A stretch of DNA of 58,514 bases, taken from a bacterium. GTDB taxonomy: Bacteria > Patescibacteriota > Minisyncoccia > Phycocordibacterales > UBA5272. The translations under genes were made by a program, and so were the position numbers. The stretch is taken from NCBI GenBank assembly GCA_043718735.1, contig JAYSVC010000011.1:1-58514 (forward strand). Reading direction: 5' to 3'. This document shows, one piece after another, positions 1 through 58,514 of the stretch. The notes beneath the pieces were generated by a model. The model had not been told where the DNA came from. It made no database searches and saw nothing but the letters and a program-made list of their open reading frames with translations. Each line of letters begins with the position of its first letter. The first letter of the stretch is position 1.

Positions 1-38
1 CGCCACTTTTTCTGTGTTTTTGTTTTCATTTCATTTTA

Positions 39-1073
39 GTGTATAATAAAGCTAATAAATATATGTTTAAAACAGTAAAGCTTGGTATTGATCTTGGAAC
101 CGCTAATATACTAGTCTACGTGCCTGGTCGTGGCGTTGTTTTAAATGAGCCATCAGTAGTAGCTATACGTGAAGGTGATAAAAAAATATTAGCCATAGGA
201 GTAGATGCAAAAGAGATGGTGGGTAAAACTCCAGATGACATAGTGGCTTACAGGCCAATGCGTAATGGAGTTATAGCAGATTACAGAGTAACTGAGGCCA
301 TGTTACGTCACTATATCAACAAAGCATTATCAAAATGGAATATCTGGAAGCCGGACGTGATGGTAAGTGTGCCAGCAGGAGTGACGAGCACCGAGAGGCG
401 TGCAGTGATAGAAGCTGCTATGCGTGCCGGTGCTCGTAATGCATACGTAGTGAAGGAGCCGATACTCGCAGCCATAGGAGCTGGTATACCGATACACGAA
501 GCAAAAGGAAGAATGATAGTAGATATTGGTGGTGGTACAACTGATGTCGCTGTGATATCGCTCGGAGGTATAGTATGTAGCACGAGCGTCAAATGTGCTG
601 GAAATAAAATAGACCAAGCCATAGTCGATAGTATTAAAAAAAATCATAACTTAGCGATAGGCGAGCAGATGGCTGAGACGATAAAAATAACAATAGGTTC
701 AGCACTTCCAGTTGAAGATGAATTAAGGATGAATATAAAAGGTCGTGATTATGTTTCTGGTTTACCTAAAACCATAGAAATAGGTACAAATGAAATAGTA
801 AAAGCCATAGACAAGGAGTTGCGTATAATAATAAAAGCAATAAAAGATGTATTACAAGATACTCCACCAGAGCTCGCCAGTGACATTATAGACAATGGAA
901 TCATTATGAGTGGTGGCTCGTCACAACTGCGTCACCTGCCAGACCTAGTAGAGAGGAAATGTAATGTAAAAGCAGTGCTGGCTGATGATGCATTATTCTG
1001 TGTGGCTAAGGGTACTGGAGAAGCATTAAAACATTTAGATGTATACAAAAAATCTGTGATTACAAAGAGGTAG
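39..1073 (+). CDS. mreB: Rod-shape-determining actin homologue MreB
   Basis: Actin/Hsp70-fold phosphate motifs GIDLGTANILVY and DIGGGTTDVAVIS; MreB-like over the full length. The true start is probably the second Met at nt 63 (MFKTVKLGIDLG). Confidence 0.9.
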   Translation: MYNKANKYMFKTVKLGIDLGTANILVYVPGRGVVLNEPSVVAIREGDKKILAIGVDAKEMVGKTPDDIVAYRPMRNGVIADYRVTEAMLRHYINKALSKWNIWKPDVMVSVPAGVTSTERRAVIEAAMRAGARNAYVVKEPILAAIGAGIPIHEAKGRMIVDIGGGTTDVAVISLGGIVCSTSVKCAGNKIDQAIVDSIKKNHNLAIGEQMAETIKITIGSALPVEDELRMNIKGRDYVSGLPKTIEIGTNEIVKAIDKELRIIIKAIKDVLQDTPPELASDIIDNGIIMSGGSSQLRHLPDLVERKCNVKAVLADDALFCVAKGTGEALKHLDVYKKSVITKR

Positions 1074-1088
1074 TATTTATTTAAAAAT

Positions 1089-1679
1089 ATGCATAATTAT
1101 TTATCGAAAATAAAATCTCACGCTACAATAATAATTGGTAATGAAAATGTTTATAATGATTTGAAACAAGAAATTATAGATAGTAATTTTCTATGTTTAG
1201 CTTTTGATTATAATGCTGAAGATAAAGATGCTAAGACTTTAAAATTAGATGATTTAGAAAAGATAAAAAACTTTTTAGCCAATAAAAGCAGCGAAGTCAG
1301 ATATGTAGTCACTAACAGAAACATGCGTCTCACCGTCCTTCAAAATGCTATGCTAAAAATGTTAGAAGAGGCTACAGAAACTACAAAGATAATTTTTGTA
1401 GTAGGTACTATAAGTTATTTTATATCAACTGTTTTATCTAGAGTGCAAATCCTAGATTCCAATTCAGAATTATTTGCAAATAACAATAATCTAGAAAATA
1501 AAGAAGACAAAGAAGATAGAAAAACAAAAACTAATCAAAACATATTTTCAACTTATAAAAAGAAGTTAATATTAGCAAAAGACTTTTATAATTTAGAAAA
1601 GTTATTACAAATAGAAAATCTAAATAGCAGAGGATTGATTTCAGAAAAACAACTTATTGATTACTTAGCTTTGATTTAA
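1089..1679 (+). CDS. Degenerate clamp-loader delta-prime (HolB)-like protein
   Basis: The block LQNAMLKMLEEATETTKIIFVVGTISYFISTVLSRVQIL resembles the AANALLKTLEEP...TI.SRCQ region of DNA pol III delta-prime. There is no Walker A. Weak call. Confidence 0.4.
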   Translation: MHNYLSKIKSHATIIIGNENVYNDLKQEIIDSNFLCLAFDYNAEDKDAKTLKLDDLEKIKNFLANKSSEVRYVVTNRNMRLTVLQNAMLKMLEEATETTKIIFVVGTISYFISTVLSRVQILDSNSELFANNNNLENKEDKEDRKTKTNQNIFSTYKKKLILAKDFYNLEKLLQIENLNSRGLISEKQLIDYLALI

Positions 1680-1786
1680 GAAGTTTTTTGCTTTTATATT
1701 AACTATATTTGTAGTATAATATGAAAAGAAATAATAATTTAAATACTTTAAAATAAATTAATATATTATAAAAATAAAATAAAAAT

Positions 1787-2341
1787 ATGTATACATTTAA
1801 TAGTTTTGATGAAGAGATAAAAAATGCAATGGAGAGACTGGCGACAGAAATGAAAAGTATACAAACAGGACGTGCGACACCAATGGTGTTAGACAATGTT
1901 TACATCGATGCTTATGGATCTAAGATGCAAATAAGTCATGTGGCTAGTATAGGGTTAGAAGATGCTAAGACACTACTAGTTACTCCATATGATAAAAGTG
2001 TTATGAAGGATTTGGAGCAGGGTATCAACGATGCTAATCTTGGCTTGTCTGTGGCCGCAGGTAGTGAGGGGTTACGTGTGATATTCCCAATGTTAACTAC
2101 TGAGCGTAGAACACAATATGTAAAAATAGTAAAAGATCAATTAGAAGACGCTAGAATAAAAATCAGAGGTGTGCGTGAAGATGCAAAAAAAGAAATAGAA
2201 AATAAAGCAAAAGAGGGTGCATACGGAGAAGATGATAAAAAAAGATTCCTAGACACATTACAAGCAAAAGTAGATAAAGCAAACAGTGATGCGGAACTTG
2301 CTTTTAAAAGCAAAGAGTCAGAAATAATGGGAGACAATTAA
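1787..2341 (+). CDS. frr: Ribosome recycling factor
   Basis: 184 aa, RRF-like throughout (GRATPMVLDNV..., LRVIFPMLTTERRTQYVKIVK); typical size. Confidence 0.9.
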   Translation: MYTFNSFDEEIKNAMERLATEMKSIQTGRATPMVLDNVYIDAYGSKMQISHVASIGLEDAKTLLVTPYDKSVMKDLEQGINDANLGLSVAAGSEGLRVIFPMLTTERRTQYVKIVKDQLEDARIKIRGVREDAKKEIENKAKEGAYGEDDKKRFLDTLQAKVDKANSDAELAFKSKESEIMGDN

Positions 2342-2362
2342 TTTTTATATTTTTAAAACATT

Positions 2363-3463
2363 ATGCTTACAACTTTATTTTTATTCCTAGCAGTTTTAGT
2401 TACTCTTGTCATGATACATGAGTTCGGACATTACGCTGCAGCTAAGATATGTGGCATGCGTGTCGAGGAGTTTGCTTTTGGTTTTCCTCCAAGATTATTT
2501 TCTAAGAAAATAGGTGAGACAGAATACAGTATAAACATGTTACCTATTGGTGGATATGTAAAGATAACCGGTGAGAGTTTTGACGAGCAAGAGAGGGAGA
2601 AAAATAAAAATGATATAAAAGCTTTTCAGAATAAAAATAGATTAGCCCAAGTATTTGTATTGTCAGCTGGAATAATTATGAATTTAATTTTAGCTTTTGC
2701 TATCTTTGCCTTTACTAATACGGGAGAAGAATATATAAAGGCTGATGATATTAATTACTCGTCATACATTAAAAATCCTAAGATAATAGTGAGTAGTGTA
2801 TCACCGAATTCACCGAGTAAGACAGCAGGAATAACTTCTGGCGATGAGGTGTTGGAGTTCAGGGCTGGTGGAGACATTGCTGATTTGAAAAGTGTAGTTA
2901 GTGTTATTGATTTAGTTAAAAGAAATAATGAGTCCGACATCAAAATAGTTTTTAAAAAAGAAAATGGTGAGGTGGTAACTAGTACAGTCAGGGCGGTATT
3001 TGGAGTAACTCCTGACAGAAAAAGTATAGGTATGGGTGTTATATATGCAGAAAAAGTAAAATTATCTTTTTTGGATAGTGTTAAAAAAGGTTTTTTTGAT
3101 ACAAAATATTATACAGTGGAAACTGTTAAAAGTTATTATGATTTATTTGCAAAACTTTTTACTGGAAATAATGTCTTGTCTTCTCTTAGTGGTCCAGTGG
3201 GTATAGCAAAAGCAGTTGGTAACGCTAGTCAGAATAACTTAGATGATTTTTTGTCTTTTGTAGCTTTGCTTTCAATTAACCTTGCTGTCTTTAATGCATT
3301 GCCATTGCCAGCGCTTGATGGGGGTAGGATATTATTCGTGTTATACGAGTCGATAAGTAGAAGAAAAATAAATATGAATTTTCAGTACTATACTAATCTG
3401 CTAGGTTTTATATTTTTAATTGGACTTATGCTTACTGTTACTTTTTTTGATATATTTAAATAA
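2363..3463 (+). CDS. rseP: RseP-type M50 site-2 zinc metalloprotease
   Basis: HEFGHY zinc motif in the first TM helix, a central PDZ-like segment, and the C-terminal NALPLPALDGG motif. Confidence 0.85.
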   Translation: MLTTLFLFLAVLVTLVMIHEFGHYAAAKICGMRVEEFAFGFPPRLFSKKIGETEYSINMLPIGGYVKITGESFDEQEREKNKNDIKAFQNKNRLAQVFVLSAGIIMNLILAFAIFAFTNTGEEYIKADDINYSSYIKNPKIIVSSVSPNSPSKTAGITSGDEVLEFRAGGDIADLKSVVSVIDLVKRNNESDIKIVFKKENGEVVTSTVRAVFGVTPDRKSIGMGVIYAEKVKLSFLDSVKKGFFDTKYYTVETVKSYYDLFAKLFTGNNVLSSLSGPVGIAKAVGNASQNNLDDFLSFVALLSINLAVFNALPLPALDGGRILFVLYESISRRKINMNFQYYTNLLGFIFLIGLMLTVTFFDIFK

Positions 3464-3564
3464 TTTAAAATAAAATTAGAATATAAAACAAAAATAAAGT
3501 GTAATTCTAATATTATAAAATCTGTGTATAATTCACTTTATAATTTGCTTATATTTAATATTTT

Positions 3565-3573
3565 TGCTATAAT
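3565..3573 (+). promoter_or_regulatory. Extended -10 box TGCTATAAT
   Basis: TGnTATAAT about 85 nt upstream of the ATG at 3658. Confidence 0.45.
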
Positions 3574-3657
3574 CTATGCACATTAGATTAAAAGATTTAT
3601 TTTTTATTCTGATGTTGTATCGCTCTTTTAATGGTTATAATTTTAAGGAGAAGTCTA

Positions 3658-4014
3658 ATGAAAAAATCTCTCGTCTTTGCTGGCATGATGCTAGCAGCAC
3701 TCGCATTATCTGCGTCAGCCGCAGAAATGCCCGGCCCCGAGCCTAACAAGCAAACATTGTTTGCTTTCACCAATACTAACAATGGCCATGCTGTGTTAGT
3801 CGCACTCGCCCCAAATGAAACTGCAGGGAATATGCAGTCATCTGGATTTATGATCGTCACCGGTCTTGCTTTGGATAAAAAGCCTCGCTACATTGATCTT
3901 TCTGATCTCAAGCCTATCTTTGGGTCTCTTGCACCAAAACGCTTGGGTAGCGCTACATTTGCGAGCTTGACGAATCCGCGTGAGCTACATCCGGAAGGTT
4001 ACTTGAAAATGTAA
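3658..4014 (+). CDS. Small secreted protein of unknown function (GC-rich, SD-bearing)
   Basis: Trimmed from ORF 3631..4014 to the Met preceded by AAGGAG. Signal-peptide-like N-terminus MKKSLVFAGMMLAALALSASAAE. Visibly higher G+C than its neighbours. Confidence 0.6.
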   Translation: MKKSLVFAGMMLAALALSASAAEMPGPEPNKQTLFAFTNTNNGHAVLVALAPNETAGNMQSSGFMIVTGLALDKKPRYIDLSDLKPIFGSLAPKRLGSATFASLTNPRELHPEGYLKM

Positions 4015-4176
4015 TCCTGCTGGTCAATCATGTTAACCTTAACCCCTTTGATAAAAATATTAATTTATTTTTGTTAAGGGGGTTTTATTTTGTTTAATTT
4101 TTCTTAAAAATATGTTATATTGTGTTTATAATAATTAATATCTACCTATCGTGCACAAGTAGTAAAGATAAAAAAT

Positions 4177-5097
4177 ATGCAAAAAGAGGTTTCAAATAAA
4201 AGATTCAAGGTTTTACTTTTTTATAAATACGTTACTATTAGTAATGCAAAAGAAATGATGGAATTACATCGTGCCGTGTGTGAAGTGCTCGACCTAAAAG
4301 GTAGGATTATAGTAGCCGAAGAGGGAATTAATGGCACAGTAGAGGGAAGCGTAGAAAACACAGAAAAGTATATTACTTTTATCAGAAAAGATAAAAGATT
4401 TAAAAACATGGATATAAAAGAAAGTGAAGGTAATGGGAATGCTTTTCCAAAATTATCCGTGCGTGTTAGAAATGAAATAGTGGGAACCAGATTCCCTGCT
4501 CACATAGACCCAAGGAAGGGCACAGCACGTCACATACTCGCTGATGATTTGAATAAAATGTATAAGAATAATGAAGACTTTGTAGTTGTTGATATGCGTA
4601 ATGATTATGAGTTGGCTAGTGGGCAATTCAAAAATACTTTAGATATTGGTCTTAAAAATAGTCGTGAACTAACGAGTGATGAGGTTATGAATAAGCTTAG
4701 AATACATAAAGATAAAAAAATAGTCACAGTATGTACAGGAGGAGTAAGATGTGAAAAGATGGCAGCCTACTTAGTAGATCAGGGCTTTACAAATGTGAAT
4801 CAATTATACAATGGAATACATTCATATATGGAAAAGTTCCCTGGAGATGATTGGCTCGGCACACTTTACACTTTTGATCAACGTGTAACTATGCATTTTG
4901 GTGGCGACAGAGAAATTATAGGTGAGTGTTTAGATTGTAAAAATAAGACAGAAGATTATTATGATATATACGAAGATTATAAAGATAAAAATGGTAATGA
5001 TAGAAAAAAAGACACTCATGTATTACTTTGTGAGTCATGTGCAGTTGCTCGTGGTGCCACAAAGCATGCTAGTAGAAAAGAAAGTGTGTTAGTATAG
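4177..5097 (+). CDS. trhO: Rhodanese-domain tRNA uridine(34) hydroxylase (UPF0176/TrhO family)
   Basis: N-terminal UPF0176 block (LLFYKYV...GRIIVAEEGINGTVEG) and rhodanese active-site loop CTGGVRCEK. Cys-rich C-terminal tail. Confidence 0.8.
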   Translation: MQKEVSNKRFKVLLFYKYVTISNAKEMMELHRAVCEVLDLKGRIIVAEEGINGTVEGSVENTEKYITFIRKDKRFKNMDIKESEGNGNAFPKLSVRVRNEIVGTRFPAHIDPRKGTARHILADDLNKMYKNNEDFVVVDMRNDYELASGQFKNTLDIGLKNSRELTSDEVMNKLRIHKDKKIVTVCTGGVRCEKMAAYLVDQGFTNVNQLYNGIHSYMEKFPGDDWLGTLYTFDQRVTMHFGGDREIIGECLDCKNKTEDYYDIYEDYKDKNGNDRKKDTHVLLCESCAVARGATKHASRKESVLV

Positions 5098-5162
5098 TTT
5101 TGTGTTTTAAAGTCTTGCTTTTTATCTTTATAAAATAGTATAATGTAAATACAAATAAAATC

Positions 5163-5453
5163 ATGTCAACAAATAACATAAAAACCACTGTGCAAAAAAA
5201 TCTAAAAGAAATATTAGTTCACGATGTTGAGGCTGCAGCTTTTCTAATTGTTTCTGTGTCATTAATTGCTAGTCTTACTTCTTTTGCTATGGATCAAAGT
5301 AAAATTGAGAAGAATCCTTCTGAAAAGGTAATTATAAAACAAATATACAATCCTCAATCAGTAGAGATAATAGATTTGGATAATGATGGTTATAATGACA
5401 TGATTATAACTCATCAAGATGGACATATTGAGCATTCATATAGTAGGAATTAG
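5163..5453 (+). CDS. Membrane-anchored hypothetical protein
   Basis: One TM helix (AAFLIVSVSLIASLTSFA) and a DLDNDGYNDMII Ca-binding/FG-GAP-like motif. Confidence 0.5.
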   Translation: MSTNNIKTTVQKNLKEILVHDVEAAAFLIVSVSLIASLTSFAMDQSKIEKNPSEKVIIKQIYNPQSVEIIDLDNDGYNDMIITHQDGHIEHSYSRN

Positions 5454-5499
5454 TTTTACTAAAATTATTTTAATTGCAAAATAATTATTTTAAAATAAA

Positions 5500-5536
5500 A
5501 AATCCCCGAGCGTAAGCGAGGGGATTTATTTTTTTG
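5500..5536. terminator. Bidirectional intrinsic terminator
   Basis: Hairpin AAATCCCC...GGGGATTT with a GUAA loop, flanked by A-run and T-run, between convergent genes. Confidence 0.65.
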
Positions 5537-5555
5537 TATTTAATATATAGAGGTG

Positions 5556-6212
5556 CTATCTTCCTGAAGTAACTAATTGAACAGCTTCTTCTCTTGCCTG
5601 CTCACAAGCAGGGAATAGGTGGGAGAAGAATGGGTGGACTTTTTCTTTTCCTAAAATCATACAGGCTTCGCGATATGCTTCTTCTTGACTGTCGCTGATA
5701 TGACATACATTCCTTATCGCTCTTGGTCCAGAGTTACCTGTCCAGGCTTTTTCAAATGAATCATTCGAGTAACGATATCGTATGGTTTCCATGGTTGCCA
5801 TGCTCGGGTCAGTGGGGCCTAAAAGTTCTCTAGCTAAATCAAAACAATCTTTGTTAGACACATAAGTGAAAATCATCGCAGACATAATCCCACTGGTCAT
5901 ATAACTGGATAAGGCAGGCATAATTGTGTCGCCATAAAGCAATGCATCCCAAGAATTTACATCTTCTATTTTTACTTTTAGGCGTGCAGCACAGATTTTT
6001 GATCCATACTTCTTCAGCCATTCAGTATTTTTTGGGTAGTGTTTCAGTACCTCTTCTGGTGTCATGTATACATCGTCTTGCAAATTACAAGTTCTCGCAC
6101 CATCCATCTCATCAATCATAAGAGATTTGATAAAGTTTTTATTTGGGTATCCATCTGGCTTTACCAGTACAAAAAGAGTTTGGATTTTTGGTTGTTTGTC
6201 TCGATCTGTCAT
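5556..6212 (-). CDS. Divergent nucleoside-diphosphate-kinase-like protein with insertions
   Basis: NDK blocks LFVLVKPDG, YMTSGIMSAMIF, LLGPTDPSMATMETIRYRY and NVCHISDS (equivalent to N..HGSDS, catalytic His). 218 aa against the usual 140-150. GGAG SD upstream and higher G+C. Confidence 0.6.
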   Translation of the reverse strand: MTDRDKQPKIQTLFVLVKPDGYPNKNFIKSLMIDEMDGARTCNLQDDVYMTPEEVLKHYPKNTEWLKKYGSKICAARLKVKIEDVNSWDALLYGDTIMPALSSYMTSGIMSAMIFTYVSNKDCFDLARELLGPTDPSMATMETIRYRYSNDSFEKAWTGNSGPRAIRNVCHISDSQEEAYREACMILGKEKVHPFFSHLFPACEQAREEAVQLVTSGR

Positions 6213-6321
6213 CGCATTTCTCCAGTATAAGTTTACGGCAATATCGCCAAAGAGCTAACTTTTACATACTACCATATGGGTATTTTTAATGCAAACATAT
6301 ATTTTTTATAATAAAAATATA

Positions 6322-6330
6322 TGTTATAAT
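6322..6330 (+). promoter_or_regulatory. Extended -10 box TGTTATAAT (serS)
   Basis: Exact TGnTATAAT upstream of serS. Confidence 0.55.
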
Positions 6331-6391
6331 AAGAGCAAGAATAAAATAATATCAAAAATAATTTTAAAAGTTAAAAAGTAAATATAAATAT

Positions 6392-7663
6392 ATGTTAGAC
6401 ATAAAATTCATAAGAGAAAATAAAGAGCTAGTTGCCATGGCTGCAAAAAAGAAAAGAATTAATTTTAATGTGGAAGACCTTTTGAAAGTTGATTCACAGA
6501 GGATAGAACTGATGCAAAAAGTAGAAGATGTAAAAGCAAAACAAAATAAAGCAAGTGAAGAGATAAGTAAAGCAAGTCCAGAAATAAGAAGCATGTTAAT
6601 AAAAGCCATGTCTGACCTAAAAGCTGATATAAAAAAAGATGAGGAAAAATTAGACAAAGTCATGATGTCTTGGCGTGACCTAATGCTTAGTGTCCCAAAT
6701 ATTCCTGACATGAGTGTTCCTGACGGAGAGAGTGATGCTGATAATGTAGAGGTAAAAAGATGGGGCGATCCTACTGAGTTTAATTTCGAAGCAAAAGACC
6801 ATGTAGAGATAATGACAAAATTAAAAATGGTAGACTTCGAACGTGGGGTCAAGGTTCATGGTTTCCGTGGTTACTTTTTAACTGGTGATGGAGTTCGCTT
6901 GTCACTTGCTATTTGGCAATATGCCATGGATTTTTGGAGTAAAAAAGGATTTACACCAGTTATACCTCCAGTAGTTGTGCGTAGAAATATTTTTATGGGC
7001 ACAGGGTATCTGCCTCAGGGTGAAGATGATTTGTATAAGACTCAAGATGGTGAATATCTGGCTGGCACTGCAGAAGTTCCGATCATGGGGATGCATGCTG
7101 ATGAGTTATTAGAAAACCTTGAGGGCAATCCTATAAAATATTTAGGATTCTCACCATGTTTTCGTCGTGAAGCAGGTAGTCACAGTAAAGATGTTAAGGG
7201 ACTAATACGTGTTCAAGAGTTCTACAAATGGGAACAGGTTGTGTTATGTGAAGCTAGTCACTCAGTCTCTGTGCAAATGCATGAAGAGATAAACAGAAAT
7301 ACAGAGGAGTTCATCGAGACTCTTGGTATACCATATCACACAGTTGTTAATTGTGGAGGTGATCTCGGTATGGGACAAGTAAAAAAGTATGACATAGAAT
7401 TATGGGTACCAAAAGAAGAAAAATATAGAGAGATATCTTCTGCTTCTTACTTTCATGATTTTCAAACTAGAAGATCTAATATAAAATATAAAAGCGCAGA
7501 TGGTAAAAATAAATTTGCCCACTCATTAAATTGTACAGCTATACCAACTCCAAGAATATTAGTATCATTAATTGAAAATTATCAAAACGCTGATGGTAGC
7601 GTTACTGTGCCAGAAGTATTACAAAAATATATGGGAAAGGAAGTTATAAAAAATAATAATTAA
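6392..7663 (+). CDS. serS: Seryl-tRNA synthetase
   Basis: N-terminal coiled-coil tRNA-binding arm and a class II core (FSPCFRREAGSHSKD motif 2). Typical 423 aa. Confidence 0.92.
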   Translation: MLDIKFIRENKELVAMAAKKKRINFNVEDLLKVDSQRIELMQKVEDVKAKQNKASEEISKASPEIRSMLIKAMSDLKADIKKDEEKLDKVMMSWRDLMLSVPNIPDMSVPDGESDADNVEVKRWGDPTEFNFEAKDHVEIMTKLKMVDFERGVKVHGFRGYFLTGDGVRLSLAIWQYAMDFWSKKGFTPVIPPVVVRRNIFMGTGYLPQGEDDLYKTQDGEYLAGTAEVPIMGMHADELLENLEGNPIKYLGFSPCFRREAGSHSKDVKGLIRVQEFYKWEQVVLCEASHSVSVQMHEEINRNTEEFIETLGIPYHTVVNCGGDLGMGQVKKYDIELWVPKEEKYREISSASYFHDFQTRRSNIKYKSADGKNKFAHSLNCTAIPTPRILVSLIENYQNADGSVTVPEVLQKYMGKEVIKNNN

Positions 7664-7673
7664 ATATAAATAT

Positions 7674-8282
7674 ATGCAAAATGACTTATACACACAAAAG
7701 GATTACTCTCACTTACTCGGAATACTTGGTTTTTCTGATACTATGTTAACTAATCATTTTACTTTGTATGCTGGCTATGTTACAAATGCCAATAAAGTAA
7801 TTGCATTATTAGACACAGTAGAAAAAGGTGGTTATGAATACGGAGAATTAAAAAGAAGATTAGGCTGGGAAGTGAATGGTATCAAGTTACATGAAATGTA
7901 TTTTGAGAACATGTGTAATAGAAAATCAGAGAATACTGAAAGTGCTGAAGAAGATATTTCTAACTTTGAAAATAATGAGAATATTAAAAATAAAATAATA
8001 GAAGCTTATGGAAGTTTTGATGAATACAAAGCAAGTCTAAAGAGGAATGGTATGACACGTGGTATCGGTTGGGTATTATTAATAGAGGACAATGATACTA
8101 AAAAAATTTTTCACACTTGGGTAGGTGAGCACAATGTAGGGAATATAATAAATAATAAAATATTAATGGTTATGGATTGCTGGGAACATGCCTACATGAC
8201 TGATTATGGTATCAAGCGTGCAGATTATATAGAAGCTTTTACAAATGCTATAGACTGGAAAGTGATAGAGGGTAGAGTATAA
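7674..8282 (+). CDS. Fe/Mn superoxide dismutase family protein
   Basis: C-terminal DCWEHAYMTDYG...DYIEAF..IDW matches the D-x-WEHAYY signature. The N-terminal domain is more divergent. Confidence 0.75.
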   Translation: MQNDLYTQKDYSHLLGILGFSDTMLTNHFTLYAGYVTNANKVIALLDTVEKGGYEYGELKRRLGWEVNGIKLHEMYFENMCNRKSENTESAEEDISNFENNENIKNKIIEAYGSFDEYKASLKRNGMTRGIGWVLLIEDNDTKKIFHTWVGEHNVGNIINNKILMVMDCWEHAYMTDYGIKRADYIEAFTNAIDWKVIEGRV

Positions 8283-8297
8283 AAATAAGAAAAAAAT

Positions 8298-11003
8298 ATG
8301 CAACAATTTAACAATTTTACAACAAAGTCCAAAGATGCGATAAGACGTGCTCATGAAATATCAGCCGAGCGTGGTCAACAAAACGTGACACCATTACACA
8401 TGATGGCATCATTACTCGCTTATGAAGACAGTATAGTCTATTCTGTTTTAGACAAAATGGAAATAGATACCATACTCTTCAATGATACTATATTAGATTC
8501 AATAGAAGTTCCAAATGGTGGATCAACTATGGCGCCATCGTATCAGATGTTTTTGACTATTGAGTTAGCTCAAGCATTCGAACGTGCAGTAAACATAGCT
8601 CAGATGACTCATGATGAGTTTGTAGCACCTGAACATATTTTTATATCTCTCTTAGATTGTTCCGGAGCACTAAAAGAAATAATTACAAGATTTAGAATAG
8701 ATCGTGATGCAGTGATGTCAGTATTGCAAAATGCTCGCACACAAAACATATCTCAAAATGGTGGACTAAAGAAAAATAAAACAGTAACAAAGTATACTCG
8801 AAGTTTTACTGACTTAGCACGCGAGGATAAATTAGACCCAGTAATAGGTCGTGATGTTGAGATCATGAGGCTGATGCAAATACTTTCAAGACGCACAAAA
8901 AATAATCCTCTATTAATAGGTGAGGCTGGAACAGGTAAGACAGCAGTAGTAGAGGGGTTGGCAATTAGAATTGCTAAGGGGGATGTGCCTGAGACTTTGA
9001 AAGATAAAGAATTAGTTGCTCTCGACCTCGGCATGTTAATAGCTGGAACAAAATATAGAGGAGAGTTCGAAGACAGATTAAAAAACATAATGAAAGAAAT
9101 AGAACAAAGTAAAGGAAAAATTATTTTGTTCATCGACGAACTTCACACTATCGTAGGTGCTGGTGCTGCTGAGGGAGCGGCTGATGCTGCAAATCTTCTT
9201 AAACCAGCGCTCAGTCGTGGAGAGATAAGAGCGATAGGAGCAACAACACTTAACGAATACCAAAAACATATAGAAAAAGATCCAGCACTAGCAAGAAGAT
9301 TTCAACCTATAGTGATAGAGGAGCCAAACACCGATGATGCCATAGCTATACTTCGTGGATTAAAAGAAAAGTATGAAATATTCCACGGTGTTCGTATTAG
9401 TGATGAGGCGATAGTTGCTAGTGTTAACTTATCTACTCGTTATATCACTAACAGATTTCTTCCAGACAAAGCCATAGACCTGATAGATGAAGCAGCTAGT
9501 ACCATGCGTATCGCCCTTGAAAATAAACCAGCAGAGTTAGATAGTGCACACAGGAAAATACAAAGATTAGAAATAGAACGTGCTGCATTACAAAAAGAAT
9601 TACTGGCTCACCTGGGTGAAAAGTCAGTATCTGAAAAAAAACTTCTTGATCAAAAAATAGAGAATAGATTGTCTGAGATAGATGTAGAAATAGCTGATAT
9701 ACAAGATAAAGTAAAAGATTTGGAAGTTAGATATAATACTGAAAAAGAGTTAGTGGTTAGTATGCGTACCCTCAAAAAAGAAATAGAAGAACTGCGTATA
9801 CAGTCTGATAACCTGCAATTACGTGCTGACCTAGCAGCGGTAGCTGAGATAAGATATGTGAAGATACCAAAATTAGAAATTAATTTACTAGAAGTAAATA
9901 CCAGATTATCAAAACTTCAAAAGTCTAGACGTGTGTTAAAAGAAGAGATAACCAGTGAAGACATTGCAGGGGTGGTAGCTCGCACCACAGGTATACCACT
10001 ACAGAGAATGTTACAAGAAGAGCAAGAGAAATTAATAAATATGGAGAATTATCTGAAAGCAAATGTAATAGGTCAAGATGATGCTATATTAAAAGTTTGT
10101 GATGCTGTCAGACGTTCACGTGTTGGCATATCAGACCCTAACAGGCCTATCGGCTCATTTTTATTCCTTGGTCCAACTGGAGTAGGTAAAACAGAATTAA
10201 CAAAGTCCCTCGCTAACTTTATGTTCAATGATGAAAAGGCATTGATTAAGATAGACATGAGTGAATACATGGAGAAGCATAGTATATCAAAATTAATAGG
10301 TAGTCCAGCTGGTTATGTTGGTTATGATGAGTCTGGCTTTTTAACCGAAGCAGTAAAGCATAGACCTTACGCTGTTATACTTTTTGATGAAGTAGAAAAA
10401 GCTCATCCTGACGTATTTAATTTATTATTACAAGTATTAGATGAAGGTAAATTAACTGACAATAAAGGTCGCGTAGCTAATTTTAAAAACACTATTATAA
10501 TTATGACTAGTAATATTGGTAGTCAATTCATACAAAAGATGCAAGGTTTTGGTTTTTCAAATGAGCACTCAGGTAGTGAATATAACAATGTAAAAGAAAA
10601 AGTTTCTGATTCTTTAAAAGATTTTTTTAAGCCAGAATTCTTAAACAGATTAGATGACATAATAATTTTTGATATATTAACAAAAGAAAATATAGAAAAA
10701 ATAGTTAGAATGCAAATCACGGAAATAGAAAAAAGATTAGCTGAAAAAGATATTACTATAAACGTAACAGAAGAAGCGATAACCTTGATAGCTGAAAAGT
10801 CTTACGATCCAAAATTCGGAGCAAGGCCGATAAGAAGATATGTACAGACAAATATATTAAATAAAATAGCTAGTCAAATCATAAATGGAGTCTATATAAA
10901 GGGTGGGAATGTAGAAGTCTCGGTAAAAGATTCTGAATTATTAGTTATGAATAAGAAAAAAACTAAAAGCATACAATTAGAAAAAATCCATGAACATAAA
11001 TAG
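8298..11003 (+). CDS. clpB: ClpB disaggregase (two-ring AAA+ chaperone)
   Basis: Clp_N repeats. NBD1 GEAGTGKTA / ILFIDELH, a long middle coiled coil, and NBD2 GPTGVGKTE / [10 protein letters not shown]. Confidence 0.95.
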
Positions 11004-12549
11004 AATCAAGATTGTAAATGATTTTAACTTAGAAAAAGAAAGTAATGATATAAGTATAAATAAAAATATTTTATACAAAATGTCTCGTGAGCATCGAGTA
11101 GAAAATAACTGGTCACTAATACATGCTCAAAAGTTAGCATTAGAAAATAAGGTAAAACTTTTTGTGGTATACACTCATTATGATAAAAAATGGGAATGTG
11201 TTTCGCGTACGGTAGACTTTATCTTAGATAATTTATCATTAGTGCAAAAAGATTTATTTGAAAAAAATATTTCTTTTGAATATGTGAATATAAATCATAG
11301 AGTAGGAGCGAGTATTAAAAATAAAACTAGTGAATTTATAAGTAATTACTGCATAGAAAATAATATAGGGTTAGTGGTTACAGACATGGCACCTCAGAGA
11401 GAACATAATTGTTGGCAAGAAGATTTTTTAAATAATCAGAAAAAACTAAATAAAAATATACCACTACATGTAGTAGATTCTAGAAATATTATACCGATTT
11501 GGATTACTAGTGATAAGCAGGAATTTGCAGCTAGAACAATTAGAACAAAAATATACAAAAAAATAGAAGGATTCGTAATGGGTGCTGAAAATAAATTTAT
11601 AAAAATAAAAAAACATATACACAATGATGAAAAATATGTGCAAAACATATTTAAAAATACTGATTGGGTAAAAATTAGAAAAGATTTTAAATGCATAGAA
11701 AGTGATTTAGTTTTTGAGACTACTAATTTTCTTTCTGGTGAAGCAGAAGCTAAAAAAGTTTTAAATACATTTTTAAAAGAAAGATTAGAAAATTATGACA
11801 CAGATAGAAATGTGGCCACACTACGTGGACAGTCAGACTTATCGCCCTATATTACTTTTGGGATGATAAGCAAGCAAGATATTTTTAACATTATTTTAGA
11901 TAAATATAAATTAGAAGTCACTGACGTCCTAGATCCTGAGAAAAATGGCTCAGGTAATGCAATGCAAGAAAATCAAACAGGGTTAGAAGATAAATTATTA
12001 AAAAGCATAAGAGCATTCGTCGAGGAGTTGGTAATTAGGGGTGACCTGACTGACAATTATGTCTATCACAATAATGATTATGATAATTTTAACGGTCTGG
12101 CTGATTGGGCAAAGCTTTCTTTGAATAAAGGTAGGAGCGATAAAAGAGAATATTGTTATGAATTAAAAGATTTTGAAAAAGCAAATACTCATGATACATT
12201 GTGGAATGCTGCACAAAATGAGATGATGAGAAGTGGTAAAATGCATGGTTATATGCGTATGTATTGGGCGAAAAAGATTTTAGAATGGACGGAAAATCCA
12301 GAAGAGGCAATACTGATTGCTATATATTTAAATGATAAATATAATCTTGATGGCTGGTGTCCTAATGGTTTTGCTGGGATACTTTGGAGTATCGGTGGAC
12401 TACATGATAGGGCATGGTTCCCGAGGCCTATTTTTAGCACTATACGCTACATGGCTGTTTCTGGTTGTGAGAAAAAGTTTGATATAAAAGAATATAAAAA
12501 CAAATGGAATCAGGGCCAGAGAAACGTATTAGAAAATAAGCTTTTTTAA
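10990..12549 (+). CDS. phr: Class II CPD deoxyribodipyrimidine photolyase
   Basis: [18 protein letters not shown]-terminal block. C-terminal [16 protein letters not shown] and [24 protein letters not shown]. Overlaps clpB by 14 nt. Confidence 0.85.
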
Positions 12550-12574
12550 ATTATTTTAATATTTATTAATATCT

Positions 12575-12583
12575 ATGATATAA
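12575..12583 (+). promoter_or_regulatory. Extended -10 box TGATATAAT
   Basis: TGnTATAAT upstream of the DsbA-like gene. Confidence 0.5.
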
Positions 12584-12602
12584 TATATTATATAAAAATC
12601 AT

Positions 12603-13280
12603 ATGCAAAATCACAATCATAAAGAAAATATATTTTCTAAAATCTTTTCTTTTACAAATATATTAATTTTAATAGCATTATCACTAATCTCTTTTTTTAT
12701 CTGGAATAAGGCACAAACAGTTAAAAAAGAATCAGAACCAGTAGTCGTTAATATAAATGAAAGAGATCATCGTATAGGTAATCCAAATGCGAAAGTTACT
12801 ATTATCGAGTATGCAGACTTACAATGTCCAGCATGTCGTGCTTATGAAGATATTACTGGTCCAGTAGTAGCTGAATATGCTGATAAAATTAATTTTGTAT
12901 TCAAGCATTTTCCTTTAACTCAAATACATACAAATGCAATGCTAGCAGCGATATCAACTGAGGCTGCAGCTAAGCAAGGAAAGTTTTGGGAAATGAAAAA
13001 AGTACTATATGAAAAACAATCAGAATGGTCTAATGCATTAGATGCAAGAACTAAAATAATATCTTATGCTGCAAGTATAGGACTAGACGTTAAAAAGTTT
13101 GAAGCAGACTTATCAGATAAAACTTTAGAAGAGCTTGTAATAGCCAGCTTAAAAGAAGCGAATGCACTGTCTTTGTCAGGCACACCAACTTTTATTATTA
13201 ATGGAAAAAGAGTGGAAACTAGTGAAATAGGCTCAGTAGAAAAATTAAAAGCTTACATAGATAAAGAATTAACAAAATAA
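12603..13280 (+). CDS. Membrane-anchored DsbA-family thiol:disulfide oxidoreductase
   Basis: N-terminal TM helix and a thioredoxin-fold CPAC active site (DLQCPACRAYE); DsbA-like length. Confidence 0.8.
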   Translation: MQNHNHKENIFSKIFSFTNILILIALSLISFFIWNKAQTVKKESEPVVVNINERDHRIGNPNAKVTIIEYADLQCPACRAYEDITGPVVAEYADKINFVFKHFPLTQIHTNAMLAAISTEAAAKQGKFWEMKKVLYEKQSEWSNALDARTKIISYAASIGLDVKKFEADLSDKTLEELVIASLKEANALSLSGTPTFIINGKRVETSEIGSVEKLKAYIDKELTK

Positions 13281-13293
13281 TAAATAAAAACAT

Positions 13294-13584
13294 ATGAGTA
13301 TAATAAAAGATTTCTTTTTAAAGAATGCAGCAAAGTTCGGAACACGTAACCTGCCAAAGGATCAGCAGGAGATGATAATGAATATCGTCGAGAAAAATCC
13401 TTCACTATTTGAAAAAATAGCAACAGAGACAAAAGCGCTCACCGACGCGGGTAAGCCAGAAATGTATGCCACTTTTGAAGTAATGCAAAAGTATCAAAAA
13501 GAATTACAGGGCGTAATGGCAGGAGAAGATCAAAATAAATTAAAAGAAATGGCAGATACAGTGATGAAAGATGTAAAAGAATAG
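13294..13584 (+). CDS. Hypothetical protein
   Basis: 96-aa ORF with the native AAAACATATG start context; followed by a terminator. Confidence 0.5.
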   Translation: MSIIKDFFLKNAAKFGTRNLPKDQQEMIMNIVEKNPSLFEKIATETKALTDAGKPEMYATFEVMQKYQKELQGVMAGEDQNKLKEMADTVMKDVKE

Positions 13585-13613
13585 GGTACACTTTTAAGTA
13601 AAATTTTTAAAAT

Positions 13614-13641
13614 AAAATGCACATCTTGTGCATTTTATTTT
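13614..13641 (+). terminator. Intrinsic terminator
   Basis: AAAATGCACA-loop-TGTGCATTTT hairpin followed by a T-run. Confidence 0.65.
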
Positions 13642-13653
13642 TATGTGTTTTTA

Positions 13654-13662
13654 TGTTATAAT
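13654..13662 (+). promoter_or_regulatory. Extended -10 box TGTTATAAT (ychF)
   Basis: Exact TGnTATAAT. Confidence 0.55.
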
Positions 13663-13698
13663 AATCATAAGAAAATAAATTAAATATAAAATAAAGAT

Positions 13699-14826
13699 AT
13701 GAAATTAAGTATAGGTATAGTAGGATTACCAAATGTAGGAAAATCAACAATGTTCAATGCATTAACTAAAAATAGTGTGCCAGCTGAGAATTATCCATTC
13801 TGTACTATTGATCCGTCTGTTGGTATTGTTGAGGTTCCCGACAAAAGACTGTGGGACTTGTCAATATTATCACAAACAAAAAAGACAGTTCCGGCCGTAG
13901 TTGAGTTCGTTGACATTGCAGGACTTGTAAAGGGGGCCAGCACTGGTGAGGGGCTAGGTAATAAGTTTTTGTCTCACATACGAGAGACTGACGCAATTGC
14001 TGAGGTGGTGCGTATTTTTGAAGATGAAAAAGTTATGCATGTAAATGACAAAGTAGATCCACTTTTTGACATTGAGGTTATTAATTTTGAATTAATGCAA
14101 GCAGATCTCGAGACTTGTAAAAATAGAAAATCAAATATACAAAAAGATGTGAAGAAAGGGGATAAGAAGTTTATTATGTTAGATAATCTAATAGATAGAC
14201 TAGTCTCAAATCTTGAAGCAGATAAATTAGTATCACAAATGTATGAATATAAAGCAAATGGTGACATAGAAAACTTTACAGAAGAAGAAATCAAAGAAAT
14301 AAAAATGCTTAATCTAATCACTGCTAAAAAGTTTTTATATGTTTTAAATAAAAAAGCAGGAGGAAAGAATCTGGATGAGATCAATGATCCAAGATATATG
14401 GCATTAATAGATTTTCTAAGTAAAAATAATTTTGAATATGTAGTCATAGATGCAAAAATAGAAGATGAATTAAAAGATTTTGAAGGAGAGGAAAAAGAAA
14501 TGATGCGTGTGGAACTGGGTGGAAAAAGCGATGGTATAAAAGATCTTATAGTTGGTGGATATAAGATGCTTGGACTAGAGACATACTTTACAACCGGAGT
14601 AGAAGAGACTCGTGGCTGGACTGTTAAAAAGGGTAGCACAGCGCCTGTAGCAGGGCAGGCGATACATACTGATTTTAAAGATAAGTTTATACGCGCTCAA
14701 GTTGTAGATTGTGATACTTTGTTAGAACTTGGATCCTTTGCAAAGTGTAAAGAAACTGGAAAACTTAGAATGGAAGGAAAAGAATATATAGTAAAAGATG
14801 GCGACGTGATAGAGTTTTTTGTGTAG
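13699..14826 (+). CDS. ychF: Ribosome-binding ATPase YchF
   Basis: G1 GLPNVGKST, G3 DIAGLV, a helical insert, and a C-terminal TGS-like end (KDGDVIEF). Confidence 0.92.
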   Translation: MKLSIGIVGLPNVGKSTMFNALTKNSVPAENYPFCTIDPSVGIVEVPDKRLWDLSILSQTKKTVPAVVEFVDIAGLVKGASTGEGLGNKFLSHIRETDAIAEVVRIFEDEKVMHVNDKVDPLFDIEVINFELMQADLETCKNRKSNIQKDVKKGDKKFIMLDNLIDRLVSNLEADKLVSQMYEYKANGDIENFTEEEIKEIKMLNLITAKKFLYVLNKKAGGKNLDEINDPRYMALIDFLSKNNFEYVVIDAKIEDELKDFEGEEKEMMRVELGGKSDGIKDLIVGGYKMLGLETYFTTGVEETRGWTVKKGSTAPVAGQAIHTDFKDKFIRAQVVDCDTLLELGSFAKCKETGKLRMEGKEYIVKDGDVIEFFV

Positions 14827-14868
14827 TAAAAAAGTGCAATAAATAATTATAAAAAACAACAAAATAAA

Positions 14869-14912
14869 ATAGCCACAAAATATATTTAATATTTTGTGGC
14901 TATTATTTTTTT
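14869..14912. terminator. Bidirectional intrinsic terminator
   Basis: 15-bp stem ATAGCCACAAAATAT / ATATTTTGTGGCTAT flanked by A- and T-runs, between convergent genes. Confidence 0.75.
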
Positions 14913-14941
14913 AAATTACTTTAGTATGACTTTTCTAGATC

Positions 14942-15622
14942 TTACATTTCATTATGAGAATAAGTAAGGTCTACTTTTTTAACTGCACTATATTTTTTAA
15001 TATCATACAAATCTAAGTTTTTAAAACTGCCTACACTATTAGCTCGGAACAACTCTACGAATTCTGGATTACTTGTGGCCGCCTCTTTTAATATATCAAA
15101 CTCTTTAATTTTCAAAAGTCTACCATAATTAGTAGAGCAGTGTCCACTAGAATTACCAGTAGACAAGTAGTGCCCATCAGGCAAGTTATCAAAGGTTTTA
15201 ATCTTTAAATAAATGGAAACTTCTGGTTTTGTTTCAATTACAGTCTTAATAAAACCGAGCTCTTTGTAATCATCCTGCTTTGCAGAAGAGAAGTCACTCA
15301 CCATAGCATATACTTCCTCACCTTCTGCAAAGTGATTCACCGGACGCAGATTAGGAAAATATATATCTAGTCCATTATTTTTCTTTAAAGAATCGCTCAG
15401 ATTAGAAGATAACAAAGTCAATAAGGCTCCGTCACATGTCTCCAAGTCATAAGCAGTATTAGAATAAATATTTTGCACAAATTGACAGACTGCATTTGCA
15501 TTTAAGCTGCCGATATTATTTAAATGCACAGTTTTCAAATTAAGAGCCACGCCATTTATTTTAGCCAAGTATTCTAATAACGTAGTGGTAAGATTTTTTT
15601 GAACGACACCTTTGATTATCAT
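14942..15622 (-). CDS. Hypothetical protein (SD-bearing, minus strand)
   Basis: 226-aa ORF with no recognisable motif. AAGGA SD 6 nt upstream of the ATG, unlike core genes. Confidence 0.55.
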   Translation of the reverse strand: MIIKGVVQKNLTTTLLEYLAKINGVALNLKTVHLNNIGSLNANAVCQFVQNIYSNTAYDLETCDGALLTLLSSNLSDSLKKNNGLDIYFPNLRPVNHFAEGEEVYAMVSDFSSAKQDDYKELGFIKTVIETKPEVSIYLKIKTFDNLPDGHYLSTGNSSGHCSTNYGRLLKIKEFDILKEAATSNPEFVELFRANSVGSFKNLDLYDIKKYSAVKKVDLTYSHNEM

Positions 15623-15736
15623 TTGTATTCCTTAAAAGATCAAAACCTAGAGACGCTAGGTGCGTATAAACACATACTAACTAATTATTGAAATAAAGTC
15701 AAATTATGATATTGCGTCACAAAAAACCACCTAACA

Positions 15737-15745
15737 TGTTATAAT
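15737..15745 (+). promoter_or_regulatory. Extended -10 box TGTTATAAT, 7 nt from the ATG (leaderless-type)
   Basis: The hexamer ends at 15745 and the ATG is at 15753. Confidence 0.55.
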
Positions 15746-15752
15746 AATTAAG

Positions 15753-17174
15753 ATGAAAAAAACTAATCACATATTTTTAAGTGTATTTTTTATATTTAGT
15801 TTTTTATTTTGTGTTATAAATACACAAAGCTCTTTTGCTTTACTTACGAAGGATTTAAAATTAAATTCAGCAGGTCTTGAAGTTATAGAATTACAAGAGT
15901 ATTTAATTAAAAATAACTATTTAAAAGTAAAAGCTAATGGTAATTATGGCTTGGCTACACAAAAAGCTGTCAAAGATTTTCAGAAAAAAAATAAAATAAA
16001 AATAACAGGACAAATAGGTCCAGTGTCTAGGAGCGTGATTAATAAAAACAAAACTACAACCACAACTACAGTGGTAACGCTACCACCTTTTTCAAAGGAT
16101 ATAAAAGATATTTTAAATAAAAACTTTACAGTTGGAACATGGGTGCCATATTGGAGAAAATCTAGTGGTACAGAAGAGGTGATAAAAAATATAAATAAAA
16201 TAGATATTATATCTCCATTCTCTTTTGAGATGAGAAGTGATGGAACTTTTACTGACCCTATGAAGCTAGATACAGGGGCATATGCAGACATGATAAAGGT
16301 AGCAAAAGAGAATGAAAAAATTATAATACCAAGTATATTATGGTGGGCTACTGGCACAGGACGTGATGACCTACACAATGTTCTTAGCGACAAAGAATCT
16401 AGGCTGTCATTGATAAATGACATAAAGTTAACAGTAAAAAAATATAATTTAGATGGCATAGACATAGATTTTGAAAATAAAAAAGCTGAGACGAGAGAAC
16501 CTTTTAATACTTTTTTAACAGAGCTTTCAAAAGAGATGCATGCAAGTGGCAAGGTTCTGATTTGTACCATAGAAGCCAGAACCCCACTAGATTCAAAGTA
16601 TGCTAATCTCTCAGCTGAAGCCTATCAAGCTAAATTAAAAGAGGTGGACTACAGTAATGATTTTAAAACTATAGGAAAAGTCTGTGACCAGGTCCGTATC
16701 ATGGCTTATGATCAGCAAGATGACGATAAACAACTAAATAATCTAAGACAAGAAAACAACACAGCCTATAAGCCAGTAGCTGATATAGATTGGGTAGAAA
16801 AAGTCTTGACTCTCGCCATGCGTGATATAGAGTGGAAGAAAATAATAGTAGGTGTTCCAACATATGGCAACAAATACGAAATCACTCGTGACATAAATGG
16901 TAAAGTAAATAATTATAAAAAAATAGGTAGCATGAATTATTTTTATGCTGATGCTGAAGTAAAAGAAAAAAACTTAACACAGATTAGAAATGCCAGCGGT
17001 GAATTAAGTTATACATATGTAGACATAAACAAATTGAAAGAATATTATGTAGTGTATAGTGATGCGGAGGCGATAGCACAAAAAATAAATATAGCAAAGT
17101 TATATAAAATAGGAGGCATAGCTATATTCAAAGTTGACGGCAATAATGATAAAAATATTTGGAGTAAAATATAA
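15753..17174 (+). CDS. Secreted GH18-family glycosidase with N-terminal peptidoglycan-binding domain
   Basis: Signal/TM N-terminus. PG_binding_1-like repeat (LQEYLIKNNYL...GNYGLATQKAVKDFQ). GH18 catalytic motif LDGIDIDFE. Confidence 0.75.
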   Translation: MKKTNHIFLSVFFIFSFLFCVINTQSSFALLTKDLKLNSAGLEVIELQEYLIKNNYLKVKANGNYGLATQKAVKDFQKKNKIKITGQIGPVSRSVINKNKTTTTTTVVTLPPFSKDIKDILNKNFTVGTWVPYWRKSSGTEEVIKNINKIDIISPFSFEMRSDGTFTDPMKLDTGAYADMIKVAKENEKIIIPSILWWATGTGRDDLHNVLSDKESRLSLINDIKLTVKKYNLDGIDIDFENKKAETREPFNTFLTELSKEMHASGKVLICTIEARTPLDSKYANLSAEAYQAKLKEVDYSNDFKTIGKVCDQVRIMAYDQQDDDKQLNNLRQENNTAYKPVADIDWVEKVLTLAMRDIEWKKIIVGVPTYGNKYEITRDINGKVNNYKKIGSMNYFYADAEVKEKNLTQIRNASGELSYTYVDINKLKEYYVVYSDAEAIAQKINIAKLYKIGGIAIFKVDGNNDKNIWSKI

Positions 17175-17194
17175 AAGTATAATAAGATATTTAG

Positions 17195-17223
17195 TTGACA
17201 AAAAATACCTTTAAGTTTATAAT
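17195..17223 (+). promoter_or_regulatory. Consensus sigma70 promoter TTGACA-17 nt-TATAAT
   Basis: TTGACA at 17195-17200 and TATAAT at 17218-17223, upstream of the GTG-initiated ORF at 17298. Confidence 0.6.
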
Positions 17224-17297
17224 ATATTTGTATTCATGTATGTTAAGTTATTCTAATTATCGTAATCAGAAAACTTATTTTTTAAAAAGGAAATATC

Positions 17298-17636
17298 GTG
17301 AACTTGAAACTTTCAAAATTTGCAACTAGTCTGATTCTAATCTCTTTTGCTTTATTTTCTGCACAAACAGAGGCAAAGCGTTTTGGAGGGTTTAGAAGCA
17401 AACCAAGCGTGTCCAGATCAGCACCATCACCACAACCTCCAAAAGAAGTAGTGGTAAAAGACGGCACAAGTATAGGCAGAAGCTTAGCAACGGGCGCAGC
17501 TCTTGGTGTTGGTCTTGGCGTGGGTACAGCCGCAGTAGCTGCTGTCCTTAGTCCAAGTGATCAAAAAAAATGTCGTGAAAGCGTATCTTTTTTTGAAGCA
17601 CATGAAGAAGCCTGTAAAGCAATTACAGGAAAATAA
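17298..17636 (+). CDS. Small secreted Gly/Ala-rich protein (GC-rich, GTG start)
   Basis: Signal peptide LILISFALFSAQTEA, a hydrophobic GAALGVGLGVGTAAVAAV segment, and AAAGGA SD-like sequence upstream. Confidence 0.55.
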   Translation: MNLKLSKFATSLILISFALFSAQTEAKRFGGFRSKPSVSRSAPSPQPPKEVVVKDGTSIGRSLATGAALGVGLGVGTAAVAAVLSPSDQKKCRESVSFFEAHEEACKAITGK

Positions 17637-17658
17637 TAAATTATTTTCCTTCAAAACA

Positions 17659-17698
17659 AAACCTGGTTTACTTTAAAATAAATCAGGTTTTTTATTTT
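17659..17698 (+). terminator. Intrinsic terminator
   Basis: AAACCTGGTTTA...TAAATCAGGTTT hairpin (one G-U pair) followed by a T-run. Confidence 0.6.
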
Positions 17699-17766
17699 GT
17701 ATATTGTAAAGTTTCTCTACTTTATTTTTTTATAGATTTATGGTATAAATAATATAAGAAACAAAT

Positions 17767-18861
17767 ATGTCAAAAGATTACTATACATTATTAGGCGTAG
17801 ATAAAAAAGCTAACAAAGACGAGCTTAAAAAAGCTTTTTATAAGTTGGCAGCAAAACATCATCCAGATAAGGGTGGTGATGAAGCAAAATTCAAAGAAGT
17901 TAACGAAGCTTATCAGGTTCTTTCTGATGACAAGAAAAGAAAAGAATATGATATGTATGGACAGACTTTTAATGGCGCAGGATCAAATACTGGAGGACAA
18001 CAAGGTCAAGGATTTGGTGGTTTTGGAGGATTCAATCCAAATGATTTCCAAAATATGCAATTTGACATGGATGATATCGGTGATATTTTTGGAGATATGT
18101 TTTCTGGTTTCGGAGGATTCGGTGGACCAAAAGAAAGAAGAGGTCGTGACATGTCAGTAGACATTGAGATTAATTTTAAAGAGGCGGTATTCGGAACAGA
18201 GAGAAAGGTAATGATAAATAGAACTTCAAAATGCGTAACTTGTAAATCAACAGGTGGTGACGCTGCCTCTGGCAAAATAACTTGCATAAAATGTAATGGC
18301 AAGGGACGTGTGCACGAAATGAAGAGAACAATGTTCGGAAATATGCAAGCTCAGAGACTGTGTAATGATTGTGATGGAGTTGGTCAAGTATATAAAGATA
18401 AATGTAAAGATTGTAAAGGTGAGGGTGTTAAAAGTGGAAAGTTTGATTTGAACATCCCTGTCCCAGCTGGTATTAATAATGGAGAGATGTTGAAAATGAC
18501 GGAAATGGGTGAAGCGGTTCGTGCTGGCACATCAGGTGATATGTTCATAAAAGTCCGTGTACAACCTGATAAAGTCTGGCACAGAGAGAACAATGACCTC
18601 GTTATGGATCATAGTATAAAACTCACTGATGCACTACTCGGTATTAAACACAAAGTTGTGGGTCTTGATGGTGACATAGAAGTCATCGTTGATGGAGGGA
18701 TAAGTATAGGCGAAGCTATTAGAATACCAGGGCGTGGAGTTCCATTTGGACAAAGAAAGCAACGTGGTGATGCAATCATTAACTTAGAAGTAGAGCTTCC
18801 AAAAAAACTTTCTAAAAAAGCAAAAGATTTAGTCAAAGAATTACAGGAGGAGGGTCTGTAG
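17767..18861 (+). CDS. dnaJ: Chaperone DnaJ
   Basis: J domain with HPD, a G/F-rich linker, and four CxxCxG repeats (CVTCKSTG, CIKCNGKG, CNDCDGVG, CKDCKGEG). Confidence 0.93.
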   Translation: MSKDYYTLLGVDKKANKDELKKAFYKLAAKHHPDKGGDEAKFKEVNEAYQVLSDDKKRKEYDMYGQTFNGAGSNTGGQQGQGFGGFGGFNPNDFQNMQFDMDDIGDIFGDMFSGFGGFGGPKERRGRDMSVDIEINFKEAVFGTERKVMINRTSKCVTCKSTGGDAASGKITCIKCNGKGRVHEMKRTMFGNMQAQRLCNDCDGVGQVYKDKCKDCKGEGVKSGKFDLNIPVPAGINNGEMLKMTEMGEAVRAGTSGDMFIKVRVQPDKVWHRENNDLVMDHSIKLTDALLGIKHKVVGLDGDIEVIVDGGISIGEAIRIPGRGVPFGQRKQRGDAIINLEVELPKKLSKKAKDLVKELQEEGL

Positions 18862-18888
18862 TGAGTAATAAAAATAAGATAAAATAGT

Positions 18889-19608
18889 ATGCTAATTATC
18901 TTTATTTTTTCAACGCTTTGTTTTTTGTTTTACTGCCTATTTTGGTTTTTTAGAATAAAAAGACTTATAAAAGTTAGTCGAAAATTAATAAATAAGACAA
19001 AAAACTATAGTCACTTTGACGATACAAATAAATTAAAAGTTCTATTTGTTGGAGATAGTACTGGTGTTGGGGTTGGAGCTTCTAATAATAAAGATTCCTT
19101 GGCTGGAAGATTTTCTAGAGATAATCCTAAATGGAATATAGTAAATAAGTCAATAAGCGGAAGAAGAACTATTTAAATAGTAGAAGATTTGAAGTTAATT
19201 AAAAGTAATTCTTTTAGCTTAATTATTATTCTTGTCGGAAGTAATGATATAACACATTTTACAAACTTAAAAAGTCTTGAAGGTAGTATTAATGATCTAT
19301 TGAGTGAAGCAAAGAGGGTGAGTGTAAAAGTTATTTTAACTACTTGTGGAAGCATAGGCAGTGCAAAGATTTGTCCAAAGTTCCTAACTTACTTATGGAG
19401 AGCTTACTATATGAAATTAAGAAAAACTTTTATTTTTTCTACTAATAAAAACAACGTATTATATGCAGAATATTTTAAACAAAAAAGTAAGGATCAATTT
19501 TATTTAAATTCAAAAAAATATCAAGCAGAAGATTTCTTCCACCCTAGTTCAGAAGGTTATGCTATATGGTATATAGAATTAAAAAAAGCTATATTAAAAG
19601 TAATATAA
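18889..19608 (+). pseudogene. SGNH/GDSL hydrolase interrupted by a single in-frame TAA (19174-19176)
   Basis: ORFs 18889..19176 and 19189..19608 are in the same frame. Block I VGDSTGVG, block II SISGRR, stop, then block III LVGSNDI and block V FFHPSSEGY are all intact. Confidence 0.6.
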
Positions 19609-19638
19609 TTTTATATAGTAGAAAAATATCTCTAAAAA

Positions 19639-19647
19639 TGTTATAAT
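19639..19647 (+). promoter_or_regulatory. Extended -10 box TGTTATAAT, 6 nt from the ATG (leaderless-type)
   Basis: The hexamer ends at 19647 and the ATG is at 19654. Confidence 0.55.
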
Positions 19648-19653
19648 ATAAGT

Positions 19654-19884
19654 ATGAATAAATCATATTTAAAACAAATATTTTGGGATATTGATGAGGA
19701 AAATATTCCTAATCTTAGCAAGGAAAGCATAATAAAGAGATCTATTTCTTTTGGAACTTTACCTGTAATACAAAATATGTTTTCAAGTTTTGACAGGTTG
19801 TATATAAAAAATATCTTCTCAGACATGAACCCAAAAACTACTACAGAAAGACGATATAATTATTTTAAGAATTTACTAAACTAA
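19654..19884 (+). CDS. Small protein, putative partner/antitoxin of the downstream nucleotidyltransferase
   Basis: 76 aa with an FWDIDEENI N-terminal motif, 40 nt upstream of the AbiEii-like gene. The function is inferred from position only. Confidence 0.4.
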   Translation: MNKSYLKQIFWDIDEENIPNLSKESIIKRSISFGTLPVIQNMFSSFDRLYIKNIFSDMNPKTTTERRYNYFKNLLN

Positions 19885-19924
19885 ACTAAACTAAGCTAAT
19901 CAAATTAAAATTTATAATAAACAT

Positions 19925-20557
19925 ATGCTATATAAAAATACTATTACAGACAAAATGTACGAAGTGGCAGATAAACTAAAAGATATTTTAGATGAGAGTT
20001 ATTATTTAGCTGGTGGTACTGCATTGTCATTACAAATAGGACATAGAGAGTCTGTAGACTTGGATTATTTTACTAACAACAACATAAATACAGAAAAATT
20101 ATTTGACGAAATAGTAGAAAAATTAAGTAATTCAAAAGTAATAAAAACCTACGAAGAGAAAAATACTCTGTGGTTAAATATTGATGAAGTAAAACTTTCT
20201 TTTATAACTAGAAAAACAAAATTACTGAAAGATAAAGTATTAGATGATATTTTTGTTATGGCCAACATTGAGGATATTTTAATAATGAAGCTTTCGGCTA
20301 TTTGTTCACGTTCTGAGTACAAAGATTATTATGATTTATCTTGCATCTCAAAAATTATTGACTCTAGAAAATGGATAAATATCTGGGATAGTATAAATGA
20401 AAACTCTGACCCACTATCTTGGATCGTAGCTCTTGATGATTTTGAAAATGTAGAATCTATGAATTTGTCAGGAGAAAATATTATAAATAGATCTGAAATA
20501 AAAAGTATACTTAAAAACACTTTGCAAGATATAAATAAATTTGCTAACTTAAATTAA
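19925..20557 (+). CDS. AbiEii/AbiGii-type nucleotidyltransferase (type IV TA toxin family)
   Basis: GGTALSLQIGHRESVDLDYFT matches the GG.AL...R.T.DiDf NTase motif of the family. Confidence 0.65.
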   Translation: MLYKNTITDKMYEVADKLKDILDESYYLAGGTALSLQIGHRESVDLDYFTNNNINTEKLFDEIVEKLSNSKVIKTYEEKNTLWLNIDEVKLSFITRKTKLLKDKVLDDIFVMANIEDILIMKLSAICSRSEYKDYYDLSCISKIIDSRKWINIWDSINENSDPLSWIVALDDFENVESMNLSGENIINRSEIKSILKNTLQDINKFANLN

Positions 20558-20562
20558 GTTTA

Positions 20563-20677
20563 AAATAAAAACACCTCTAAGATTTCTCTTAGAGGTGGCA
20601 AGCTTTTGAGTCCTTGCGTTGTGACTGGCGGGGTTGCTTTCGGCACTTGGAAGATTTTAGGTCCCAAAGCTACTCAC
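20563..20677 (-). ncRNA. Candidate small RNA of unknown class
   Basis: A GC-rich, non-coding island of about 115 nt. It lies between a consensus minus-strand promoter (TTGACA-16-TATACT, 20711-20684) and a hairpin plus U-run terminator. No ORF. Confidence 0.45.
20572..20597. terminator. Hairpin terminator (strongest on the minus strand)
   Basis: An 11-bp stem CACCTCTAAGA / TCTTAGAGGTG. On the minus strand it is followed directly by TTTTTATTTT. Confidence 0.65.
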
Positions 20678-20683
20678 TTTTAC

Positions 20684-20711
20684 AGTATATCAGATACAAA
20701 TATTTTGTCAA
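20684..20711 (-). promoter_or_regulatory. Minus-strand promoter TTGACA-16 nt-TATACT
   Basis: Plus-strand TGTCAA at 20706-20711 and AGTATA at 20684-20689. Confidence 0.55.
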
Positions 20712-20732
20712 GTGTATTTTATATTTGAAAAA

Positions 20733-20741
20733 TGTTATAAT
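20733..20741 (+). promoter_or_regulatory. Extended -10 box TGTTATAAT (gyrA, about 100-nt leader)
   Basis: Exact TGnTATAAT. Confidence 0.5.
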
Positions 20742-20841
20742 ATTTATATCAAAAATAAGCTTAATTTATATAGTTATTTTAAATAATTAAATAAAAGTCT
20801 TTTAAAATACTTAATTTAAAATATAATAAAAATCTAAAAAC

Positions 20842-23316
20842 ATGGCAGAAAAAAAATCTAAAAAAGTAGAAAGTGTAGTAGAAGAAGTAGTGCAAAATGA
20901 CAGAATAATCAACGCCCCAATAGTAGAGGAAATGCGTAAAAGTTATCTCGATTACGCAATGAGCGTTATAACTAGTCGTGCATTGCCTGATGCTCGTGAT
21001 GGACTAAAACCAGTACATCGTCGTATATTATATGCCATGAACCAAATCGGTTTATATCCTACTGCAAAGTTCCGTAAATCAGCAGCGGTAGTTGGTGAAG
21101 TGTTAGGTAAGTATCATCCGCATGGCGATGCTAGCGTGTACGATGCGATGGTAAAATTAACTCAAGAGTTTTCAACTCGTTACCCATTAGTTTTTGGTCA
21201 AGGTAACTTTGGGTCTGTTGACGGTGACAACGCTGCGGCCATGCGTTATACCGAGGCTAAAATGAGTAAGGTGGCAATGGAGATGATGCGTGACATTAAC
21301 AGTGATACTGTAGACATGCGCCCCAATTATGACGGTAGTTACAAAGAGCCGGTAATATTACCAACACTCGTTCCAAATCTTTTACTAAATGGGACACTTG
21401 GTATTGCAGTTGGTATGGCGACGAATATACCACCACACAATATGAACGAAATATTAGATGCGACAATGCACCTAATTGATAATAAAAATGCAACAGCAGA
21501 AGAGATAAGCGATTTTGTAAAGGGTCCTGATTTTCCAACTGGGGGACTCGCTTTTAATGAAGCAGACATCCGTCACGCATCAGCTACTGGTCGTGGAGGT
21601 GTGCTTTGTCGTGGTGAAGCTGAGATAGTAGAAAGTAAAAATGGACAATTCCAAATCATAATTACAAGCCTTCCTTACCGTGTTAATAAAGCCGAGATGC
21701 AAGAGAAGATAGCTGCTCTTATCAATGACAAAAAAATAGAAGGTATCAAGGGTATACGTGACGAATCTACCGCTGATGTGCGTGTGGTGATTGATTTAAA
21801 ATCAGGAGCTCAACCAGAAAAAGTTTTAAATTTACTTTATAAATATACAGACCTCGAAACTACTTTCCATTATAATCTTGTAGCTATTGTTGATGGAGCA
21901 CCACAAACTATTTCAATAAAAGTTGCTCTCGCTGAGTTTATAAAGCACCGTCAAGAAGTTGTTCGTCGTCGTTGTGAATTTGATTTAAAAAAGGCGTTAG
22001 AACGTGAACATATATTGCTCGGACTTAAAAAAGCTCTCGACCATATCGATGAGATAATTAAATTAATACGTGCAAGTAAAGATACTCCTGAGGCTCACGA
22101 GAACCTAATGAAGAAATTCAAATTTTCAACATTGCAAGCGACAGCAATACTTGAAATGAAGCTACAACGCTTAGCAGGTCTCGAGAGGAAGAAAATAGAA
22201 GATGAGTTAAATGCTGTGCAGAAATTAATAGCTGAACTAAGGGAGATACTTTCTAGTGAGAAGAAGATGTTAAAAATTATTAAAGATGAATTAAAAGAAA
22301 TCAAAGAAAAATTTGGTGATGCGAGACGTACTAAAATAGTGAAGCATGGATTGAAAGATTTTAACCCAGAAGATTTAATATCAGAAGAAGATGCTGTTTT
22401 GGTCTACACAAAAGGAGGATACATAAAGAGAACTAACCCAGAAGAATTTAAAACACAAAAGCGTGGAGGTGTTGGTGTTGTAGACCTTGATACAAAAGAA
22501 GAAGACTTTATAACCATGACGCTCACTGCTAGTACTCACGCCGACTTACTATTCTTCACAGACAAGGGTAAGGCTTATAAGATTAAGATGTATGACATAG
22601 CCGAAGGTAAACGTGCAACCAGAGGCAAAAATGTAATGAACTATCTACAGCTTACTGAGAATGAGAAAGTTACAAGTATTTTAGAGATTCCTAAAAATGC
22701 AAATCATTCAGAGCTTGGTATTATGATGGTTACCAAGATGGGAACAGCTAAAAAGTGCAGTGCTGAAAGTTTTAAAGATGTAAGAAGGAGTGGAATAATT
22801 TCTATTAGACTAGACGAGGGTGATGAACTCGTGAATACATTACTGGTAAATGCTGGCGACAGCGTAATCTTAACCACTAACAATGGACAAAGTATACGTT
22901 TTGATCAAGATGATGTGCGTGAGATGGGTCGCACTGCAGGAGGGGTGCGTGGGATGTTGCTAAGTAAAGGTGACAGTATAGTTGGAGCTGAAAGTATATT
23001 AAAAGGCGATAAAAAATCAAAACTTTTAATTATAACTGAAAATGGATATGGTAAGATGACTCCACTTACTGAATATAAAATACAAAATAGAGGTGGATCA
23101 GGAATTAAAACTGTAAAAGTCACAGAAAAAACTGGTAAGCTTATAACCGCAAAAGTCATAGAAGATGAGAATGGGGAAATATTAGCGGTTTCAAAACAGT
23201 CTCAAGTAATTAAAACAGAAGTGAAAAGTGTTGCTACCAGTGGCCGAGATACTCAGGGAGTTAGAGTTATGAGATTACGTGATGGAGACAGTATTGCTAG
23301 TTTGTCTTTGTTATAG
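20842..23316 (+). CDS. gyrA: DNA gyrase subunit A
   Basis: N-terminal breakage-reunion domain ([19 protein letters not shown] with the active-site Tyr) and C-terminal beta-pinwheel repeats. Confidence 0.95.
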
Positions 23317-23391
23317 TTATAAAAATCTTATAACACAAAATAAAATAAAAAGATCTACAGTGCAAAACGCATTATAGGTTTTTTTATTTTG

Positions 23392-23400
23392 TGTTATAAT
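23392..23400 (+). promoter_or_regulatory. Extended -10 box TGTTATAAT
   Basis: Exact TGnTATAAT, 17 nt upstream of the ATG at 23418. Confidence 0.55.
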
Positions 23401-23417
23401 TTATATAAATAAAACAT

Positions 23418-23945
23418 ATGGCATTTCTATCACCCAGACAAATGATTGACGAATTAAATATAAAACCAGGATCTAATATTGTTGATTTAGGTTCCGGCTC
23501 AGGAGCATACATCTATGAAGCATGTAGGGTTAATAAAATTAACAACCATAATGGTAAGATTTTAGCGATAGATATAGATAAGGTAAAGCTAGATCTAGTG
23601 CGTGACACAGCAAAAGTTGGAGGTTTTATGGTAGAAACAATGATTGCTGATTTGGATAATAAGCTAATACTTTCTGATTACAGTGCTGATTACATAATAT
23701 TAGCTAATACTTTACACATGATAGATAACAGAGAGCAGTTAATCTCAGAATGTTCACGCATATTATCGCCAGCAGGATATTTACTTTTTGTAGAATGGCA
23801 AGACAGAGAAAGTCTCCTCGGTCCCACAAAAGAAATGAAAGTAAACAAAGAAGAAGTGCTTACCATGTTTCGTTCTAATGGTTTTGATCTTAAAAAAGAG
23901 TTATCCGCAGGAGATTATCATTATGCATTTATATTTTCAAAATAG
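23418..23945 (+). CDS. Class I SAM-dependent methyltransferase
   Basis: Motif I VDLGSGSGAY and a Rossmann-fold pattern. Substrate unknown. Confidence 0.7.
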   Translation: MAFLSPRQMIDELNIKPGSNIVDLGSGSGAYIYEACRVNKINNHNGKILAIDIDKVKLDLVRDTAKVGGFMVETMIADLDNKLILSDYSADYIILANTLHMIDNREQLISECSRILSPAGYLLFVEWQDRESLLGPTKEMKVNKEEVLTMFRSNGFDLKKELSAGDYHYAFIFSK

Positions 23946-23962
23946 TCTGCTATAATTGTATT

Positions 23963-25339
23963 ATGTTAGATAATATTTTAAAAGATAAGTCTCAATTATT
24001 TAAAACTATAACCATAGTCTTATCTGTTGTAATTGGTTTGGTTGCTATACTTATATTTTCTGGTAAGTTTCCAGGAGTAGAAAGCACTGCAAAGAAAAAT
24101 ACTAATCAAGTAACTTTAGAAGTGTGGGGGTCTCTTCCTGACAAAACTTTTCGTGATGCATTAACAGCTTACCAGACCGAGGGGAATGCTCCAATCTCTA
24201 TAACATATCTAAGCTACTCAAAAGATATTTTAACTAAAAAGTTAATAGAAGCATCATCTCAAGGAGTGGCTCCTGATCTAGTTCTCGCTCCATACTCAGA
24301 ATTACTTTCCGTATCAGGATTGCTACAGATTATACCGTATAGTTACATGACTGAGCTTGAATTTAAAAATATATTTGTAGATGGAACACATATATTAGCA
24401 ACCCCATTTGGTTCTAGTATGTATCCAGTTTTAGTAGATCCAAATATTATGATTTTTAATAAAAAGATTTTATCTGAAAATGGATTTTCTAATGCTCCTG
24501 CTTTTTGGACAGATTTCCCAAAATACCAAGACAAATTAACTACATATGATAGTGATAATAAGCCTGACCAGTCAGCTTTTGCTATTGCTGCTAATAATGT
24601 CATGAATAAAGATTTAATTTTATATACACAACTATTACAATTAGATTCTAATCCAGCAAAGCCAATATGGGGTAAAGGAGAAAACAATACTATCTCTCTT
24701 GATTATAATCTTAATGTTGGACTAACAGGTGCCAATTACAGTGACGTAACTTCTAATCTCTATAAAATATTAAAATTTCAAACTGCTTTTTCTGACCCAC
24801 AAAAAAGTAGCTTTACTTGGAGTGAGACTGATAAGGTCGATATAGAAAAGTTCATATCTGGTAAGCTTGGCATTTATTTTGGAAAAGCTAGCGACATAGA
24901 TTATATAAAATCAAGTAACCCTAATCTTGATATTGGACTTTATTTTATGCCACAAATGCAAGATGCAAAGTTTCAAAGTGTTTCAGGTGAGATGTTAACT
25001 GTTGGCATCACAAAATCTGCAAAAGACGTTCCTTATGCAGTTAATATGGCGCAGATAATATCAGGAAAGACTTTTTCTAGACAGCTTTCTCTGTTTACGG
25101 GTATGGCAGGAGCCAGAAAAGATGTTCTATACGGCGCAGATGGGTCAGAGAGGTCAGAAGTAGTGGGCAGAAGCTCACTTGTTATGAAGTTAATTTATAA
25201 TAATAATCCTATAGCTATAAAATCCGCCATCTATAAGCTGTATGACAATATATTATCAGGAAGGAGAACATTGCAAGAGGCTACAGAGATATTCGGAAAA
25301 GAATGGGATTACATTTACGGTAAGAATAAAGAAATATAA
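23963..25339 (+). CDS. Membrane-anchored extracellular solute-binding-protein-like protein
   Basis: N-terminal TM helix followed by an SBP family-1-like pattern (LEVWGSLPD...APDLVLAP...). There are no adjacent permease or ATPase genes. Confidence 0.6.
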   Translation: MLDNILKDKSQLFKTITIVLSVVIGLVAILIFSGKFPGVESTAKKNTNQVTLEVWGSLPDKTFRDALTAYQTEGNAPISITYLSYSKDILTKKLIEASSQGVAPDLVLAPYSELLSVSGLLQIIPYSYMTELEFKNIFVDGTHILATPFGSSMYPVLVDPNIMIFNKKILSENGFSNAPAFWTDFPKYQDKLTTYDSDNKPDQSAFAIAANNVMNKDLILYTQLLQLDSNPAKPIWGKGENNTISLDYNLNVGLTGANYSDVTSNLYKILKFQTAFSDPQKSSFTWSETDKVDIEKFISGKLGIYFGKASDIDYIKSSNPNLDIGLYFMPQMQDAKFQSVSGEMLTVGITKSAKDVPYAVNMAQIISGKTFSRQLSLFTGMAGARKDVLYGADGSERSEVVGRSSLVMKLIYNNNPIAIKSAIYKLYDNILSGRRTLQEATEIFGKEWDYIYGKNKEI

Positions 25340-25375
25340 AATAAACATAACCTAAAACAAAAACAGTATAAATAT

Positions 25376-26059
25376 ATGAAAGAAAATAATTTTAAATTAC
25401 TAGCTCAAAATACGGCAGGTACAAATGGGGGTTCAGTAAGTATTGTAACATGTGGTAATGATGGTGTAGTAGAAAATGCTTGCACCATAGATGACTTAGT
25501 CGGTCTTGCTGATAATATAGGTAATTATGTTATATCAGTAATTTTCCCAGCTGTATTTTTTATTGGTTTACTTTTTACTATATATCCTATATTAAAAGAT
25601 CCAACTAATCCTCAAAATCTAAAAGAGTCAAAAGGAAGAGGTTTAAAACTTCTAATAGGTTCTGCATTTATGCTTGGGGCTTATCTTTTGGTAAAAGCTG
25701 TACTGTCTTCAATAGGTGTCAAGAATCCTAATTTGATAAAAGGTACAGTTGGTATACAAGACTTTTTAGTAACTCACTCTTATGCAGCTGGAAATGCTTT
25801 TAGTAATCCGTTGGATGACGTCAGTATACAGAATATAATACTTGGCATTGTGAATATTTTAACCTTTGCAGCCTTTATTGGTATAGTTTTAGGATTAGTG
25901 CGCGGAGTTATGCTTCTAATGCTTGGTCAGCAGAATCCTGAGTATATAAAAAAAGGTAAACAGTGGATAATTTATACTTTGTTAGTAGCTGCTATAGTCT
26001 TTGGGGCTGAGATGTTATATAATATTATTAATACTACAGTGACAGGCGTATTAAATTAA
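25376..26059 (+). CDS. Four-TM membrane protein, tandem duplication of the pilin-like two-TM module
   Basis: Two successive TM-hairpin units, each with a basic/polar loop (KESKGRGLK; KKGKQW), heading the pilin-like array. Confidence 0.5.
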   Translation: MKENNFKLLAQNTAGTNGGSVSIVTCGNDGVVENACTIDDLVGLADNIGNYVISVIFPAVFFIGLLFTIYPILKDPTNPQNLKESKGRGLKLLIGSAFMLGAYLLVKAVLSSIGVKNPNLIKGTVGIQDFLVTHSYAAGNAFSNPLDDVSIQNIILGIVNILTFAAFIGIVLGLVRGVMLLMLGQQNPEYIKKGKQWIIYTLLVAAIVFGAEMLYNIINTTVTGVLN

Positions 26060-26085
26060 AATAATTATAAATAAAATAAATAGCC

Positions 26086-26385
26086 ATGTTAACAAATTTT
26101 ACAGCCTTTATAAATAGTCTAATCACTTTACTTAGTGGTGGAGTTGCGACACTTTTAATGACCGTCGCTTTTATCGCTTTTCTTTGGTCTGTCATTAATT
26201 ACATTTGGAAAAGAAGAAATGGTGATACTAATGGCTTAGAACAAGCAAAAACTATATTATTTAGTTCTGTTTTTGGATTGTTTGTTATGGTGAGCGTGTG
26301 GGGGTTAGTTAATTTTTTAGCAACTGGACTACTTGGTGCTGACGCTACAAAAACTACAATACAAAAACCGCAGACTAAGTTTTAA
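26086..26385 (+). CDS. VirB2/TrbC-like two-TM pilin-like protein, paralogue 1
   Basis: TM1, then KRRNGDTNGLEQAK, then TM2 GLFVMVSVWGLVNF. This core is shared with paralogues 2-5. Confidence 0.6.
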   Translation: MLTNFTAFINSLITLLSGGVATLLMTVAFIAFLWSVINYIWKRRNGDTNGLEQAKTILFSSVFGLFVMVSVWGLVNFLATGLLGADATKTTIQKPQTKF

Positions 26386-26413
26386 TAATTAAAATAAAAT
26401 AGTAATAAAAAAT

Positions 26414-26851
26414 ATGTTAAATAATTTATCAACATTAATAGGGGGGGGTAAAAATATAGCAGTAGGTATTGCTGGTCTTCTTATGACTATTGCTTTTATT
26501 GCATTTGTGCTCTCTGTAATTAATTTTATAATTAAAAGAGTCAGAGGTGAGGCTAATGGCTTAGAGCAAGCTAGAAATATGCTATTTGGTGCTATCTTTG
26601 GATTATTTATAATGGTGGCTGTGTGGGGTATTACTAATTTTATAGCATCTAATCTTGGTATAACTCTTGGAGGTTGTGCTTCACAACCTAGTCCAATACC
26701 AGGACAAAGGGTTCAAGATAATTGTACTGGTTCTGGTTCAAATACAACTAACGCTAATACTAATACAAACACTAATACAAATAGCCCTATAAATCAAAAT
26801 GAGATAGATAGAGGAGGGCAAGATACTACAATTATAAATGGACTTTTTTAA
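26414..26851 (+). CDS. VirB2/TrbC-like pilin-like protein, paralogue 2 (Asn/Thr-rich tail)
   Basis: Core NGLEQARNMLFGAIFGLFIMVAVWGITNF plus a C-terminal extension with two Cys and NANTNTNTNTN. Confidence 0.6.
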   Translation: MLNNLSTLIGGGKNIAVGIAGLLMTIAFIAFVLSVINFIIKRVRGEANGLEQARNMLFGAIFGLFIMVAVWGITNFIASNLGITLGGCASQPSPIPGQRVQDNCTGSGSNTTNANTNTNTNTNSPINQNEIDRGGQDTTIINGLF

Positions 26852-26874
26852 CAAAATAATAATAAATAAAATAT

Positions 26875-27174
26875 ATGGACTCACTTAAAACTTTTGTAAA
26901 TAGCTGGACAGACTTTATAGGTACATCAATAGCTGGTTTATTTTTAACTACAGCTACAGCAGTATTCTTTTATGCAGTGGTTAGATTTATATTAAAGAGA
27001 TCGGGTGGCGATGCAAAAGGACTAGAAGATGCAAAAAGCATGCTTGGCTGGTCAGTAGTTGGTCTCACTGTAATGTTTTCTATTTGGGGTATAGTTTCTT
27101 TTTTACAAACAGGAATACTTGGAAGTAACAACAAGACTCAGATATCAGCTCCTAGCATAAAGGTGACACCTTAA
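26875..27174 (+). CDS. VirB2/TrbC-like pilin-like protein, paralogue 3
   Basis: Core KGLEDAKSMLGWSVVGLTVMFSIWGIVSF. Confidence 0.6.
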   Translation: MDSLKTFVNSWTDFIGTSIAGLFLTTATAVFFYAVVRFILKRSGGDAKGLEDAKSMLGWSVVGLTVMFSIWGIVSFLQTGILGSNNKTQISAPSIKVTP

Positions 27175-27308
27175 TCTGTTGTGTATAAACACATTGCAAC
27201 TAGGTGTTTTAAAGCTTATAATTAAATTATATAAGATTTAAAACTTGTATTCATGCTTATAAAGTGTGAAAAGTTAATAGTAATTAAAATTTAAAAATAA
27301 TAAAAAAT

Positions 27309-27749
27309 ATGATAAAAAATTTAAACAGTTTTTTCAAAAAAGGAATTATAACAGTATCAATGCTCGCTATTGCTGGTTCCGCTTATGCACAAAATGCACA
27401 AAATCTTAATGCTCCTATTATACCACCATCAGCAGGAGGTAGTAACAGCAGTATTGGAGCAAGCTTACAAAATGTAGTAGCTGGATTTAAAAATATTTCA
27501 ACAGGAGTATACAGTTCACTAATGGTTGTGGCACTTATTGCTTTTTCTTTTGGAGTGATCAAAACTTTGATTTCAAGTAAACCTCAAGATAAAGCTGATG
27601 GATTAAAATCTATTGGTTTTGGTATCATTGCTTTATTTGCACTCGTTGGTGTGTGGGGATTAGTGTCATTCCTTTCTGCTAACTTAGGTATTGGAGTTGG
27701 AGGTGACATACCAACACCAGGAGTTCCGACAGGAGTTAGAACTTACTAA
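27309..27749 (+). CDS. VirB2/TrbC-like pilin-like protein, paralogue 4 (with cleavable signal peptide)
   Basis: Signal peptide ending AGSAYA-QNA, followed by the two-TM core DGLKSIGFGIIALFALVGVWGLVSF. Confidence 0.6.
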   Translation: MIKNLNSFFKKGIITVSMLAIAGSAYAQNAQNLNAPIIPPSAGGSNSSIGASLQNVVAGFKNISTGVYSSLMVVALIAFSFGVIKTLISSKPQDKADGLKSIGFGIIALFALVGVWGLVSFLSANLGIGVGGDIPTPGVPTGVRTY

Positions 27750-27844
27750 TTATTTTTTTGAATAATTAAAAATAGTTTTTTAAAAATACAAATAAATATT
27801 TTAAATATTTATTTGTATGAATTAAAACATAATTTTAAAAAACC

Positions 27845-28147
27845 ATGAATAAAAACAATGTAACAGGTGTAGTGCAGAATCAAGCAGTAGCAAAAATACA
27901 AGATAAGATTTTAACTGAAATAGTTAGTCCATTATTAGGTCTCGCTACCGCTGTTGCTTTTGTGTTATTTTTATTTGGAATGGTTAGGTTTTTGGTTGCT
28001 AAGTCTAATGGAGAGAGTGAAAAATTTGAACAAGGAAAAAAGCATTTACTTTGGGGTGTTACAGGTCTTTTTGTTATGTTGTCTATGTGGGGCATCTTAA
28101 TTATGATTGCTGGATTTACTGATTCAAATATTTGGTTCGCAAAATAA
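27845..28147 (+). CDS. VirB2/TrbC-like pilin-like protein, paralogue 5
   Basis: Core EKFEQGKKHLLWGVTGLFVMLSMWGIL. Confidence 0.55.
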   Translation: MNKNNVTGVVQNQAVAKIQDKILTEIVSPLLGLATAVAFVLFLFGMVRFLVAKSNGESEKFEQGKKHLLWGVTGLFVMLSMWGILIMIAGFTDSNIWFAK

Positions 28148-28183
28148 TATTTAAAAACTACATTTTTTGGAATATTATTTTTA

Positions 28184-28192
28184 TGTTATAAT
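28184..28192 (+). promoter_or_regulatory. Extended -10 box TGTTATAAT (glyQS)
   Basis: It lies inside the over-long ORF call 28167.., which supports the Met at 28221 as the true start. Confidence 0.55.
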
Positions 28193-28220
28193 AAAAATAA
28201 GAATTAAATTATATAAAAAT

Positions 28221-29642
28221 ATGTCTGCAAAAAATACAAATAACATAAGTATGGAAAAGATTGTAAGTCTTTGTAAAAGAAGAGGTTTCATATTTCAAGG
28301 ATCAGAGATTTATGGTGGGCTGGCTGGAACTTTTGACTATGGTCCTTATGGTGTAACCCTGAAGAGGAATATTGAGAATCTCTGGTGGAAAACTTTTGTA
28401 AATGACAGAGATGATATGTTGGGATTAGACGCGGCACAAATAAGTTCACAAAAAATATGGGAAGCGAGTGGACACTTAGCTGGATTTAAAGATCCATCTG
28501 TGACAGATGTTAAGACGAGAAAAAGTTACAGAGCAGATCATATTATCGAAGATGCCGGATTTGTTGCTACAGGATTAACTGCAGAAGAGATGAGTATTTT
28601 AATTAAAGAAAAAAAAATTAAAAGTCCAGACGGTAATGATTTTGAAGATGTTGAGTTTTTTAATCAAATGTTTCCTCTTAATATGGGAGCATCAAAAGAC
28701 TCGGCTGACGTCGCCTATCTGCGCGGAGAATTAGCCCAGGGTATGTTCACTAATTTTAAAAACATAATGGACAGCATACACCCAAAACTACCTTTTGGCA
28801 TAGCTCAGTCAGGTAAGGCCTTTCGTAATGAAATAGTCGCAAAGAATTATATTTTTAGAACCAGAGAATTTGATTTAATGGAATTTGAATACTTTTTTGA
28901 TTCTGAAAAACAAGACTGGAAAAATGTTTTTGAATATTGGAGAGAAGAGATGTATAGATGGATTGAATTAGTGGGTATTGATAAAAAACTTTGCCATGAG
29001 ATAGAAAAGCTTGGACCAGACCTAGCACACTATTCAAAGAGGACAATAGACATAGAGTTTGATTTTCCTTTCGGACAAAAAGAATTATATGGATTGGCAT
29101 ATAGGACTGATTATGATTTAAATAAACATCAAGAAGCGAGTGGACTTTCACATGAGTACTTAGACGAAGAGACTAAAAGAAAGTTTTTACCTCACGTTAT
29201 GGAGCCAACATTTGGTATTAACAGAACATTATTAGCTGTATTATCTACTGCTTATGCAGAAGAAGATGTAAGTGAGGGAAAAGATGGTTCAGATATTCGT
29301 ACTGTATTAAAATTGAAAAATAACATAGCCCCAGTAAAAGTATGTATATCGCCACTACTTAAAAATAAAGAAATGTTAGTGAGTAAAGCTGAGGAAGTAT
29401 ATAAAAATCTAAAAAAAGAATTTACAAGATTAAATCTCGGAGCTGTAGTTTACGATGATGGGGGTAACATAGGTAAGAGATATAGAAAACAAGATGAAAT
29501 AGGGACCCCATACTGTGTGGTTATAGATTTTGAGACTATTGAAAGTGATGGTTGTGTCAGTGTGCGTGACAGAGATACTATGAAGCAAGAGAGAGTAAAA
29601 CTGGAAGAAGTAAATCAGTATTTTGTTAGTAAATTTGAATAA
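28221..29642 (+). CDS. glyQS: Glycyl-tRNA synthetase (alpha2 type)
   Basis: RRGFIFQGSEIYGGLAGTFDYGPYG N-terminal block, a class II core (FRNEI...TREFDLMEFEYF), and a C-terminal anticodon-binding domain. Confidence 0.9.
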   Translation: MSAKNTNNISMEKIVSLCKRRGFIFQGSEIYGGLAGTFDYGPYGVTLKRNIENLWWKTFVNDRDDMLGLDAAQISSQKIWEASGHLAGFKDPSVTDVKTRKSYRADHIIEDAGFVATGLTAEEMSILIKEKKIKSPDGNDFEDVEFFNQMFPLNMGASKDSADVAYLRGELAQGMFTNFKNIMDSIHPKLPFGIAQSGKAFRNEIVAKNYIFRTREFDLMEFEYFFDSEKQDWKNVFEYWREEMYRWIELVGIDKKLCHEIEKLGPDLAHYSKRTIDIEFDFPFGQKELYGLAYRTDYDLNKHQEASGLSHEYLDEETKRKFLPHVMEPTFGINRTLLAVLSTAYAEEDVSEGKDGSDIRTVLKLKNNIAPVKVCISPLLKNKEMLVSKAEEVYKNLKKEFTRLNLGAVVYDDGGNIGKRYRKQDEIGTPYCVVIDFETIESDGCVSVRDRDTMKQERVKLEEVNQYFVSKFE

Positions 29643-29666
29643 TTTTTATAAATTATTTGCTCAAAC

Positions 29667-30692
29667 ATGAAAATAGAAAATAATAATATGGGTTATAAGT
29701 CAGTAGTCTATGCTCTTACTGGTAATTTTATAATTACTATTAGTAAATTTGTAGGTTTTACTTTTACTGGTTCAGCTGCACTTTTTGCAGAAGGAGTGCA
29801 TTCTTTTGCAGACACTGCTAATCAGTTTTTGCTTTTTGTGGGTATAAAAAGGTCAAAAAGAAAAGCGAGTGACAGATACAGATTTGGTTTTGGGCAAGAG
29901 AGATTTTTTTGGGCACTGATTTCTGCTTGTGGTATATTTTTTGTAGGTTCTGGGGTAACTATCTATCACGGTATCAATGCATTAATAAGTAAGGAAGTGC
30001 CTAACTTTTCAATATACGTAATTTATTTATTAATCATGGCTATAATTATAGAAGCTTTTACTTTAAAAACAGCATTACAAGAACTTTCTTTTACAAAATC
30101 AAAAAGTAAAAATAAAAAGAAAAACTTATTAAAAATAATACAAGATGGTGACCCTACAACCGTCGCAGTAGTCTTAGAAGACAGTGTGGCAGTGCTTGGA
30201 ACCTCTATTGCGCTCGTGGCCATATATGTAACACACATAACTCAGAATTATATATATGAGGCTTTAGCGTCGATATTTATAGGATTCTTGCTCGCTATAG
30301 TTTCTTTTGTTTTAATCTTTAAAAATTATGAATACTTAATAGGGAAATCACTAAGTAATGATATTTTAGAGAAAATAAAAGATAAGCTTAACAAAGATCC
30401 CGCAGTAGAAAAAGTAATAGACATTATGAGTAGTGCTGTTGACGTGGATAAGTATCATGTAGTGTGTGAAGTTGAAATCAATGGGGCAGCGCTAATAAGG
30501 AGAAGTATAGAAAATGGTGAACTACGTGATGATTTTGAAGATATAGAGAATAAATATAGCGACTTTGTAAAGTTCTCTTTGGATATGGCAGACAGAGTTC
30601 CGAGACTTATCGGTGCTCATATAGATAAATTAGGAAAAGAAATACATGATGAATTCGAAGAGGTTGCTCAAGTAGACATAGAGATAAGGTAA
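29667..30692 (+). CDS. Cation diffusion facilitator family transporter
   Basis: Six-TM domain with HSFADTANQ in TM2 and a C-terminal cytoplasmic domain. Confidence 0.8.
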   Translation: MKIENNNMGYKSVVYALTGNFIITISKFVGFTFTGSAALFAEGVHSFADTANQFLLFVGIKRSKRKASDRYRFGFGQERFFWALISACGIFFVGSGVTIYHGINALISKEVPNFSIYVIYLLIMAIIIEAFTLKTALQELSFTKSKSKNKKKNLLKIIQDGDPTTVAVVLEDSVAVLGTSIALVAIYVTHITQNYIYEALASIFIGFLLAIVSFVLIFKNYEYLIGKSLSNDILEKIKDKLNKDPAVEKVIDIMSSAVDVDKYHVVCEVEINGAALIRRSIENGELRDDFEDIENKYSDFVKFSLDMADRVPRLIGAHIDKLGKEIHDEFEEVAQVDIEIR

Positions 30693-30744
30693 ACAGTTTG
30701 ATTATTTTTAAAAAGTATAGTATAATACGAGGAACAATAAATAT

Positions 30745-30900
30745 ATGTCACAAGATAGATTAATCAAAATAGTAAACAAAGCAACAGGTACAACTGTCTA
30801 TACTACTAAAAATAAAAAACAAGTAACTAGAAAAATAGAGCTTAAAAAATACGACAAAAAGACAAGAACAAGAGTTGTTTTTAAAGAGTCTAAGAAGTAA
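30745..30900 (+). CDS. rpmG: 50S ribosomal protein L33 (Cys-less form)
   Basis: A 51-aa ORF missing from the supplied track. YTTKNKKQVTRKIELKKYDKKTRTRVVFKESKK matches the L33 YTT.KNK....LELKKY...HKE.K pattern. Confidence 0.8.
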   Translation: MSQDRLIKIVNKATGTTVYTTKNKKQVTRKIELKKYDKKTRTRVVFKESKK

Positions 30901-30916
30901 TATTATTAGAACAAAT

Positions 30917-30953
30917 AAATAGCCGGTCGCTTCGCGACCGGCTATTTATTTTC
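30917..30953 (+). terminator. Intrinsic terminator after rpmG
   Basis: GC-rich hairpin AGCCGGTCGC-TTC-GCGACCGGCT followed by ATTTATTTT. Confidence 0.75.
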
Positions 30954-30969
30954 TTTATAATACTTTTCA

Positions 30970-30978
30970 TGTTATAAT
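30970..30978 (+). promoter_or_regulatory. Extended -10 box TGTTATAAT, 11 nt upstream of tRNA-Trp
   Basis: Exact TGnTATAAT. Confidence 0.6.
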
Positions 30979-30989
30979 GTTCTTCATTA

Positions 30990-31060
30990 GGGCCTATAGT
31001 ATAGTGGTAGTACAACAGTCTCCAAAACTGTTGGTCGAGGTTCGATTCCTCGTGGGCCCG
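30990..31060 (+). tRNA. trnW: tRNA-Trp (anticodon CCA at 31022-31024)
   Basis: Hand-folded cloverleaf. Acceptor GGGCCUA/UGGGCCC, D arm GUAU/GUAC, anticodon stem ACAGU/ACUGU with loop CUCCAAA, and T arm CGAGG-UUCGAUU-CCUCG. The 3' CCA is not encoded. Confidence 0.9.
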
Positions 31061-31076
31061 CTAAAAAACAAAACCA

Positions 31077-31121
31077 TTGGTCGAGGTTCGCCTACAGATA
31101 TTTGTCGTGAGTCCGCTAAAA
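31077..31121 (+). repeat. Degenerate duplicate of the tRNA-Trp 3' half
   Basis: TTGGTCGAGGTTCG (identical to 31031-31044), 15 unrelated nt, then CGTGAGTCCGCTAAAA against CGTGGGCCCGCTAAAA in the tRNA 3' end and trailer. Confidence 0.7.
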
Positions 31122-31182
31122 TAATTTTGTTCAGTATATATTTGCATTTTATTTAAAAATATAGTATAATACTGTAACTTGC

Positions 31183-31296
31183 ATGAAAGTAAGATCATCT
31201 ATTAAAAAAATATGTTCAGATTGTCAGATGGTGCGTCGCCGTGGCGCGCTCCGTGTGATATGTAAGAACCCAAAGTGTAAGCAAGTTCAAGGCTAA
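31183..31296 (+). CDS. rpmJ: 50S ribosomal protein L36
   Basis: A 37-aa ORF missing from the supplied track: [43 protein letters not shown] at 31165-31170. Confidence 0.9.
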
Positions 31297-31364
31297 CAAG
31301 CCAAAGAGCGTGTCCGTTTTTTAAAAACAACACAAAACTTTAACTATTAATTATTAACAAAAAT

Positions 31365-31745
31365 ATGCGTATAGCAGGTATAACATTGCCAGAGAATAAA
31401 AGAATGGAGATAGCGCTCACTGCCGTTTACGGTATTGGACGTCCTACAGCAAAAACAATACTAACGAAAGCTGGTATTGATTTTGGAACAAAGTCTCCAG
31501 ATCTAACAGAAGAAAACGAAGCATCTATACGTTCTCAGATCGAACTCATGAAAATTGAAGGAGATTTATCGCGTGATGTCGATCAAAACATAAAAAGATT
31601 GAAAGACATAAAATGCTACGTAGGTGTTAGACACATGAGACACTTACCAGTAAGAGGTCAAAGAACCAAAACAAATAGCCGTACAGTACGTGGAAACGTA
31701 AGACGCACTATGGGTAGTGGTAGACGTAAAACTGAAAAGACCTAG
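31365..31745 (+). CDS. rpsM: 30S ribosomal protein S13
   Basis: MRIAGITLPENKR...ALTAVYGIGR, S13-like throughout. Confidence 0.93.
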   Translation: MRIAGITLPENKRMEIALTAVYGIGRPTAKTILTKAGIDFGTKSPDLTEENEASIRSQIELMKIEGDLSRDVDQNIKRLKDIKCYVGVRHMRHLPVRGQRTKTNSRTVRGNVRRTMGSGRRKTEKT

Positions 31746-31819
31746 GATTAATTCCTAATTTAAAGTATTTATACTAAATTAGAAAACAATCAAAGTAACT
31801 CAAAAGACTAAATAAAATT

Positions 31820-32254
31820 ATGGGAAAAAGAAAAGTAACAAAAAGAAATACATCAGGAGTAGACTCGTCATTAAAGGCTAGATCTCTTTCAAAGGGACTT
31901 AGAAAAAAAGTGAGCGAGGGTATATTATATGTAGAATCTACATATAACAACTCAAGAGTAACATTAACTGACAAGTTAGGTAATGTTTTAACTTGGTCTA
32001 CTTCAGGAGCTCTTGGATTTAAAGGCGCTAAAAAAGGTACACCTTTTGCAGCAGGTAAAATCGGAGAGTTAGTAGGAGAAAAAGCAGCACAAGCTGGAAT
32101 CAAAGAAGTTTCAGTAATAGTTAAAGGACCAGGATCAGGAAGAGAATCTGCAATTAGAAGTTTCGCAGGTTTTAATATCGATATTACGTCAATAGAAGAT
32201 CAAACACCAGTGCCACACAACGGTCCAAAGGCTAAAAAACCTAGACACATTTAA
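31820..32254 (+). CDS. rpsK: 30S ribosomal protein S11
   Basis: ILYVESTYNNSRVTLTD..GNVL.WSTSG; S11 pattern with an extended N-terminus. Confidence 0.92.
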   Translation: MGKRKVTKRNTSGVDSSLKARSLSKGLRKKVSEGILYVESTYNNSRVTLTDKLGNVLTWSTSGALGFKGAKKGTPFAAGKIGELVGEKAAQAGIKEVSVIVKGPGSGRESAIRSFAGFNIDITSIEDQTPVPHNGPKAKKPRHI

Positions 32255-32277
32255 TTATTAATTTATAAAAATCATAT

Positions 32278-32892
32278 ATGAGTAGAGTAACTTGCAAAAA
32301 ATGTAGAAGATTAGGAGAGTCAATATGCGGCAGAGAAAAATGCGCCTTTAAAAAGCGCCCATACGCTCCGGGTATTTTAGATTCACAAAGAAAACACAGA
32401 ACAAATCAGTCTGAGTATGGTATGCAACTAAAAGAAAAACAAAAAATGAGACACGCTTATGGTGTATCAGAAAAACAATTTTCTAATTACGTAGCTAATC
32501 TAAAAAGTGTTTCAGAGAAATTAAAAATCTCTCCAAAAGAAGCGCTAGTAATGGCTCTCGAGTCACGTCTTGATAATGTAGTTTACAAGATGGGCTTGTC
32601 TACATCACGTGCTGGTGCGAGACAGATAACCTCTCATGCTCATATCACAGTAAATGGTAAAAACTTAAATGTTGCCTCTGCTGTTATGACTATTGGTGAC
32701 GTTATTGCTGTTCGTGAGAATAGTAAAGACAGAAAAACATTTACCAGTATTGCTGAAAACTTAAAAGCTTACAAAGCTCCAAAGTTCTTAGAATTAGATA
32801 CAGAGAAAATGACAGCCAAAGTCGTATCTGCTCCTATTGAAACAGAATATTCATTTGATATTGATAAGGTTCTTGAGTATTACTCAAGATAG
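32278..32892 (+). CDS. rpsD: 30S ribosomal protein S4
   Basis: N-terminal Cys-rich segment, the LESRLDNVVYKMG block, and a C-terminal S4 RNA-binding domain. Confidence 0.92.
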   Translation: MSRVTCKKCRRLGESICGREKCAFKKRPYAPGILDSQRKHRTNQSEYGMQLKEKQKMRHAYGVSEKQFSNYVANLKSVSEKLKISPKEALVMALESRLDNVVYKMGLSTSRAGARQITSHAHITVNGKNLNVASAVMTIGDVIAVRENSKDRKTFTSIAENLKAYKAPKFLELDTEKMTAKVVSAPIETEYSFDIDKVLEYYSR

Positions 32893-33006
32893 TCCTAATT
32901 TGTTTTCATTTATCCACTATTTTTACATTTATTTCTACAATTACTATTGTAAAAATAAGAAAAATATAGTATTATTATAAAGCTTAATATAAAAAAATAT
33001 ATCCTT

Positions 33007-33972
33007 ATGTCATATAACATCGTATTACCATCAAAACCTAAAATTATAAAAGAAGAGCAAACAAGCGGAATCTTTGAAATAGATGGATTATATCCAGGCT
33101 ATGGCCACACTCTTGGTAATTCACTAAGACGTGTAATTCTATCTTCTATACCAGGAGTTGCTGTAACTTCTATAGCTATAGATGGTGTAAAGCATGAGTT
33201 TTCAACTCTTGATGGTGTAAAAGAAGATGTTATATCTATAATTCTTAATCTTAAAAAAGTTAAGTTCTTAATGCATGACAATGAACCACTTTCTCTTAGT
33301 ATTAAGACAAAAGGTTCTAAAGTTGTAACTTCAGCTGATATTATCTGTCCTTCGCAAGCAGAAGTTGTAAACAAAGACCAGTACTTATTTGAAATCACTA
33401 CTAACAAAGAAGTTAGTATCGAGTTCACTATTGAGCAAGGTCTAGGATATATTCCTCGTGAGATGATAGCTAAAAACAAAGCCGAGATAGGTAATATTAT
33501 TTTAGATGCATCATTTACTCCAATCAGACGCGTTAGCTACGAAGTAGAAAATATGCGTGTAGGTGACAGAACTGACTACAATAAATTACGTCTTAACATC
33601 GAGACTGATGGTTCAGTGTCAGCAAAAGATGCTTTTGAGTCATCAATTAAAACTATGATTAATCAATTACAATCTATTGTTGGTTTTAGAGAGTTCTCAG
33701 TAGTTGAAGAAGCTGTAGAAGAAATCAAAAATACAACAGGAGAAGTAGAAGAATTAGTTTTAGAAGATGTTACAGACATAACAAAAATGAGTGTAGAAGA
33801 ATTAGGTCTTTCTACAAGAACAGTTAATACTCTTATCTCTGGCTCAGTTAAAACAGTTGGTGGACTTACAAGAAAATCAGCCGAAGCTTTAAATGAATTA
33901 GACGGTATGGGAGACAAGGGCATTACAGAGATAGTAGATGCACTTGCAAAATTAGGGCTAAGCTTAAAATAA
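33007..33972 (+). CDS. rpoA: DNA-directed RNA polymerase subunit alpha
   Basis: N-terminal assembly domain (GHTLGNSLRRVLLSSIPG-like) and a C-terminal alpha-CTD (VEELGLSTRTVNTL). Confidence 0.93.
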   Translation: MSYNIVLPSKPKIIKEEQTSGIFEIDGLYPGYGHTLGNSLRRVILSSIPGVAVTSIAIDGVKHEFSTLDGVKEDVISIILNLKKVKFLMHDNEPLSLSIKTKGSKVVTSADIICPSQAEVVNKDQYLFEITTNKEVSIEFTIEQGLGYIPREMIAKNKAEIGNIILDASFTPIRRVSYEVENMRVGDRTDYNKLRLNIETDGSVSAKDAFESSIKTMINQLQSIVGFREFSVVEEAVEEIKNTTGEVEELVLEDVTDITKMSVEELGLSTRTVNTLISGSVKTVGGLTRKSAEALNELDGMGDKGITEIVDALAKLGLSLK

Positions 33973-34068
33973 AAGCAGCTCTTGAAAATTTGTTAGTTTT
34001 GTGTTAAAATATACAAAACACGAAAAACAATAAATTATTAACACACGATTAACAAAAAAAGAAAAAGT

Positions 34069-34422
34069 ATGAAGCATCATAATTCAGTAAGAAAATTTGG
34101 TAGAAAAAAGAATGCAAGAAACGCATTCATTAAAGGACTAGTAAGTGCTTTATTGCTTAATGGTAAAATAGAAACTACTCTTGCGAGAGCAAAAGAAATA
34201 CGTCCATACGTAGAGAGATTAGTAACATATGCAAAAGATAATACTTTAGCATCAAGAAGATTAGCACTTGCTAAGCTTTACAATCACGAAATAGAAGTAA
34301 CAAAGCTTTTTAATGACTACGGACCAAAATACAAGGAAGTACAAGGTGGTTACACTAGAATCCTTAAAAAGGGACAAAGATTATCAGATGCTTCAGAAAT
34401 GGCAATAATAGAATTTGTATAA
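34069..34422 (+). CDS. rplQ: 50S ribosomal protein L17
   Basis: MKHHNSVRKFGRKKNARNA...IETTLARAKEIRPYVERL. Confidence 0.92.
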   Translation: MKHHNSVRKFGRKKNARNAFIKGLVSALLLNGKIETTLARAKEIRPYVERLVTYAKDNTLASRRLALAKLYNHEIEVTKLFNDYGPKYKEVQGGYTRILKKGQRLSDASEMAIIEFV

Positions 34423-34445
34423 TAAAATAATTTTAAAATAAATAT

Positions 34446-34805
34446 ATGCAAAAAGAAACAAAAATAGTAACAATAGACGGAGCAGGAGTATCACTAGGCC
34501 GTGTAGCCTCACAAATAGCAGTATTACTTAACGGTAAAACTACTATTGATTTTGTTAAAAACAAAGTAGCTGATGTAAAAGTAAAACTAATAAATGCTGG
34601 TCAAATCAAAGTCACAGGATCTAAAATGTCTGACAGTGTCCACAAAAACTATTCTGGTTATCCAGGAGGTTTAAAATTAACTCCTTTAAAAAGAGTTGTA
34701 GAAAAGCATGGTTTTGCTGAGCTAGTAAAACACGCTGTTAGTGGCATGCTTCCTAAAAATAAATTACAAGACAAAAGATTAATGAATTTAGAAATTACAG
34801 AATAA
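34446..34805 (+). CDS. rplM: 50S ribosomal protein L13 (short form)
   Basis: IDGAGVSLGRVASQIAVLL.GK... and YSGYPGGLK; L13 pattern at 119 aa. Confidence 0.88.
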   Translation: MQKETKIVTIDGAGVSLGRVASQIAVLLNGKTTIDFVKNKVADVKVKLINAGQIKVTGSKMSDSVHKNYSGYPGGLKLTPLKRVVEKHGFAELVKHAVSGMLPKNKLQDKRLMNLEITE

Positions 34806-34828
34806 CAAAAAAACAAATCAGTAAAAAT

Positions 34829-35227
34829 ATGTCAACAGTAAAATATATAGAAGGAATAGGTAGAAGAAAAACATCAACAGCACGTGTTCGTCTTTTCGAA
34901 TCTGCAAAAGGTGATTTTAAAATCAACGACAAAACAAAAGAAGAATACTTTCCAACTCGTGAGATGCAGTTAATAGTAAGTGAAGCATTGCCAAAATCTG
35001 GTCTTGCAGGAACATACTCAGTATCAGCGCATGTGAACGGTGGTGGTATACATTCACAAGCAGAAGCAGTTCGTCACGGACTTGCTCGTGCTATAGTTAA
35101 GAAGGAGGAGGACCTTCGTTCCACTTTAAAGAAAATTGGATTCCTAAAAAGAGATCCAAGAGCTAAAGAAAGAAAGAAACCAGGTCTTAAAAAAGCTCGT
35201 AAAGCTCCAACTTGGTCAAAACGTTAA
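34829..35227 (+). CDS. rpsI: 30S ribosomal protein S9
   Basis: GIGRRKTSTARVRL..., GGGIHSQAEAVRHGLARA, and a C-terminal basic ...KR tail. Confidence 0.92.
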   Translation: MSTVKYIEGIGRRKTSTARVRLFESAKGDFKINDKTKEEYFPTREMQLIVSEALPKSGLAGTYSVSAHVNGGGIHSQAEAVRHGLARAIVKKEEDLRSTLKKIGFLKRDPRAKERKKPGLKKARKAPTWSKR

Positions 35228-35294
35228 TTCTTTTACAAGAAATAATAAAACAAAAACTAGCATACAGCTAGTTTTTGTTTTATGTAAATTATTA

Positions 35295-35303
35295 TGTTAT
35301 AGT
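35295..35303 (+). promoter_or_regulatory. Extended -10-like box TGTTATAGT
   Basis: It lies inside the over-long ORF call 35275.., which supports the Met at 35323. Confidence 0.45.
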
Positions 35304-35322
35304 GAGCTTAAGAATAACATAT

Positions 35323-35859
35323 ATGCAAATAATAACCCCTAAAATAATTAATGCCATTAACTTGGCTACAAGGCTACACAGTGGCCACATAAGAAAAGAT
35401 GAGCACAATACACCATATATCTCACATCTCTTCGCTGTGGCCATGTTTTTGGCGAGTGTGACTGATGATGAGGACATCATCGTGGCGGGACTGATGCACG
35501 ACGCTCTCGAGGACGTTGCTGATTATGAATATGAAAACTTAGAAGCTGATTGTGGTAAGAGGGTGGCTGACATAGTGGCTGGAGTAACTGAAAATAAAAT
35601 ACTTCCTTATAAAGATAGGAAGATACTTTACTTAGAAAATCTAAAAACAGGAAGCCTAGAAAGTCTGATGGTGAGCGTGGCTGATAAGCTACATAATGCT
35701 ATATCACTGAGTGATGTGAATGACTCACATAACATGAACAAAGAGACTCAGATACAGATATATACAGAAGTATATAATATAGCGAGCAGTAGATTTGAAA
35801 AAGACTCAAGGGAATTTTCTTTAGTCTTAGAATTAGAAAAAGCAATTAGTGTGTTGTAG
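35323..35859 (+). CDS. HD-domain phosphohydrolase (RelA/SpoT-type small alarmone hydrolase-like)
   Basis: LATRLHSGHIRKDEHNTPYISHL... and GLMHDALED (H...HD...D pattern). Confidence 0.7.
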   Translation: MQIITPKIINAINLATRLHSGHIRKDEHNTPYISHLFAVAMFLASVTDDEDIIVAGLMHDALEDVADYEYENLEADCGKRVADIVAGVTENKILPYKDRKILYLENLKTGSLESLMVSVADKLHNAISLSDVNDSHNMNKETQIQIYTEVYNIASSRFEKDSREFSLVLELEKAISVL

Positions 35860-35865
35860 TTTTTG

Positions 35866-35874
35866 TGGTATAAT
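35866..35874 (+). promoter_or_regulatory. Extended -10 box TGGTATAAT, 8 nt from the methyltransferase ATG
   Basis: It is part of a 16-mer, TTTTGTGGTATAATAT, repeated exactly at 45911-45926. Confidence 0.55.
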
Positions 35875-35882
35875 ATAGAAAT

Positions 35883-36989
35883 ATGGCAAACAGCAATCTT
35901 ACAAATGCTAAAAAAGCAAAAAATGATGAGTTCTATACTCAGTACAATGATATTGAAAAAGAGGTAAATGCGTACTTAGAATATAATCCAGATGTATTTA
36001 AAAATAAAGTAATACTATTGCCATGTGATGATCCTGAGTGGAGCAATTTTACAAAGTTTTTCTCTCAAAACTTCGAGAGGTTAGGAATTAAAAAACTGAT
36101 CAGTACTAGTTATGCTTCGGAAAGTAAAGTGTTTAAATCAAATTATGTGCCAACACTTTTTGAAAGTAAAAGTGATATTTATGATATAAAGAAAACAAAT
36201 ACAAAAGGTAAAATATCTATTTTAGACAGAGACAGAAACAGAAACAAAGATAAGAAAATAAATGTAGAAGATATACATTTTGATAGGTACCTGTCAGAAG
36301 ATGGTGATTTTAGAAGCGAGGAGGTAAAAGCTTTACGTGATGAAGCAGACATCATAATTACTAATCCTCCATTTTCACTATTTCGAGAGTTTTTAAATTG
36401 GATAGTTGAGGCTGATAAAAAGTTTTTGATAATTGGAAGCATGAACGCTATTGTGTATACCGATGTGTTTCCCCTTATTAAAGACAACAAAGTTTGGCTG
36501 GGCGTTAAGTCTACAAGCCAAGCAATGTATTTTAAAACTTCTGATAAAGAATATGCGAACCGTGTGAGCAGTGAGAGATCGGAAGGTTCTTGGTGGAAGA
36601 GAATAGACGGAGATGTATGCATTGGTATAAATAATTCTTGTTGGTTTACAAACATGGATCATGGGAGACGTCATGAAATATTACCGTTGATGACAATGGA
36701 AGATAACTTGAAGTATAGTAAACATAAAGAAATTAAAGGTAAAGAAAGTTATGACAAGTATGATAACTATGATGCGATAGAAATACCTTTTATTGACTCT
36801 ATTCCCAGGGACTACGATGGGGTTATGGGTGTGCCTATAAGTTTTATGGATAAATATAACCCAGAACAGTTTGAAATAGTTGGTTCTAATCGAGGGGTCG
36901 ATCAGGACCCAGACGGTATTTATGGTAGAGGCACCTTCCTTGAAGGAAAAGAAACTTTTAAGAGAATTTTTATTAAACATAAAAAGTAA
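35883..36989 (+). CDS. EcoRI-methylase-like N6-adenine DNA methyltransferase
   Basis: N-terminal NAKKAKNDEFYTQYNDIEKE...LLPCDDPEWSNFTKFF is typical of the EcoRI_methylase family. Catalytic motif IV is IIITNPPF (36363-36374). Confidence 0.75.
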   Translation: MANSNLTNAKKAKNDEFYTQYNDIEKEVNAYLEYNPDVFKNKVILLPCDDPEWSNFTKFFSQNFERLGIKKLISTSYASESKVFKSNYVPTLFESKSDIYDIKKTNTKGKISILDRDRNRNKDKKINVEDIHFDRYLSEDGDFRSEEVKALRDEADIIITNPPFSLFREFLNWIVEADKKFLIIGSMNAIVYTDVFPLIKDNKVWLGVKSTSQAMYFKTSDKEYANRVSSERSEGSWWKRIDGDVCIGINNSCWFTNMDHGRRHEILPLMTMEDNLKYSKHKEIKGKESYDKYDNYDAIEIPFIDSIPRDYDGVMGVPISFMDKYNPEQFEIVGSNRGVDQDPDGIYGRGTFLEGKETFKRIFIKHKK

Positions 36990-36994
36990 GGTGT

Positions 36995-38599
36995 ATGATG
37001 TTAAAAAATATAAAAATAAATAATTATAGAAGTATTAAAGAAATAGATTTTGAGATTGAACAAATATCAGACATGAGTTTTACTTATGGGTTATTGGGTA
37101 TAAATGAGGCTGGAAAATCTAGTATTTTAGAGGCTTTATCATTCAAAGATTCTAGAATAAATACTCTACCAAAGATAAATGATTTTTACAAAGGAAATAA
37201 AGAAGATTTTCAGGTTTTATATAAATATGAAATATCCGATTTTGAAATTGAGGAAATTAAAAAATTATCAGTATTTGAAAGTTTAACAAAGGATTCTTTC
37301 GAAGGTGTCGACACTCTATCAGAAGAAGAGTTCGACACATCATTTTTTTTAGACAAAAACTTAAAACCCTCGGAATTAAAAAAAATAGATCTGATATACA
37401 CATATAAAAGAGATCAGAATGTTACGAGACAGGCATCCATATCCTTTTCAGAAGTTAAAGATCAGAAATTTAAAATATTTTTAGAGGCTAACCTTTTACA
37501 AGAAATAGAAAAAATATCTCACAAAACTACTTTTTGGAAGTATGACCCAAAGTACTTAATTGATAATAATATTCCTTTGAATATATTCACACAGAAGATT
37601 GATGATTTTATACCATTAAGAAACTGTTTCAATTTGATAGGCTTACCTACTCACGAAAAAATAAAAGAAGCTATAGATAAGATATTGCCAGGTGAAAATT
37701 CTAGCGAAAGAGAAAAACTGCAGGATGATATGGGAACAAAGATAACGGAACATATTAAAAATGTTTGGAAAGGTCATGATATAACAATTACTTTTAATAT
37801 ATCAGGTGATATTCTTAATTTTCACATAAAGGAAAATAACTCAAATGAATTGGCCGAGAAGATAGATCAGAGGAGCGACGGATTTAAACAGTTTATTTCT
37901 TTTATATTAAGTGTTTCAATTGAAAATACAACTCAAAATCTAAGTAACACCATAATATTACTTGATGAGCCAGAAACTCATTTACACCCAAAAGCTCAAC
38001 AGTTATTTCTAGAAGAACTTATTCTTTTAACAAAAGAAAATAACAATATTTGTTTTTTTGCTACACACTCAAATTATATGGTGGATAAAAGTAATATTGA
38101 CAGAAATTTTTTAATTACAAAAGATTACACAGACAGAACTAACAAAAAAACTACAAAAGGAAGGTTTGATAAAAAGAATGCTAGTTATGCATATGTAAAT
38201 TTTAAAGCTTTTCAGATTTACTCAACAGATTATCATAATGAACTTTATGCAGATTTAGAAATAAATTTTCCAGATATTTTTAAAAAAAAAATAAATTTTA
38301 CACACGTATTAGGTATAGAAAAAGAAAATGTGCATAAAAATGAAGAAGAACAAAAAAAATGTAGTGATTGCAAAAAATACATTAAAACAAATAAAGACAA
38401 AACAACGTATACAGAATACATATCTGAACAAAAATATATAAGAAATCAGATACATCACCCAGAAAATAAAAATGGAAATGAAAGATATACACAGGAGAGA
38501 TTAGAAAAATCTATTAATTTTATGTTGAAATTAATTTCAGATGAGAAACAGAAAGAAGTTGCGATGGTAAGTAAAACAATAAAAAGTAAAGCTTTATGA
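36995..38599 (+). CDS. ABC/SMC-like (AAA_15/21-type) ATPase with an unassigned C-terminal domain carrying an RNxxxH motif
   Basis: Walker A GINEAGKSS (37097-37123), signature-like QRSDGFKQF, Walker B ILLDEPETHLHP, and H-loop FFATHS. The C-terminal part of about 170 aa contains CSDCKKY and YIRNQIHHPEN (38441-38458). Confidence 0.75.
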   Translation: MMLKNIKINNYRSIKEIDFEIEQISDMSFTYGLLGINEAGKSSILEALSFKDSRINTLPKINDFYKGNKEDFQVLYKYEISDFEIEEIKKLSVFESLTKDSFEGVDTLSEEEFDTSFFLDKNLKPSELKKIDLIYTYKRDQNVTRQASISFSEVKDQKFKIFLEANLLQEIEKISHKTTFWKYDPKYLIDNNIPLNIFTQKIDDFIPLRNCFNLIGLPTHEKIKEAIDKILPGENSSEREKLQDDMGTKITEHIKNVWKGHDITITFNISGDILNFHIKENNSNELAEKIDQRSDGFKQFISFILSVSIENTTQNLSNTIILLDEPETHLHPKAQQLFLEELILLTKENNNICFFATHSNYMVDKSNIDRNFLITKDYTDRTNKKTTKGRFDKKNASYAYVNFKAFQIYSTDYHNELYADLEINFPDIFKKKINFTHVLGIEKENVHKNEEEQKKCSDCKKYIKTNKDKTTYTEYISEQKYIRNQIHHPENKNGNERYTQERLEKSINFMLKLISDEKQKEVAMVSKTIKSKAL

Positions 38600-39438
38600 A
38601 AATAGAAATAGTCTTACAGCTAACAAATAATTTTGAAGAACATTCTAACAAAGCTAATGATGATCTAGAATTTTGGTTTGCTCGTGATCTGCAACAACTT
38701 TTAGGATATGCAAAATGGGAGAACTTTATAAGTGTTATAAATAAAGCAAAAACTGCTTGTGAAGTGTCAGGAGAAGATTGTCAATACCATTTTCCTGATA
38801 TCAGGAAAATGGTCGATATTGGCTCTGGTGCAAAAAAAGAGATAGAAGATTTTATGCTCACACGCTATGCATGCTACCTTATAGCTCAAAATGGAGACCC
38901 TGGTAAAGAGGCTATAGCCTTTGCTCAAACATATTTTGCGATACAGACAAGAAAAGCAGAACTGATAGCAGAAAGAATAAGCGAGATAGAAAGATTAAAA
39001 GCTAGAAAAAAATTAACTGAAACAGAAAAAGAATTATCAAGTGTAATATTTCAACAAACTGGAGGCAATAACAATTTCGCACTCATTAGAAGTAAAGGTG
39101 ATACTGCTTTTTTTGGTGGTAAATCTACGAAAGATATTAAAATACTTTGGAATACAGGAAGTAAGCCTGTGGCAGATTTTATGCCTTCAATTTTACTAAA
39201 GGCAAAAGATTTTGCAACAGAAATAACTATACACAATGCAAAAGAAAATAATATGCGAACTGAGAATCAAATCTCGAATGAACATATTACAAATAATAAG
39301 TCAGTTAGAGATACTCTTATAAGTCGAGGTATAGTGCCAGAGAAATTAAAGCCAAGTGTTGATATAAAAAAGATAGAAAGAAAAGTAAAGTCAGAAAATA
39401 AAAAAGATATAAAAGTTCTTTTAAAAAGTAAAAATTAA
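38596..39438 (+). CDS. dinD: DNA-damage-inducible protein D (DinD) family protein
   Basis: [19 protein letters not shown]..., [16 protein letters not shown] and [15 protein letters not shown] are DinD-like. The ATGA start/stop overlap with the ATPase implies translational coupling. Confidence 0.65.
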
Positions 39439-39457
39439 AATAAAATATAATAAAAAT

Positions 39458-40621
39458 ATGGAAACAAAATTAAGAACAGAAATAACAGTAAGAGAGATGT
39501 GTGATGGTTTTGTTTATAATGAATTAGAAGGCAAAGGACTTTTTGGGCTTAGTGGAACACTTACAATACAACCAGAATATCAGAGAAATTATATATACGC
39601 TGATGGCAAGAGGGATGTTGCAGTTATTGAGTCTATCTTAAAAGGGTATCCACTGGGACTCATTTATTTTAATAAAACTGAGGAAGGTAAATTAGAAGTA
39701 CTAGATGGGCAGCAACGTATTACGAGTATAGGCAGATATGTAACAGGTAAATTTGCAATAAAAGATATTAACGGTATGGAGCAATATTTTTCTGGTATTG
39801 CAGACAGTGAGAAAGAAAAGATTCTTAATGCAAAACTTTTGATATATGAGTGTTCTGGTGAAGAGCCAGAAATAAAACAATGGTTCAAAACTATTAACAT
39901 AACTGGAGTGCCACTCACCACCCAGGAGATAAATAATGCAATATATTCTGGATCTTTTGTTACACTCGCAAAAGAAGAATTTAGCAATAGTCAAAATTCT
40001 AATATACAAAAATGGAGTGCCTATATAAAAGCGAGTGCTATAAGGCAAGGGTTTTTAGAGAGAGCTTTAGAGTGGGTTAGTGATGGAAGTGTTGATAATT
40101 ATATGAGTAAACATAGACATGATGCAAATATAGACGAACTTAAAAATTATTTTAACAAAGTTATAGATTGGGTGTCCAGCATATTTGAAAATGTAGAAAA
40201 TGAAATGTCCGGCTTAGAGTGGGACAGATTATACAGAAAGTACGGAGAAAATAAATATGATAGTAAAAAAGTCGGAGAAGAAGTTAAGAAACTTTATGCA
40301 GATAATATTATAAAGAGTAGATCTGGTATATTTGAGTTTATTTTAGGAGGATCTGTAGATTATAAGTTATTAGATATTAGATTTTTTGAAGATTCTGTAA
40401 AAAAATCTGTTTACACTACGCAAACTGACACAGCAAAACTAGAAAACAAATCAAATTGTTCATTTTGTGCTATTGGTCATGATGCAAGCAAAACCAAGAT
40501 TTGGAAATTGGAAGAAATGGATGCAGATCATGTGTCAGCTTGGAGTCGTGGAGGTGAGACAAATATAAAAAACTGCGAGATGCTTTGTAAAAGTCACAAT
40601 AGAGCAAAGGGGAATAGGTAA
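39458..40621 (+). CDS. DUF262 (ParB-like/GmrSD N-terminal) protein fused to an HNH endonuclease
   Basis: DUF262 motifs [11 protein letters not shown] and LDGQQRITS (about 39704). C-terminal [35 protein letters not shown]. Confidence 0.8.
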
Positions 40622-40647
40622 TTCAAATTATTTTAAAAATAGAAACA

Positions 40648-40656
40648 TGATATAAT
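40648..40656 (+). promoter_or_regulatory. Extended -10 box TGATATAAT
   Basis: It lies 18 nt upstream of the ATG at 40675. Confidence 0.5.
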
Positions 40657-40674
40657 ACACCTAAGAGAATTTTT

Positions 40675-41784
40675 ATGGTAAAGAAAATAATTAAAAAAGA
40701 GACTATAAAGAAACCAACTATTTCCAAAATGGAAACAGTTGGAGTTGTTGCAAAAAATGCAACAGTTCAAAATGGAAACAAAAGCAATATGCAAAAAATG
40801 CACATACCACTTAAAACTCAGAAACCTGTTATATTTCAAGCTAAAAACGGAGCGATAGAGCTACGTGGTGATATAGCAAAAGAGACTTTGTGGGCAACAC
40901 GTATGCAAATGGCTGAAATTTTTGAAGTAAATCCACAAGCAATATCTAAGCATTTGTTAAATATATACAAAGATGGTGAATTAGATAGGCAGGCAACTAG
41001 TTCCAAAATGGAACTAGTTCAAAATGAGAAGGGTAGAATCGTAAAACGTTCTATAGATATTTATAATTTAGACATGTTGATATCCGTCGGATATAGGATT
41101 AATTCTCTTATGGGAACAAATTTTCGTAAATGGGCTACAAAAACTTTAAAAGATCATATAACAAAAGGCTACACTTTAAATAAAAAGGTCATAGCTAAAA
41201 ATTATAATGAATTTTTATCTGCCGTAAATGAAATAAAAGCATTACTACCTGAGGGTAATTTTTCTGATATAAAAAATGTATTAGATCTGGTTAATGCCTT
41301 TGCAGGCACTTGGCTTACTCTTGACTCATATGATAAAGAAAATTTTACCAAAACCAAAACTACAAGAAAGAAAATTAACTTAACTGCGGGTGAGTTAACT
41401 TCTGCATTGCTAGAATTAAAAAATGACTTGATTAAAAAAGGTGAGGCGACAGAAATATTTGCCATAGATAGAAATAAAGAAAGTTTAGAAGGTATAATAG
41501 GTAATGTTATGCAATCATTTTCTGGTAAAGATCTTTATATTAGTATAGAGGAAAAAGCAGTGCATTTATTATACTTTATAGTTAAGAATCATCCATTTAT
41601 TGACGGGAATAAGAGAAGCGGTGCTTTTTCTTTTATATGGTTTTTGAATAAGTATAAATTATTAGATAAAGAAAAAATATCTCCAGAAGCTTTGGCTGCT
41701 ATTACTCTTTTAATTGCAGAAAGCGACCCAGCACATAAGGAGAAAATAACTAAGCTAGTAACTAGTTTAATAAGTAAAAAATAA
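40675..41784 (+). CDS. RhuM-family N-terminal domain fused to a Doc-type Fic domain
   Basis: RhuM-like block LWATRMQMAEIF...ISKHL.NIY..GEL......SKMELVQ.E..R.V.R....YNLDMLISVGYRINS..GT.FRKWAT. The Fic core is HPFIDGNKR (41590-41616), the Doc-like GNKR variant. Confidence 0.7.
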   Translation: MVKKIIKKETIKKPTISKMETVGVVAKNATVQNGNKSNMQKMHIPLKTQKPVIFQAKNGAIELRGDIAKETLWATRMQMAEIFEVNPQAISKHLLNIYKDGELDRQATSSKMELVQNEKGRIVKRSIDIYNLDMLISVGYRINSLMGTNFRKWATKTLKDHITKGYTLNKKVIAKNYNEFLSAVNEIKALLPEGNFSDIKNVLDLVNAFAGTWLTLDSYDKENFTKTKTTRKKINLTAGELTSALLELKNDLIKKGEATEIFAIDRNKESLEGIIGNVMQSFSGKDLYISIEEKAVHLLYFIVKNHPFIDGNKRSGAFSFIWFLNKYKLLDKEKISPEALAAITLLIAESDPAHKEKITKLVTSLISKK

Positions 41785-41790
41785 AAGCAT

Positions 41791-44700
41791 ATGCAAAACC
41801 AAACACAAAACCAAATCAAGAATATCAATGACCAAAGATTCGAAGACAGATACGAGTCGCTAAATGACATGCAGAAAAAGGCGGTGGATAATATAGATGG
41901 ACCGCTGTTAGTTGTCGCTGGCCCAGGATCAGGAAAAACAGAATTACTGTCACTGCGTACTGCAAACATATTAAAAGTGTCTCAGGTGTCACCTAATAAT
42001 ATATTACTACTAACTTTTACCGACAGTGGGGCACATAACATGCGTGAGAGGTTGGTGGGGCTAATAGGGGAAGCTGGGTATAAGGTGGCAGTGTATACTT
42101 TTCATTCATTTGCGAGCGACATCATGGGTCGTTATGCTGAGCACTTTTTCGATGGGGCTAATTTCCGTCCAGCTACAGATATAGAAAGGATAAATATATT
42201 AGAGAATATTTTAAATGAATTACCAAGAGATGCAAAATTAAATTCAAAACATCCTGAGATGGGTTATACTTACTTATCTGACATTGTATCTTGTATTTCT
42301 GCGCTTAAAAAAGGTAATCTGAATGCTGATGAGTGGCGTAATAAAATAAATATTTTAGAAAAAGAATTTGAACGAGTTAACAGTGTAGTAACTGAAAAAT
42401 TGCTAGAAATAAAAGGCAAGAGTAAATATGATGTGTTGTTGCCAGCATACACAAGCATATATGAAGACCTAAACACTTTAGCAGAAGAAAATAACATTGC
42501 AAAATACTTAGTAAATACTCTAGCTCTCGAACTTAAACAAAGCATAGAAACAGGCAAGACCAGCAACCTCACAGATTTTAAAAATGAATATTTTGTTTTT
42601 GAAGATGGTACAGAAAAATTTATTTTAAAAAATAGCCAAAAAGATAAAATACGAAAATGGTTAGAATTAGCTGATGTGTGTGAAAAATATAATACTCAAA
42701 TGAACAAATTAGGTTTATATGATTTTGACGATATGATATTCAAAGTTGGTCGTGAACTTGAAAAAAATAATACACTCAGAAATGAATTAGAAGAAAAATA
42801 TCAATACATCATGATTGATGAATTCCAAGACACTAATGACGCACAGTTTGCACTAGTTAAAAACCTAACTAGTAATAAAATAAATGAAGGCAGACCAAAT
42901 GTTATGGCAGTGGGTGATGACCAAGCAATATTCAAATTCCAAGGAGCGGAACTAGACAATATTAATAAGTTTATAAATAGTTTTGTTGATGTTGAATTAG
43001 TAACACTTGATAAAAACTATAGATCTACACAAAATATTTTAGACCATTCTAGAAGTCTAATAACCAAAGTGGAAGACAGATTAGAAGTTCGTTATGCAGG
43101 GAAGATAAATAAAAAAATAATCGCAAGTAATAAGAAATTATTAGAAGAGCAAGAAGGAAAAATAATAGAAAAGTCTTTTGAGAATATACACAGTGAGATG
43201 GATTATATTTGCACTGAGATAAAAAATATTTTAATGAATGGGGTAAACGCAAATGAGATTTCTATAATTTCTAGGACGCACATTAATTTGAAATCATTAG
43301 TAGAAATTATGAATCAGTATCAAATACCATTTTCTTATGAAAAAAAAGAAAACGTTTTTGAAAAACAGCCTATAAAGGAGCTTATAAATATTGTTTCTTT
43401 TGTGAGTAATGGTTTTGATGGATCTTCTGATTATCTTTTACCAGAAATAATGAGTTACAAGTTTTGGAATATAAATAGATTAGATATTTGGAATATCGCT
43501 GAAAAAGTAAAAGAGGGAGAAGTTAGTGTTGGTGACGTAGGAGAAAAAATATACAAAAGATTGTCTTGGTTAACAGTTATGAGTAAGTCGGATAATGTTG
43601 AAATAAAAAATATCGCCAGCTTTCTAATAGAACTAATTAGTGACGCAAAAAGCATGCCACTACCTCACCTGATAGATAAGATAATAGGCACTAATGAATG
43701 GGAGATAAACGGTGAACATGACGATGATTTTTCTGAAGAAAAAAAATTAAATTACAAATCTCTATTTCGAAGTTATTATTTTGGAAAAGATAATTTTGAC
43801 CATAATAAGCCTGAGTATCTAGAGTTCCTCTTTGCCCTTCGCACTTTTATGGGGGCACTTCGTGAATATCGAAGTGGTGAAGTGTTGTATGCTAAGGACT
43901 TAGAAGAGTTTATAAATATTTATAATAATAATCAAAACCTAACATTAAAATTATCTTCACCATTTGCCACCAGTAGTGAGGCAGTGGTTCTGCAAACTGC
44001 ACATAAAAGTAAAGGTCTAGAATACGAATATGTTTTTATAATCAACAGTGATGAGGACGAGTGGAATGGTAGAAAGAGAAGTAACAAAATAGGTATGCCT
44101 ATGAATTTAAAATTATTACCTAGTAATGATGAGTTGTCAGACAGGACAAGATTGTATTATGTCGCTATGACTCGTGCCAAGCATACACTTTATATCACAC
44201 ACAACAATGAAAAGTTTTCAGCACTTTTTTCTGATGAACAAAATGAAAAAAATAAATTAGAAAAATTAGAAGCGAAAAAACAAAAAGCATTACTTAAAAA
44301 AGAAGGAAAAGGTAATTCAGATATTGAAAAAAGTAGCCTCTCAAAAGAATTAGTAAATAGCTTGTATGTAAAACCAACTCAAATATTACTCCAAGATGAG
44401 AAGATTTTATTAAAAAGACTCTTAGAGAATTATAAAATGCCAGTGACTCACCTTATTAATTATCTTAATATTGGAAAAGTCGGACCAGAAAAATTTATAG
44501 AGCAGAACCTTTTAAAGTTTCCACAAGCTATGAGCCCAAGTAGTGTCTATGGGTCTGCCATGCACGCCGCTATGCAAAATTATTATTTGTATTTTAAAAA
44601 ATATCAGAAATTAGCAAGTAATGAAAAACTAATAGAGTATTTTACAAATGCACTAAGTGCAGGCACAATGACTAAAATAGATTATGATAAATACTTAGAA

Positions 44701-45309
44701 TCAGGTATTAAAAATTTAAATATTTATATAGAAGATTTAAAAAGTAGAAATGGAAATACAAAAGATGGAAGGCTCGGTATAAAAGAAAGTGATATGGTTG
44801 AAGTAAACTTTCTAAATGAAGGAGTGTGTATCGGTGAGGCTCATGCTACTGGGAAAATAGACAAGATGAGTTTTGATGGAGAAAGTATAAAAGTAACAGA
44901 CTTTAAAACAGGGAAAAGTTTTGAAGATTGGGGAGATGGATCTGGTTATGATAAAGTAAAATTACATTTTAATCAGTATCAGCTCGCTTATTATTATCTA
45001 TTAATTAAAAATAGTAGAACTTATCAAAATTATAAAGTAGAGTATGGTTACATAGAATTCTTAGAATTAGATGACAATAAAAAGATAAATATTCTAGAAT
45101 TAAAATTAGATGAAGAGCTAATAAGTAGGGTGGAAAGGTTGACAAATATTATTTATCAAAAAGTTATGAATCTTGATTTTCCTGACACTGCAAAATATAA
45201 GTTAAAGAATAATAAAAGTGAAGTAGAGGAAAATTATGAAGAAAAAAGTGAGGTTACTTTGAAAGATATATTAAGATTTGAAGATGATTTGCTAAATGGT
45301 GAGATATAA
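41791..45309 (+). CDS. AddA-like UvrD/Rep-family helicase with a C-terminal RecB-type PD-(D/E)XK nuclease
   Basis: Walker A AGPGSGKTE and motif II MIDEFQDTN. The C-terminal nuclease has GKIDKMSF...IKVTDFKTGK...QYQLAYYY. It starts 6 nt after the RhuM-Doc stop. Confidence 0.85.
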   Translation: MQNQTQNQIKNINDQRFEDRYESLNDMQKKAVDNIDGPLLVVAGPGSGKTELLSLRTANILKVSQVSPNNILLLTFTDSGAHNMRERLVGLIGEAGYKVAVYTFHSFASDIMGRYAEHFFDGANFRPATDIERINILENILNELPRDAKLNSKHPEMGYTYLSDIVSCISALKKGNLNADEWRNKINILEKEFERVNSVVTEKLLEIKGKSKYDVLLPAYTSIYEDLNTLAEENNIAKYLVNTLALELKQSIETGKTSNLTDFKNEYFVFEDGTEKFILKNSQKDKIRKWLELADVCEKYNTQMNKLGLYDFDDMIFKVGRELEKNNTLRNELEEKYQYIMIDEFQDTNDAQFALVKNLTSNKINEGRPNVMAVGDDQAIFKFQGAELDNINKFINSFVDVELVTLDKNYRSTQNILDHSRSLITKVEDRLEVRYAGKINKKIIASNKKLLEEQEGKIIEKSFENIHSEMDYICTEIKNILMNGVNANEISIISRTHINLKSLVEIMNQYQIPFSYEKKENVFEKQPIKELINIVSFVSNGFDGSSDYLLPEIMSYKFWNINRLDIWNIAEKVKEGEVSVGDVGEKIYKRLSWLTVMSKSDNVEIKNIASFLIELISDAKSMPLPHLIDKIIGTNEWEINGEHDDDFSEEKKLNYKSLFRSYYFGKDNFDHNKPEYLEFLFALRTFMGALREYRSGEVLYAKDLEEFINIYNNNQNLTLKLSSPFATSSEAVVLQTAHKSKGLEYEYVFIINSDEDEWNGRKRSNKIGMPMNLKLLPSNDELSDRTRLYYVAMTRAKHTLYITHNNEKFSALFSDEQNEKNKLEKLEAKKQKALLKKEGKGNSDIEKSSLSKELVNSLYVKPTQILLQDEKILLKRLLENYKMPVTHLINYLNIGKVGPEKFIEQNLLKFPQAMSPSSVYGSAMHAAMQNYYLYFKKYQKLASNEKLIEYFTNALSAGTMTKIDYDKYLESGIKNLNIYIEDLKSRNGNTKDGRLGIKESDMVEVNFLNEGVCIGEAHATGKIDKMSFDGESIKVTDFKTGKSFEDWGDGSGYDKVKLHFNQYQLAYYYLLIKNSRTYQNYKVEYGYIEFLELDDNKKINILELKLDEELISRVERLTNIIYQKVMNLDFPDTAKYKLKNNKSEVEENYEEKSEVTLKDILRFEDDLLNGEI

Positions 45310-45347
45310 AAACTAAAGTTTTCGTTATTGATAATATCTGTATATTT

Positions 45348-45356
45348 TGTTATACT
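45348..45356 (+). promoter_or_regulatory. Extended -10-like box TGTTATACT
   Basis: It lies inside the over-long ORF call 45328.., which supports the Met at 45409 (GGAG upstream). Confidence 0.4.
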
Positions 45357-45408
45357 AAAAATAGGTCTAGCTTTCTGCAAAACCATTCACAAATTTTTGG
45401 AGATCTTT

Positions 45409-45840
45409 ATGAATTTACTAGCTCTTTTATTCAACCCTAAAAATTGGTCAGTACTTTTTAAGTTAATTGTAGTGTTTTTTAAAACATTGCCAATGATACT
45501 TAAGATTATGTTGATTAGTTATCAACTGAAAAGAACAATCAGGAAAATCTCTCAGCAACAAAAACCAAAAAAGGTTATTGTTGTTAAATCAGAGACATCT
45601 GCGTTGGAATATTTTCAAGCCATTTTGCAAATGATTTCCTTTGGCATCTGCACATTATTTTTGATGTTCAGTTTTGAATTTTCAAAGATCATGGTCCCTG
45701 TGGTTGGAGAATACTTCTTTATACTTTCTTTGTTTTGCGCTTTGATTGGTGCAGTTTTTAATGGGTATTTACTGGATGTATTTTTCTATCCACGTAAACC
45801 AAAACCAACTCATTCTTTTTCTGTGTCGCAGCTCAGTTGA
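45409..45840 (+). CDS. Small multi-pass membrane protein
   Basis: Trimmed to an SD-preceded Met. It has 3-4 hydrophobic helices, a TGA stop, and a terminator-like hairpin CCCCTGA...TCAAGGGG downstream. Confidence 0.5.
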   Translation: MNLLALLFNPKNWSVLFKLIVVFFKTLPMILKIMLISYQLKRTIRKISQQQKPKKVIVVKSETSALEYFQAILQMISFGICTLFLMFSFEFSKIMVPVVGEYFFILSLFCALIGAVFNGYLLDVFFYPRKPKPTHSFSVSQLS

Positions 45841-45915
45841 TTTGTAAATAGTCAAATAAAATAAATGCCCCTGATTTTATATCAAGGGGTATTTTTATAT
45901 TTTAGAATTATTTTG

Positions 45916-45924
45916 TGGTATAAT
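45916..45924 (+). promoter_or_regulatory. Extended -10 box TGGTATAAT
   Basis: Same 16-mer TTTTGTGGTATAATAT as at 35861-35876. Confidence 0.5.
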
Positions 45925-45950
45925 ATTTATTAGAAAGATACTCTATTTAT

Positions 45951-46919
45951 ATGATTAATAAGCAAGATAAATACAAAGCAATATGGATGTCGCACAGTAG
46001 TATGGGTGACTGGGAAAAGTGTCACAGATTATATTATCTTCATAATATATATAAAAATAAAGACAATAAAAAGATAAATATAACGAGTCCCTACATGTCG
46101 CTCGGTATCGCCGTGCATAATGTTGTAGAAGCGCTGAAGACTTTGAAATCAGAAGATAGAAAAAAAATCTTAGAAGATAAAAATGAATTTACAGGTGAGG
46201 AGAAGTTAATAGAAAACTTTAATATAGAGTGGGAAAAGTATGTAGGGAAAGTGGGAGGATTTAAAAGTGAAGAAGAGAGGAATGAATTCAAAAGTAGAGG
46301 AGTGGCAATGCTTGAGAATGTAATCAGAGATCCGAAAATGCTTTTGAATAAGACAATCTCAACTAGAAGTTATTATGATGGTGATATGTTGCCTAATTAT
46401 TATATCAGTGAAGCTGAGAATATTATACTTTGTGGTAATGTTGACTGGATAGAATACATGGACCCAGATGAAGTTAATAAAAATGGATCATTAAAAGTAA
46501 TAGATTTTAAAACAGGGAAGAATGAAGAAAAAGAGAATAGCCCTCAACTTTTTGTATATAAATTTTTAATAGAAAAGCTAGGATGTAAATGGCCGGTTAC
46601 AGCAGGCGCTTATTGGTATTTTGAAAATGGGTCTGTAATAGAAAAAAATATTTTAGACAATGAGTTTATAAAAAACTTAGAAGAGAAAATAATAAAGACC
46701 GGAGTAGAGATTAGGGATATGAGGTATGAGTGGAGTAGTAATGCAAGATTTGGTAGAGCAGGTTGGTTAGAGAAAAAAGACTTTGCAAATAATTTTTTAT
46801 GCACCTCAACTTCTCAATTTTGCGATTGTAAAAAGTATGAATTAATAATTAATAATGACCCAAGCGTAGAATATGTTGGAGTTGATATGTATGGTAAGGA
46901 CTCGTATTTTATAAATTAA
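45951..46919 (+). CDS. Cas4/AddB-like PD-(D/E)XK nuclease
   Basis: GNVDWIEY...LKVIDFKTGK...QLFVYKFL nuclease motifs. One N-terminal Cys (WEKCHRLYY) plus a C-terminal CTSTSQFCDC cluster suggest an Fe-S site. Confidence 0.7.
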   Translation: MINKQDKYKAIWMSHSSMGDWEKCHRLYYLHNIYKNKDNKKINITSPYMSLGIAVHNVVEALKTLKSEDRKKILEDKNEFTGEEKLIENFNIEWEKYVGKVGGFKSEEERNEFKSRGVAMLENVIRDPKMLLNKTISTRSYYDGDMLPNYYISEAENIILCGNVDWIEYMDPDEVNKNGSLKVIDFKTGKNEEKENSPQLFVYKFLIEKLGCKWPVTAGAYWYFENGSVIEKNILDNEFIKNLEEKIIKTGVEIRDMRYEWSSNARFGRAGWLEKKDFANNFLCTSTSQFCDCKKYELIINNDPSVEYVGVDMYGKDSYFIN

Positions 46920-47000
46920 AAAAATATAATAATCTAAAATAAACAAAATAAAAAGCGTCATTAATTAAAAATTAACAACGCTTGTTTTGGTTTTTTGTAC

Positions 47001-47534
47001 TTAATTTAATGCCATAGGTTTTAAAATCTCTAGAGTATTCTCTTCTTTCTTTTCATATTTTTTCCTCTTCGGAGGTTCTTCATTTAAAGCTAACCATATA
47101 AAACCAGTAGCAGCTGATAAAAAAAGACTTGAAACAAATAATATATGAAAGCTAGCATTTGAATCATTTGATATCAATAAAGTTAAGACAATCAGAGATT
47201 CAAGTATTCTGCACCAGCCATTTATTTTCATTAAATATTTTAAGGGTTCTGATTTTAAACCCCTTAACCTTAAAAATACATATCTGAATATAAGTAAAAA
47301 AAGAAATATACCAATTGCTTGATAGTTTTTTCCCTGCAAAAGAAGGATGTAACTACCGTAAAGAAATAATGGTGACATTGCAATTAGAAATAAGTCAGTC
47401 TGCTTCCATCCCTTCTTATCACGAAGATAATAACCCAGATCTTCTATTTTTTCATAAATGAAATTAACTGGGAAAAATACAAAGTCAAAAATCATTTTTA
47501 ACTTTAAATACAATGAGCGAAAATTTTCAAACAT
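47001..47534 (-). CDS. Multi-pass membrane protein
   Basis: Trimmed to the Met preceded by AAGGAG. It has 4-5 hydrophobic helices. Confidence 0.5.
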   Translation of the reverse strand: MFENFRSLYLKLKMIFDFVFFPVNFIYEKIEDLGYYLRDKKGWKQTDLFLIAMSPLFLYGSYILLLQGKNYQAIGIFLFLLIFRYVFLRLRGLKSEPLKYLMKINGWCRILESLIVLTLLISNDSNASFHILFVSSLFLSAATGFIWLALNEEPPKRKKYEKKEENTLEILKPMALN

Positions 47535-47608
47535 CTTGAACTCCTTAGTTGTATGTTTACTTGGTAAGAATAACACATATATTACATATGTGCAAGTGTA
47601 ATTAAAAA

Positions 47609-47878
47609 TTACCTCTCCCTCATTTCTCTTGGATTCGCTACGGAAATGTATAGATCTTCTACTTGTTTTCTGGCCCAGTCTGTTTTACGTAAAAATGTAA
47701 GTGAGGATTTTAGACTTGGGTTTTCATTAAAGCATTTGATTTTAATTATTTGCCCCAATCTTTCCCACCCATATTTTGCAAATAAAAACTCCACTACAAA
47801 TTTTAATGTCTTCCCATGTAATGGGTCATTCGGATGACTCTTCGCTAATTCTGTTTTTGTTTCTTCGGTGTTTTTCAT
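47609..47878 (-). CDS. VF530/DUF2132-family small protein
   Basis: DPLHGKTLKFVVEFLFAKYGWERLGQIIKIKCF.NPSLKSSLTFLRKTDWARKQVEDLY matches my recollection of the DUF2132 pattern. Confidence 0.6.
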   Translation of the reverse strand: MKNTEETKTELAKSHPNDPLHGKTLKFVVEFLFAKYGWERLGQIIKIKCFNENPSLKSSLTFLRKTDWARKQVEDLYISVANPREMRER

Positions 47879-47895
47879 ATTTTTATAATAACAAA

Positions 47896-49710
47896 TTACA
47901 ACACCTTAATCAACTTCAAAATATCATAAGTCACATCTTTATAATCCTCTTTCCATTTTTCATGTACAGGTTTTAATTTATCAGCTCCCTTCATATCCTT
48001 TTTGATCTCATCGATTATTTTCTTAGTGATTTTATTTTTCTTTATAAATGTATCTATGTATTCACCAGCAACTTCTAAGACTTTCTCTTTTTCTTCTGAT
48101 TTTAAGTTCTTATCTTCTACTAGGTCACACAGGTGAGTGATTATGGTCTGCATGGTTAATTCCCTCTCTGTAGCTATTTGTTTTAATTCTTTATCTTCTA
48201 ATATCAACTTTAAGGTGATGTGACTGGTTGGAACTTTTGCTTCCAGATTTTTTATGCTAGCTTCTTTTATCTTTAATTCATCGTCTGTCATTGATTTTTC
48301 AAGTCCCCCCATTTTAACCCTTACTAATTTTTGCTTCTCTTCTAAGTCAGCTTTGCTATATTTATGTAGCGCATCCACTGCATTGCTGGACTTTTGTATT
48401 AATCTTTTATTTTCTTCTACTACAAATGGGGCGACCATCAGTGCCTGATTATTGAGTCCAATAACTTTGAGTCCTGACAATGAGCGCACACGTGACAGGG
48501 CAACGTAACCCATACCAAATCCAAATCCTTTACTCAGGTCCACCTCAGCAGCGTCGAGGGTCATGCCTTGAGACTTATGTATTGTTATCGCCCAGGCGAG
48601 ACGTAGTGGGATTTGAGTCACTTCAGCGAGTATTTTATCATCGTCACTTTTTATCTGCCACACATCGGGAACTACATTTATTTTCTCTTTATCTTTTGCA
48701 TCATTACCAAGTGTCTCGACTATTGGCATGTTATCCTTGTCAAAACCAATCACAACACCTAGCGTTCCATTTTGGTATTTGCCACTTTTGTCATTCTTGA
48801 TAAACATTACTTTTGTATCTGTTTTTAATTTTAATACTTCACTAGTTAATATATTAGCTTTTAGATTATCTACGAGTTGCTTTTTTCCGACACTGGTCAT
48901 GATGTATTCGCACTCTTCAACTTTACTTTTATGCCTTTCTTCTAGGTTGTCATGTAATGTCTTGTATTTCTCTAGATTTATGATATCTACATTTTCATTA
49001 TGGGTAAAAAGTTTTATAGCGTCATCTAAAACATTTTCTGTAGTGTTCTGCAATGCTTCTAATGAGTCATATATATCCTCATCAGCATTACGGATGGCAT
49101 TTAGGATACTGGTTAGGGTATTATCTTCTTGTCTGTAATTCTGAGTTAGATAACATATTACTGGTTTTGCATTTAGCCAGGCTGGACTGTTGAATGCGTA
49201 TTCATTTATAATGTTGACTGACCTATCACGCACTACTGGTGGTAATTGGAAAAAGTCACCACAGAAAATAACTTGTAATCCTCCAAAAGGTTTATTTGCA
49301 TTCTTATTATCTTGTAGAGCTCTCATGTGTTTTGATATTCTATCTAACATGTCTAACTTGCTGGCGTGCAACATTGAGACTTCGTCTATTATGAGGACTT
49401 GAGTATTTAGGTATCTCTTCACCAGCTTCTCATTATCGCTCATATTATCCAGATCCCAGTCGCCTATTCTATCTTTTACTCCGATACCAGACCAAGCGTG
49501 CAGGGTGGTGCCTCCTATGTGCGTAGCTGCGATACCAGTGCTGGCTGTCACTGCATGAGGTATGTTGTGATGTTTTAGATAATCTATGAACATATTCAAA
49601 ACATATGTCTTTCCAGTACCCGCTGAACCTGTCAAAAAGGTTGTATGACCTAGTTTTAAAATGTTTATCGCTTCTTCTTGAGACATGTAATTGTGTTTTT
49701 TCTTGTACAT
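47896..49710 (-). CDS. PIF1/RecD-family (SF1B) helicase with a C-terminal HTH domain
   Basis: Walker A GSAGTGKT, Walker B VLIIDEVSML, the late motif TIHKSQGMT, and a C-terminal helical repeat with QIATERELTMQTIITHL. The promoter position makes the second Met (49686) the likelier start. Confidence 0.85.
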   Translation of the reverse strand: MYKKKHNYMSQEEAINILKLGHTTFLTGSAGTGKTYVLNMFIDYLKHHNIPHAVTASTGIAATHIGGTTLHAWSGIGVKDRIGDWDLDNMSDNEKLVKRYLNTQVLIIDEVSMLHASKLDMLDRISKHMRALQDNKNANKPFGGLQVIFCGDFFQLPPVVRDRSVNIINEYAFNSPAWLNAKPVICYLTQNYRQEDNTLTSILNAIRNADEDIYDSLEALQNTTENVLDDAIKLFTHNENVDIINLEKYKTLHDNLEERHKSKVEECEYIMTSVGKKQLVDNLKANILTSEVLKLKTDTKVMFIKNDKSGKYQNGTLGVVIGFDKDNMPIVETLGNDAKDKEKINVVPDVWQIKSDDDKILAEVTQIPLRLAWAITIHKSQGMTLDAAEVDLSKGFGFGMGYVALSRVRSLSGLKVIGLNNQALMVAPFVVEENKRLIQKSSNAVDALHKYSKADLEEKQKLVRVKMGGLEKSMTDDELKIKEASIKNLEAKVPTSHITLKLILEDKELKQIATERELTMQTIITHLCDLVEDKNLKSEEKEKVLEVAGEYIDTFIKKNKITKKIIDEIKKDMKGADKLKPVHEKWKEDYKDVTYDILKLIKVL

Positions 49711-49735
49711 ATTATAACATGTTTTATGTTATAAT
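49711..49735. promoter_or_regulatory. Back-to-back divergent extended -10 boxes
   Basis: ATTATAACA (minus-strand TGTTATAAT, 49711-49719) and TGTTATAAT (49727-49735) form an inverted pair 7 nt apart. Confidence 0.55.
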
Positions 49736-49742
49736 ATGTTAA

Positions 49743-50159
49743 ATGAAAAATATTATAAATAGTGCAAAATTAGAATATAAAGAAATAGATAAAGTTATCT
49801 GTCCTTATCTAGAAAAAGAAGTATGTTTTACTTCTGCTGGTTTTAAACATTTAATATGGAAATCAGAAATGGGAATGAGACCTACAAGTGAAATAAAAGA
49901 AAGATTAGAAGCTATTAAATACATTAAAATAATAATAGAAAAATCAGGAACTTTACAGGAAATAGAAAAATTAGAAGATAAAATATTTTATGCATTTATT
50001 GCTATCGTGAAAGAAAAGAAATATAAAGTAGTTGTTTCAACTACAAAAGATGGTCGCATAATTTTTAACTCCATAATACCAAAATGGATTACTGGAAAGA
50101 GGGATAAATTGAATACCAATGAAACAAAAAATCCGTCCGTGAGGACAGATATTTTGTAG
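49743..50159 (+). CDS. Hypothetical protein
   Basis: 138 aa with a leaderless-type spacing of 7 nt from the -10. FTSAGFKHLIWK is faintly reminiscent of small RelE/Barnase-like nuclease folds; not assignable. Confidence 0.45.
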   Translation: MKNIINSAKLEYKEIDKVICPYLEKEVCFTSAGFKHLIWKSEMGMRPTSEIKERLEAIKYIKIIIEKSGTLQEIEKLEDKIFYAFIAIVKEKKYKVVVSTTKDGRIIFNSIIPKWITGKRDKLNTNETKNPSVRTDIL

Positions 50160-50236
50160 TGCTTGCTTTCAGCTTGAGAGCCGACGCAGAGCAAAGCTCC
50201 ACAAGCACAAATACATTATACTTTAATCAAAAAAAT

Positions 50237-51586
50237 ATGTCAAATAAAAATAATCACTACAGTACAATAATTATAGGGGGTGGAGCGTCGGGTATTATGG
50301 CGGCTATTTGTGCTGCAGAAAGCGGTAGTAAAAAAGTATTGATTATAGAAAAAAATAATGAAATGGGTAAGAAATTAAAAATCACTGGTGGAGGTAGATG
50401 TAATATATTAAATGCAGAATATGATACAGAAAAATTACTTACTAATTATGTAGGGTCTAAAAAGTATTTACATACTCCATTTTCAAAATTTGGAGTAAAA
50501 GAAAGTGTAGAGTTTTTCAAAAATATCGGTATAGAAATAAAAATAGAAGATAGGAAGAGAGCTTTTCCGAAATCAGAAAAAGCGATAGATGTTTTTAACG
50601 CAATGTTAACAAAAATAGAAAGCTTTAAAAATGAAGATGGGAGCAAGGTAATAGAAATAAAATTAAATACAAAAATAGAAAATTTTTCTCTAGCTCAAAA
50701 CAAAGTAGAATATGTAGAAGTTATAAATAATAAAGGCGAAGCAGAAAAAATCTTTGCTGATAAATTCATAATGAGTGCAGGAGGTATGAGTCATAAAGAA
50801 ACTGGTAGCGATGGTTTTGGTTTTAAGCTTTTAGAAAAGATGGGTATAAAAATAGATGACTTTACGCCCAGTCTCGTTCCTGTTGCTGTTTCTAATAATT
50901 GGGTTAAAAAGTTGAGTGGAAAAAGTATTGAAAACATAAAGTTAACTTTTTATGTTGACGATATAAAAAAGAAAGTTTTAAAATTGAATAAATTAAAAAA
51001 TGAAATAGATACTGATTATGAAAATACTTTAAATACAAACAGGGTACTTTTTACTCATTCAGGACTATCAGGACCTACCATATTAAATAATTCAAAATAT
51101 ATTAGTGACTGGCTACATGAAGGTAAGGTAACAGTTAAAATAGACTTGTTTCCATTTCTCGATGAGAAAGGAGTTGATGATACTCTTTTAAATATTTTTA
51201 ATTATAATAAAAATAAAATGTTAAAAAATGTTTTAAATGATATTTACGTCGGGAATATCTTAGAAGAAATATTTTTAAATAAAGAAAATCCACTTTTTGA
51301 TATTGATTTAGACAAAGAGGTGCATAGTGTTACGAAAAGTGAAAGAAGAAAAATGGTTAATGTTTTTAAAAATCTAGAAATAGAAATAACCTCACTCATG
51401 AGTTATGACAAAGCCATAATCGCGGACGGTGGGGTTAATTCAGATGAAGTTAATTTTGATAATTTTTCTTTGAAAAAAGTTAAGAATCTGCATGTGACGG
51501 GTGATATGCTTAATATATCACGTCCCAGCGGCGGCTACTCACTGCAACTATGCTGGACGACAGGTTACGCCGCTGGGACTAATTAG
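50237..51586 (+). CDS. HI0933/BaiN-like NAD(P)/FAD-dependent oxidoreductase
   Basis: Dinucleotide fold IIIGGGASGIMAA and KITGGGRCN. Trimmed from 50159 because the upstream 78 nt are a GC-rich palindrome. Confidence 0.8.
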   Translation: MSNKNNHYSTIIIGGGASGIMAAICAAESGSKKVLIIEKNNEMGKKLKITGGGRCNILNAEYDTEKLLTNYVGSKKYLHTPFSKFGVKESVEFFKNIGIEIKIEDRKRAFPKSEKAIDVFNAMLTKIESFKNEDGSKVIEIKLNTKIENFSLAQNKVEYVEVINNKGEAEKIFADKFIMSAGGMSHKETGSDGFGFKLLEKMGIKIDDFTPSLVPVAVSNNWVKKLSGKSIENIKLTFYVDDIKKKVLKLNKLKNEIDTDYENTLNTNRVLFTHSGLSGPTILNNSKYISDWLHEGKVTVKIDLFPFLDEKGVDDTLLNIFNYNKNKMLKNVLNDIYVGNILEEIFLNKENPLFDIDLDKEVHSVTKSERRKMVNVFKNLEIEITSLMSYDKAIIADGGVNSDEVNFDNFSLKKVKNLHVTGDMLNISRPSGGYSLQLCWTTGYAAGTN

Positions 51587-51588
51587 TT

Positions 51589-51852
51589 TTATTTTAAATT
51601 ATTTATAATATTTAATTTCTCTTCCCTCGTTAACTTTTTTAGTTCTAATTCACGAGCGCGAGCAAGCTTTAAACTTTCTAGTTCTTCACTGTAAACTAAA
51701 ATAACTGGTCTGCGTATTTTCGTATAATGTGCCCCAGACTTTAAATTATTATGTTGATGCAGTCTCTTTTCTAAGTCATTAGTAGAACCAATGTATAATG
51801 TATCATCTTTGCATTTTAGGATATATGTGTAAGATTTATCATTTTCTTTCAT
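51589..51852 (-). CDS. GIY-YIG nuclease superfamily protein (UPF0213-like)
   Basis: YTYILKCKDDTLYIGSTNDLEKRLHQHN. The minus-strand TGTTATAAT (51867-51859) ends 6 nt from the ATG. Confidence 0.8.
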   Translation of the reverse strand: MKENDKSYTYILKCKDDTLYIGSTNDLEKRLHQHNNLKSGAHYTKIRRPVILVYSEELESLKLARARELELKKLTREEKLNIINNLK

Positions 51853-51900
51853 TTTTATATTATAACAAATTAAATTAGATTTTGGGGAGTTTTTTATTTA

Positions 51901-51909
51901 TGTTATAAT
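51901..51909 (+). promoter_or_regulatory. Extended -10 box TGTTATAAT (aspS)
   Basis: Exact TGnTATAAT. Confidence 0.5.
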
Positions 51910-51945
51910 AGTCGTAACAAATAAAACTTTTATAAATATAAAATT

Positions 51946-53343
51946 ATGAGAACATATATAAAAAATTTAAATCAAAAAGCAGGTGAGACAGTCACAATTA
52001 TGGGCTGGGTTCAGGTGCGTCGCGATCAGGGAAAGATGATATTCCTAGACCTGCGTGATGCGTCAGGTATGGTGCAGGGTGTAATACTACCAAATCACAC
52101 AGAAGCACTAATGGTTGGCAATATATTACGTACTGAGTGGTGTGTGGAGGTGGAGGGAATAGTAAATAAACGTCCAGAAAGAAATATAAAAGTAGGGGTA
52201 GTAAACGGGGATATAGAATTAGAAATTACAAGTATAAAAGTTTTAAACGAATCTGAGACTCCGTATTTTGACCTGACTACAGACGGACATGAAGTTAATG
52301 AAGAGGTTAGATTACGTTATAAATATCTGGACCAAAGAAGAGAGAGAGTGCAAAGAATATTAAAAAACAGAAGTAAAATACAACAACATATTAGAAATTA
52401 TTTTATAAGTGATGATTTTGTAGAAGTAGAGACACCGCTAATGAGCGCCCCAACTCCAGAAGGATCGAGATCATACGTTGTCCCTAGTCGTATATGGAAA
52501 GGTAATTTTTATTCATTACCACAAAGTCCTCAACAGTATAAGCAATTGTTAATGGTTGGTGGCATGGAAAGATATTTTCAATTTGCAAAATGCATGCGTG
52601 ATGAGGATACTCGTGGAGATAGACAGCCTGAGTTCACCCAGTTAGACATAGAAATGTCATTTACGACAGAAGAAGAGATAATGAATATTAATGAAAAACT
52701 TTTAATAGAGCTAGTTACAAAGTTTTACCCAGAGAAAAAAATACAAACCATCCCATTCCCAAAAATGTCTTACAAAGATGCAATGGAAAAATATGGTAAT
52801 GACAGGCCAGATATAAGAGAAGATAAGGAGGATAAAAACCTATTAGCCTTTTTGTGGGTCACAGATTTTCCTGCTTTTGAAAAAACTGGAGAAGATAATC
52901 TTGATGGTACAGGAGAATGGACTTTTACTCATAATCCATTTACTCGTGTACGTGATGAGCACATGAGTGACTACATGGACAAGAAAAATATAGGAGATTT
53001 AATATCTACCCAATATGATATCACTCTTAACGGTTATGAAATAGGCGGTGGGGGATTACGTAGCCACAAGTCTGAAATGTTAAAGAAAACTTTTGAGATA
53101 ATGGGTTACGCAGAAGAAAAGATAGAGAAAATGTTCGGCCACATGATAGAGGCTATGAAGTTCGGTGCTCCACCGCACGGTGGTATTGCTTGGGGTTTTG
53201 ACAGATTTATGATGTTAATGGAAAATGAGCCAAATATACGTGAGGTTATGGCTTTTCCAAAAACAGGAGAAGGTAAAGACCTTATGATGAATGCGCCAGG
53301 AGAGATAAGCGATAAACAAAAAAGAGAATTAGGTATAAAATAA
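51946..53343 (+). CDS. aspS: Aspartyl-tRNA synthetase, bacterial type without the GAD insertion
   Basis: OB-fold N-terminus, SPQQYKQLLM, RDEDTRGDRQPEFTQLDIEMSF and GGIAWGFDRFMML. PDIR is followed almost directly by LWVTDFPAFE. Confidence 0.9.
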   Translation: MRTYIKNLNQKAGETVTIMGWVQVRRDQGKMIFLDLRDASGMVQGVILPNHTEALMVGNILRTEWCVEVEGIVNKRPERNIKVGVVNGDIELEITSIKVLNESETPYFDLTTDGHEVNEEVRLRYKYLDQRRERVQRILKNRSKIQQHIRNYFISDDFVEVETPLMSAPTPEGSRSYVVPSRIWKGNFYSLPQSPQQYKQLLMVGGMERYFQFAKCMRDEDTRGDRQPEFTQLDIEMSFTTEEEIMNINEKLLIELVTKFYPEKKIQTIPFPKMSYKDAMEKYGNDRPDIREDKEDKNLLAFLWVTDFPAFEKTGEDNLDGTGEWTFTHNPFTRVRDEHMSDYMDKKNIGDLISTQYDITLNGYEIGGGGLRSHKSEMLKKTFEIMGYAEEKIEKMFGHMIEAMKFGAPPHGGIAWGFDRFMMLMENEPNIREVMAFPKTGEGKDLMMNAPGEISDKQKRELGIK

Positions 53344-53355
53344 AATAAAAAAAAC

Positions 53356-53724
53356 ATGATAAAAAACTTTTTAATTAACACATTAGCAATTGGGATAGTA
53401 TTTTATATACTGCCAGATACAAATATTACGCCACTTAACATTACAAATATAAATATTTTAGATACAGGCATTAGCTTGTTTATAGTATCACTAATATTAA
53501 CCGCACTTAGCTTAACTGTGAAGCCAGTATTAAAAATAATATCTTTCCCTATTAACTTAGTGACCCTTGGATTATTTTCTTTTGTTATAAATACTGTAAT
53601 TATTGTAATCTTGGATAAAATATCTTCTTCTTTTGAGATTACGGGATTTATAAATTATCTTATCTTTGCAATACTACTTTCACTCGTTGGTATGGGTCTT
53701 AGTATATTTAAAGACAATGATTAA
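53356..53724 (+). CDS. Phage_holin_4_2-family four-TM membrane protein
   Basis: VKPVLKIISFPINLVTLGLFSFVINTVII matches the ...P.l..LslP..ilTlGlf..ViNa pattern. Confidence 0.6.
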   Translation: MIKNFLINTLAIGIVFYILPDTNITPLNITNINILDTGISLFIVSLILTALSLTVKPVLKIISFPINLVTLGLFSFVINTVIIVILDKISSSFEITGFINYLIFAILLSLVGMGLSIFKDND

Positions 53725-53748
53725 AATCACATAAGAACAAAATAAAAA

Positions 53749-53778
53749 ATAGCGAATAATATTCGCTATTTGTTTTTT
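53749..53778. terminator. Bidirectional intrinsic terminator
   Basis: ATAGCGAAT-AAT-ATTCGCTAT hairpin flanked by A- and T-runs. Confidence 0.7.
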
Positions 53779-53784
53779 AAGACC

Positions 53785-54153
53785 CTACTTAGTTTTCTTT
53801 TGTACAAAGCGTTTGATTGCTTTTGCTAGTTTTTGCCTTGGGCTTTTACTTTCTTCTTCAAGTAGTTTTTCTTCGGCCAAAAAATCAGTCACCTTCTTTT
53901 TAAGTAAAGAAGTTTTTAGTATGACCGATATTTCCGCATTCTCACCCTTAAGGTTGAATTGAATATTCGAACTTTTATTTTGCGCTAAAGCCTGAAGCAT
54001 TTGCCACTTTTTCATGGAAAGAGAGTAGTCTAACGCTTTGATTTGAAAGGCCGAGCCATCAAAAGTTATCTCTACTTCACTTTTTTTAAATATACAAATT
54101 AGCGTTCCCAGTAATTTGCTTGTCTTTGTGTCAGTTTTTTTAGAAAGAGCCAT
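53785..54153 (-). CDS. Hypothetical protein
   Basis: 122-aa ORF with a basic C-terminus and no recognisable motif. Confidence 0.45.
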   Translation of the reverse strand: MALSKKTDTKTSKLLGTLICIFKKSEVEITFDGSAFQIKALDYSLSMKKWQMLQALAQNKSSNIQFNLKGENAEISVILKTSLLKKKVTDFLAEEKLLEEESKSPRQKLAKAIKRFVQKKTK

Positions 54154-54228
54154 TTTAAACTTTCGTTTTGTTTTGCCTCATTACTTAATCATTAAAGTAA
54201 CATAGGAGTTCACATAATACTACATTTT

Positions 54229-54756
54229 CTATTTTTTAGCAATAGCCGTATCTTCTTCTAACATTTCTTCAGAAATCTCTTCTACGTCCTCTTGCAACTC
54301 ATCAATGTCCTTTTCTATGTTTTCTACGTCAACACCGATTTCCTCCACATCTTCTTGTATCTCATCAATATCTTCTGAGATTTCTTTTACGTCTCCCTGT
54401 ATCTCATCTATATCTTCTGAGATTTCTTGTACGTCTTCTTGTATTTCGTCGACGTCTTTTTGTATTTCTTCTACGTCAACACCGATTTCTTCCACGTCAT
54501 CACTTAGTTCTTCAATATCTTTTTCTACTATTTCTATAGCTTTTGTATTTTTGTTTACTGACATTTGTATAAAAATAGACAAGTATATAGCCTCAAGAGA
54601 AACTACAGTAGTTAATACTAACAAAGCTTTTTCTACATCTACACCAAAAAAAGTAGAACTAATAACTATAATAAAAAATATAGTGTGTAGTATAAGAGAG
54701 GGTACTGAGCCTATGGAATTAGAGATTTTTAGGGCTTTACTTTCGAGTGATTGCAT
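54229..54756 (-). CDS. DUF1003-like two-TM protein with an acidic heptad-repeat tail
   Basis: The N-terminal TM pair ending LEAIYLSIFIQMSVNKN resembles DUF1003. The C-terminus is 12 x D[VI]xE[IL]xx. Confidence 0.6.
   Translation of the reverse strand: MQSLESKALKISNSIGSVPSLILHTIFFIIVISSTFFGVDVEKALLVLTTVVSLEAIYLSIFIQMSVNKNTKAIEIVEKDIEELSDDVEEIGVDVEEIQKDVDEIQEDVQEISEDIDEIQGDVKEISEDIDEIQEDVEEIGVDVENIEKDIDELQEDVEEISEEMLEEDTAIAKK
54268..54519 (-). repeat. Twelve tandem 21-bp (7-codon) coding repeats
   Basis: DIEELSD DVEEIGV DVEEIQK DVDEIQE DVQEISE DIDEIQG DVKEISE DIDEIQE DVEEIGV DVENIEK DIDELQE DVEEISE. Confidence 0.85.
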
Positions 54757-54838
54757 ACTATACTTATACTATAAATCACTTAAAATTTCAACTAACTTTT
54801 CAAGGGTATTTATAAATTAACTAAAAATAAAAAATTAT

Positions 54839-56062
54839 ATGACAATATTATTAGGATTATTTGCATTCTTTATACCGGCAACTATAGTAGTTGCTGTGGT
54901 TTACTTTCTTATTCGTACAATGCGTGGTGCTATTGTGGGTGATGGGTTAAATGTAAAAGAACTCACTATTGATGGTGGTATTTTTATCACTCTTATTAGT
55001 AGTATAGTTGCTTTGGTATCTATTATCTTTTCAGCTATAGATAAAAAGTTTGTAGATGTATTAAAACAAAATTACTACGCATATCAAGACACTGTGAATG
55101 ATGATGTGCGTGTTGCTGTATCTATTATTTTAATAGCTTATCCAATGTACTTATTATTAGCTTATTACAGGGCAAATTATCTAAAAAATAATCCGAGTAG
55201 AAGAAATATACCTGCAATGAAGTATGTAAATTATGTGATACTTGCTGTAGCCTCACTATTTATTTTGGGGTCACTAGCTACAACTATTTATGAATATCTT
55301 GGTGGTGAACTAGGTGTTGCTTTTGCTTACAAACTTTTGACTGTAATTGCGATTGCTTCTCTTTTAATAGTTTACAATTACTTTACTTTAAAAAGAAATT
55401 ATGACGCAAAATCAAATGCTCCTAATATCTTAGCAGTTATAAGCCTAATAGCTGTTATCTCAGCTGTGGCATATAGTATAAATATATTAGGTTCACCTGC
55501 TCAGGTTAGAAAAACAAAATTTGATGAAAAAAGATTAAGTGACTTATCAAATATACAAAATGAAATCTTAAATTCTTGGACAAGGAATAAAGTGTTGCCT
55601 GCTGACTTAAAATCAATACAAGGAGATGGATTCAATAATGGATTCATAATACCAGTAGACCCCAGAACAAAATTAAGTTACGAATACAAAATAGTTGAAA
55701 TGGGTAAGATGACCAAAAGAATAGGTCAAGACTGTGCTACATATTATCCTAATAAGTTCAATGCTTTTAACAACAATAATGTTTATGATGTTACAAAGCT
55801 GTCTTGTGAGATACCCGGAAAATCAACATTTGAAATATGTGCTAACTTTGAGACTATACGTGCTTATGATGCGAATGGTGTAGAGCAGGTTGGTTGGGAT
55901 TCTTCTAATCCTCTTGGTGTTAAAAGTCTAGACATGGCATCTTCTCGTTATTCTGAAGTTACATACTATGATTCGTATACTAAGAATTCTAACTGGAATC
56001 ATAATGTAGGTAATACATGTTTTAAAAGAACTATTGATCCGTTGAAATACCCTCAGTATTAA
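54839..56062 (+). CDS. Multi-pass membrane protein with a Cys-containing extracytoplasmic C-terminal domain (DUF5671-like)
   Basis: About 6 TM helices followed by a soluble domain with paired Cys residues and a pseudopilin-like LPADL...PVDPRTKLSYEYK segment. Confidence 0.5.
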   Translation: MTILLGLFAFFIPATIVVAVVYFLIRTMRGAIVGDGLNVKELTIDGGIFITLISSIVALVSIIFSAIDKKFVDVLKQNYYAYQDTVNDDVRVAVSIILIAYPMYLLLAYYRANYLKNNPSRRNIPAMKYVNYVILAVASLFILGSLATTIYEYLGGELGVAFAYKLLTVIAIASLLIVYNYFTLKRNYDAKSNAPNILAVISLIAVISAVAYSINILGSPAQVRKTKFDEKRLSDLSNIQNEILNSWTRNKVLPADLKSIQGDGFNNGFIIPVDPRTKLSYEYKIVEMGKMTKRIGQDCATYYPNKFNAFNNNNVYDVTKLSCEIPGKSTFEICANFETIRAYDANGVEQVGWDSSNPLGVKSLDMASSRYSEVTYYDSYTKNSNWNHNVGNTCFKRTIDPLKYPQY

Positions 56063-56071
56063 AATAAAAAT

Positions 56072-56108
56072 AAAATGATGGTGCCGAAGGCACCATCATT
56101 TTATTTTG
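56072..56108 (+). terminator. Intrinsic terminator
   Basis: AAAATGATGGTGCC-GAA-GGCACCATCATTTT followed by a T-run. Confidence 0.75.
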
Positions 56109-56124
56109 TAATAATGAATATTTT

Positions 56125-56133
56125 TGTTATACT
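56125..56133 (+). promoter_or_regulatory. Extended -10-like box TGTTATACT (leuS)
   Basis: TGnTATACT about 20 nt upstream of the ATG at 56153. Confidence 0.45.
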
Positions 56134-56152
56134 TAAAATAAGATAAGCACAT

Positions 56153-58514
56153 ATGAATACAGAAGAAAATACTTTTCCAGAAAATAACAAAGACGAACAA
56201 AGTACAAAACCTAAAAAGTATGTACTGGATATGTTCCCATATCCTAGCGGTGAAGGGCTACATGTTGGTCACCCAAAAGGCTACATAGCAACTGACATAT
56301 ACAGTAGAATGTATAAAATGAAAGGTTATGAAGTGGTGCACCCTATGGGCTGGGATGCTTTTGGACTACCTGCGGAACAGTTTGCATTAAAGAACAAAAC
56401 TCACCCAAAAGCACAGACAGAAAAAAACGTAGCTAATTTTAAATCACAATTAAATAAAATAAATCTTGATTATGATTGGGATAGAGAGATATCAACTACT
56501 GACCCGAAGTTCTACAAGTGGACACAGTGGATATTTAAGCAACTATATAAAAAAGGCCTCGCTTATGAAAGCTTTGAACCGATCAATTGGTGTCCAAGCT
56601 GTAAGACTGGTCTCGCTAACGAAGACTTAGAAGGTAATGCTTGTGAACGCTGTGGGACAATAGTAGAAAAAAAACCACTAAGACAATGGAATCTCCGTAT
56701 TACCGATTATGCAGACAGGTTAATACAAGATCTAGACACTCTCGCTTGGCCGGAGTGGGTAAAAACTGCACAAAAGAATTGGATAGGTCGTAGTGAAGGA
56801 AGTGAAATTGATTTTAAAATAGTCGGAGAAAAAGAAATAAGTTTTTCTGAAGAAAATAATACTGGACTAGTTGGATATGGTACAAATGTAAATATGAATG
56901 TAAAATATTCTTATGAAAATAAGTTCACAGTATTTACAACTCGTGCTGATACGCTTTTTGGTTGCACATATACAGTATTGGCACCAGAACATAAATTAGT
57001 TTTGGAATTATTAGAAGATAGAGACAATCAAAATATTTTACAAAATAAAGAAGAGGTGAAAAAGTATTTAGAAGAAGTAAAGTTAAAAACTGACATAGAG
57101 CGTGGCGCTGAAGGGAAAGAAAAGACAGGAGTTAAGCTAGAGGGTGTTATGGCTATTAACCCAGCTAATCAAAAAGAGGTTCCAGTTTACATCGCAGACT
57201 ACGTCCTCGCTTCATACGGCACTGGTGCAATTATGGCAGTACCAGCTCACGATGAGCGTGATTTTGAATTCGCAAAAAAATATAATATAGAAATACTTGA
57301 TGTAGTCGCTAAATACTTTGAACTTTCTGGAAACGATCAAGAAAGAAAGTGTGTAGAAATTATAAATAGAATAGTAGTAGATCCTATAATAAGAGATAAA
57401 GATAATAATTTTTATCTTATAAAAGAACCTCAAGATAGTGCTATACATTTTGCTGGTGGTGGATTAGATGAAGGTGAGACAGATACAGAAGCAATGAGAA
57501 GAGAGATAAGAGAAGAGTTGGGCTTTACAGATTTTGAAATAGTTAGAAAAATAAATCCACCGCTATCTGTAAGAGGGTATAGGCACACTAAAAATAAAAA
57601 TCAAAGAACTATTGGAACTACCTATGAAGTAGTTTTAAATAGTTTAGAAAGAGTTAGTTCTGAGATAGAAGAAGGTAAACATGAGCTAGTTGTTGTCAAA
57701 AAAGAAGACGTCTTAAAAACTATCACTTGGGAGCATCATAAATTTTTATTTGAAAGATATTTGATTGATGAAAAAGTTTTTTCTGAAAAAGGAATGGTTA
57801 TAAACTCAGATATTTTTAATGGTCTTATGAGCGAAGAAGCAAAGATAAAAATCACAGAATATGTCGGAGGCAAAATAGTGACCAAATATAAACTTCGTGA
57901 TTGGGTATTTGCTCGTCAACGTTATTGGGGTGAGCCATTTCCGGTTGTGTATCCGACAAAAATAAATCCAGACACTGGTGAAGTAGAGAGAGATAATAGC
58001 ATATCGCCGATTATGGTCGCAGATTCAGAGCTTCCAGTCTTATTACCCGAAGTAGAGAGTTATGAGCCAACAGGTACCGGTGAATCGCCACTCGCTATTA
58101 TCGATAGCTTTGTAAATGTGTGTGGCTACTTAAATGAAGAAGGAGAATTTGAAAGTGTAAAAAATTATTTTAGATTTGAAAATAAATTCATACAAGATAT
58201 CTTAAGCTCTACTAAAAATAATACAGTAAGATTAGATAACAAAAATATAAAAACAAACGATATATTAGAGATAAAGGACAAAGATAACAAAAGTTATGGG
58301 TTTATTAAAATAAAAAATATTACAAAGAGAAAATTATTAGAACTAGAAATAAATAATTTAAACGGAACCTCATATCAAAGTAAAGAAGAACAGGTAGAAA
58401 GTTATAAAAAATATTATGGAGAAGATATAAACTTGGAAACTATTTTTTATATTTTTGATTTTGAATTATTTAATAAAAATATAAAACTATTCAAAAGAGA
58501 AACAAACACCATGC
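56153..58514 (+). CDS. leuS: Leucyl-tRNA synthetase (3'-truncated by the window end) with two inserted domains
   Basis: The frame has no stop from 56153 to the window end, so it is absent from the track. It contains [12 protein letters not shown] (HIGH), CPSC...[55 protein letters not shown], and KRETNTM at the window edge. Confidence 0.92.
57296..57775 (+). other. Nudix hydrolase domain inserted in leuS
   Basis: Nudix box [23 protein letters not shown] at 57458-57526 fits GX5EX7REUXEEXGU exactly. Confidence 0.8.
58166..58472 (+). other. ASCH/PUA-like domain inserted in leuS
   Basis: [22 protein letters not shown]...NDILEIKD...[15 protein letters not shown]...[29 protein letters not shown] parallels the YqfB-type ASCH pattern as I recall it. 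Confidence 0.55.

Follow-up and report, generated by a model that had tools for sequence, protein, structure and literature searches.

A methyltransferase (MTase), an ABC-type ATPase and a DinD homologue follow one another closely in the window (the whole stretch of DNA analysed, 58,514 nt). An earlier note proposed these three genes as a candidate defence system without a recognisable restriction endonuclease. This raises the question of whether a nuclease is indeed missing from the locus and what an ATPase and a DinD protein do beside an MTase. We find that the locus, at ~35866-40621, is a horizontally mobile four-gene operon. With a probability of roughly 0.78, it is a Type II-like restriction-modification (RM) pair with two passenger genes, the ATPase and DinD, lying between M and R and co-transcribed with them. 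We document below which genes the locus contains, how the operon is built, where the cassette ends on either side, that M and R are paired, and that each passenger is associated with RM operons on its own.

Operon layout and cassette borders

The operon opens with an extended -10 promoter motif, TGGTATAAT, at 35866-35874 on the + strand, 8 nt 5' of the ATG of an EcoRI-family MTase gene (35883-36989, + strand, 368 aa; PF13651). Five nucleotides (ggtgt) separate the MTase stop codon TAA from the ATG of the ABC ATPase gene (36995-38599, + strand, 534 aa; AAA_15/AAA_21), whose TGA overlaps the ATG of the DinD gene as ATGA (38596-39438, + strand, 280 aa; NF008573). Promoter, reading frames, 5-nt gap and overlap are as the earlier note described them, and its three family calls were borne out. 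The public gene call gives the ATPase 533 aa, from the second ATG (36998); the homologue alignment is compatible with both starts.

Beyond the DinD stop and a gap of 19 nt lies a fourth, co-oriented gene, encoding a protein with DUF262 and HNH domains (39458-40621, + strand; PF03235, PF01844), to which we refer as the REase. Around the operon, the + strand motif at 35866 is followed by the next one, TGATATAAT, only at 40648 (40648-40656, + strand), and no terminator-like site was found on the + strand between these two positions. The sequence therefore predicts that the transcription unit most likely comprises four genes (MTase, ATPase, DinD and REase), not three. The single unit proposed before thus stands as to its tight coupling, its single promoter and its defence context; its extent does not, the REase having been overlooked. 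As TGATATAAT begins the following transcription unit, it sets the downstream border of the operon. The TGNTATAAT motif exceeds chance expectation for the source genome, with 21 occurrences in the window versus 7.3 +/- 2.6 in shuffles (~3-fold enrichment), and the sites checked lie mostly just 5' of start codons.

Only one related cassette, L081-L084, carries MTase, ATPase and DinD together; the REase is present there too, and L081-L083 have the same four genes as the window. Nucleotide identity between the window and L081 rises from ~35% to 77-98% at ~35836-35883, near the MTase ATG, and drops to ~39% right after the REase stop (40621). Homology thus spans MTase ATG to REase stop, and together with the promoter motif that follows this stop it delimits a unit of four genes. 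The flanks of the L081-L083 cassette, with tRNA-Ser and pheT upstream and tRNA-Ile and a zinc-finger protein downstream, are unrelated to those in the window. Divergence within the cassette is unequal: the MTase (72% identity) and ATPase (79%) differ far more between the window and L081 than do DinD (98%) and the REase (94%), which indicates recombination and modular exchange.

The methyltransferase and its endonuclease partner

A REBASE-derived HMM and gene linkage are the grounds for assigning the fourth gene as a REase. The protein matches the PADLOC REase_II model PDLC03418 over its full length (residues 8-386; 1.2e-82). Its N-terminal part is a DUF262/ParB-type NTPase domain (GmrSD_N, PF03235; 2.4e-20), in which the motif DGQQR stands within LDGQQRITS in the translation, and its C-terminal part is an HNH nuclease domain (PF01844) with the motif DADH...N...HN. 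The MTase has the catalytic motif NPPF within IIITNPPFSLF and matches both PF13651 EcoRI_methylase (1.4e-114; 383 bits, cutoff 26.4) and PADLOC MTase_II (1.6e-90). A locus for which no system name had been found thus matches, in its first and last genes, the PADLOC models for Type II RM.

Linkage points the same way. Orthologues of the REase, of 387 aa and >60% identical, occur across phyla, and the family adjoins an EcoRI-family MTase in 27 other loci, without ATPase or DinD. The gap between the two genes is 0-30 nt in 21 of these and ~100-190 nt, without an intervening gene, in the other six. The 27 comprise 19 metagenome loci, two annotated plasmids and the genomic contexts of the orthologue P0215, which has an EcoRI_methylase gene directly upstream in 6/6 of them, the genes abutting or overlapping. 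Because the REase family is a regular neighbour of EcoRI-family MTases, we conclude that the MTase has a cognate nuclease, contrary to the earlier note. HMM matches and linkage together predict that the two form a Type II-like RM pair.

Like known Type II systems, the window has separate, co-oriented M and R genes, such as are adjacent or overlapping in most copies, an MTase with NPPF and a REase that a Type II model covers from end to end. Unlike them, M and R are parted in the window by 2.45 kb of cargo, and the REase carries an NTPase domain (DUF262) and varies less than the MTase, as is the case in 90% of locus pairs. Within the MTase there is, moreover, a hypervariable segment (~residues 210-255), putatively for target recognition. 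Such a conserved nuclease beside MTases with a hypervariable segment is odd for a simple cognate pair and makes the DUF262-HNH protein a puzzle. Depletion of the palindrome GTAC in the window (z = -5.9) gives only a weak lead on site-specific cleavage.

The DUF262 domain also suggests another reading, in which the protein would belong with GmrSD and BrxU to the modification-dependent Type IV nucleases and the MTase would be unrelated or an orphan. The characterised DUF262 enzymes GmrSD, BrxU, SspE and TgvAB sense modified DNA, a polarity opposite to that of a classical REase; the operon's protein shares with GmrSD the N-terminal DUF262 domain with DGQQR, and it has weak matches (1e-5) to HEC-05 and HEC-06. 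However, these stand against 1e-82 for REase_II, the best model, and the nuclease domain at the C-terminus is HNH (PF01844); Pfam gave no DUF1524 match. Moreover, GmrSD-type enzymes act alone, without a cognate MTase, whereas this family is near-obligately linked, in different phyla and on plasmids, to a co-oriented, often overlapping EcoRI-family MTase. We therefore regard a Type IV nuclease as very unlikely here.

ATPase and DinD families in RM operons

The ATPase consists of an ABC domain (residues 1 to ~365; AAA_15 and AAA_21 at ~1e-17, OLD-type) and a family-specific C-terminal domain of ~140 aa (~residues 395-534). Its AF2 model (pLDDT 87) retrieves SMC and Rad50 heads, GajA, retron PtuA and OLD in Foldseek at E ~1e-13 to 1e-12, so that it is a member of the OLD/GajA/PtuA-like ABC class, as had been proposed. 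The C-terminal domain contains the motif IRNxIHHPxN, in which three residues separate R483 from H487 (R-x3-H); R483 is invariant, and H414, N415, H487 and N491 are near-invariant. No Pfam or PDB sequence match was found for this domain, and Foldseek gave best E values of 0.48 (PDB) and 0.15 (BFVD), with no nuclease or HEPN fold recognisable.

The ATPase family comprises about 950 clusters at 50% identity. We sampled 36 species-representative loci with full-length or near-full-length relatives, 32 of them with flanking genes. Type I RM operons house the family in 14 of these 32 (~44%), and in ~10 of the 14 the gene lies between hsdM and hsdS. There its start and stop mostly overlap the neighbouring genes by a few bases or lie a few nt from them. 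The type I operons that hold relatives of the ATPase contain no DUF262 gene. In one locus (L034), a 36%-identical ATPase directly follows an MTase-REase pair of the same family, an independent, decayed linkage.

DinD matches the NF008573 equivalog at 358.4 bits (cutoff 242) over residues 2-272, with a Bro-N N-terminal domain and the DinD C-terminal region. It also matches two PADLOC models, the phage-defence candidate PDC-S13 (3.4e-110) and the type I specificity-subunit model PDLC03083 (9e-52). Even between phyla, DinD proteins share 70% identity or more. One DinD that is 90% identical separates hsdM from hsdS (L122), and another, 71% identical, separates res from mod in a type III RM operon (L125-L129). 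Compared with E. coli DinD (PcsA), the operon's protein shows an equivalog-level match, a similar length and the Bro-N domain; E. coli DinD is a stand-alone, LexA-regulated SOS gene, whereas here the gene is constitutively coupled to an RM operon. As cited in PMC4457935, E. coli DinD inhibits postsynaptic RecA filaments (Uranga et al. 2011).

The ATPase and DinD are each tied to RM operons independently of the other. Because both families turn up repeatedly within RM operons of different types, they are add-ons and not part of the core.

These distributions bear directly on the nuclease-less system first envisaged, with the MTase as self-mark, the ATPase as effector and DinD as modulator. Three genes are indeed tightly coupled behind one promoter and recur as such in L081-L084. 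But in the window, as in L081-L083, a REase gene comes directly after the three, the MTase family has this REase as its partner in the 27 loci that have neither ATPase nor DinD, none of the other 36 ATPase loci carries the triad, and ATPase and DinD are found apart in other RM operons. We consider such a system barely credible. The combination is not a fixed one, being confined to L081-L084, where the REase accompanies it. Two of the three outcomes that the earlier note had named as refuting its proposal were in fact obtained in the gene-neighbourhood and PADLOC searches: the three genes co-occur little elsewhere, and the locus matches a named system. What appeared to be a system without a nuclease turns out to be an RM pair with passengers.

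Other copies of the pair carry different genes at the position of the ATPase and DinD. The M-to-R slot holds a 199-aa ORF, a 281-aa ORF and Fic in L091, Fic and a YoeB toxin gene preceded by a small ORF in L114 and L092, and T5orf172 with a 102-aa ORF in L093; in L095 a Bro-N protein and RhuM lie directly 5' of the REase gene. The M-to-R junction of this Type II-like pair thus serves as a cargo slot. Published type I loci likewise contain dinD, RhuM, Fic or GIY-YIG genes between their core genes (PMC9881135). Second-line genes have precedents in PrrC, embedded in EcoprrI (PMC12707154, PMC3506569), and in TgvAB, embedded in a type I RM system of V. cholerae (PMC11411939). TgvAB on VPI-2, the rlo genes of Campylobacter and type I inserts in general resemble the window in having defence- or toxin-type genes co-expressed between RM core genes, and type I inserts share with the window locus a repertoire of DinD, RhuM, Fic and ATPases. 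The host operon in the window differs in being a two-gene Type II-like pair, not hsdRMS. Embedding of second-line genes, well documented for type I, therefore extends to a widespread two-gene pair.

Such a slot might simply be a permissive site that ensures expression and co-transfer of selfish hitch-hikers, or of addiction or regulatory genes, with no antiviral role. The heterogeneity of its cargo, with Fic genes and a toxin among it, and the modular exchange indicated by the unequal divergence from L081 fit this picture. Yet DinD is highly conserved across phyla, and in the ATPase family Walker A/B and C-domain residues are invariant; we argue from this conservation that both have a selected function. 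Both families are also found repeatedly and specifically in RM operons, and PADLOC lists DinD among phage-defence candidates. On balance, passengers without a defence role seem rather unlikely.

Proposed roles and relation to other defence systems

In the RM pair with passengers that we favour, the EcoRI-family N6-adenine MTase would mark host DNA and the DUF262-HNH REase would cut unmarked incoming DNA, presumably by methylation-sensitive cleavage. This RM core would need neither ATPase nor DinD. The ATPase may form a second line of defence attached to the RM complex, as PrrC is to EcoprrI; once restriction failed or was inhibited, binding or hydrolysis of ATP would control the C-terminal domain. 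By this analogy a PrrC-like guard role is plausible, and the protein could act as a sensor or in abortive infection. DinD, by analogy with its E. coli relative, may modulate recombination or SOS events after DNA cleavage. A bolder proposal, which we offer as a tentative possibility, is that the ATPase family is a new PrrC/PARIS-like guard that docks on RM complexes of several types and fires a new effector domain when restriction is blocked, with DinD a general RM accessory controlling RecA-dependent processing of restricted DNA. The ATPase family, with a C-terminal domain lacking a family match, and DinD, which occurs in RM operons of types I, II and III, are both cheap experimental targets.

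Similarity to PrrC and RloC is one of architecture, an ABC NTPase that is extended by a C-terminal domain and encoded within an RM operon, and of position, the ATPase family recurring between hsdM and hsdS as prrC does among hsd genes (EcoprrI being a type Ic RM system). In sequence, the ATPase has no Pfam AAA_13 match and thus falls outside the PrrC-type family, and its C-terminal domain has R-x3-H in place of the HEPN fold or Rx4-6H. The AAA_15/AAA_21 ABC fold is shared with OLD/GajA, with PtuA of Septu and retrons and with PARIS AriA, GajA, retron PtuA and OLD being the top structural matches after SMC and Rad50. In contrast to OLD/GajA, the ATPase has no Toprim domain in Pfam and its C-terminal model no fold match, and the conserved cassette has no GajB partner as in Gabija. 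Its matches to AriA (75 bits) and PtuA (52 bits) are at the generic AAA_15/AAA_21 level. The PADLOC search found no AriB (DUF4435/Toprim) or PtuB (HNH) among the operon's neighbours; unlike in PARIS and Septu, typical neighbours of this family are hsdM and hsdS.

Menshen, with the order NsnA (DUF262+ParBDB), NsnB (ABC ATPase + DUF3696) and the effector NsnC (PMC12065111), likewise has an ABC ATPase encoded in the same operon as a DUF262/ParB-type protein. It suggests an integrated four-protein system, in which DUF262 would sense DNA and signal to the ABC ATPase, as proposed for NsnA and NsnB, with DinD and the HNH domain as effector or modulator and the MTase for self-protection. This is favoured by the ParB-SMC-type logic proposed for Menshen (PMC12065111), by weak PADLOC matches to NsnA for the REase (4.9e-31) and to NsnB for the ATPase (7.3e-13), by the translational coupling within the operon, by retention of the four-gene unit in two lineages and by the decayed linkage in L034. 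The ATGA overlap and tight spacing, which count against the passenger reading, are also compatible with a true four-protein complex. However, the window operon has no NsnC-like gene, its ATPase lacks DUF3696, and its order is ATPase-DinD-DUF262. The NsnB match is weaker than generic AAA_15-type matches. Here the DUF262 protein has its own HNH domain and is MTase-linked, and each partner mostly occurs without the other: the M-R pair lacks ATPase and DinD in 27 loci, and roughly half of the sampled ATPase loci are type I RM operons without DUF262. Since unrelated cargo also fills the same slot in other copies, we judge an integrated system unlikely and retain the RM pair with passengers.

Beyond the downstream border lies a RhuM + Fic/DOC fusion gene (40675-41784, + strand; PF13310, PF02661), which matches PADLOC PDC-S23 at 1.6e-106. 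It is absent from L081-L083 and is a neighbour outside the conserved cassette; RhuM or Fic genes adjoin, or sit within, other copies of the MTase-REase pair. Two genes from the cassette, and absent from that of L081, a UvrD-like gene at 41791 encodes a protein of 1172 aa with a PD-(D/E)XK domain.

The operon and its borders

We read this locus as a mobile operon in which a restriction-modification (RM) core carries two passenger genes, and we place the probability of this architecture at about 0.8. All of its genes lie on the forward strand. The first encodes an EcoRI-family methyltransferase (MTase; 35883-36989; PF13651 EcoRI_methylase, 1.4e-114), and its stop codon is followed after 5 nt by the ATG of an ABC ATPase (36995-38599; AAA_15 and AAA_21, ~1e-17). 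The ATPase TGA shares bases, as ATGA, with the start codon of a DinD gene (38596-39438; NCBIfam DinD equivalog, 358 bits against a cutoff of 242). A promoter motif, TGGTATAAT, is present at 35866-35874, 8 nt 5' of the MTase ATG. The positions of these three ORFs, the gap, the overlap, the promoter and the family assignments all agree with those in an earlier note on this DNA.

A fourth gene, co-oriented with the other three, begins 19 nt after the DinD stop codon and encodes a 387-aa endonuclease (REase; 39458-40621) with an N-terminal DUF262/GmrSD_N domain (ParB-type NTPase, DGQQR) and a C-terminal HNH nuclease. The next forward-strand TGNTATAAT is at 40648, just 5' of the gene after the REase, and no terminator-like site was found on this strand within 35866-40648. 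Thus, the transcription unit most likely comprises four genes, from MTase to REase. The gene that follows encodes a RhuM and Fic/DOC fusion (40675-41784, + strand; PADLOC model PDC-S23, 1.6e-106) with its own TGATATAAT promoter. Beyond it, on the same strand, lies a gene for an AddA/RecB-like protein of 1172 aa, a UvrD-family helicase fused to a PD-(D/E)XK nuclease (41791-45309).

Comparison with contigs from other genomes indicates that the four genes are the unit of inheritance. The ATPase has just one close relative (79% identity), on contigs L081-L084, where the gene order MTase-ATPase-DinD-REase is the same as in the window and the chromosomal neighbours are unrelated to those of the window. 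At the nucleotide level, the window and L081 are ~35% identical outside the cassette; identity jumps to 77-98% from ~35836-35883 and falls to ~39% right after the REase stop codon. The RhuM-Fic gene and the UvrD/PD-(D/E)XK gene are absent from L081, and therefore lie outside the unit. Within the cassette, protein identity is 72% for the MTase and 79% for the ATPase versus 98% for DinD and 94% for the REase, a pattern that points to recombination inside it. The L081 cassette is located between tRNA-Ser (6776-6862) and tRNA-Ile (11709-11782), with pheT upstream. RM cassettes in related genomes are seen immediately 3' of tRNA genes, the copy on contig L091 starting 23 nt after tRNA-Trp (732-803); the window cassette instead follows an HD-domain gene after an rpoA-rplQ-rplM-rpsI block.

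The promoter motif is a recurrent element of the window. TGNTATAAT occurs 21 times versus 7.3 +/- 2.6 in shuffles, a 3-fold enrichment, and those sites that were compared with the ORF list are a few to a few dozen nt 5' of start codons. Because the motif is enriched and close to starts, without a -35 box, very short leaders or leaderless mRNAs are suggested as the rule in this ~32% GC genome. With this extended -10 motif a -35 box is not needed, and its usual position is ~8-60 nt 5' of start codons or of the tRNA-Trp gene (for example at 6322, 12576, 13654, 15737, 23392, 30970, 35866, 40648, 45916, 49727 and 51901).

The restriction pair and the junction between its genes

The REase matches over its whole length a model of the PADLOC defence-system collection, PDLC03418 ('Type II restriction enzyme', REBASE-derived; E = 1.2e-82). 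It is very widespread and well conserved: candidate-phyla bacteria, Bacteroidota, Spirochaetota and Firmicutes plasmids all have copies at least 60-72% identical. One REase orthologue occurs in six different genomic contexts; in all 6 the gene directly 5' encodes an EcoRI-family MTase and abuts or overlaps the REase gene. The MTase gene (M) adjoins the REase gene (R) in 19 metagenome loci and on two RefSeq-annotated plasmids, from Enterococcus faecium and Leuconostoc mesenteroides. In total, M is next to R in 27 loci; the gap is 0-30 nt in 21 of these and ~100-190 nt, with no gene between, in the remaining 6. Adjacency of this kind is the hallmark of an RM pair of two genes. We conclude that the MTase has a cognate nuclease, its regular partner in those 27 loci and encoded here directly after DinD, so that the premise of the earlier note, which had seen no recognisable cognate restriction endonuclease, falls. 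Searches of the PDB found no sequence relatives of the MTase, DinD or the REase.

If the pair works as Type II RM is established to do, the MTase would methylate adenine in a short site, and the DUF262-HNH enzyme would cut DNA without the mark. A non-classical polarity of this enzyme keeps a small probability, since the DUF262 nucleases studied so far are modification-dependent. The two proteins are conserved to different degrees, which is uncommon in cognate Type II pairs: of 210 pairwise comparisons over 21 loci, 90% show the REase as the better conserved of the two (mean identity 66.5% vs 57.8% for the MTase). The MTase contains a hypervariable segment of ~45 aa (window residues ~210-255), which looks as though it falls into several sequence types, and the REase is without a region of comparable variability in loci L081-L121. 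None of the other 21 loci has the window's variant of this segment; L081, with its 94%-identical REase, carries a variant that recurs in several others. One apparent type other than the window's is 'AGNAYF...LVKFRN'. If the hypervariable segment sets target specificity, it is a puzzle how one REase stays matched to the MTase.

Of the 4-bp palindromes, GTAC shows the strongest depletion in the window (73 observed vs 143 expected, z = -5.9), and AATT and TAATTA are also under-represented, which may reflect restriction-site avoidance. In L082 alone, depletion of GTAC and AATT was neither convincing nor significant, and for this reason we rejected reading the recognition site from palindrome avoidance.

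In the same family of pairs, M lies next to R in ~27 loci, versus 5 independent loci with cargo, and the M-to-R junction of the pair acts as a cargo slot. In L091, where the REase is 82% identical, we found ORFs of 199 aa and 281 aa of no known family, plus Fic; L114, and L092 with only the R side on its contig, have Fic and a YoeB toxin with a small upstream ORF. L093 has T5orf172 (GIY-YIG-like) and a 102-aa ORF, and L095 has a Bro-N protein and RhuM directly upstream of R. The 199-aa and 281-aa ORFs (1908-3363 of L091) gave no Pfam match and are candidates for RM-embedded functions. RhuM, Fic and Bro-N genes adjoin or sit inside other copies of the RM pair (L091, L092/L114, L095 and L107).

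Type I RM operons carry the same repertoire of DinD, RhuM, Fic/DOC, GIY-YIG, toxins and ATPases (PMC9881135). Second-line genes embedded in RM operons have precedents backed by experiment, PrrC in EcoprrI (PMC12707154, PMC3506569) and TgvAB in V. cholerae (PMC11411939). Accessory genes embedded in a Type II-like RM pair are a known kind of arrangement, and the locus conforms to it. Its novel features are that a pair of just two RM genes has a cargo slot, and that the ATPase belongs to an RM-linked family so far uncharacterised.

Genomic company of the two passengers

To place the ATPase family, 80 loci with relatives were fetched, one genome per species, and 36 of them encode full-length or near-full-length members. 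The earlier note had envisaged a fixed combination of MTase, ATPase and DinD; none of these 36 loci contains the triad, and the passengers recur separately. The single operon, the defence context and an OLD-class ATPase survive from that proposal, while the triad as a system and the absence of a nuclease do not. Among immediate same-strand neighbours, HsdM accounts for 10 of 27 upstream genes and HsdS for 10 of 22 downstream genes. By HsdM, HsdS and HsdR profiles, the ATPase is inside a type I RM operon in 14 of the 32 loci with any flanking gene. In ~10 of those 14 it lies between hsdM and hsdS, where its start and stop codons mostly overlap theirs by a few bases or sit within a few nt. Other neighbours include C5 and N4/N6 MTases, Shedu SduA, AbiC and Fic. 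One Saccharimonadales MAG (L034, 5164-9044) has a decayed MTase-REase pair of the same family, with the MTase split in two and internal deletions in the REase, followed by a 36%-identical, 5'-truncated member of the ATPase family. The ATPase is here 3' of R, not 5' of it, making this an independent association with the RM pair in a different gene order.

DinD keeps similar company. A 90%-identical copy is located between hsdM and hsdS on contig L122, 71%-identical copies between res and mod of type III RM on several contigs, and an 80%-identical copy on contig L124 (2017-7037) directly after a Gabija-like pair (OLD-type ATPase-Toprim and UvrD-like helicase), facing recA. We considered a specific ATPase-DinD pair and rejected it: DinD was near the ATPase in 1 of 36 other loci (L010), 5 kb off and after hsdR, and the ATPase beside the 90%-identical DinD of L122 belongs to a different ABC family, similar at motif level only. 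Both passenger families recur independently in RM operons. Since they are scattered separately over these operons, they are independent RM-associated modules and not a pair. The DinD-recA layout of L124 is of interest in view of the reported inhibition of postsynaptic RecA filaments by E. coli DinD (Uranga et al. 2011, as cited in PMC4457935).

The ATPase and its C-terminal domain

When 32 homologues are aligned, three motifs are invariant: Walker A (GxNExGKS; K41 in the window ATPase), Walker B (DEPETHLH; D324/E325) and RSDGF. The C-terminal region is also conserved, with R483 invariant, H414, N415, H487 and N491 near-invariant, and a family consensus of TLPTYIRNCIHHPxN. The AF2 model (pLDDT 87) has its best PDB structure matches in SMC and Rad50 heads, Gabija GajA, retron-associated PtuA and OLD (E ~1e-13 to 1e-12), all confined to the ATPase part. 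For a separate model of the C-terminal domain (pLDDT 87), a fold search found nothing significant in the PDB (best E 0.48) or among the viral models of BFVD (best E 0.15), and the domain had no Pfam match and no PDB sequence match. A search of 1.84 billion proteins with a profile of the domain gave 956 clusters (50% identity), in which the match was always C-terminal, and AAA_15/AAA_21 was present in 8 of the 8 longer matches scanned. Stand-alone copies were discounted, as the short matches inspected mostly begin at an internal 'M(I/V)DK' of the ATPase and are apparent fragments. A HEPN/anticodon-nuclease C-terminus, prompted by 'RNQIHH', was rejected on the R-x3-H spacing, the lack of a Pfam or PDB sequence match and the lack of a HEPN fold; a His-Me (beta-beta-alpha) C-terminus was rejected because the hairpin that precedes the helix is without a conserved His.

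PADLOC matches of the ATPase to AriA, Old, GajA, PtuA and NsnB are at generic-ATPase level. A Gabija reading would join the ATPase to the UvrD-like gene; the ATPase has no Toprim domain, and the helicase is outside the conserved cassette. The 1172-aa UvrD/PD-(D/E)XK protein, whose PADLOC matches to GajB are generic, probably serves as a helicase-nuclease in repair and not in a Gabija system. A Menshen reading is contradicted by the order ATPase-DinD-DUF262, with no NsnC-like third effector gene and no DUF3696. The ATPase represents an RM-associated ABC family that has yet to be characterised.

By analogy with PrrC-EcoprrI and with Gabija, Septu and PARIS, the ATPase might be held latent in association with the RM proteins, and its nucleotide cycle would control the C-terminal domain once restriction is inhibited or overwhelmed; we regard such a guard mechanism as doubtful. 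DinD, when placed in an RM operon, could restrain the RecA-dependent rescue of phage DNA that has been cut or, alternatively, could temper SOS after self-cleavage.

The C-terminal region of the window ATPase and of its 79% relative is ~50 residues larger, and both proteins have a CxxC (CSDC / CSYC; residues ~455-458, 38357-38368 in the window). The CxxC and the extension are absent from the other aligned members, and the CxxC may be a lineage-specific metal site.

Follow-up and report, generated by a model that had tools for sequence, protein, structure and literature searches.

Structures of bacterial leucyl-tRNA synthetase (LeuRS) are available from Thermus (PDB codes 1H3N/2BYT) and Escherichia coli (PDB code 4AQ7), and the LeuRS analysed here has in common with them the domain order, the HIGH signature, the threonine-rich TTRxDT motif, the GTG...AHDxRD motif, and RQRYWG. 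To our knowledge, bacterial synthetases seldom carry inserted catalytic domains, and no such domain is known from the editing domain of LeuRS. The NCBIfam exception family 'ileS_w_GNAT' is likewise a bacterial class I synthetase with an added catalytic domain, but its host, its domain, and the position of that domain all differ from the present case. The asymmetrically cleaving Nudix Ap4A hydrolases (human NUDT2, PDB code 3U53; Aquifex, PDB code 3I7U; Chlamydia CT771) share the Nudix fold with the domain described below and have an aromatic residue ~17–18 residues past the Nudix box, but they are stand-alone proteins. A signature tyrosine of ApnA hydrolases lies in the X-loop, ~17 residues past the box (Dunn 1999), according to the review that covers this work and from which the X-loop concept was taken (PMC5389931). 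A further article (PMC13627108) names synthetases as the main source of Ap4A and Ap4N, which Nudix enzymes cleave asymmetrically.

The window, a stretch of 58,514 nt (58.5 kb), ended within a leuS gene and contained its 5' part (56153..58514, + strand). The open frame ran from the ATG at position 56153 to position 58513 with no stop in 787 codons. The protein scored 567.7 bits against TIGR00396 (leuS_bact; cutoff 548.4), despite ending at residue 787, and its top PDB matches were the T. thermophilus and E. coli LeuRS. The host protein is a LeuRS of bacterial type and comes from a member of the Patescibacteria (CPR). The HIGH signature of this protein reads HVGH (residues 37–40; 56261..56272, + strand), and His37, Gly39, and His40 were invariant in 121 aligned LeuRS. 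The CP1 editing domain matched PF13603 with 190.9 bits, and its first part (profile positions 9–142; 56879..57313, + strand) contained the editing motif TTRADT (56936–56953, + strand) and a second editing motif of 15 residues (57218–57262, + strand). Residues Thr262, Thr263, Arg264, Asp266, Thr267, Gly356, Gly358, His366, Asp367, Arg369, and Asp370 of these motifs were invariant in all 121 LeuRS. The remainder of CP1 and the return to the catalytic core (57770..58165, + strand) aligned to residues 374–479 of T. thermophilus LeuRS and included a CP1 stretch of 12 residues (57791–57826, + strand) and the RQRYWG of the catalytic core (57914–57931, + strand), which was invariant in the aligned LeuRS. 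The KMSKS region falls outside the window; in P0001, a relative with 83% identity, it reads KMSKSKGN. Upstream of leuS, a terminator scan and direct reading of the sequence located a hairpin with a 19-pair stem and T/A runs, resembling a bidirectional terminator (56067..56107), between a DUF5671 gene and leuS. A putative promoter, TTGTAA-16-TATACT with TG upstream (56106..56133, + strand), was located by consensus scan ~20 nt before the leuS ATG.

When compared with T. thermophilus LeuRS, the window LeuRS had a Nudix domain inside CP1, a 27-residue stub ahead of CP1, and an ASCH domain of ~104 residues ahead of the RETNTM block. The Nudix insert (residues 388–539; 57314..57769, + strand) was extended by a strand at its N-terminus and had a helix at its C-terminus. 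The alignment to T. thermophilus LeuRS stopped at residue 387 (Tth 364) and restarted at residue 540 (Tth 374), giving 152 residues where the T. thermophilus enzyme has ~9; the insert-free close relatives P0006, P0013, and P0018 have 2–14 residues at this site. The initial annotation, made from the sequence alone, had described a continuous leuS frame with an in-frame insertion of about 150 residues in place of a short linker, and this description was borne out. The span given there, 57296–57775 (residues 382–541), did hold the insert, but its borders had to be corrected to those above. Its placement at the CP1/editing-domain boundary was not upheld: the insert interrupted PF13603 at profile position 142 of 185, 17 residues past the editing residue Asp370, and lies inside CP1.

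The Pfam NUDIX family (PF00293; gathering score 21.1) matched the whole protein with 40.1 bits (E 4e-10) and the insert segment alone with 44 bits (E 2.8e-11). The 23-residue Nudix box (residues 436–458; 57458..57526, + strand) fitted GX5EX7REUXEEXGU exactly, as had been proposed, with Arg450, Glu451, Glu454, and Glu455 as the predicted catalytic residues. It was the single Nudix-box match in a six-frame translation of the whole window. The suggestion of a whole Nudix fold agreed with the AF2 model of the insert (pLDDT 95.2, pTM 0.87), which Foldseek matched to Nudix structures with a probability of 1.0. There were 529 PDB matches at E ≤ 0.001, and the best 50 of the 529 were all Nudix proteins. 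The top match was PDB code 2AZW from Enterococcus faecalis, a structural genomics entry with unassigned substrate (TM 0.74/0.82, E 9e-11), which was also the best match by profile (E 5e-13, full length). This match took in both the loop rich in aromatic residues that follows the box and the His-containing helix at the C-terminus, but 2AZW is free-standing, is 21% identical to the insert, and has no K..N signature of the synthetase-associated subfamily. It was followed by the Aquifex Ap4A hydrolase 3I7U (rank 2, E 3.6e-9), NudI, MutT1/Rv2985 (a diadenosine polyphosphatase), and RppH–Ap4A, with NudI, MutT1, and RppH within one to two orders of magnitude. In an AF2 model of CP1 together with the Nudix domain (pTM 0.81), both linkers had pLDDT values above 90. 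A complete Nudix domain occupies a surface loop of CP1, and the editing and synthetic motifs of the host are intact.

The catalytic Glu residues were retained, as first noted, and the Glu and Arg residues of the box were conserved across 63 diverse homologues (set A1). Residues Gly436, Glu451, Glu454, and Gly457 were invariant in this set, and Glu442, Arg450, and Glu455 were kept in at least 90% of it. Two further segments of the insert were conserved. A subfamily-specific loop of ten residues (residues 475–484; 57575..57604, + strand) occupied the X-loop position, 17–26 residues past the box, with Lys480 and Asn483 kept in at least 90% of the A1 sequences. The subfamily motif ITWEHH (residues 524–529; 57722..57739, + strand) lay in the C-terminal helix, with His529 retained by 90% or more of A1, and Trp526, His528, and His529 invariant in the closer set A2. 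A genome scan with two exact peptide patterns derived from A2 returned only 23 loci, so that the spread across taxa given here is a minimum. Among 200 domains at the same LeuRS site (site 1), a strict Nudix box was found in 163 and a recognisable box in 179; all of these 179 had an aromatic residue at +16 to +19 after the box, and 157 also had Kxx[NR].

The alignment with related LeuRS that had been suggested for defining borders and spread placed the insert at the same site in about 100 of the 120 closest sequences: in 99 of them a segment of 155–180 residues spanned the site, ~150 residues of which were the insert, and the box was conserved. The carriers came from independent Patescibacteria assemblies and had the same site and the catalytic residues kept; in the public assemblies of this lineage, most of the closest relatives of the window LeuRS had the insert. 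These entries were annotated merely as 'leucine--tRNA ligase'. The dN/dS of the insert was ~0.11 (vs L001), compared with 0.06–0.16 for the host LeuRS segments, and in the closer relatives the identity of the insert rose and fell with that of CP1. The insert is under purifying selection, like the remaining LeuRS. A repeat search found only AT-rich chance repeats and no target-site duplication or flanking repeats bracketing 57314 or 57769, and a recent mobile-element insertion was rejected on the missing target-site duplication. An intein or homing endonuclease was also rejected, as no Hint or homing-endonuclease Pfam family was present on the window LeuRS and DUF559 was found in some relatives only.

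The same Nudix subfamily was found in LeuRS at three sites: site 0 (20 domains), site 1 (the 200 domains above), and site 3 (17 domains). Some extra site-3 copies had a deviant box, in which the first Glu was lost and RE had become RQE. The subfamily was also embedded in ProRS of DPANN-archaeal type (L033, P0275–P0279), where it sat between the anticodon-binding and C-terminal domains. Nine stand-alone members were examined. One (P0175) was located 3 nt upstream of a leuS with no insert, another (P0241) 2 nt upstream of a leuS, a third (P0164) 16 nt downstream of proS, and a fourth (P0198) two genes away from proS; the other five of the nine had no adjoining synthetase gene. The DUF5671–leuS synteny was the same in the window, with the Nudix domain there inside leuS. 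A word-indexed homologue search with P0175 returned 7 proteins only, a number too small for surveying domain partners. The Nudix subfamily of the insert is a distinct and uncharacterised one, coupled time and again to aminoacyl-tRNA synthetases.

The Nudix domain was accompanied by other additions to LeuRS. The stub at site 0 (residues 229–255; 56837..56917, + strand), seen as a gap in T. thermophilus LeuRS, lay where the catalytic core passes into CP1, a place that whole domains (Ham1, HAD, alpha/beta-hydrolase, DUF559, or Nudix) occupied in relatives. The second in-frame insert, the ASCH domain at site 3 (residues ~672–775; 58166..58477, + strand), directly preceded a block of ten residues and lay in the region that holds the second zinc-binding segment in T. 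thermophilus LeuRS. Pfam ASCH (PF04266; gathering score 21.2) matched the whole protein with 26.3 bits and the segment with 31.3 bits, and the segment gave a weak full-length match to E. coli YqfB (PDB code 1TE7; E 0.09). The ASCH domain was absent in the closest relatives P0001 and P0002 and present in P0048, P0050, and P0062. Extra domains in the LeuRS of relatives comprised Ham1/ITPase (P0035), HAD (P0027), alpha/beta-hydrolase (P0055 and P0088), methyltransferase (P0004), and DUF559 (P0040). The relative P0005 (68% identity) had a different, non-Nudix insert of 126 residues at the very same site as the window Nudix. These observations mark LeuRS as a hot spot of domain insertion in this lineage, taking up Nudix, ASCH, Ham1, HAD, alpha/beta-hydrolase, and methyltransferase domains.

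For the function of the insert, we tentatively favour an active pyrophosphohydrolase coupled to aminoacylation, with Ap4A or Ap4N by-products as the preferred candidate substrate; we put this reading somewhat short of an even chance. The conserved REx2EE pattern, which would be expected for catalysis rather than mere binding, speaks indirectly for an active enzyme. The domain would act beside the synthetase as a Mg2+-dependent pyrophosphohydrolase whose substrate is a nucleotide by-product arising when amino acids are activated. The likeliest substrates would be the dinucleoside polyphosphates Ap4A and Ap4N, formed when ATP or another NTP attacks the aminoacyl-adenylate, and asymmetric cleavage would give back ATP and AMP at the site of production. 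Such an activity would be of use to organisms whose nucleotide metabolism is minimal and whose genomes hold few stand-alone house-cleaning genes. With the fusion, 1:1 co-expression and proximity would be ensured; channelling between the active sites is not part of the proposal. Aminoacyl-adenylates, the alternative substrate in the initial annotation, contain no pyrophosphate bond, and their hydrolysis by a Nudix enzyme is unlikely for that reason. LeuRS is reportedly not among the strongest Ap4A producers, a point against the Ap4N reading.

The Ap4A clearance raised in the initial annotation is indirectly favoured by the recurrent ties of this subfamily to two different synthetases and by its aromatic/Lys loop, placed where ApnA hydrolases carry the signature Tyr. 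The conserved aromatic residue Tyr476 of the insert is at +18 after the Nudix box and is followed by a conserved Lys. In NUDT2 (the sequence used was identical to that of PDB code 3U53) the Tyr is at +17 and Lys is at +22/+24, and the insert has Tyr at +18 and Lys at +22/+24; these are ungapped residue counts and offer no more than a lead, as hhalign of the insert profile with human NUDT2 aligned the two only up to the Nudix box, with no significant alignment beyond it. Neither the Foldseek scores nor the HMM scores tell Ap4A hydrolases apart from NTPases or RppH. The ADP-ribose and NADH pyrophosphatase Nudix subfamilies are marked by an X-loop Pro, at +16 past the box, or by an SQPWPFPxS array (PMC5389931). 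Direct reading of the translation gave Arg474, not Pro, at +16 of the insert and no SQPWPFPxS array anywhere in it, which speaks against both subfamilies.

The characterised Nudix equivalogs were matched through the Nudix box region by partial HMM alignments of 29–33 bits, against curated cutoffs of 95–118 bits: 33.1 vs 118 for RppH (NF001936 and related models), 29.1 vs 97.9 for MutT (TIGR00586), and 30 vs 95 for NudI (NF012016). The insert is 3–4 fold below these cutoffs and is a member of none of the three families. That it falls far below the cutoff of every characterised equivalog counts against the Ap4N role, as do the five stand-alone members without a synthetase neighbour. The unrelated enzymes that share these LeuRS hot spots also count against it, since they fit a permissive scaffold with no shared chemistry.

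These points lead to the strongest rival, a generic house-cleaning NTP/NDP pyrophosphatase of MutT/NudI type that rides on LeuRS with no mechanistic tie to aminoacylation, LeuRS being a permissive, essential, and constitutively expressed scaffold that absorbs small hydrolase genes during genome reduction. The assorted domains in the hot spots of relatives and the ASCH domain in the window agree with it, as do the foreign insert of P0005 at the identical site, the presence of NudI, MutT, and MutT1 among the best structural and HMM matches, and the five members away from any synthetase gene. However, it is one particular subfamily, not Nudix broadly, that turns up repeatedly: at three sites of LeuRS, within ProRS, and as an operon-like neighbour of leuS and proS. 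Moreover, all scanned LeuRS that bear Ham1, HAD, or a hydrolase also have the site-1 Nudix as a constant partner, and no extra domain was seen in the other large window proteins that were scanned (ClpB, GyrA, an AddA-like helicase, and two class II synthetases). We regard this explanation as a close rival, although on the unlikely side.

An RNA-directed role is improbable. The domain would then be an RppH-like 5'-pyrophosphohydrolase or decapping enzyme acting on ppp-, NAD-, or Np4A-capped RNA, with the synthetase as targeting platform, perhaps together with the ASCH domain, whose family is usually taken as RNA- or nucleoside-binding. The host enzyme does bind RNA, the RppH models gave the best partial NCBIfam matches, a weak Pfam match to the Nudt16-like family was present, and RppH structures and the decapping effector AvrM14 were among the PDB matches. 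Nevertheless, the RppH scores were far under the curated cutoffs, and the ASCH domain on the same protein is missing in the closest relatives and in most Nudix-bearing LeuRS. Mature tRNAs have 5'-monophosphates, which are left by RNase P cleavage, and the tie to two different synthetases speaks against a role specific to tRNA-Leu.

More doubtful still is a non-catalytic module, in which the Nudix fold would sense nucleotides by binding them, or act as a structural brace, and so modulate the movement of CP1 and with it editing or aminoacylation. The confident linkers of the CP1–Nudix model are compatible with rigid docking on CP1, some extra site-3 copies have the deviant box, and non-enzymatic Nudix-fold proteins exist (PMC5389931); against this, the REx2EE pattern and both box glycines at site 1 are invariant or nearly so across sequences down to 21–45% identity, and the strict box persists in the large majority of site-1 domains. 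An assembly chimera or a separate nested gene, which the probable metagenomic assembly of the window and the lower GC3 of both inserts (0.15, vs 0.26–0.30 in the host segments) might suggest, is effectively refuted by the absence of any stop or frameshift in the frame, by the same junctions in ~100 LeuRS from independent sources (NCBI, ENA, JGI, and Logan; contigs up to 612 kb), by the shared architecture of P0001 and P0002 (82–83% identical), and by conserved junction sequences with no repeats around the insert.

The initial annotation knew of no described LeuRS–Nudix fusion. Within the texts reached by a full-text literature search, no description of a LeuRS–Nudix or ProRS–Nudix fusion was found, and the words tRNA and synthetase did not occur in the available text of the 2017 Nudix-clan review (PMC5389931). 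NCBIfam release 20 returned no LeuRS–Nudix model for the window protein. The architecture is not peculiar to this genome, being that of the majority of the closest LeuRS, and it is common in the Patescibacteria lineage, though apparently undescribed so far.

Returning to the pyrophosphohydrolase coupled to aminoacylation, a broader form of the proposal is that a synthetase-associated Nudix was recruited independently into CPR LeuRS (at three sites, with as many as three copies) and into DPANN-type ProRS, where it destroys Ap4N or adenylate-derived by-products in cis. We regard this broader form as a possibility, and a less probable one than the coupled activity itself. The carriers are minimal-genome organisms that are not culturable alone. 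If the domain clears Ap4A or Ap4N, the turnover of alarmones and dinucleotides would be physically tied to its main source, which would help explain how gene-poor CPR and DPANN cells handle nucleotide by-products. If it has another role, such as RNA decapping or NTP sanitation, an unannotated activity would still reside within hundreds of 'leucine--tRNA ligase' entries. Should the subfamily have been recruited for clearance in cis, it would represent a second, previously unrecognised house-keeping active site on aminoacyl-tRNA synthetases and a convergent solution in both great lineages of ultra-small symbionts, and LeuRS there would be an enzyme of three activities: synthesis, editing, and dinucleotide clearance.

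The leuS gene began at an ATG at 56153 on the forward strand and ran to the end of the window as an uninterrupted frame of 787 codons, continuing beyond it. Its product was a member of the bacterial LeuRS by sequence, with a TIGR00396 score of 567.7 bits (cutoff 548.4), and the best-matching solved structures were the T. thermophilus (Tth) and E. coli LeuRS. The core residues of the editing and synthetic motifs (TTRxDT, GTG...AHDxRD, HIGH, and RQRYWG) were invariant in all 121 aligned LeuRS, which indicates that the host enzyme is not degraded.

The alignment to Tth LeuRS broke at residue 387 (Tth 364) and restarted at residue 540 (Tth 374), and the insert was therefore assigned to residues 388–539 (57314–57769, +), with 152 residues replacing about 9 of Tth LeuRS. 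The same position was occupied by 2–14 residues in insert-free close relatives. The Pfam NUDIX model covered residues 407–530 with 40 bits, or 44 bits for the segment alone (gathering score 21.1), and residues 436–458 matched the Nudix box exactly, as the sole match in six frames of the 58.5-kb window. The Pfam model of the LeuRS editing domain, CP1, was interrupted by the insert at position 142 of 185. The insert thus interrupts CP1 itself, 17 residues past the editing residue Asp370, rather than sitting at the CP1 boundary proposed in the initial annotation, which was otherwise correct in describing a Nudix insert in a continuous leuS frame at 57296–57775, with an exact box, retained catalytic glutamates, and the size of a whole fold.

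The AlphaFold2 model built from the insert alignment had a pLDDT of 95.2 and a pTM of 0.87, and was matched by Foldseek to Nudix structures with a probability of 1.0. The top match was the uncharacterised E. faecalis protein 2AZW (TM 0.74/0.82), followed by Aquifex Ap4A hydrolase, NudI, M. smegmatis MutT1/Rv2985, and RppH. By sequence and fold the insert was a member of the Nudix superfamily. The model of CP1 with the Nudix domain (residues 215–600) had a pTM of 0.81 and a pLDDT above 90 in both linkers, which is compatible with a docked domain rather than a loose tether. Membership in the RppH, NudI, and MutT families was ruled out by scores of 29–33 bits, far under the cutoffs of 95–118. The ADP-ribose signature (Pro at position +16, counted after the Nudix box) and the NADH signature SQPWPFPxS were absent from the insert, whose nearest solved relative was the uncharacterised 2AZW.

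A segment of 155–180 residues across this site, corresponding to an insert of about 150 residues, was found in 99 of the 120 best LeuRS homologues from NCBI, ENA, JGI, and Logan assemblies. Since the insert recurred across these assemblies with conserved junctions and Nudix boxes, including in proteins 82–83% identical to the query and on contigs of up to 612 kb, an assembly chimera was excluded. The named carriers, within a survey limited by the sequence patterns used, were Patescibacteria (Paceibacterota/Paceibacteria, Adlerbacteria, and MAGs labelled Saccharibacteria). A bacterial-type LeuRS with a Nudix domain at the same site (40% identity to the insert) was also encoded at 2945–5959 of locus L020, whose record title, 'Methanosarcinales archaeon', probably reflects mistaken binning or labelling and not a true archaeal carrier. 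Across 63 diverse inserts, Gly436, Glu451, Glu454, and Gly457 were invariant, and Arg450, Glu455, Glu442, Lys480, Asn483, and His529 were kept in at least 90%. Compared with the closest DNA relative, L001, the insert had a dN of 0.134 and a dS of 1.25 (ratio about 0.11), and the LeuRS host segments had ratios of 0.06–0.16; these values point clearly to purifying selection on the insert, though synonymous sites are near saturation. The insert was shown to have a whole Nudix fold and the canonical catalytic box, and to be under selection on an intact LeuRS.

The leuS frame also carried a second insert, an ASCH domain, at residues ~672–775 (58166–58477, +; PF04266, 31 bits, gathering score 21.2), which matched E. 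coli YqfB weakly but over its full length; YqfB is a member of the N4-acetylcytidine amidohydrolase family. The ASCH domain was missing from the 82–83% identical homologues P0001 and P0002 and present, at ~50% identity, in P0048, P0050, and P0062, whose LeuRS are 48–49% identical overall, so its distribution is patchy. GC3 was ~0.15 in both inserts versus 0.26–0.30 in the host segments, and 0.247 ± 0.037 (minimum 0.18) in 25 other window genes. A foreign-origin signal would be unexpected, because this clade has long had the Nudix insert.

Insertions were also found between the catalytic core and CP1 (site 0), where the window protein had a 27-residue stub (residues 229–255; 56837–56917, +). 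In relatives, site 0 held Ham1/ITPase (P0035), HAD (P0027), alpha/beta-hydrolase (P0055), or DUF559 and Nudix (P0040) domains, and one to two extra Nudix copies in P0121, P0122, and P0124. Other hot-spot domains were an alpha/beta-hydrolase (P0088) and a methyltransferase (P0004). Every scanned relative with another hot-spot domain also had the Nudix domain within CP1 (site 1). In P0005 (68% identical LeuRS), a different insert of 126 residues (residues ~376–500), with neither a Nudix box nor a Pfam match, occupied exactly site 1, which suggests that this site is a replaceable hot spot.

When 1.84 billion representatives were searched with the insert profile, 65 clusters matched at E ≤ 1e-30 and 1092 at E ≤ 1e-10. 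Nudix domains of the same subfamily as the insert, classified in 268 collected proteins, were at site 1 (n = 200), site 0 (n = 20), or site 3, before the RETNTM block (n = 17), and some LeuRS had two or three copies. The site-3 copies clustered together, and the site-0 copies clustered partly with each other and partly in site-1 subclades, which implies several insertion or transposition events. In relatives of ~1123 residues, site 3, the position of the ASCH insert in the window protein, held a second Nudix domain. This copy (residues ~650–808 in P0007, P0008, P0014, P0020, and P0053) had a deviant box, for example GGIEEGVTQDETARQEVKEETG, with the first Glu lost and RE shifted to RQE, so its catalytic activity may be changed or lost. 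Free-standing, degenerate CP1-like fragments with the same Nudix inserted (P0180, P0181, P0183, P0184, and P0142; 273–388 residues) lacked the T-rich motif and the LeuRS body, and may be trans-acting relics or factors.

The subfamily also occurred in an archaeal-type ProRS of 643 residues (L033, 2762–4693), between the anticodon-binding and ProRS-C_1 domains. This form comprised five clusters (P0275–P0279), and its Nudix-free relatives carried the names Nanoarchaeota or Woesearchaeota (DPANN). Stand-alone members of 160–180 residues shared the N-terminal extension and loop motifs of the insert. They were encoded 3 nt upstream of a leuS without insert (P0175), 2 nt upstream of a leuS itself bearing Nudix (P0241), 16 nt downstream of the proS end (P0164), and two genes from the gene for the 643-residue ProRS with the Nudix insert (P0198). 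A synthetase gene was thus near four of the nine members looked up, a count that includes two pairs possibly of common ancestry. The subfamily of the insert has recurrent links to two different synthetases. Another tie to amino-acid metabolism was P0168 (1318 residues), an M17 leucyl-aminopeptidase-family protein with two GNAT domains and subfamily Nudix domains.

The gene order ychF, DUF5671, stand-alone nudix, and leuS was found in two other loci. In the window, the DUF5671 membrane-protein gene (54839–56062, +) directly preceded leuS, and compared with L025 (2196–3936) the stand-alone nudix slot was occupied by a strong hairpin terminator (56067–56107) and a promoter-like site (56106–56133), with the Nudix domain inside leuS. 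This fused versus stand-alone arrangement in conserved synteny is a Rosetta-stone-type pattern. Elsewhere in the window, an AAA_15/AAA_21 (AbiEii-like) ATPase (36995–38599, +) and a PIF1-type helicase with a C-terminal HTH domain (47896–49710, −) may be related to defence or mobile elements and are unrelated to the LeuRS–Nudix protein.

The insert is predicted to be catalytically active, probably on a substrate that aminoacylation reactions share in general and that is not peculiar to tRNA-Leu. Dinucleoside polyphosphates are the leading candidates. Cells are described as obtaining most of their Ap4A/Ap4N from synthetases, when ATP or another NTP attacks the aminoacyl-adenylate, and Nudix enzymes as splitting Ap4A asymmetrically into ATP and AMP (PMC13627108). 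We tentatively propose that the insert would cleave Ap4N in cis, beside the site of its production. The X-loop, ~17 residues past the Nudix box, is reported to set substrate specificity, with a Tyr marking ApnA hydrolases (PMC5389931). The insert had Tyr476 at +18, followed by Lys480 and Lys482, and an aromatic residue was located at +16 to +19 in all 179 site-1 domains with a recognisable box (of 200). In human NUDT2 (sequence identical to PDB 3U53), the Tyr lies at +17 and lysines lie at +22 and +24. This likeness is a weak pointer to ApnA hydrolysis, because the hhalign alignment of the insert with NUDT2 was confined to the region up to the box and the Foldseek ranks did not separate Nudix classes.

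Generic house-cleaning of NTPs or other nucleotides, with LeuRS as a mere scaffold, is a close but somewhat less likely reading; it is favoured by the Ham1, HAD, and other domains inserted in the LeuRS of relatives, and by the five stand-alone genes located away from synthetase genes. An activity on RNA ends is improbable, and a non-catalytic role is less likely still. Hydrolysis of aminoacyl-adenylates by a Nudix enzyme, another proposal of the initial annotation, is chemically unlikely.

The IleRS with a GNAT domain has its own NCBIfam exception model, and no LeuRS–Nudix-specific NCBIfam model was among the matches of the window protein. LeuRS–Nudix proteins were abundant in public sequence data, with precomputed Pfam domains and a source annotation of only 'leucine--tRNA ligase'. 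In agreement with the initial annotation, which knew of no such fusion, no description was found in PMC and bioRxiv full text or in the 2017 Nudix-clan review (PMC5389931). The novelty lies in known parts in an undescribed, recurrent combination, which offers a testable functional hypothesis.

Follow-up and report, generated by a model that had tools for sequence, protein, structure and literature searches.

We report here a bacterial leucyl-tRNA synthetase (LeuRS), from a small Patescibacteria genome, in which the last beta-hairpin of the CP3/'Zn2' module holds at its tip an entire folded domain of the ASCH superfamily (YqfB clade), just ahead of KRETNTM, the strand returning to the Rossmann fold. 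The gene runs off the end of the 58,514-nucleotide stretch of DNA that was analysed (hereafter the window). A LeuRS with a nested ASCH domain, whose relatives hold other small hydrolases in the same loop, is a layout that we found described nowhere in the searchable literature, in which ASCH in LeuRS, Nudix in LeuRS of Patescibacteria and insertions in CPR LeuRSs all gave no relevant description. The features discussed below are the following.

56153..58514, + strand: leuS (bacterial-type leucyl-tRNA synthetase), first 787 codons, stopped by the window end (ORF translation)
57371..57742, + strand: Nudix domain, first LeuRS insertion, in the C-terminal part of the editing domain, aa 407-530 (Pfam PF00293, 40-44 bits)
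58115..58156, + strand: outgoing limb of the CP3/'Zn2'-equivalent hairpin, aa 655-668, without zinc ligands (AF2 strands aa 655-660 and 666-668)
58151..58483, + strand: inserted segment, aa 667-777 (111 aa), as against a 10-residue loop in the syntenic orthologue P0001 (segment comparison, synteny of L006, codon alignment)
58163..58477, + strand: ASCH domain, YqfB (Gly-Lys-Thr-Arg) clade, aa 671-775 (Pfam PF04266, profile match to YqfB, AF2, Foldseek)
58214..58231, + strand: motif K688-N-N-T691-V-R693, corresponding to YqfB Lys21/Thr24/Arg26 (alignment A1, site-C copies)
58361..58393, + strand: signature of LeuRS-resident ASCH domains, replacing the G-H-E-x-Y loop of stand-alone relatives (G, T, Y, S, K, E and Q invariant in site-C copies)
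58412..58417, + strand: Y754-Y755 (YYG motif), probable equivalent of YqfB Tyr89 (Y95 of A1 nearly invariant; aligns with D-I-Y-P-G of YqfB)
58484..58513, + strand: return limb of the hairpin, back into the Rossmann fold, aa 778-787 (AF2 strand aa 778-783)

The host gene

The window gene is a single open frame of 787 codons (translation of 56153-58513, + strand), and its product, though partial, scores 567.7 bits against the bacterial LeuRS model TIGR00396 leuS_bact (cut-off 548.4), identifying it as bacterial-type. HVGH is found at aa 37-40, and the CP1 editing domain of bacterial LeuRSs is recognizable from a PF13603 match of 190.9 bits and from the motifs TTRADTLFG and AVPAHDERD, both of which are there. 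A Logan contig (L003), which is possibly not independent of the source of the window, matches it with 100% identity along 13,676 bp and carries the frame onward; on this contig leuS reaches 1062 aa, roughly 20 C-terminal residues short of the full protein, and includes KMSKR, an anticodon-binding domain and a C-terminal domain. Since HVGH, KMSKR, the editing-site motifs and the anticodon-binding and C-terminal domains are all kept, the host is probably the working LeuRS of the cell, and should be so despite its insertions. The original prediction had allowed for further additions beyond the window end, but the extended protein shows no third insertion up to aa 1062. The Nudix box of the first insertion, as read off the translation, is intact.

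Position and boundaries of the insertion

In the window protein GESPLA begins at aa 643 and RETNTM 139 residues further on, at aa 782, compared with a distance of 19-54 residues in 98 of the 113 LeuRSs in which both motifs could be located among the 120 closest. Against the Mycoplasma mobile enzyme (3ZIU) query residues 653-771 are unmatched, the chain going from residue 300 to 303, and against that of N. gonorrhoeae (7NTY) the insertion falls in a gap where the chain passes from 486 to 499. The predicted excess of about 105 residues before KRETNTM is thus borne out, and in neither of these solved structures does it align to a LeuRS-specific subdomain. The boundaries first proposed, 58110-58480, lie within a few codons of those obtained by comparison with P0001. 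The junctions read ES/VKNY and NKNI/KLF, the linkers joining the ASCH domain to LeuRS are short (2 and 5 residues), the frame is unbroken across both junctions, and RETNTMPQWAGSSWYY of the return limb is invariant among relatives.

The chain position of the module, after the RDWxxxRQRYWG linker and before the strand re-entering the Rossmann fold, is the same as that of the class Ia CP3/'Zn2' knuckle, exemplified by Zn2 of N. gonorrhoeae LeuRS and CP3 of S. cerevisiae IleRS (both names are taken from PMC7955072 and PMC9424281), and the insertion site is in a region drawn as a fixed surface in the LeuRS catalytic-state superpositions of PMC9424281. Unlike these knuckles, the window module has no Cys ligands and carries a 105-residue enzyme domain on the tip of its second hairpin; the two Cys-x-x-Cys zinc knuckles are absent and only one Cys is left, although the module itself is there. 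P0009, P0076 and P0124 retain HC..(C/D)G and CP.CGGP in this module, and P0009 and P0124 read TTCP[TK]CGGPA[KM]RET[ND]TM at the position of the hairpin. The short, often Cys-knuckle segment that the original prediction named as normal at this point is the CP3/'Zn2' module, so that the insertion is nested within a known subdomain and does not lie between subdomains.

The insert has a GC content of 18.5% (vs 36-40% in the LeuRS core), 54% of its residues are K, N, I, Y or F, and each of the four carriers checked has an insert richer in AT than its host gene; the AT-richness and the amino acid enrichment could reflect relaxed constraint. An intein or splicing element was considered and rejected, as a Pfam search of the segment gave no Hint or intein match up to an E of 10 and the fold is that of an ASCH domain.

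Identity of the inserted domain

The excised segment matches Pfam PF04266 with 31.0 bits (E 4.4e-7, cut-off 21.2) over profile positions 3-100 of 103, and the whole protein does so with 26.3 bits; the family HMM gives 108.7 bits on the window ASCH, and none of the NCBIfam models matches the insert. A profile of alignment A1 run against the PDB matches E. coli YqfB (9KYF), an N4-acetylcytidine (ac4C) amidohydrolase, end to end at E 3.4e-10, and hhalign of the ASCH family against YqfB aligns 97 columns; a profile is needed for this, as phmmer with the single sequence reaches YqfB at E 0.13 only. AF2 models the segment alone with a pLDDT of 85.5 and a pTM of 0.74, and in the LeuRS context (window aa 553-787) the pLDDT of the ASCH domain is 90-96. 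The best Foldseek matches in the PDB are 9KYF/9KYH (YqfB with and without bound ac4C), with a TM of 0.73, and the top 20, at probability 1.00, all belong to the ASCH superfamily or are structural-genomics entries with that fold. The ASCH/PUA-like module of the original prediction is thereby confirmed by a PF04266 match above the gathering threshold over 98 of 103 positions, and the predicted PUA-like beta-barrel fold likewise places the segment in the ASCH superfamily. The octapeptide G-x-K-x-x-[T/S]-x-R (Thr/Ser, not Glu) is present, its Gly being Ser in the window copy and Gly in L001 and P0062; the 'GKTR' subgroup of ASCH has been defined in two preprints (10.64898/2026.02.27.708502 and 10.64898/2026.08.01.741249).

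YqfB (PDB 1TE7, 9KYF-9KYH) is like the window domain in fold, in length (about 103 aa) and in being collinear with it from end to end, and the two share the Lys-x-x-Thr-x-Arg motif and the C-terminal Tyr. They differ in that YqfB is free-standing and not nested in another enzyme, in the Ser of the window octapeptide and in the loop before the last helix, which is 5 residues longer in the window copy, and they are about 23% identical. The parallel with YqfB drawn in the original prediction proved real, and the K..T.R common to both consists of residues essential in YqfB (PMC6972931); the sequence motifs listed at that time were all found in the segment.

Across the 33 sequences of alignment A1, K and T of this motif do not vary and R hardly does, and none of the three varies in the five LeuRS-borne copies at the site occupied in the window protein (site C). 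The YqfB mutants K21A, T24A and R26A are all inactive (PMC6972931), and the structure of YqfB with bound ac4C shows the acetyl group in the pocket formed by K21, T24 and R26 (preprint 10.64898/2026.08.01.741249). In YqfB, mutation of Tyr89 costs about 3-fold or more in activity, the kcat of Glu74Ala is about 1000-fold lower, and Asp27, His70, Glu74 and Tyr89 are 100% conserved in YqfB-like proteins (PMC6972931). The window ASCH has no identifiable equivalent of Asp27 but an Asp displaced by one position (R-L-D), and for His70/Glu74, in the longer loop, MAFFT, HMMER and hhalign give three different registers. All LeuRS-resident copies have G-T-S in place of the G-H-E seen in stand-alone relatives, and the signature that contains G-T-S is also found in the ASCH copies of P0113 and P0016, which are inserted at another site. 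Since the G-H-E loop has been swapped for G-T-S and equivalents of His70 and Glu74 are unrecognizable, the chemistry or the substrate may differ from that of YqfB.

Distribution and exchange of inserted domains

The closest free relatives are stand-alone metagenomic ASCH proteins of about 105-116 aa (P0122, P0123, P0125 and others), which are 29-36% identical over their full length and have the same K..T.R and YYG motifs; no stand-alone relative returned exceeds 36% identity to the window copy. Where the LeuRS-resident lineage has G-T-S-Y, one residue shorter, their loop reads G-H-E-x-Y. Two relatives are fusions, P0132 of Nudix and ASCH and P0166 of ASCH and HAD, and both Nudix and HAD also occur as LeuRS inserts. 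The homologues came from an exhaustive search of representatives and from a search with whole LeuRS. Word-indexed searches with the insert alone or with a 5-sequence alignment gave no matches, despite the presence of P0048, P0050 and P0062 in the collection, a null result that marks the sensitivity limit of the index and not an absence of homologues; of the 330 pattern matches obtained by scanning JGI metagenomes with the alignment of the insert, none was confirmed.

The same insertion, with the same junctions, was found in only four other LeuRSs, from four assemblies of different sources; JBAXSC01 and JAYTBQ01 are among the carrier genomes, and the contig of P0001 and the 612-kb scaffold of P0117 among those without the insert. 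Identity between the window ASCH and the other copies in LeuRSs is 41-50%, a level like that of the editing domain (45-52%) and the anticodon-binding domain (38-49%) of these proteins, which speaks for constraint on the insert. The nearest orthologue (about 80% identical) has no insertion, and simple vertical inheritance of the insert was rejected because the window LeuRS falls in a clade without it. LeuRSs that are 90-92% identical in the core have a Nudix domain at the insertion site instead of ASCH, and a methyltransferase is also seen in this slot in near-identical LeuRSs; domain swaps are found between LeuRSs more than 90% identical in core. The junctions of the swapped inserts are exact, with GEFES[IV] before and [IK]K[LKF]F[KR]RETNTM after the insert, and synonymous identity is raised just 3' of them. 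Other LeuRSs hold Nudix, HAD, Ham1 or alpha/beta hydrolase domains in the same loops, and in-frame inserts of a DUF559 endonuclease occur in others. The insertion is thus patchy and exchangeable (Nudix or methyltransferase at the same site) and no fixed trait of this lineage, and to judge from the nearest orthologues, which are without ASCH, it is dispensable.

ASCH domains are also nested in a second loop of bacterial LeuRSs (site A), at the start of the editing domain (aa about 241-346, directly after GxSEGxExxF), in P0113, P0016 and P0124. The copies of P0113 and P0016 read NGTSY.SK[ED]EQ, are 43-49% identical to the window copy and group with site C, which means that the ASCH lineage of the window is present in either loop. 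That of P0124, the representative of a 90%-identity cluster of 246 sequences, groups with the stand-alone G-H-E type (bootstrap 183/200), pointing to a separate capture by LeuRS. By this grouping of sequences, LeuRS has taken up an ASCH domain on at least two occasions and in two different loops.

Function of the ASCH domain in LeuRS

From conserved residues and distribution, we lean towards the view that the ASCH domain in LeuRS is most likely a tethered N4-acylcytidine deacylase working in pyrimidine salvage or clean-up, with LeuRS mainly as its carrier. Lys688, Thr691 and Arg693 would act as Lys21, Thr24 and Arg26 do in YqfB and take the N4-acyl group off N4-acetylcytidine or, alternatively, off a similar N4-acylated cytosine nucleoside or nucleotide, and the freed cytidine would go back to the salvage pool. 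Cytidine deaminase is blocked by N4-acetylation (preprint 10.64898/2026.08.01.741249), so that deacetylation is needed for salvage. LeuRS would serve mainly as a stable, constitutively expressed carrier, and two or three of its surface loops would be slots for interchangeable nucleotide house-cleaning domains across Paceibacteria lineages, filled by Nudix, ASCH, HAD or Ham1 domains and also by alpha/beta hydrolase or methyltransferase domains. The window LeuRS pairs a Nudix domain in the editing-domain loop with ASCH in the CP3 loop, a combination that also exists as a free two-domain protein. A role of LeuRS as carrier only leaves the at least two captures of ASCH at two sites unexplained, and the three other synthetases of the window, which have no extra domains, count against it. 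Further points against the deacylase view are the exchanged His/Glu loop, the AT-richness of the insert, its dispensability and the lack of any ac4C-writing enzyme in the scanned parts of the window; in its favour are the conserved Lys, Thr and Arg, the constraint seen in the identity levels, the Nudix and HAD partners of stand-alone relatives and the other hydrolases in these LeuRS loops.

A possibility to which we give limited credence is that the domain acts in cis on LeuRS-bound tRNA, erasing ac4C or another N4-acyl mark or reading a modification for charging. All of the ASCH proteins tested in one preprint (19 of 19, YqfB-type included) lower tRNA ac4C (10.64898/2026.02.27.708502), and ac4C12 is specific to eukaryotic tRNA-Leu and tRNA-Ser, where its loss cuts charging (PMC12215905). 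The repeated capture by LeuRS, with one lineage in either loop, suggests that attachment to LeuRS has been selected, and because its linkers are short the domain would be held in a fixed position on a tRNA-binding enzyme. However, reports of ac4C in bacteria mostly concern position 34 of elongator tRNA-Met, the scanned parts of the window showed no ac4C-writing enzyme, YqfB reportedly has no intrinsic RNA binding, and preprint 10.64898/2026.08.01.741249 argues that free ac4C is the physiological substrate and that paired ac4C is inaccessible. The LeuRS-borne copies, with net charges from -4 to +3, are not consistently basic, as RNA binding would lead one to expect, and a generic slot fits better with the Nudix or methyltransferase domains in the same position of near-identical LeuRSs. 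A more specific form of this idea also seems unlikely, namely that the LeuRS-resident ASCH (NGTSY.SKEEQ) is a cis enzyme that removes or senses N4-acyl-C on the held tRNA, be it ac4C of tRNA-Leu or chance N4-aminoacylation of the cytidines of CCA by leucyl-adenylate, the LeuRS of Paceibacteria being a scaffold for RNA/nucleotide repair enzymes. If true, a cis-acting ASCH would tie charging directly to the modification or repair of tRNA. The two 2026 preprints disagree as to whether ASCH/YqfB-type enzymes act on tRNA or on free ac4C only, and LeuRS-ASCH is a natural experiment on this point: the domain is joined to a tRNA-binding enzyme by linkers of 2 and 5 residues, and a single recombinant protein with three point mutants would be enough for a test.

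It could also be that the domain is a non-catalytic appendage, its fold kept as a structural or binding module (for RNA, a nucleotide or a protein partner) in place of a lost zinc knuckle. The His/Glu loop is indeed lost in every LeuRS-resident copy (G-H-E to G-T-S), the Zn2 module of the window LeuRS is without its cysteines, and ASCH/PUA-like folds are often binding modules, the ASCH domain of TRIP4 binding nucleic acid. We nevertheless regard this as quite unlikely, since Lys, Thr, Arg and the Tyr of YYG are strictly kept in all LeuRS-resident copies while the domain as a whole is only 40-67% identical, which would be unexpected if it were purely structural, and since orthologues do with a 10-residue loop, so that no structural replacement is needed.

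That the insert is a passenger, one of several small domains shuffled among LeuRS alleles by recombination and tolerated in permissive loops with little or no benefit, is very doubtful. Its patchy spread among close orthologues, the exact junctions of the Nudix swaps in LeuRSs 90-92% identical in core, the raised synonymous identity just 3' of the swapped inserts, the in-frame DUF559 endonuclease inserts and the AT-richness in four of four carriers would all fit. However, the active-site residues and about 30 further positions are invariant across the copies while the host cores have diverged to 60-75% identity, and from a streamlined genome one would expect an insert that is neutral, and lies in an essential enzyme, to decay or disappear quickly. 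An artefact (chimeric assembly, frameshift or mis-joined contig) is hardly conceivable, because the frame is continuous at both junctions, the gene continues normally on the identical L003 contig and four other assemblies, of different sources, have homologous insertions at the same junctions; no positive sign of one was found, although a window cut within the gene calls for caution.

LeuRS as a scaffold

In one bacterial group, three loops of a class Ia synthetase serve as a scaffold for Nudix, ASCH, HAD, Ham1, alpha/beta hydrolase, methyltransferase and endonuclease domains. This bears on the organization of nucleotide salvage in ultra-small episymbiotic bacteria and on which LeuRS loops take large cargo, a point useful for engineering; if the ASCH domain is a plain salvage enzyme riding on LeuRS, it is a modest but real addition to synthetase architectures. 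An analogy, and no more than that, is offered by the IleRSs of the NCBIfam family 'ileS_w_GNAT', in which a class Ia synthetase likewise carries a small unrelated catalytic domain; there, however, both the synthetase and the added domain (an N-acetyltransferase) are different, and the model scores 45.5 bits on the window LeuRS (cut-off 1999), through the shared catalytic core only.

The leuS gene and its insertion

The leuS gene is a single open frame of 787 codons (56153-58513, forward strand, by ORF translation) that continues past the end of the window. Its product is a bacterial-type leucyl-tRNA synthetase (LeuRS), which scores 567.7 bits against TIGR00396 (cut-off 548.4) though truncated, and in which Pfam recognizes both a class I core and an editing domain of the LeuRS type. 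GESPLA starts at residue 643 and RETNTM at residue 782, a spacing of 139 residues, as against 19-54 residues in 98 of the 113 LeuRSs in which both motifs were located among the 120 most similar LeuRSs of a large protein search. The extra residues have no counterpart in the solved LeuRSs of Mycoplasma mobile (3ZIU), whose chain passes from residue 300 to 303 across query residues 653-771, and N. gonorrhoeae, where it jumps from 486 to 499. Similarly, P0001, a syntenic orthologue that is about 80% identical to the window LeuRS and has a DUF5671 gene upstream as in the window, carries a 10-residue loop in place of residues 667-777. Translation and the comparison with P0001 confirm the coordinates (58110-58480) and motif strings originally predicted for an insertion in this gene.

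Further additions had been considered possible beyond the window end. Contig L003 (Logan, run SRR23617204), 100% identical to window 44839-58514, carries the frame to residue 1062, including PQWAGSSWYY, GGDHATRH, KMSKR, the anticodon-binding domain and the C-terminal domain; up to that residue, about the last 20 still being missing, it holds neither a leucine-specific domain nor an additional insertion. Over residues 788-1062 (L003:11315-14500), whose best PDB match is M. mobile LeuRS, the leucine-specific domain is lacking (…LGFILAEDGRKMSKRWGN…), as in that enzyme. P0001 and the related P0002, P0005 and P0013 have a variable insert of 10-40 residues ahead of VDVYVGGDHA, and the window LeuRS has none.

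Identity and placement of the ASCH domain

The excised 143 residues match the Pfam ASCH family (PF04266) over profile positions 3-100 of 103, with 31.0 bits against a cut-off of 21.2 (E 4.4e-7). Among 1.84 billion representatives, HMMER returned 54 proteins at E ≤ 1e-3, nearly all of them free-standing, 105-116 aa long and aligned over their full length. The profile of a 33-sequence ASCH alignment (A1) matched YqfB, the N4-acetylcytidine (ac4C) amidohydrolase of E. coli, end to end in the PDB (9KYF, E 3.4e-10; 1TE7, E 1.6e-9), and hhalign aligned 97 columns between five LeuRS-borne copies and YqfB. All structures of the window LeuRS and its ASCH segment are predictions; AlphaFold2 gave a pLDDT of 85.5 and a pTM of 0.74 for the segment alone, and a pLDDT of 90-96 for the domain with LeuRS flanks. 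With the predicted structure as query, the top Foldseek matches were YqfB with and without ac4C (TM 0.73-0.74, E ~1e-6), and the next 17 were ASCH-superfamily or same-fold structural-genomics structures. Profile and fold similarity were thus both found (Pfam, A1 profile against the PDB, Foldseek on the model), and together they show that the segment is, in sequence profile and predicted fold, a YqfB-like ASCH domain, in agreement with the ASCH/PUA-like module originally proposed.

The domain lies in the part of the chain that follows the RDWxxSRxRYWG linker and precedes re-entry into the Rossmann fold. This part is called CP3 in class Ia synthetases (S. cerevisiae IleRS, PMC7955072) and the zinc-binding 'Zn2' domain in papers on bacterial LeuRS (PMC9424281). 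In relatives (P0009, P0124), Zn2 is marked by HC..(C/D)G and TTCP.CGGPA.RET.TM, whereas the window LeuRS has cysteine-free hairpins there. The AlphaFold2 model comprises:

Residues 655-660 and 666-668, hairpin strands
Residues 671-674, ASCH strand 1, reached by a two-residue link
Residues 764-772, last ASCH strand, followed by a five-residue link
Residues 778-783, return strand KLFKRE

The nesting geometry shown by the model is that of a domain set at the hairpin tip on short linkers, with no loose tether. In a superposition of catalytic states (PMC9424281), Zn2 is rendered as a surface, and so are the aminoacylation, CP2, anticodon-binding and C-terminal domains; we take this to mean that Zn2 stays fixed through the catalytic cycle. 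No description of an ASCH domain in LeuRS was found in the literature searched, and the word 'synthetase' is absent from the EOLA1 preprint (10.64898/2026.08.01.741249), a survey of ASCH domain architectures. Since its parts belong to known families, this is a new architecture rather than a new kind of part.

Carriers and exchange of inserts

The census of carriers covered the best 120 LeuRS matches and one pattern scan of one genome per GTDB species, two word-indexed searches having failed to recover known ASCH positives; within this scope, five LeuRSs carry ASCH at the CP3/Zn2 hairpin loop (site C), with identical junction positions. They are the window enzyme, P0050, P0062 and the proteins of the only two genomes found by the species-representative scan, namely L001 (a Ca. 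Nomurabacteria MAG, whose LeuRS of 1212 aa has two Nudix domains as well as ASCH) and L002 (a Ca. Paceibacterota MAG, with the same protein as P0048). In a LeuRS-core tree, built like the ASCH tree by neighbour-joining from modest alignments, the window clusters with P0001, P0002, P0005, P0006 and P0013, all without the insert, and the other four carriers are placed away from it. Their nearest core neighbours have a Nudix domain at the identical site, or no insert (P0043): Nudix is found in P0117 and P0111, 92% core-identical to L001, and in P0011, 90% core-identical to P0062, with swap boundaries GEFES[IV] / insert / [IK]K[LKF]F[KR]RETNTM. Inserts of at least 60 aa occupy site C in 17 of 123 LeuRSs, window included (ASCH in 5, a methyltransferase in 1 and Nudix-size inserts in 11, Pfam-confirmed for P0007, P0011, P0046 and P0111). 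The contents of this LeuRS slot are interchangeable, and such slot-like modularity of LeuRS in this bacterial group is of interest in itself.

At 41-50% identity to the other carriers' copies, the window ASCH is as conserved as the editing (45-52%) and anticodon-binding (38-49%) domains in the same sequence comparisons, but its rate of change far exceeds that of the catalytic core (P0048 versus P0050: 95% core, 65% ASCH). In all four carriers checked (window, L001, L002 and L004) the insert is much richer in AT than the gene around it, also at third codon positions: its GC content in the window (58151-58483) is 18.5% versus 36-40% (GC3 14.5% versus 27-29%), and in the others 21 versus 33-36, 27 versus 41-46 and 43 versus 49%. 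This could reflect foreign origin or relaxed constraint. Codon alignments of near-orthologous leuS genes with different inserts (L001:1694-5332 versus L005:1501-5010; L003 versus L006, the contig of P0001) showed raised synonymous-site identity in the 30 codons directly 3′ of the swapped insert (0.93 versus ~0.7; 0.81 versus ~0.62), which weakly suggests that the junctions recombined recently.

A second site (site B), within the editing domain, holds a Nudix insert in most of the 123 LeuRSs:

57371-57742 (LeuRS residues 407-530), Nudix insert with a perfect Nudix box

The window copy is 85% identical to that of P0001, 60% to that of P0011 and 26% to that of P0005, even though the core LeuRS regions of P0005 are 82-89% identical to the window. 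It thus seems from these identities that the Nudix insert has also been swapped between LeuRS alleles.

A third site (site A), where the editing domain begins, directly behind GxSEGxExxF, has inserts of at least 60 aa in 19 of the 123 LeuRSs, with cargo including Nudix, HAD, Ham1, alpha/beta hydrolase, DUF559 endonuclease and ASCH. About 36 residues stand at this site in the window (56816-56926, residues 222-258) and in its close relatives, as against 7-10 in most LeuRSs. The DUF559 (Vsr-like endonuclease) domain, in-frame in P0040, P0044 and P0051 (104 bits), is unusual as synthetase cargo and may have to do with how inserts move.

The A1 HMM detected ASCH at site A in P0113, P0016 and P0124. 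The copies of P0113 and P0016 share the signature NGTSY.SK[ED]EQ and fall among the site-C copies on the ASCH tree (joint clade with moderate bootstrap, 108/200; site-C-only clade, 17/200); their identity to the window copy, 43-49%, matches that of the site-C copies among themselves. The P0124 copy groups with free-standing G-H-E proteins (183/200) and is thus a separate capture. LeuRS has therefore acquired ASCH on two or more occasions, and one of the lineages seems to have changed from one LeuRS loop to another. P0124 (L004:3001-5751) is a LeuRS of 916 aa that combines a G-H-E-type ASCH at site A with an intact Zn2 knuckle and lacks a Nudix insert. The 90%-identity cluster for which it stands comprises 246 sequences, found on contigs of up to 174 kb from many sources; its host is an abundant organism, and this system may be the most accessible for experiments.

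Active site and possible function

In YqfB, Lys21, Thr24 and Arg26 are essential, their alanine mutants being inactive, Glu74Ala lowers kcat ~1000-fold, and His70 and Tyr89 make smaller contributions (PMC6972931); in the ac4C complex the acetyl group sits in the K21/T24/R26 pocket (10.64898/2026.08.01.741249). ASCH clades are either Thr-type (YqfB, 'GKTR') or Glu-type (TRIP4/EOLA1, 'GKER') (10.64898/2026.02.27.708502, 10.64898/2026.08.01.741249), and the window motif, S-T-K688-N-N-T691-V-R693, is Thr-type. Throughout A1, K and T never vary and R hardly does, and in LeuRS-borne copies K, T, R and the YYG tyrosine, aligned with Tyr89, are all invariant. The His70/Glu74 region reads G-H-E-x-Y in free-standing relatives, but G-T-[ST]-Y in every LeuRS-resident copy of the window's lineage, where S-K-E-[ED]-Q invariably comes next, and three alignment methods gave three different registers against YqfB in this region. 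Because of this difference and ambiguity, and despite the retained residues, catalytic competence is only likely, and the substrate is possibly shifted relative to YqfB.

We propose that the LeuRS-borne ASCH is probably a working N4-acylcytidine amidohydrolase, which would work together with the polypeptide's own Nudix domain to clean up or salvage modified pyrimidine nucleotides; such a role we regard as moderately probable. Nudix, HAD and Ham1 proteins are classic nucleotide house-cleaning enzymes, and salvage would be important in Patescibacteria, given the usual view of them as reduced symbionts. The reading draws on this Nudix/HAD/Ham1 cargo in LeuRS, on the fusion of free-standing ASCH relatives to Nudix (P0132) and HAD (P0166), and on the finding that N4-acetylation stops cytidine deaminase (10.64898/2026.08.01.741249), which would make deacetylation the entry step to salvage.

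The main alternative, that the domain acts on tRNA-Leu itself, is in our view unlikely. Nineteen diverse ASCH proteins are reported to lower tRNA ac4C (10.64898/2026.02.27.708502), eukaryotic ac4C12 is specific to tRNA-Leu/Ser and affects charging (PMC12215905), and it is LeuRS that has captured ASCH repeatedly, whereas the other synthetases of the window carry no such addition:

6392-7660, SerRS of 423 aa
28167-29639, class II synthetase with HGTP anticodon domain, 491 aa
51946-53343, AspRS/AsnRS of 465 aa

All three are of ordinary size and without extra Pfam domains; the cargo-carrying habit seems specific to LeuRS. However, ac4C is not known from bacterial tRNA-Leu, YqfB is reported as non-RNA-binding (10.64898/2026.08.01.741249), the surface charge of ASCH copies is not consistently basic, and the slot is equally open to Nudix or methyltransferase. 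The nested domain offers a direct test of the tRNA versus free-nucleoside question. By sequence, the Lys/Thr/Arg/Tyr set is retained and the host LeuRS intact. A non-catalytic appendage is improbable, and a near-neutral shuffled passenger slightly more so. An artefact is extremely improbable.

Other loci in the window

An AbiEii-type nucleotidyltransferase toxin domain (type IV toxin-antitoxin) is encoded at 19925-20554, in otherwise housekeeping surroundings. An apparent defence island (35883-41781) contains an EcoRI-type adenine methyltransferase, an AAA_15/AAA_21 ATPase, Bro-N, GmrSD-N with HNH endonuclease, and RhuM/Fic. It is followed (41791-46916) by an AddAB-like pair of genes, one encoding a UvrD-type helicase of 1172 aa that also has a PD-(D/E)XK nuclease domain, the other a second PD-(D/E)XK-domain protein. 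A 175-aa protein (54229-54756, reverse strand), with no Pfam hit on record, has an N-terminal hydrophobic segment and then a tandem repeat very rich in acidic residues (…D[VI][DE]EI[QG].DV.EI…); the antisense ORF 54305-54820 is probably spurious. Between the FAD-dependent oxidoreductase and AspRS/AsnRS genes lies a gene for an 87-aa GIY-YIG nuclease (~51589-51852, reverse strand; L003:6751-7014), which could be a free-standing homing-type endonuclease.
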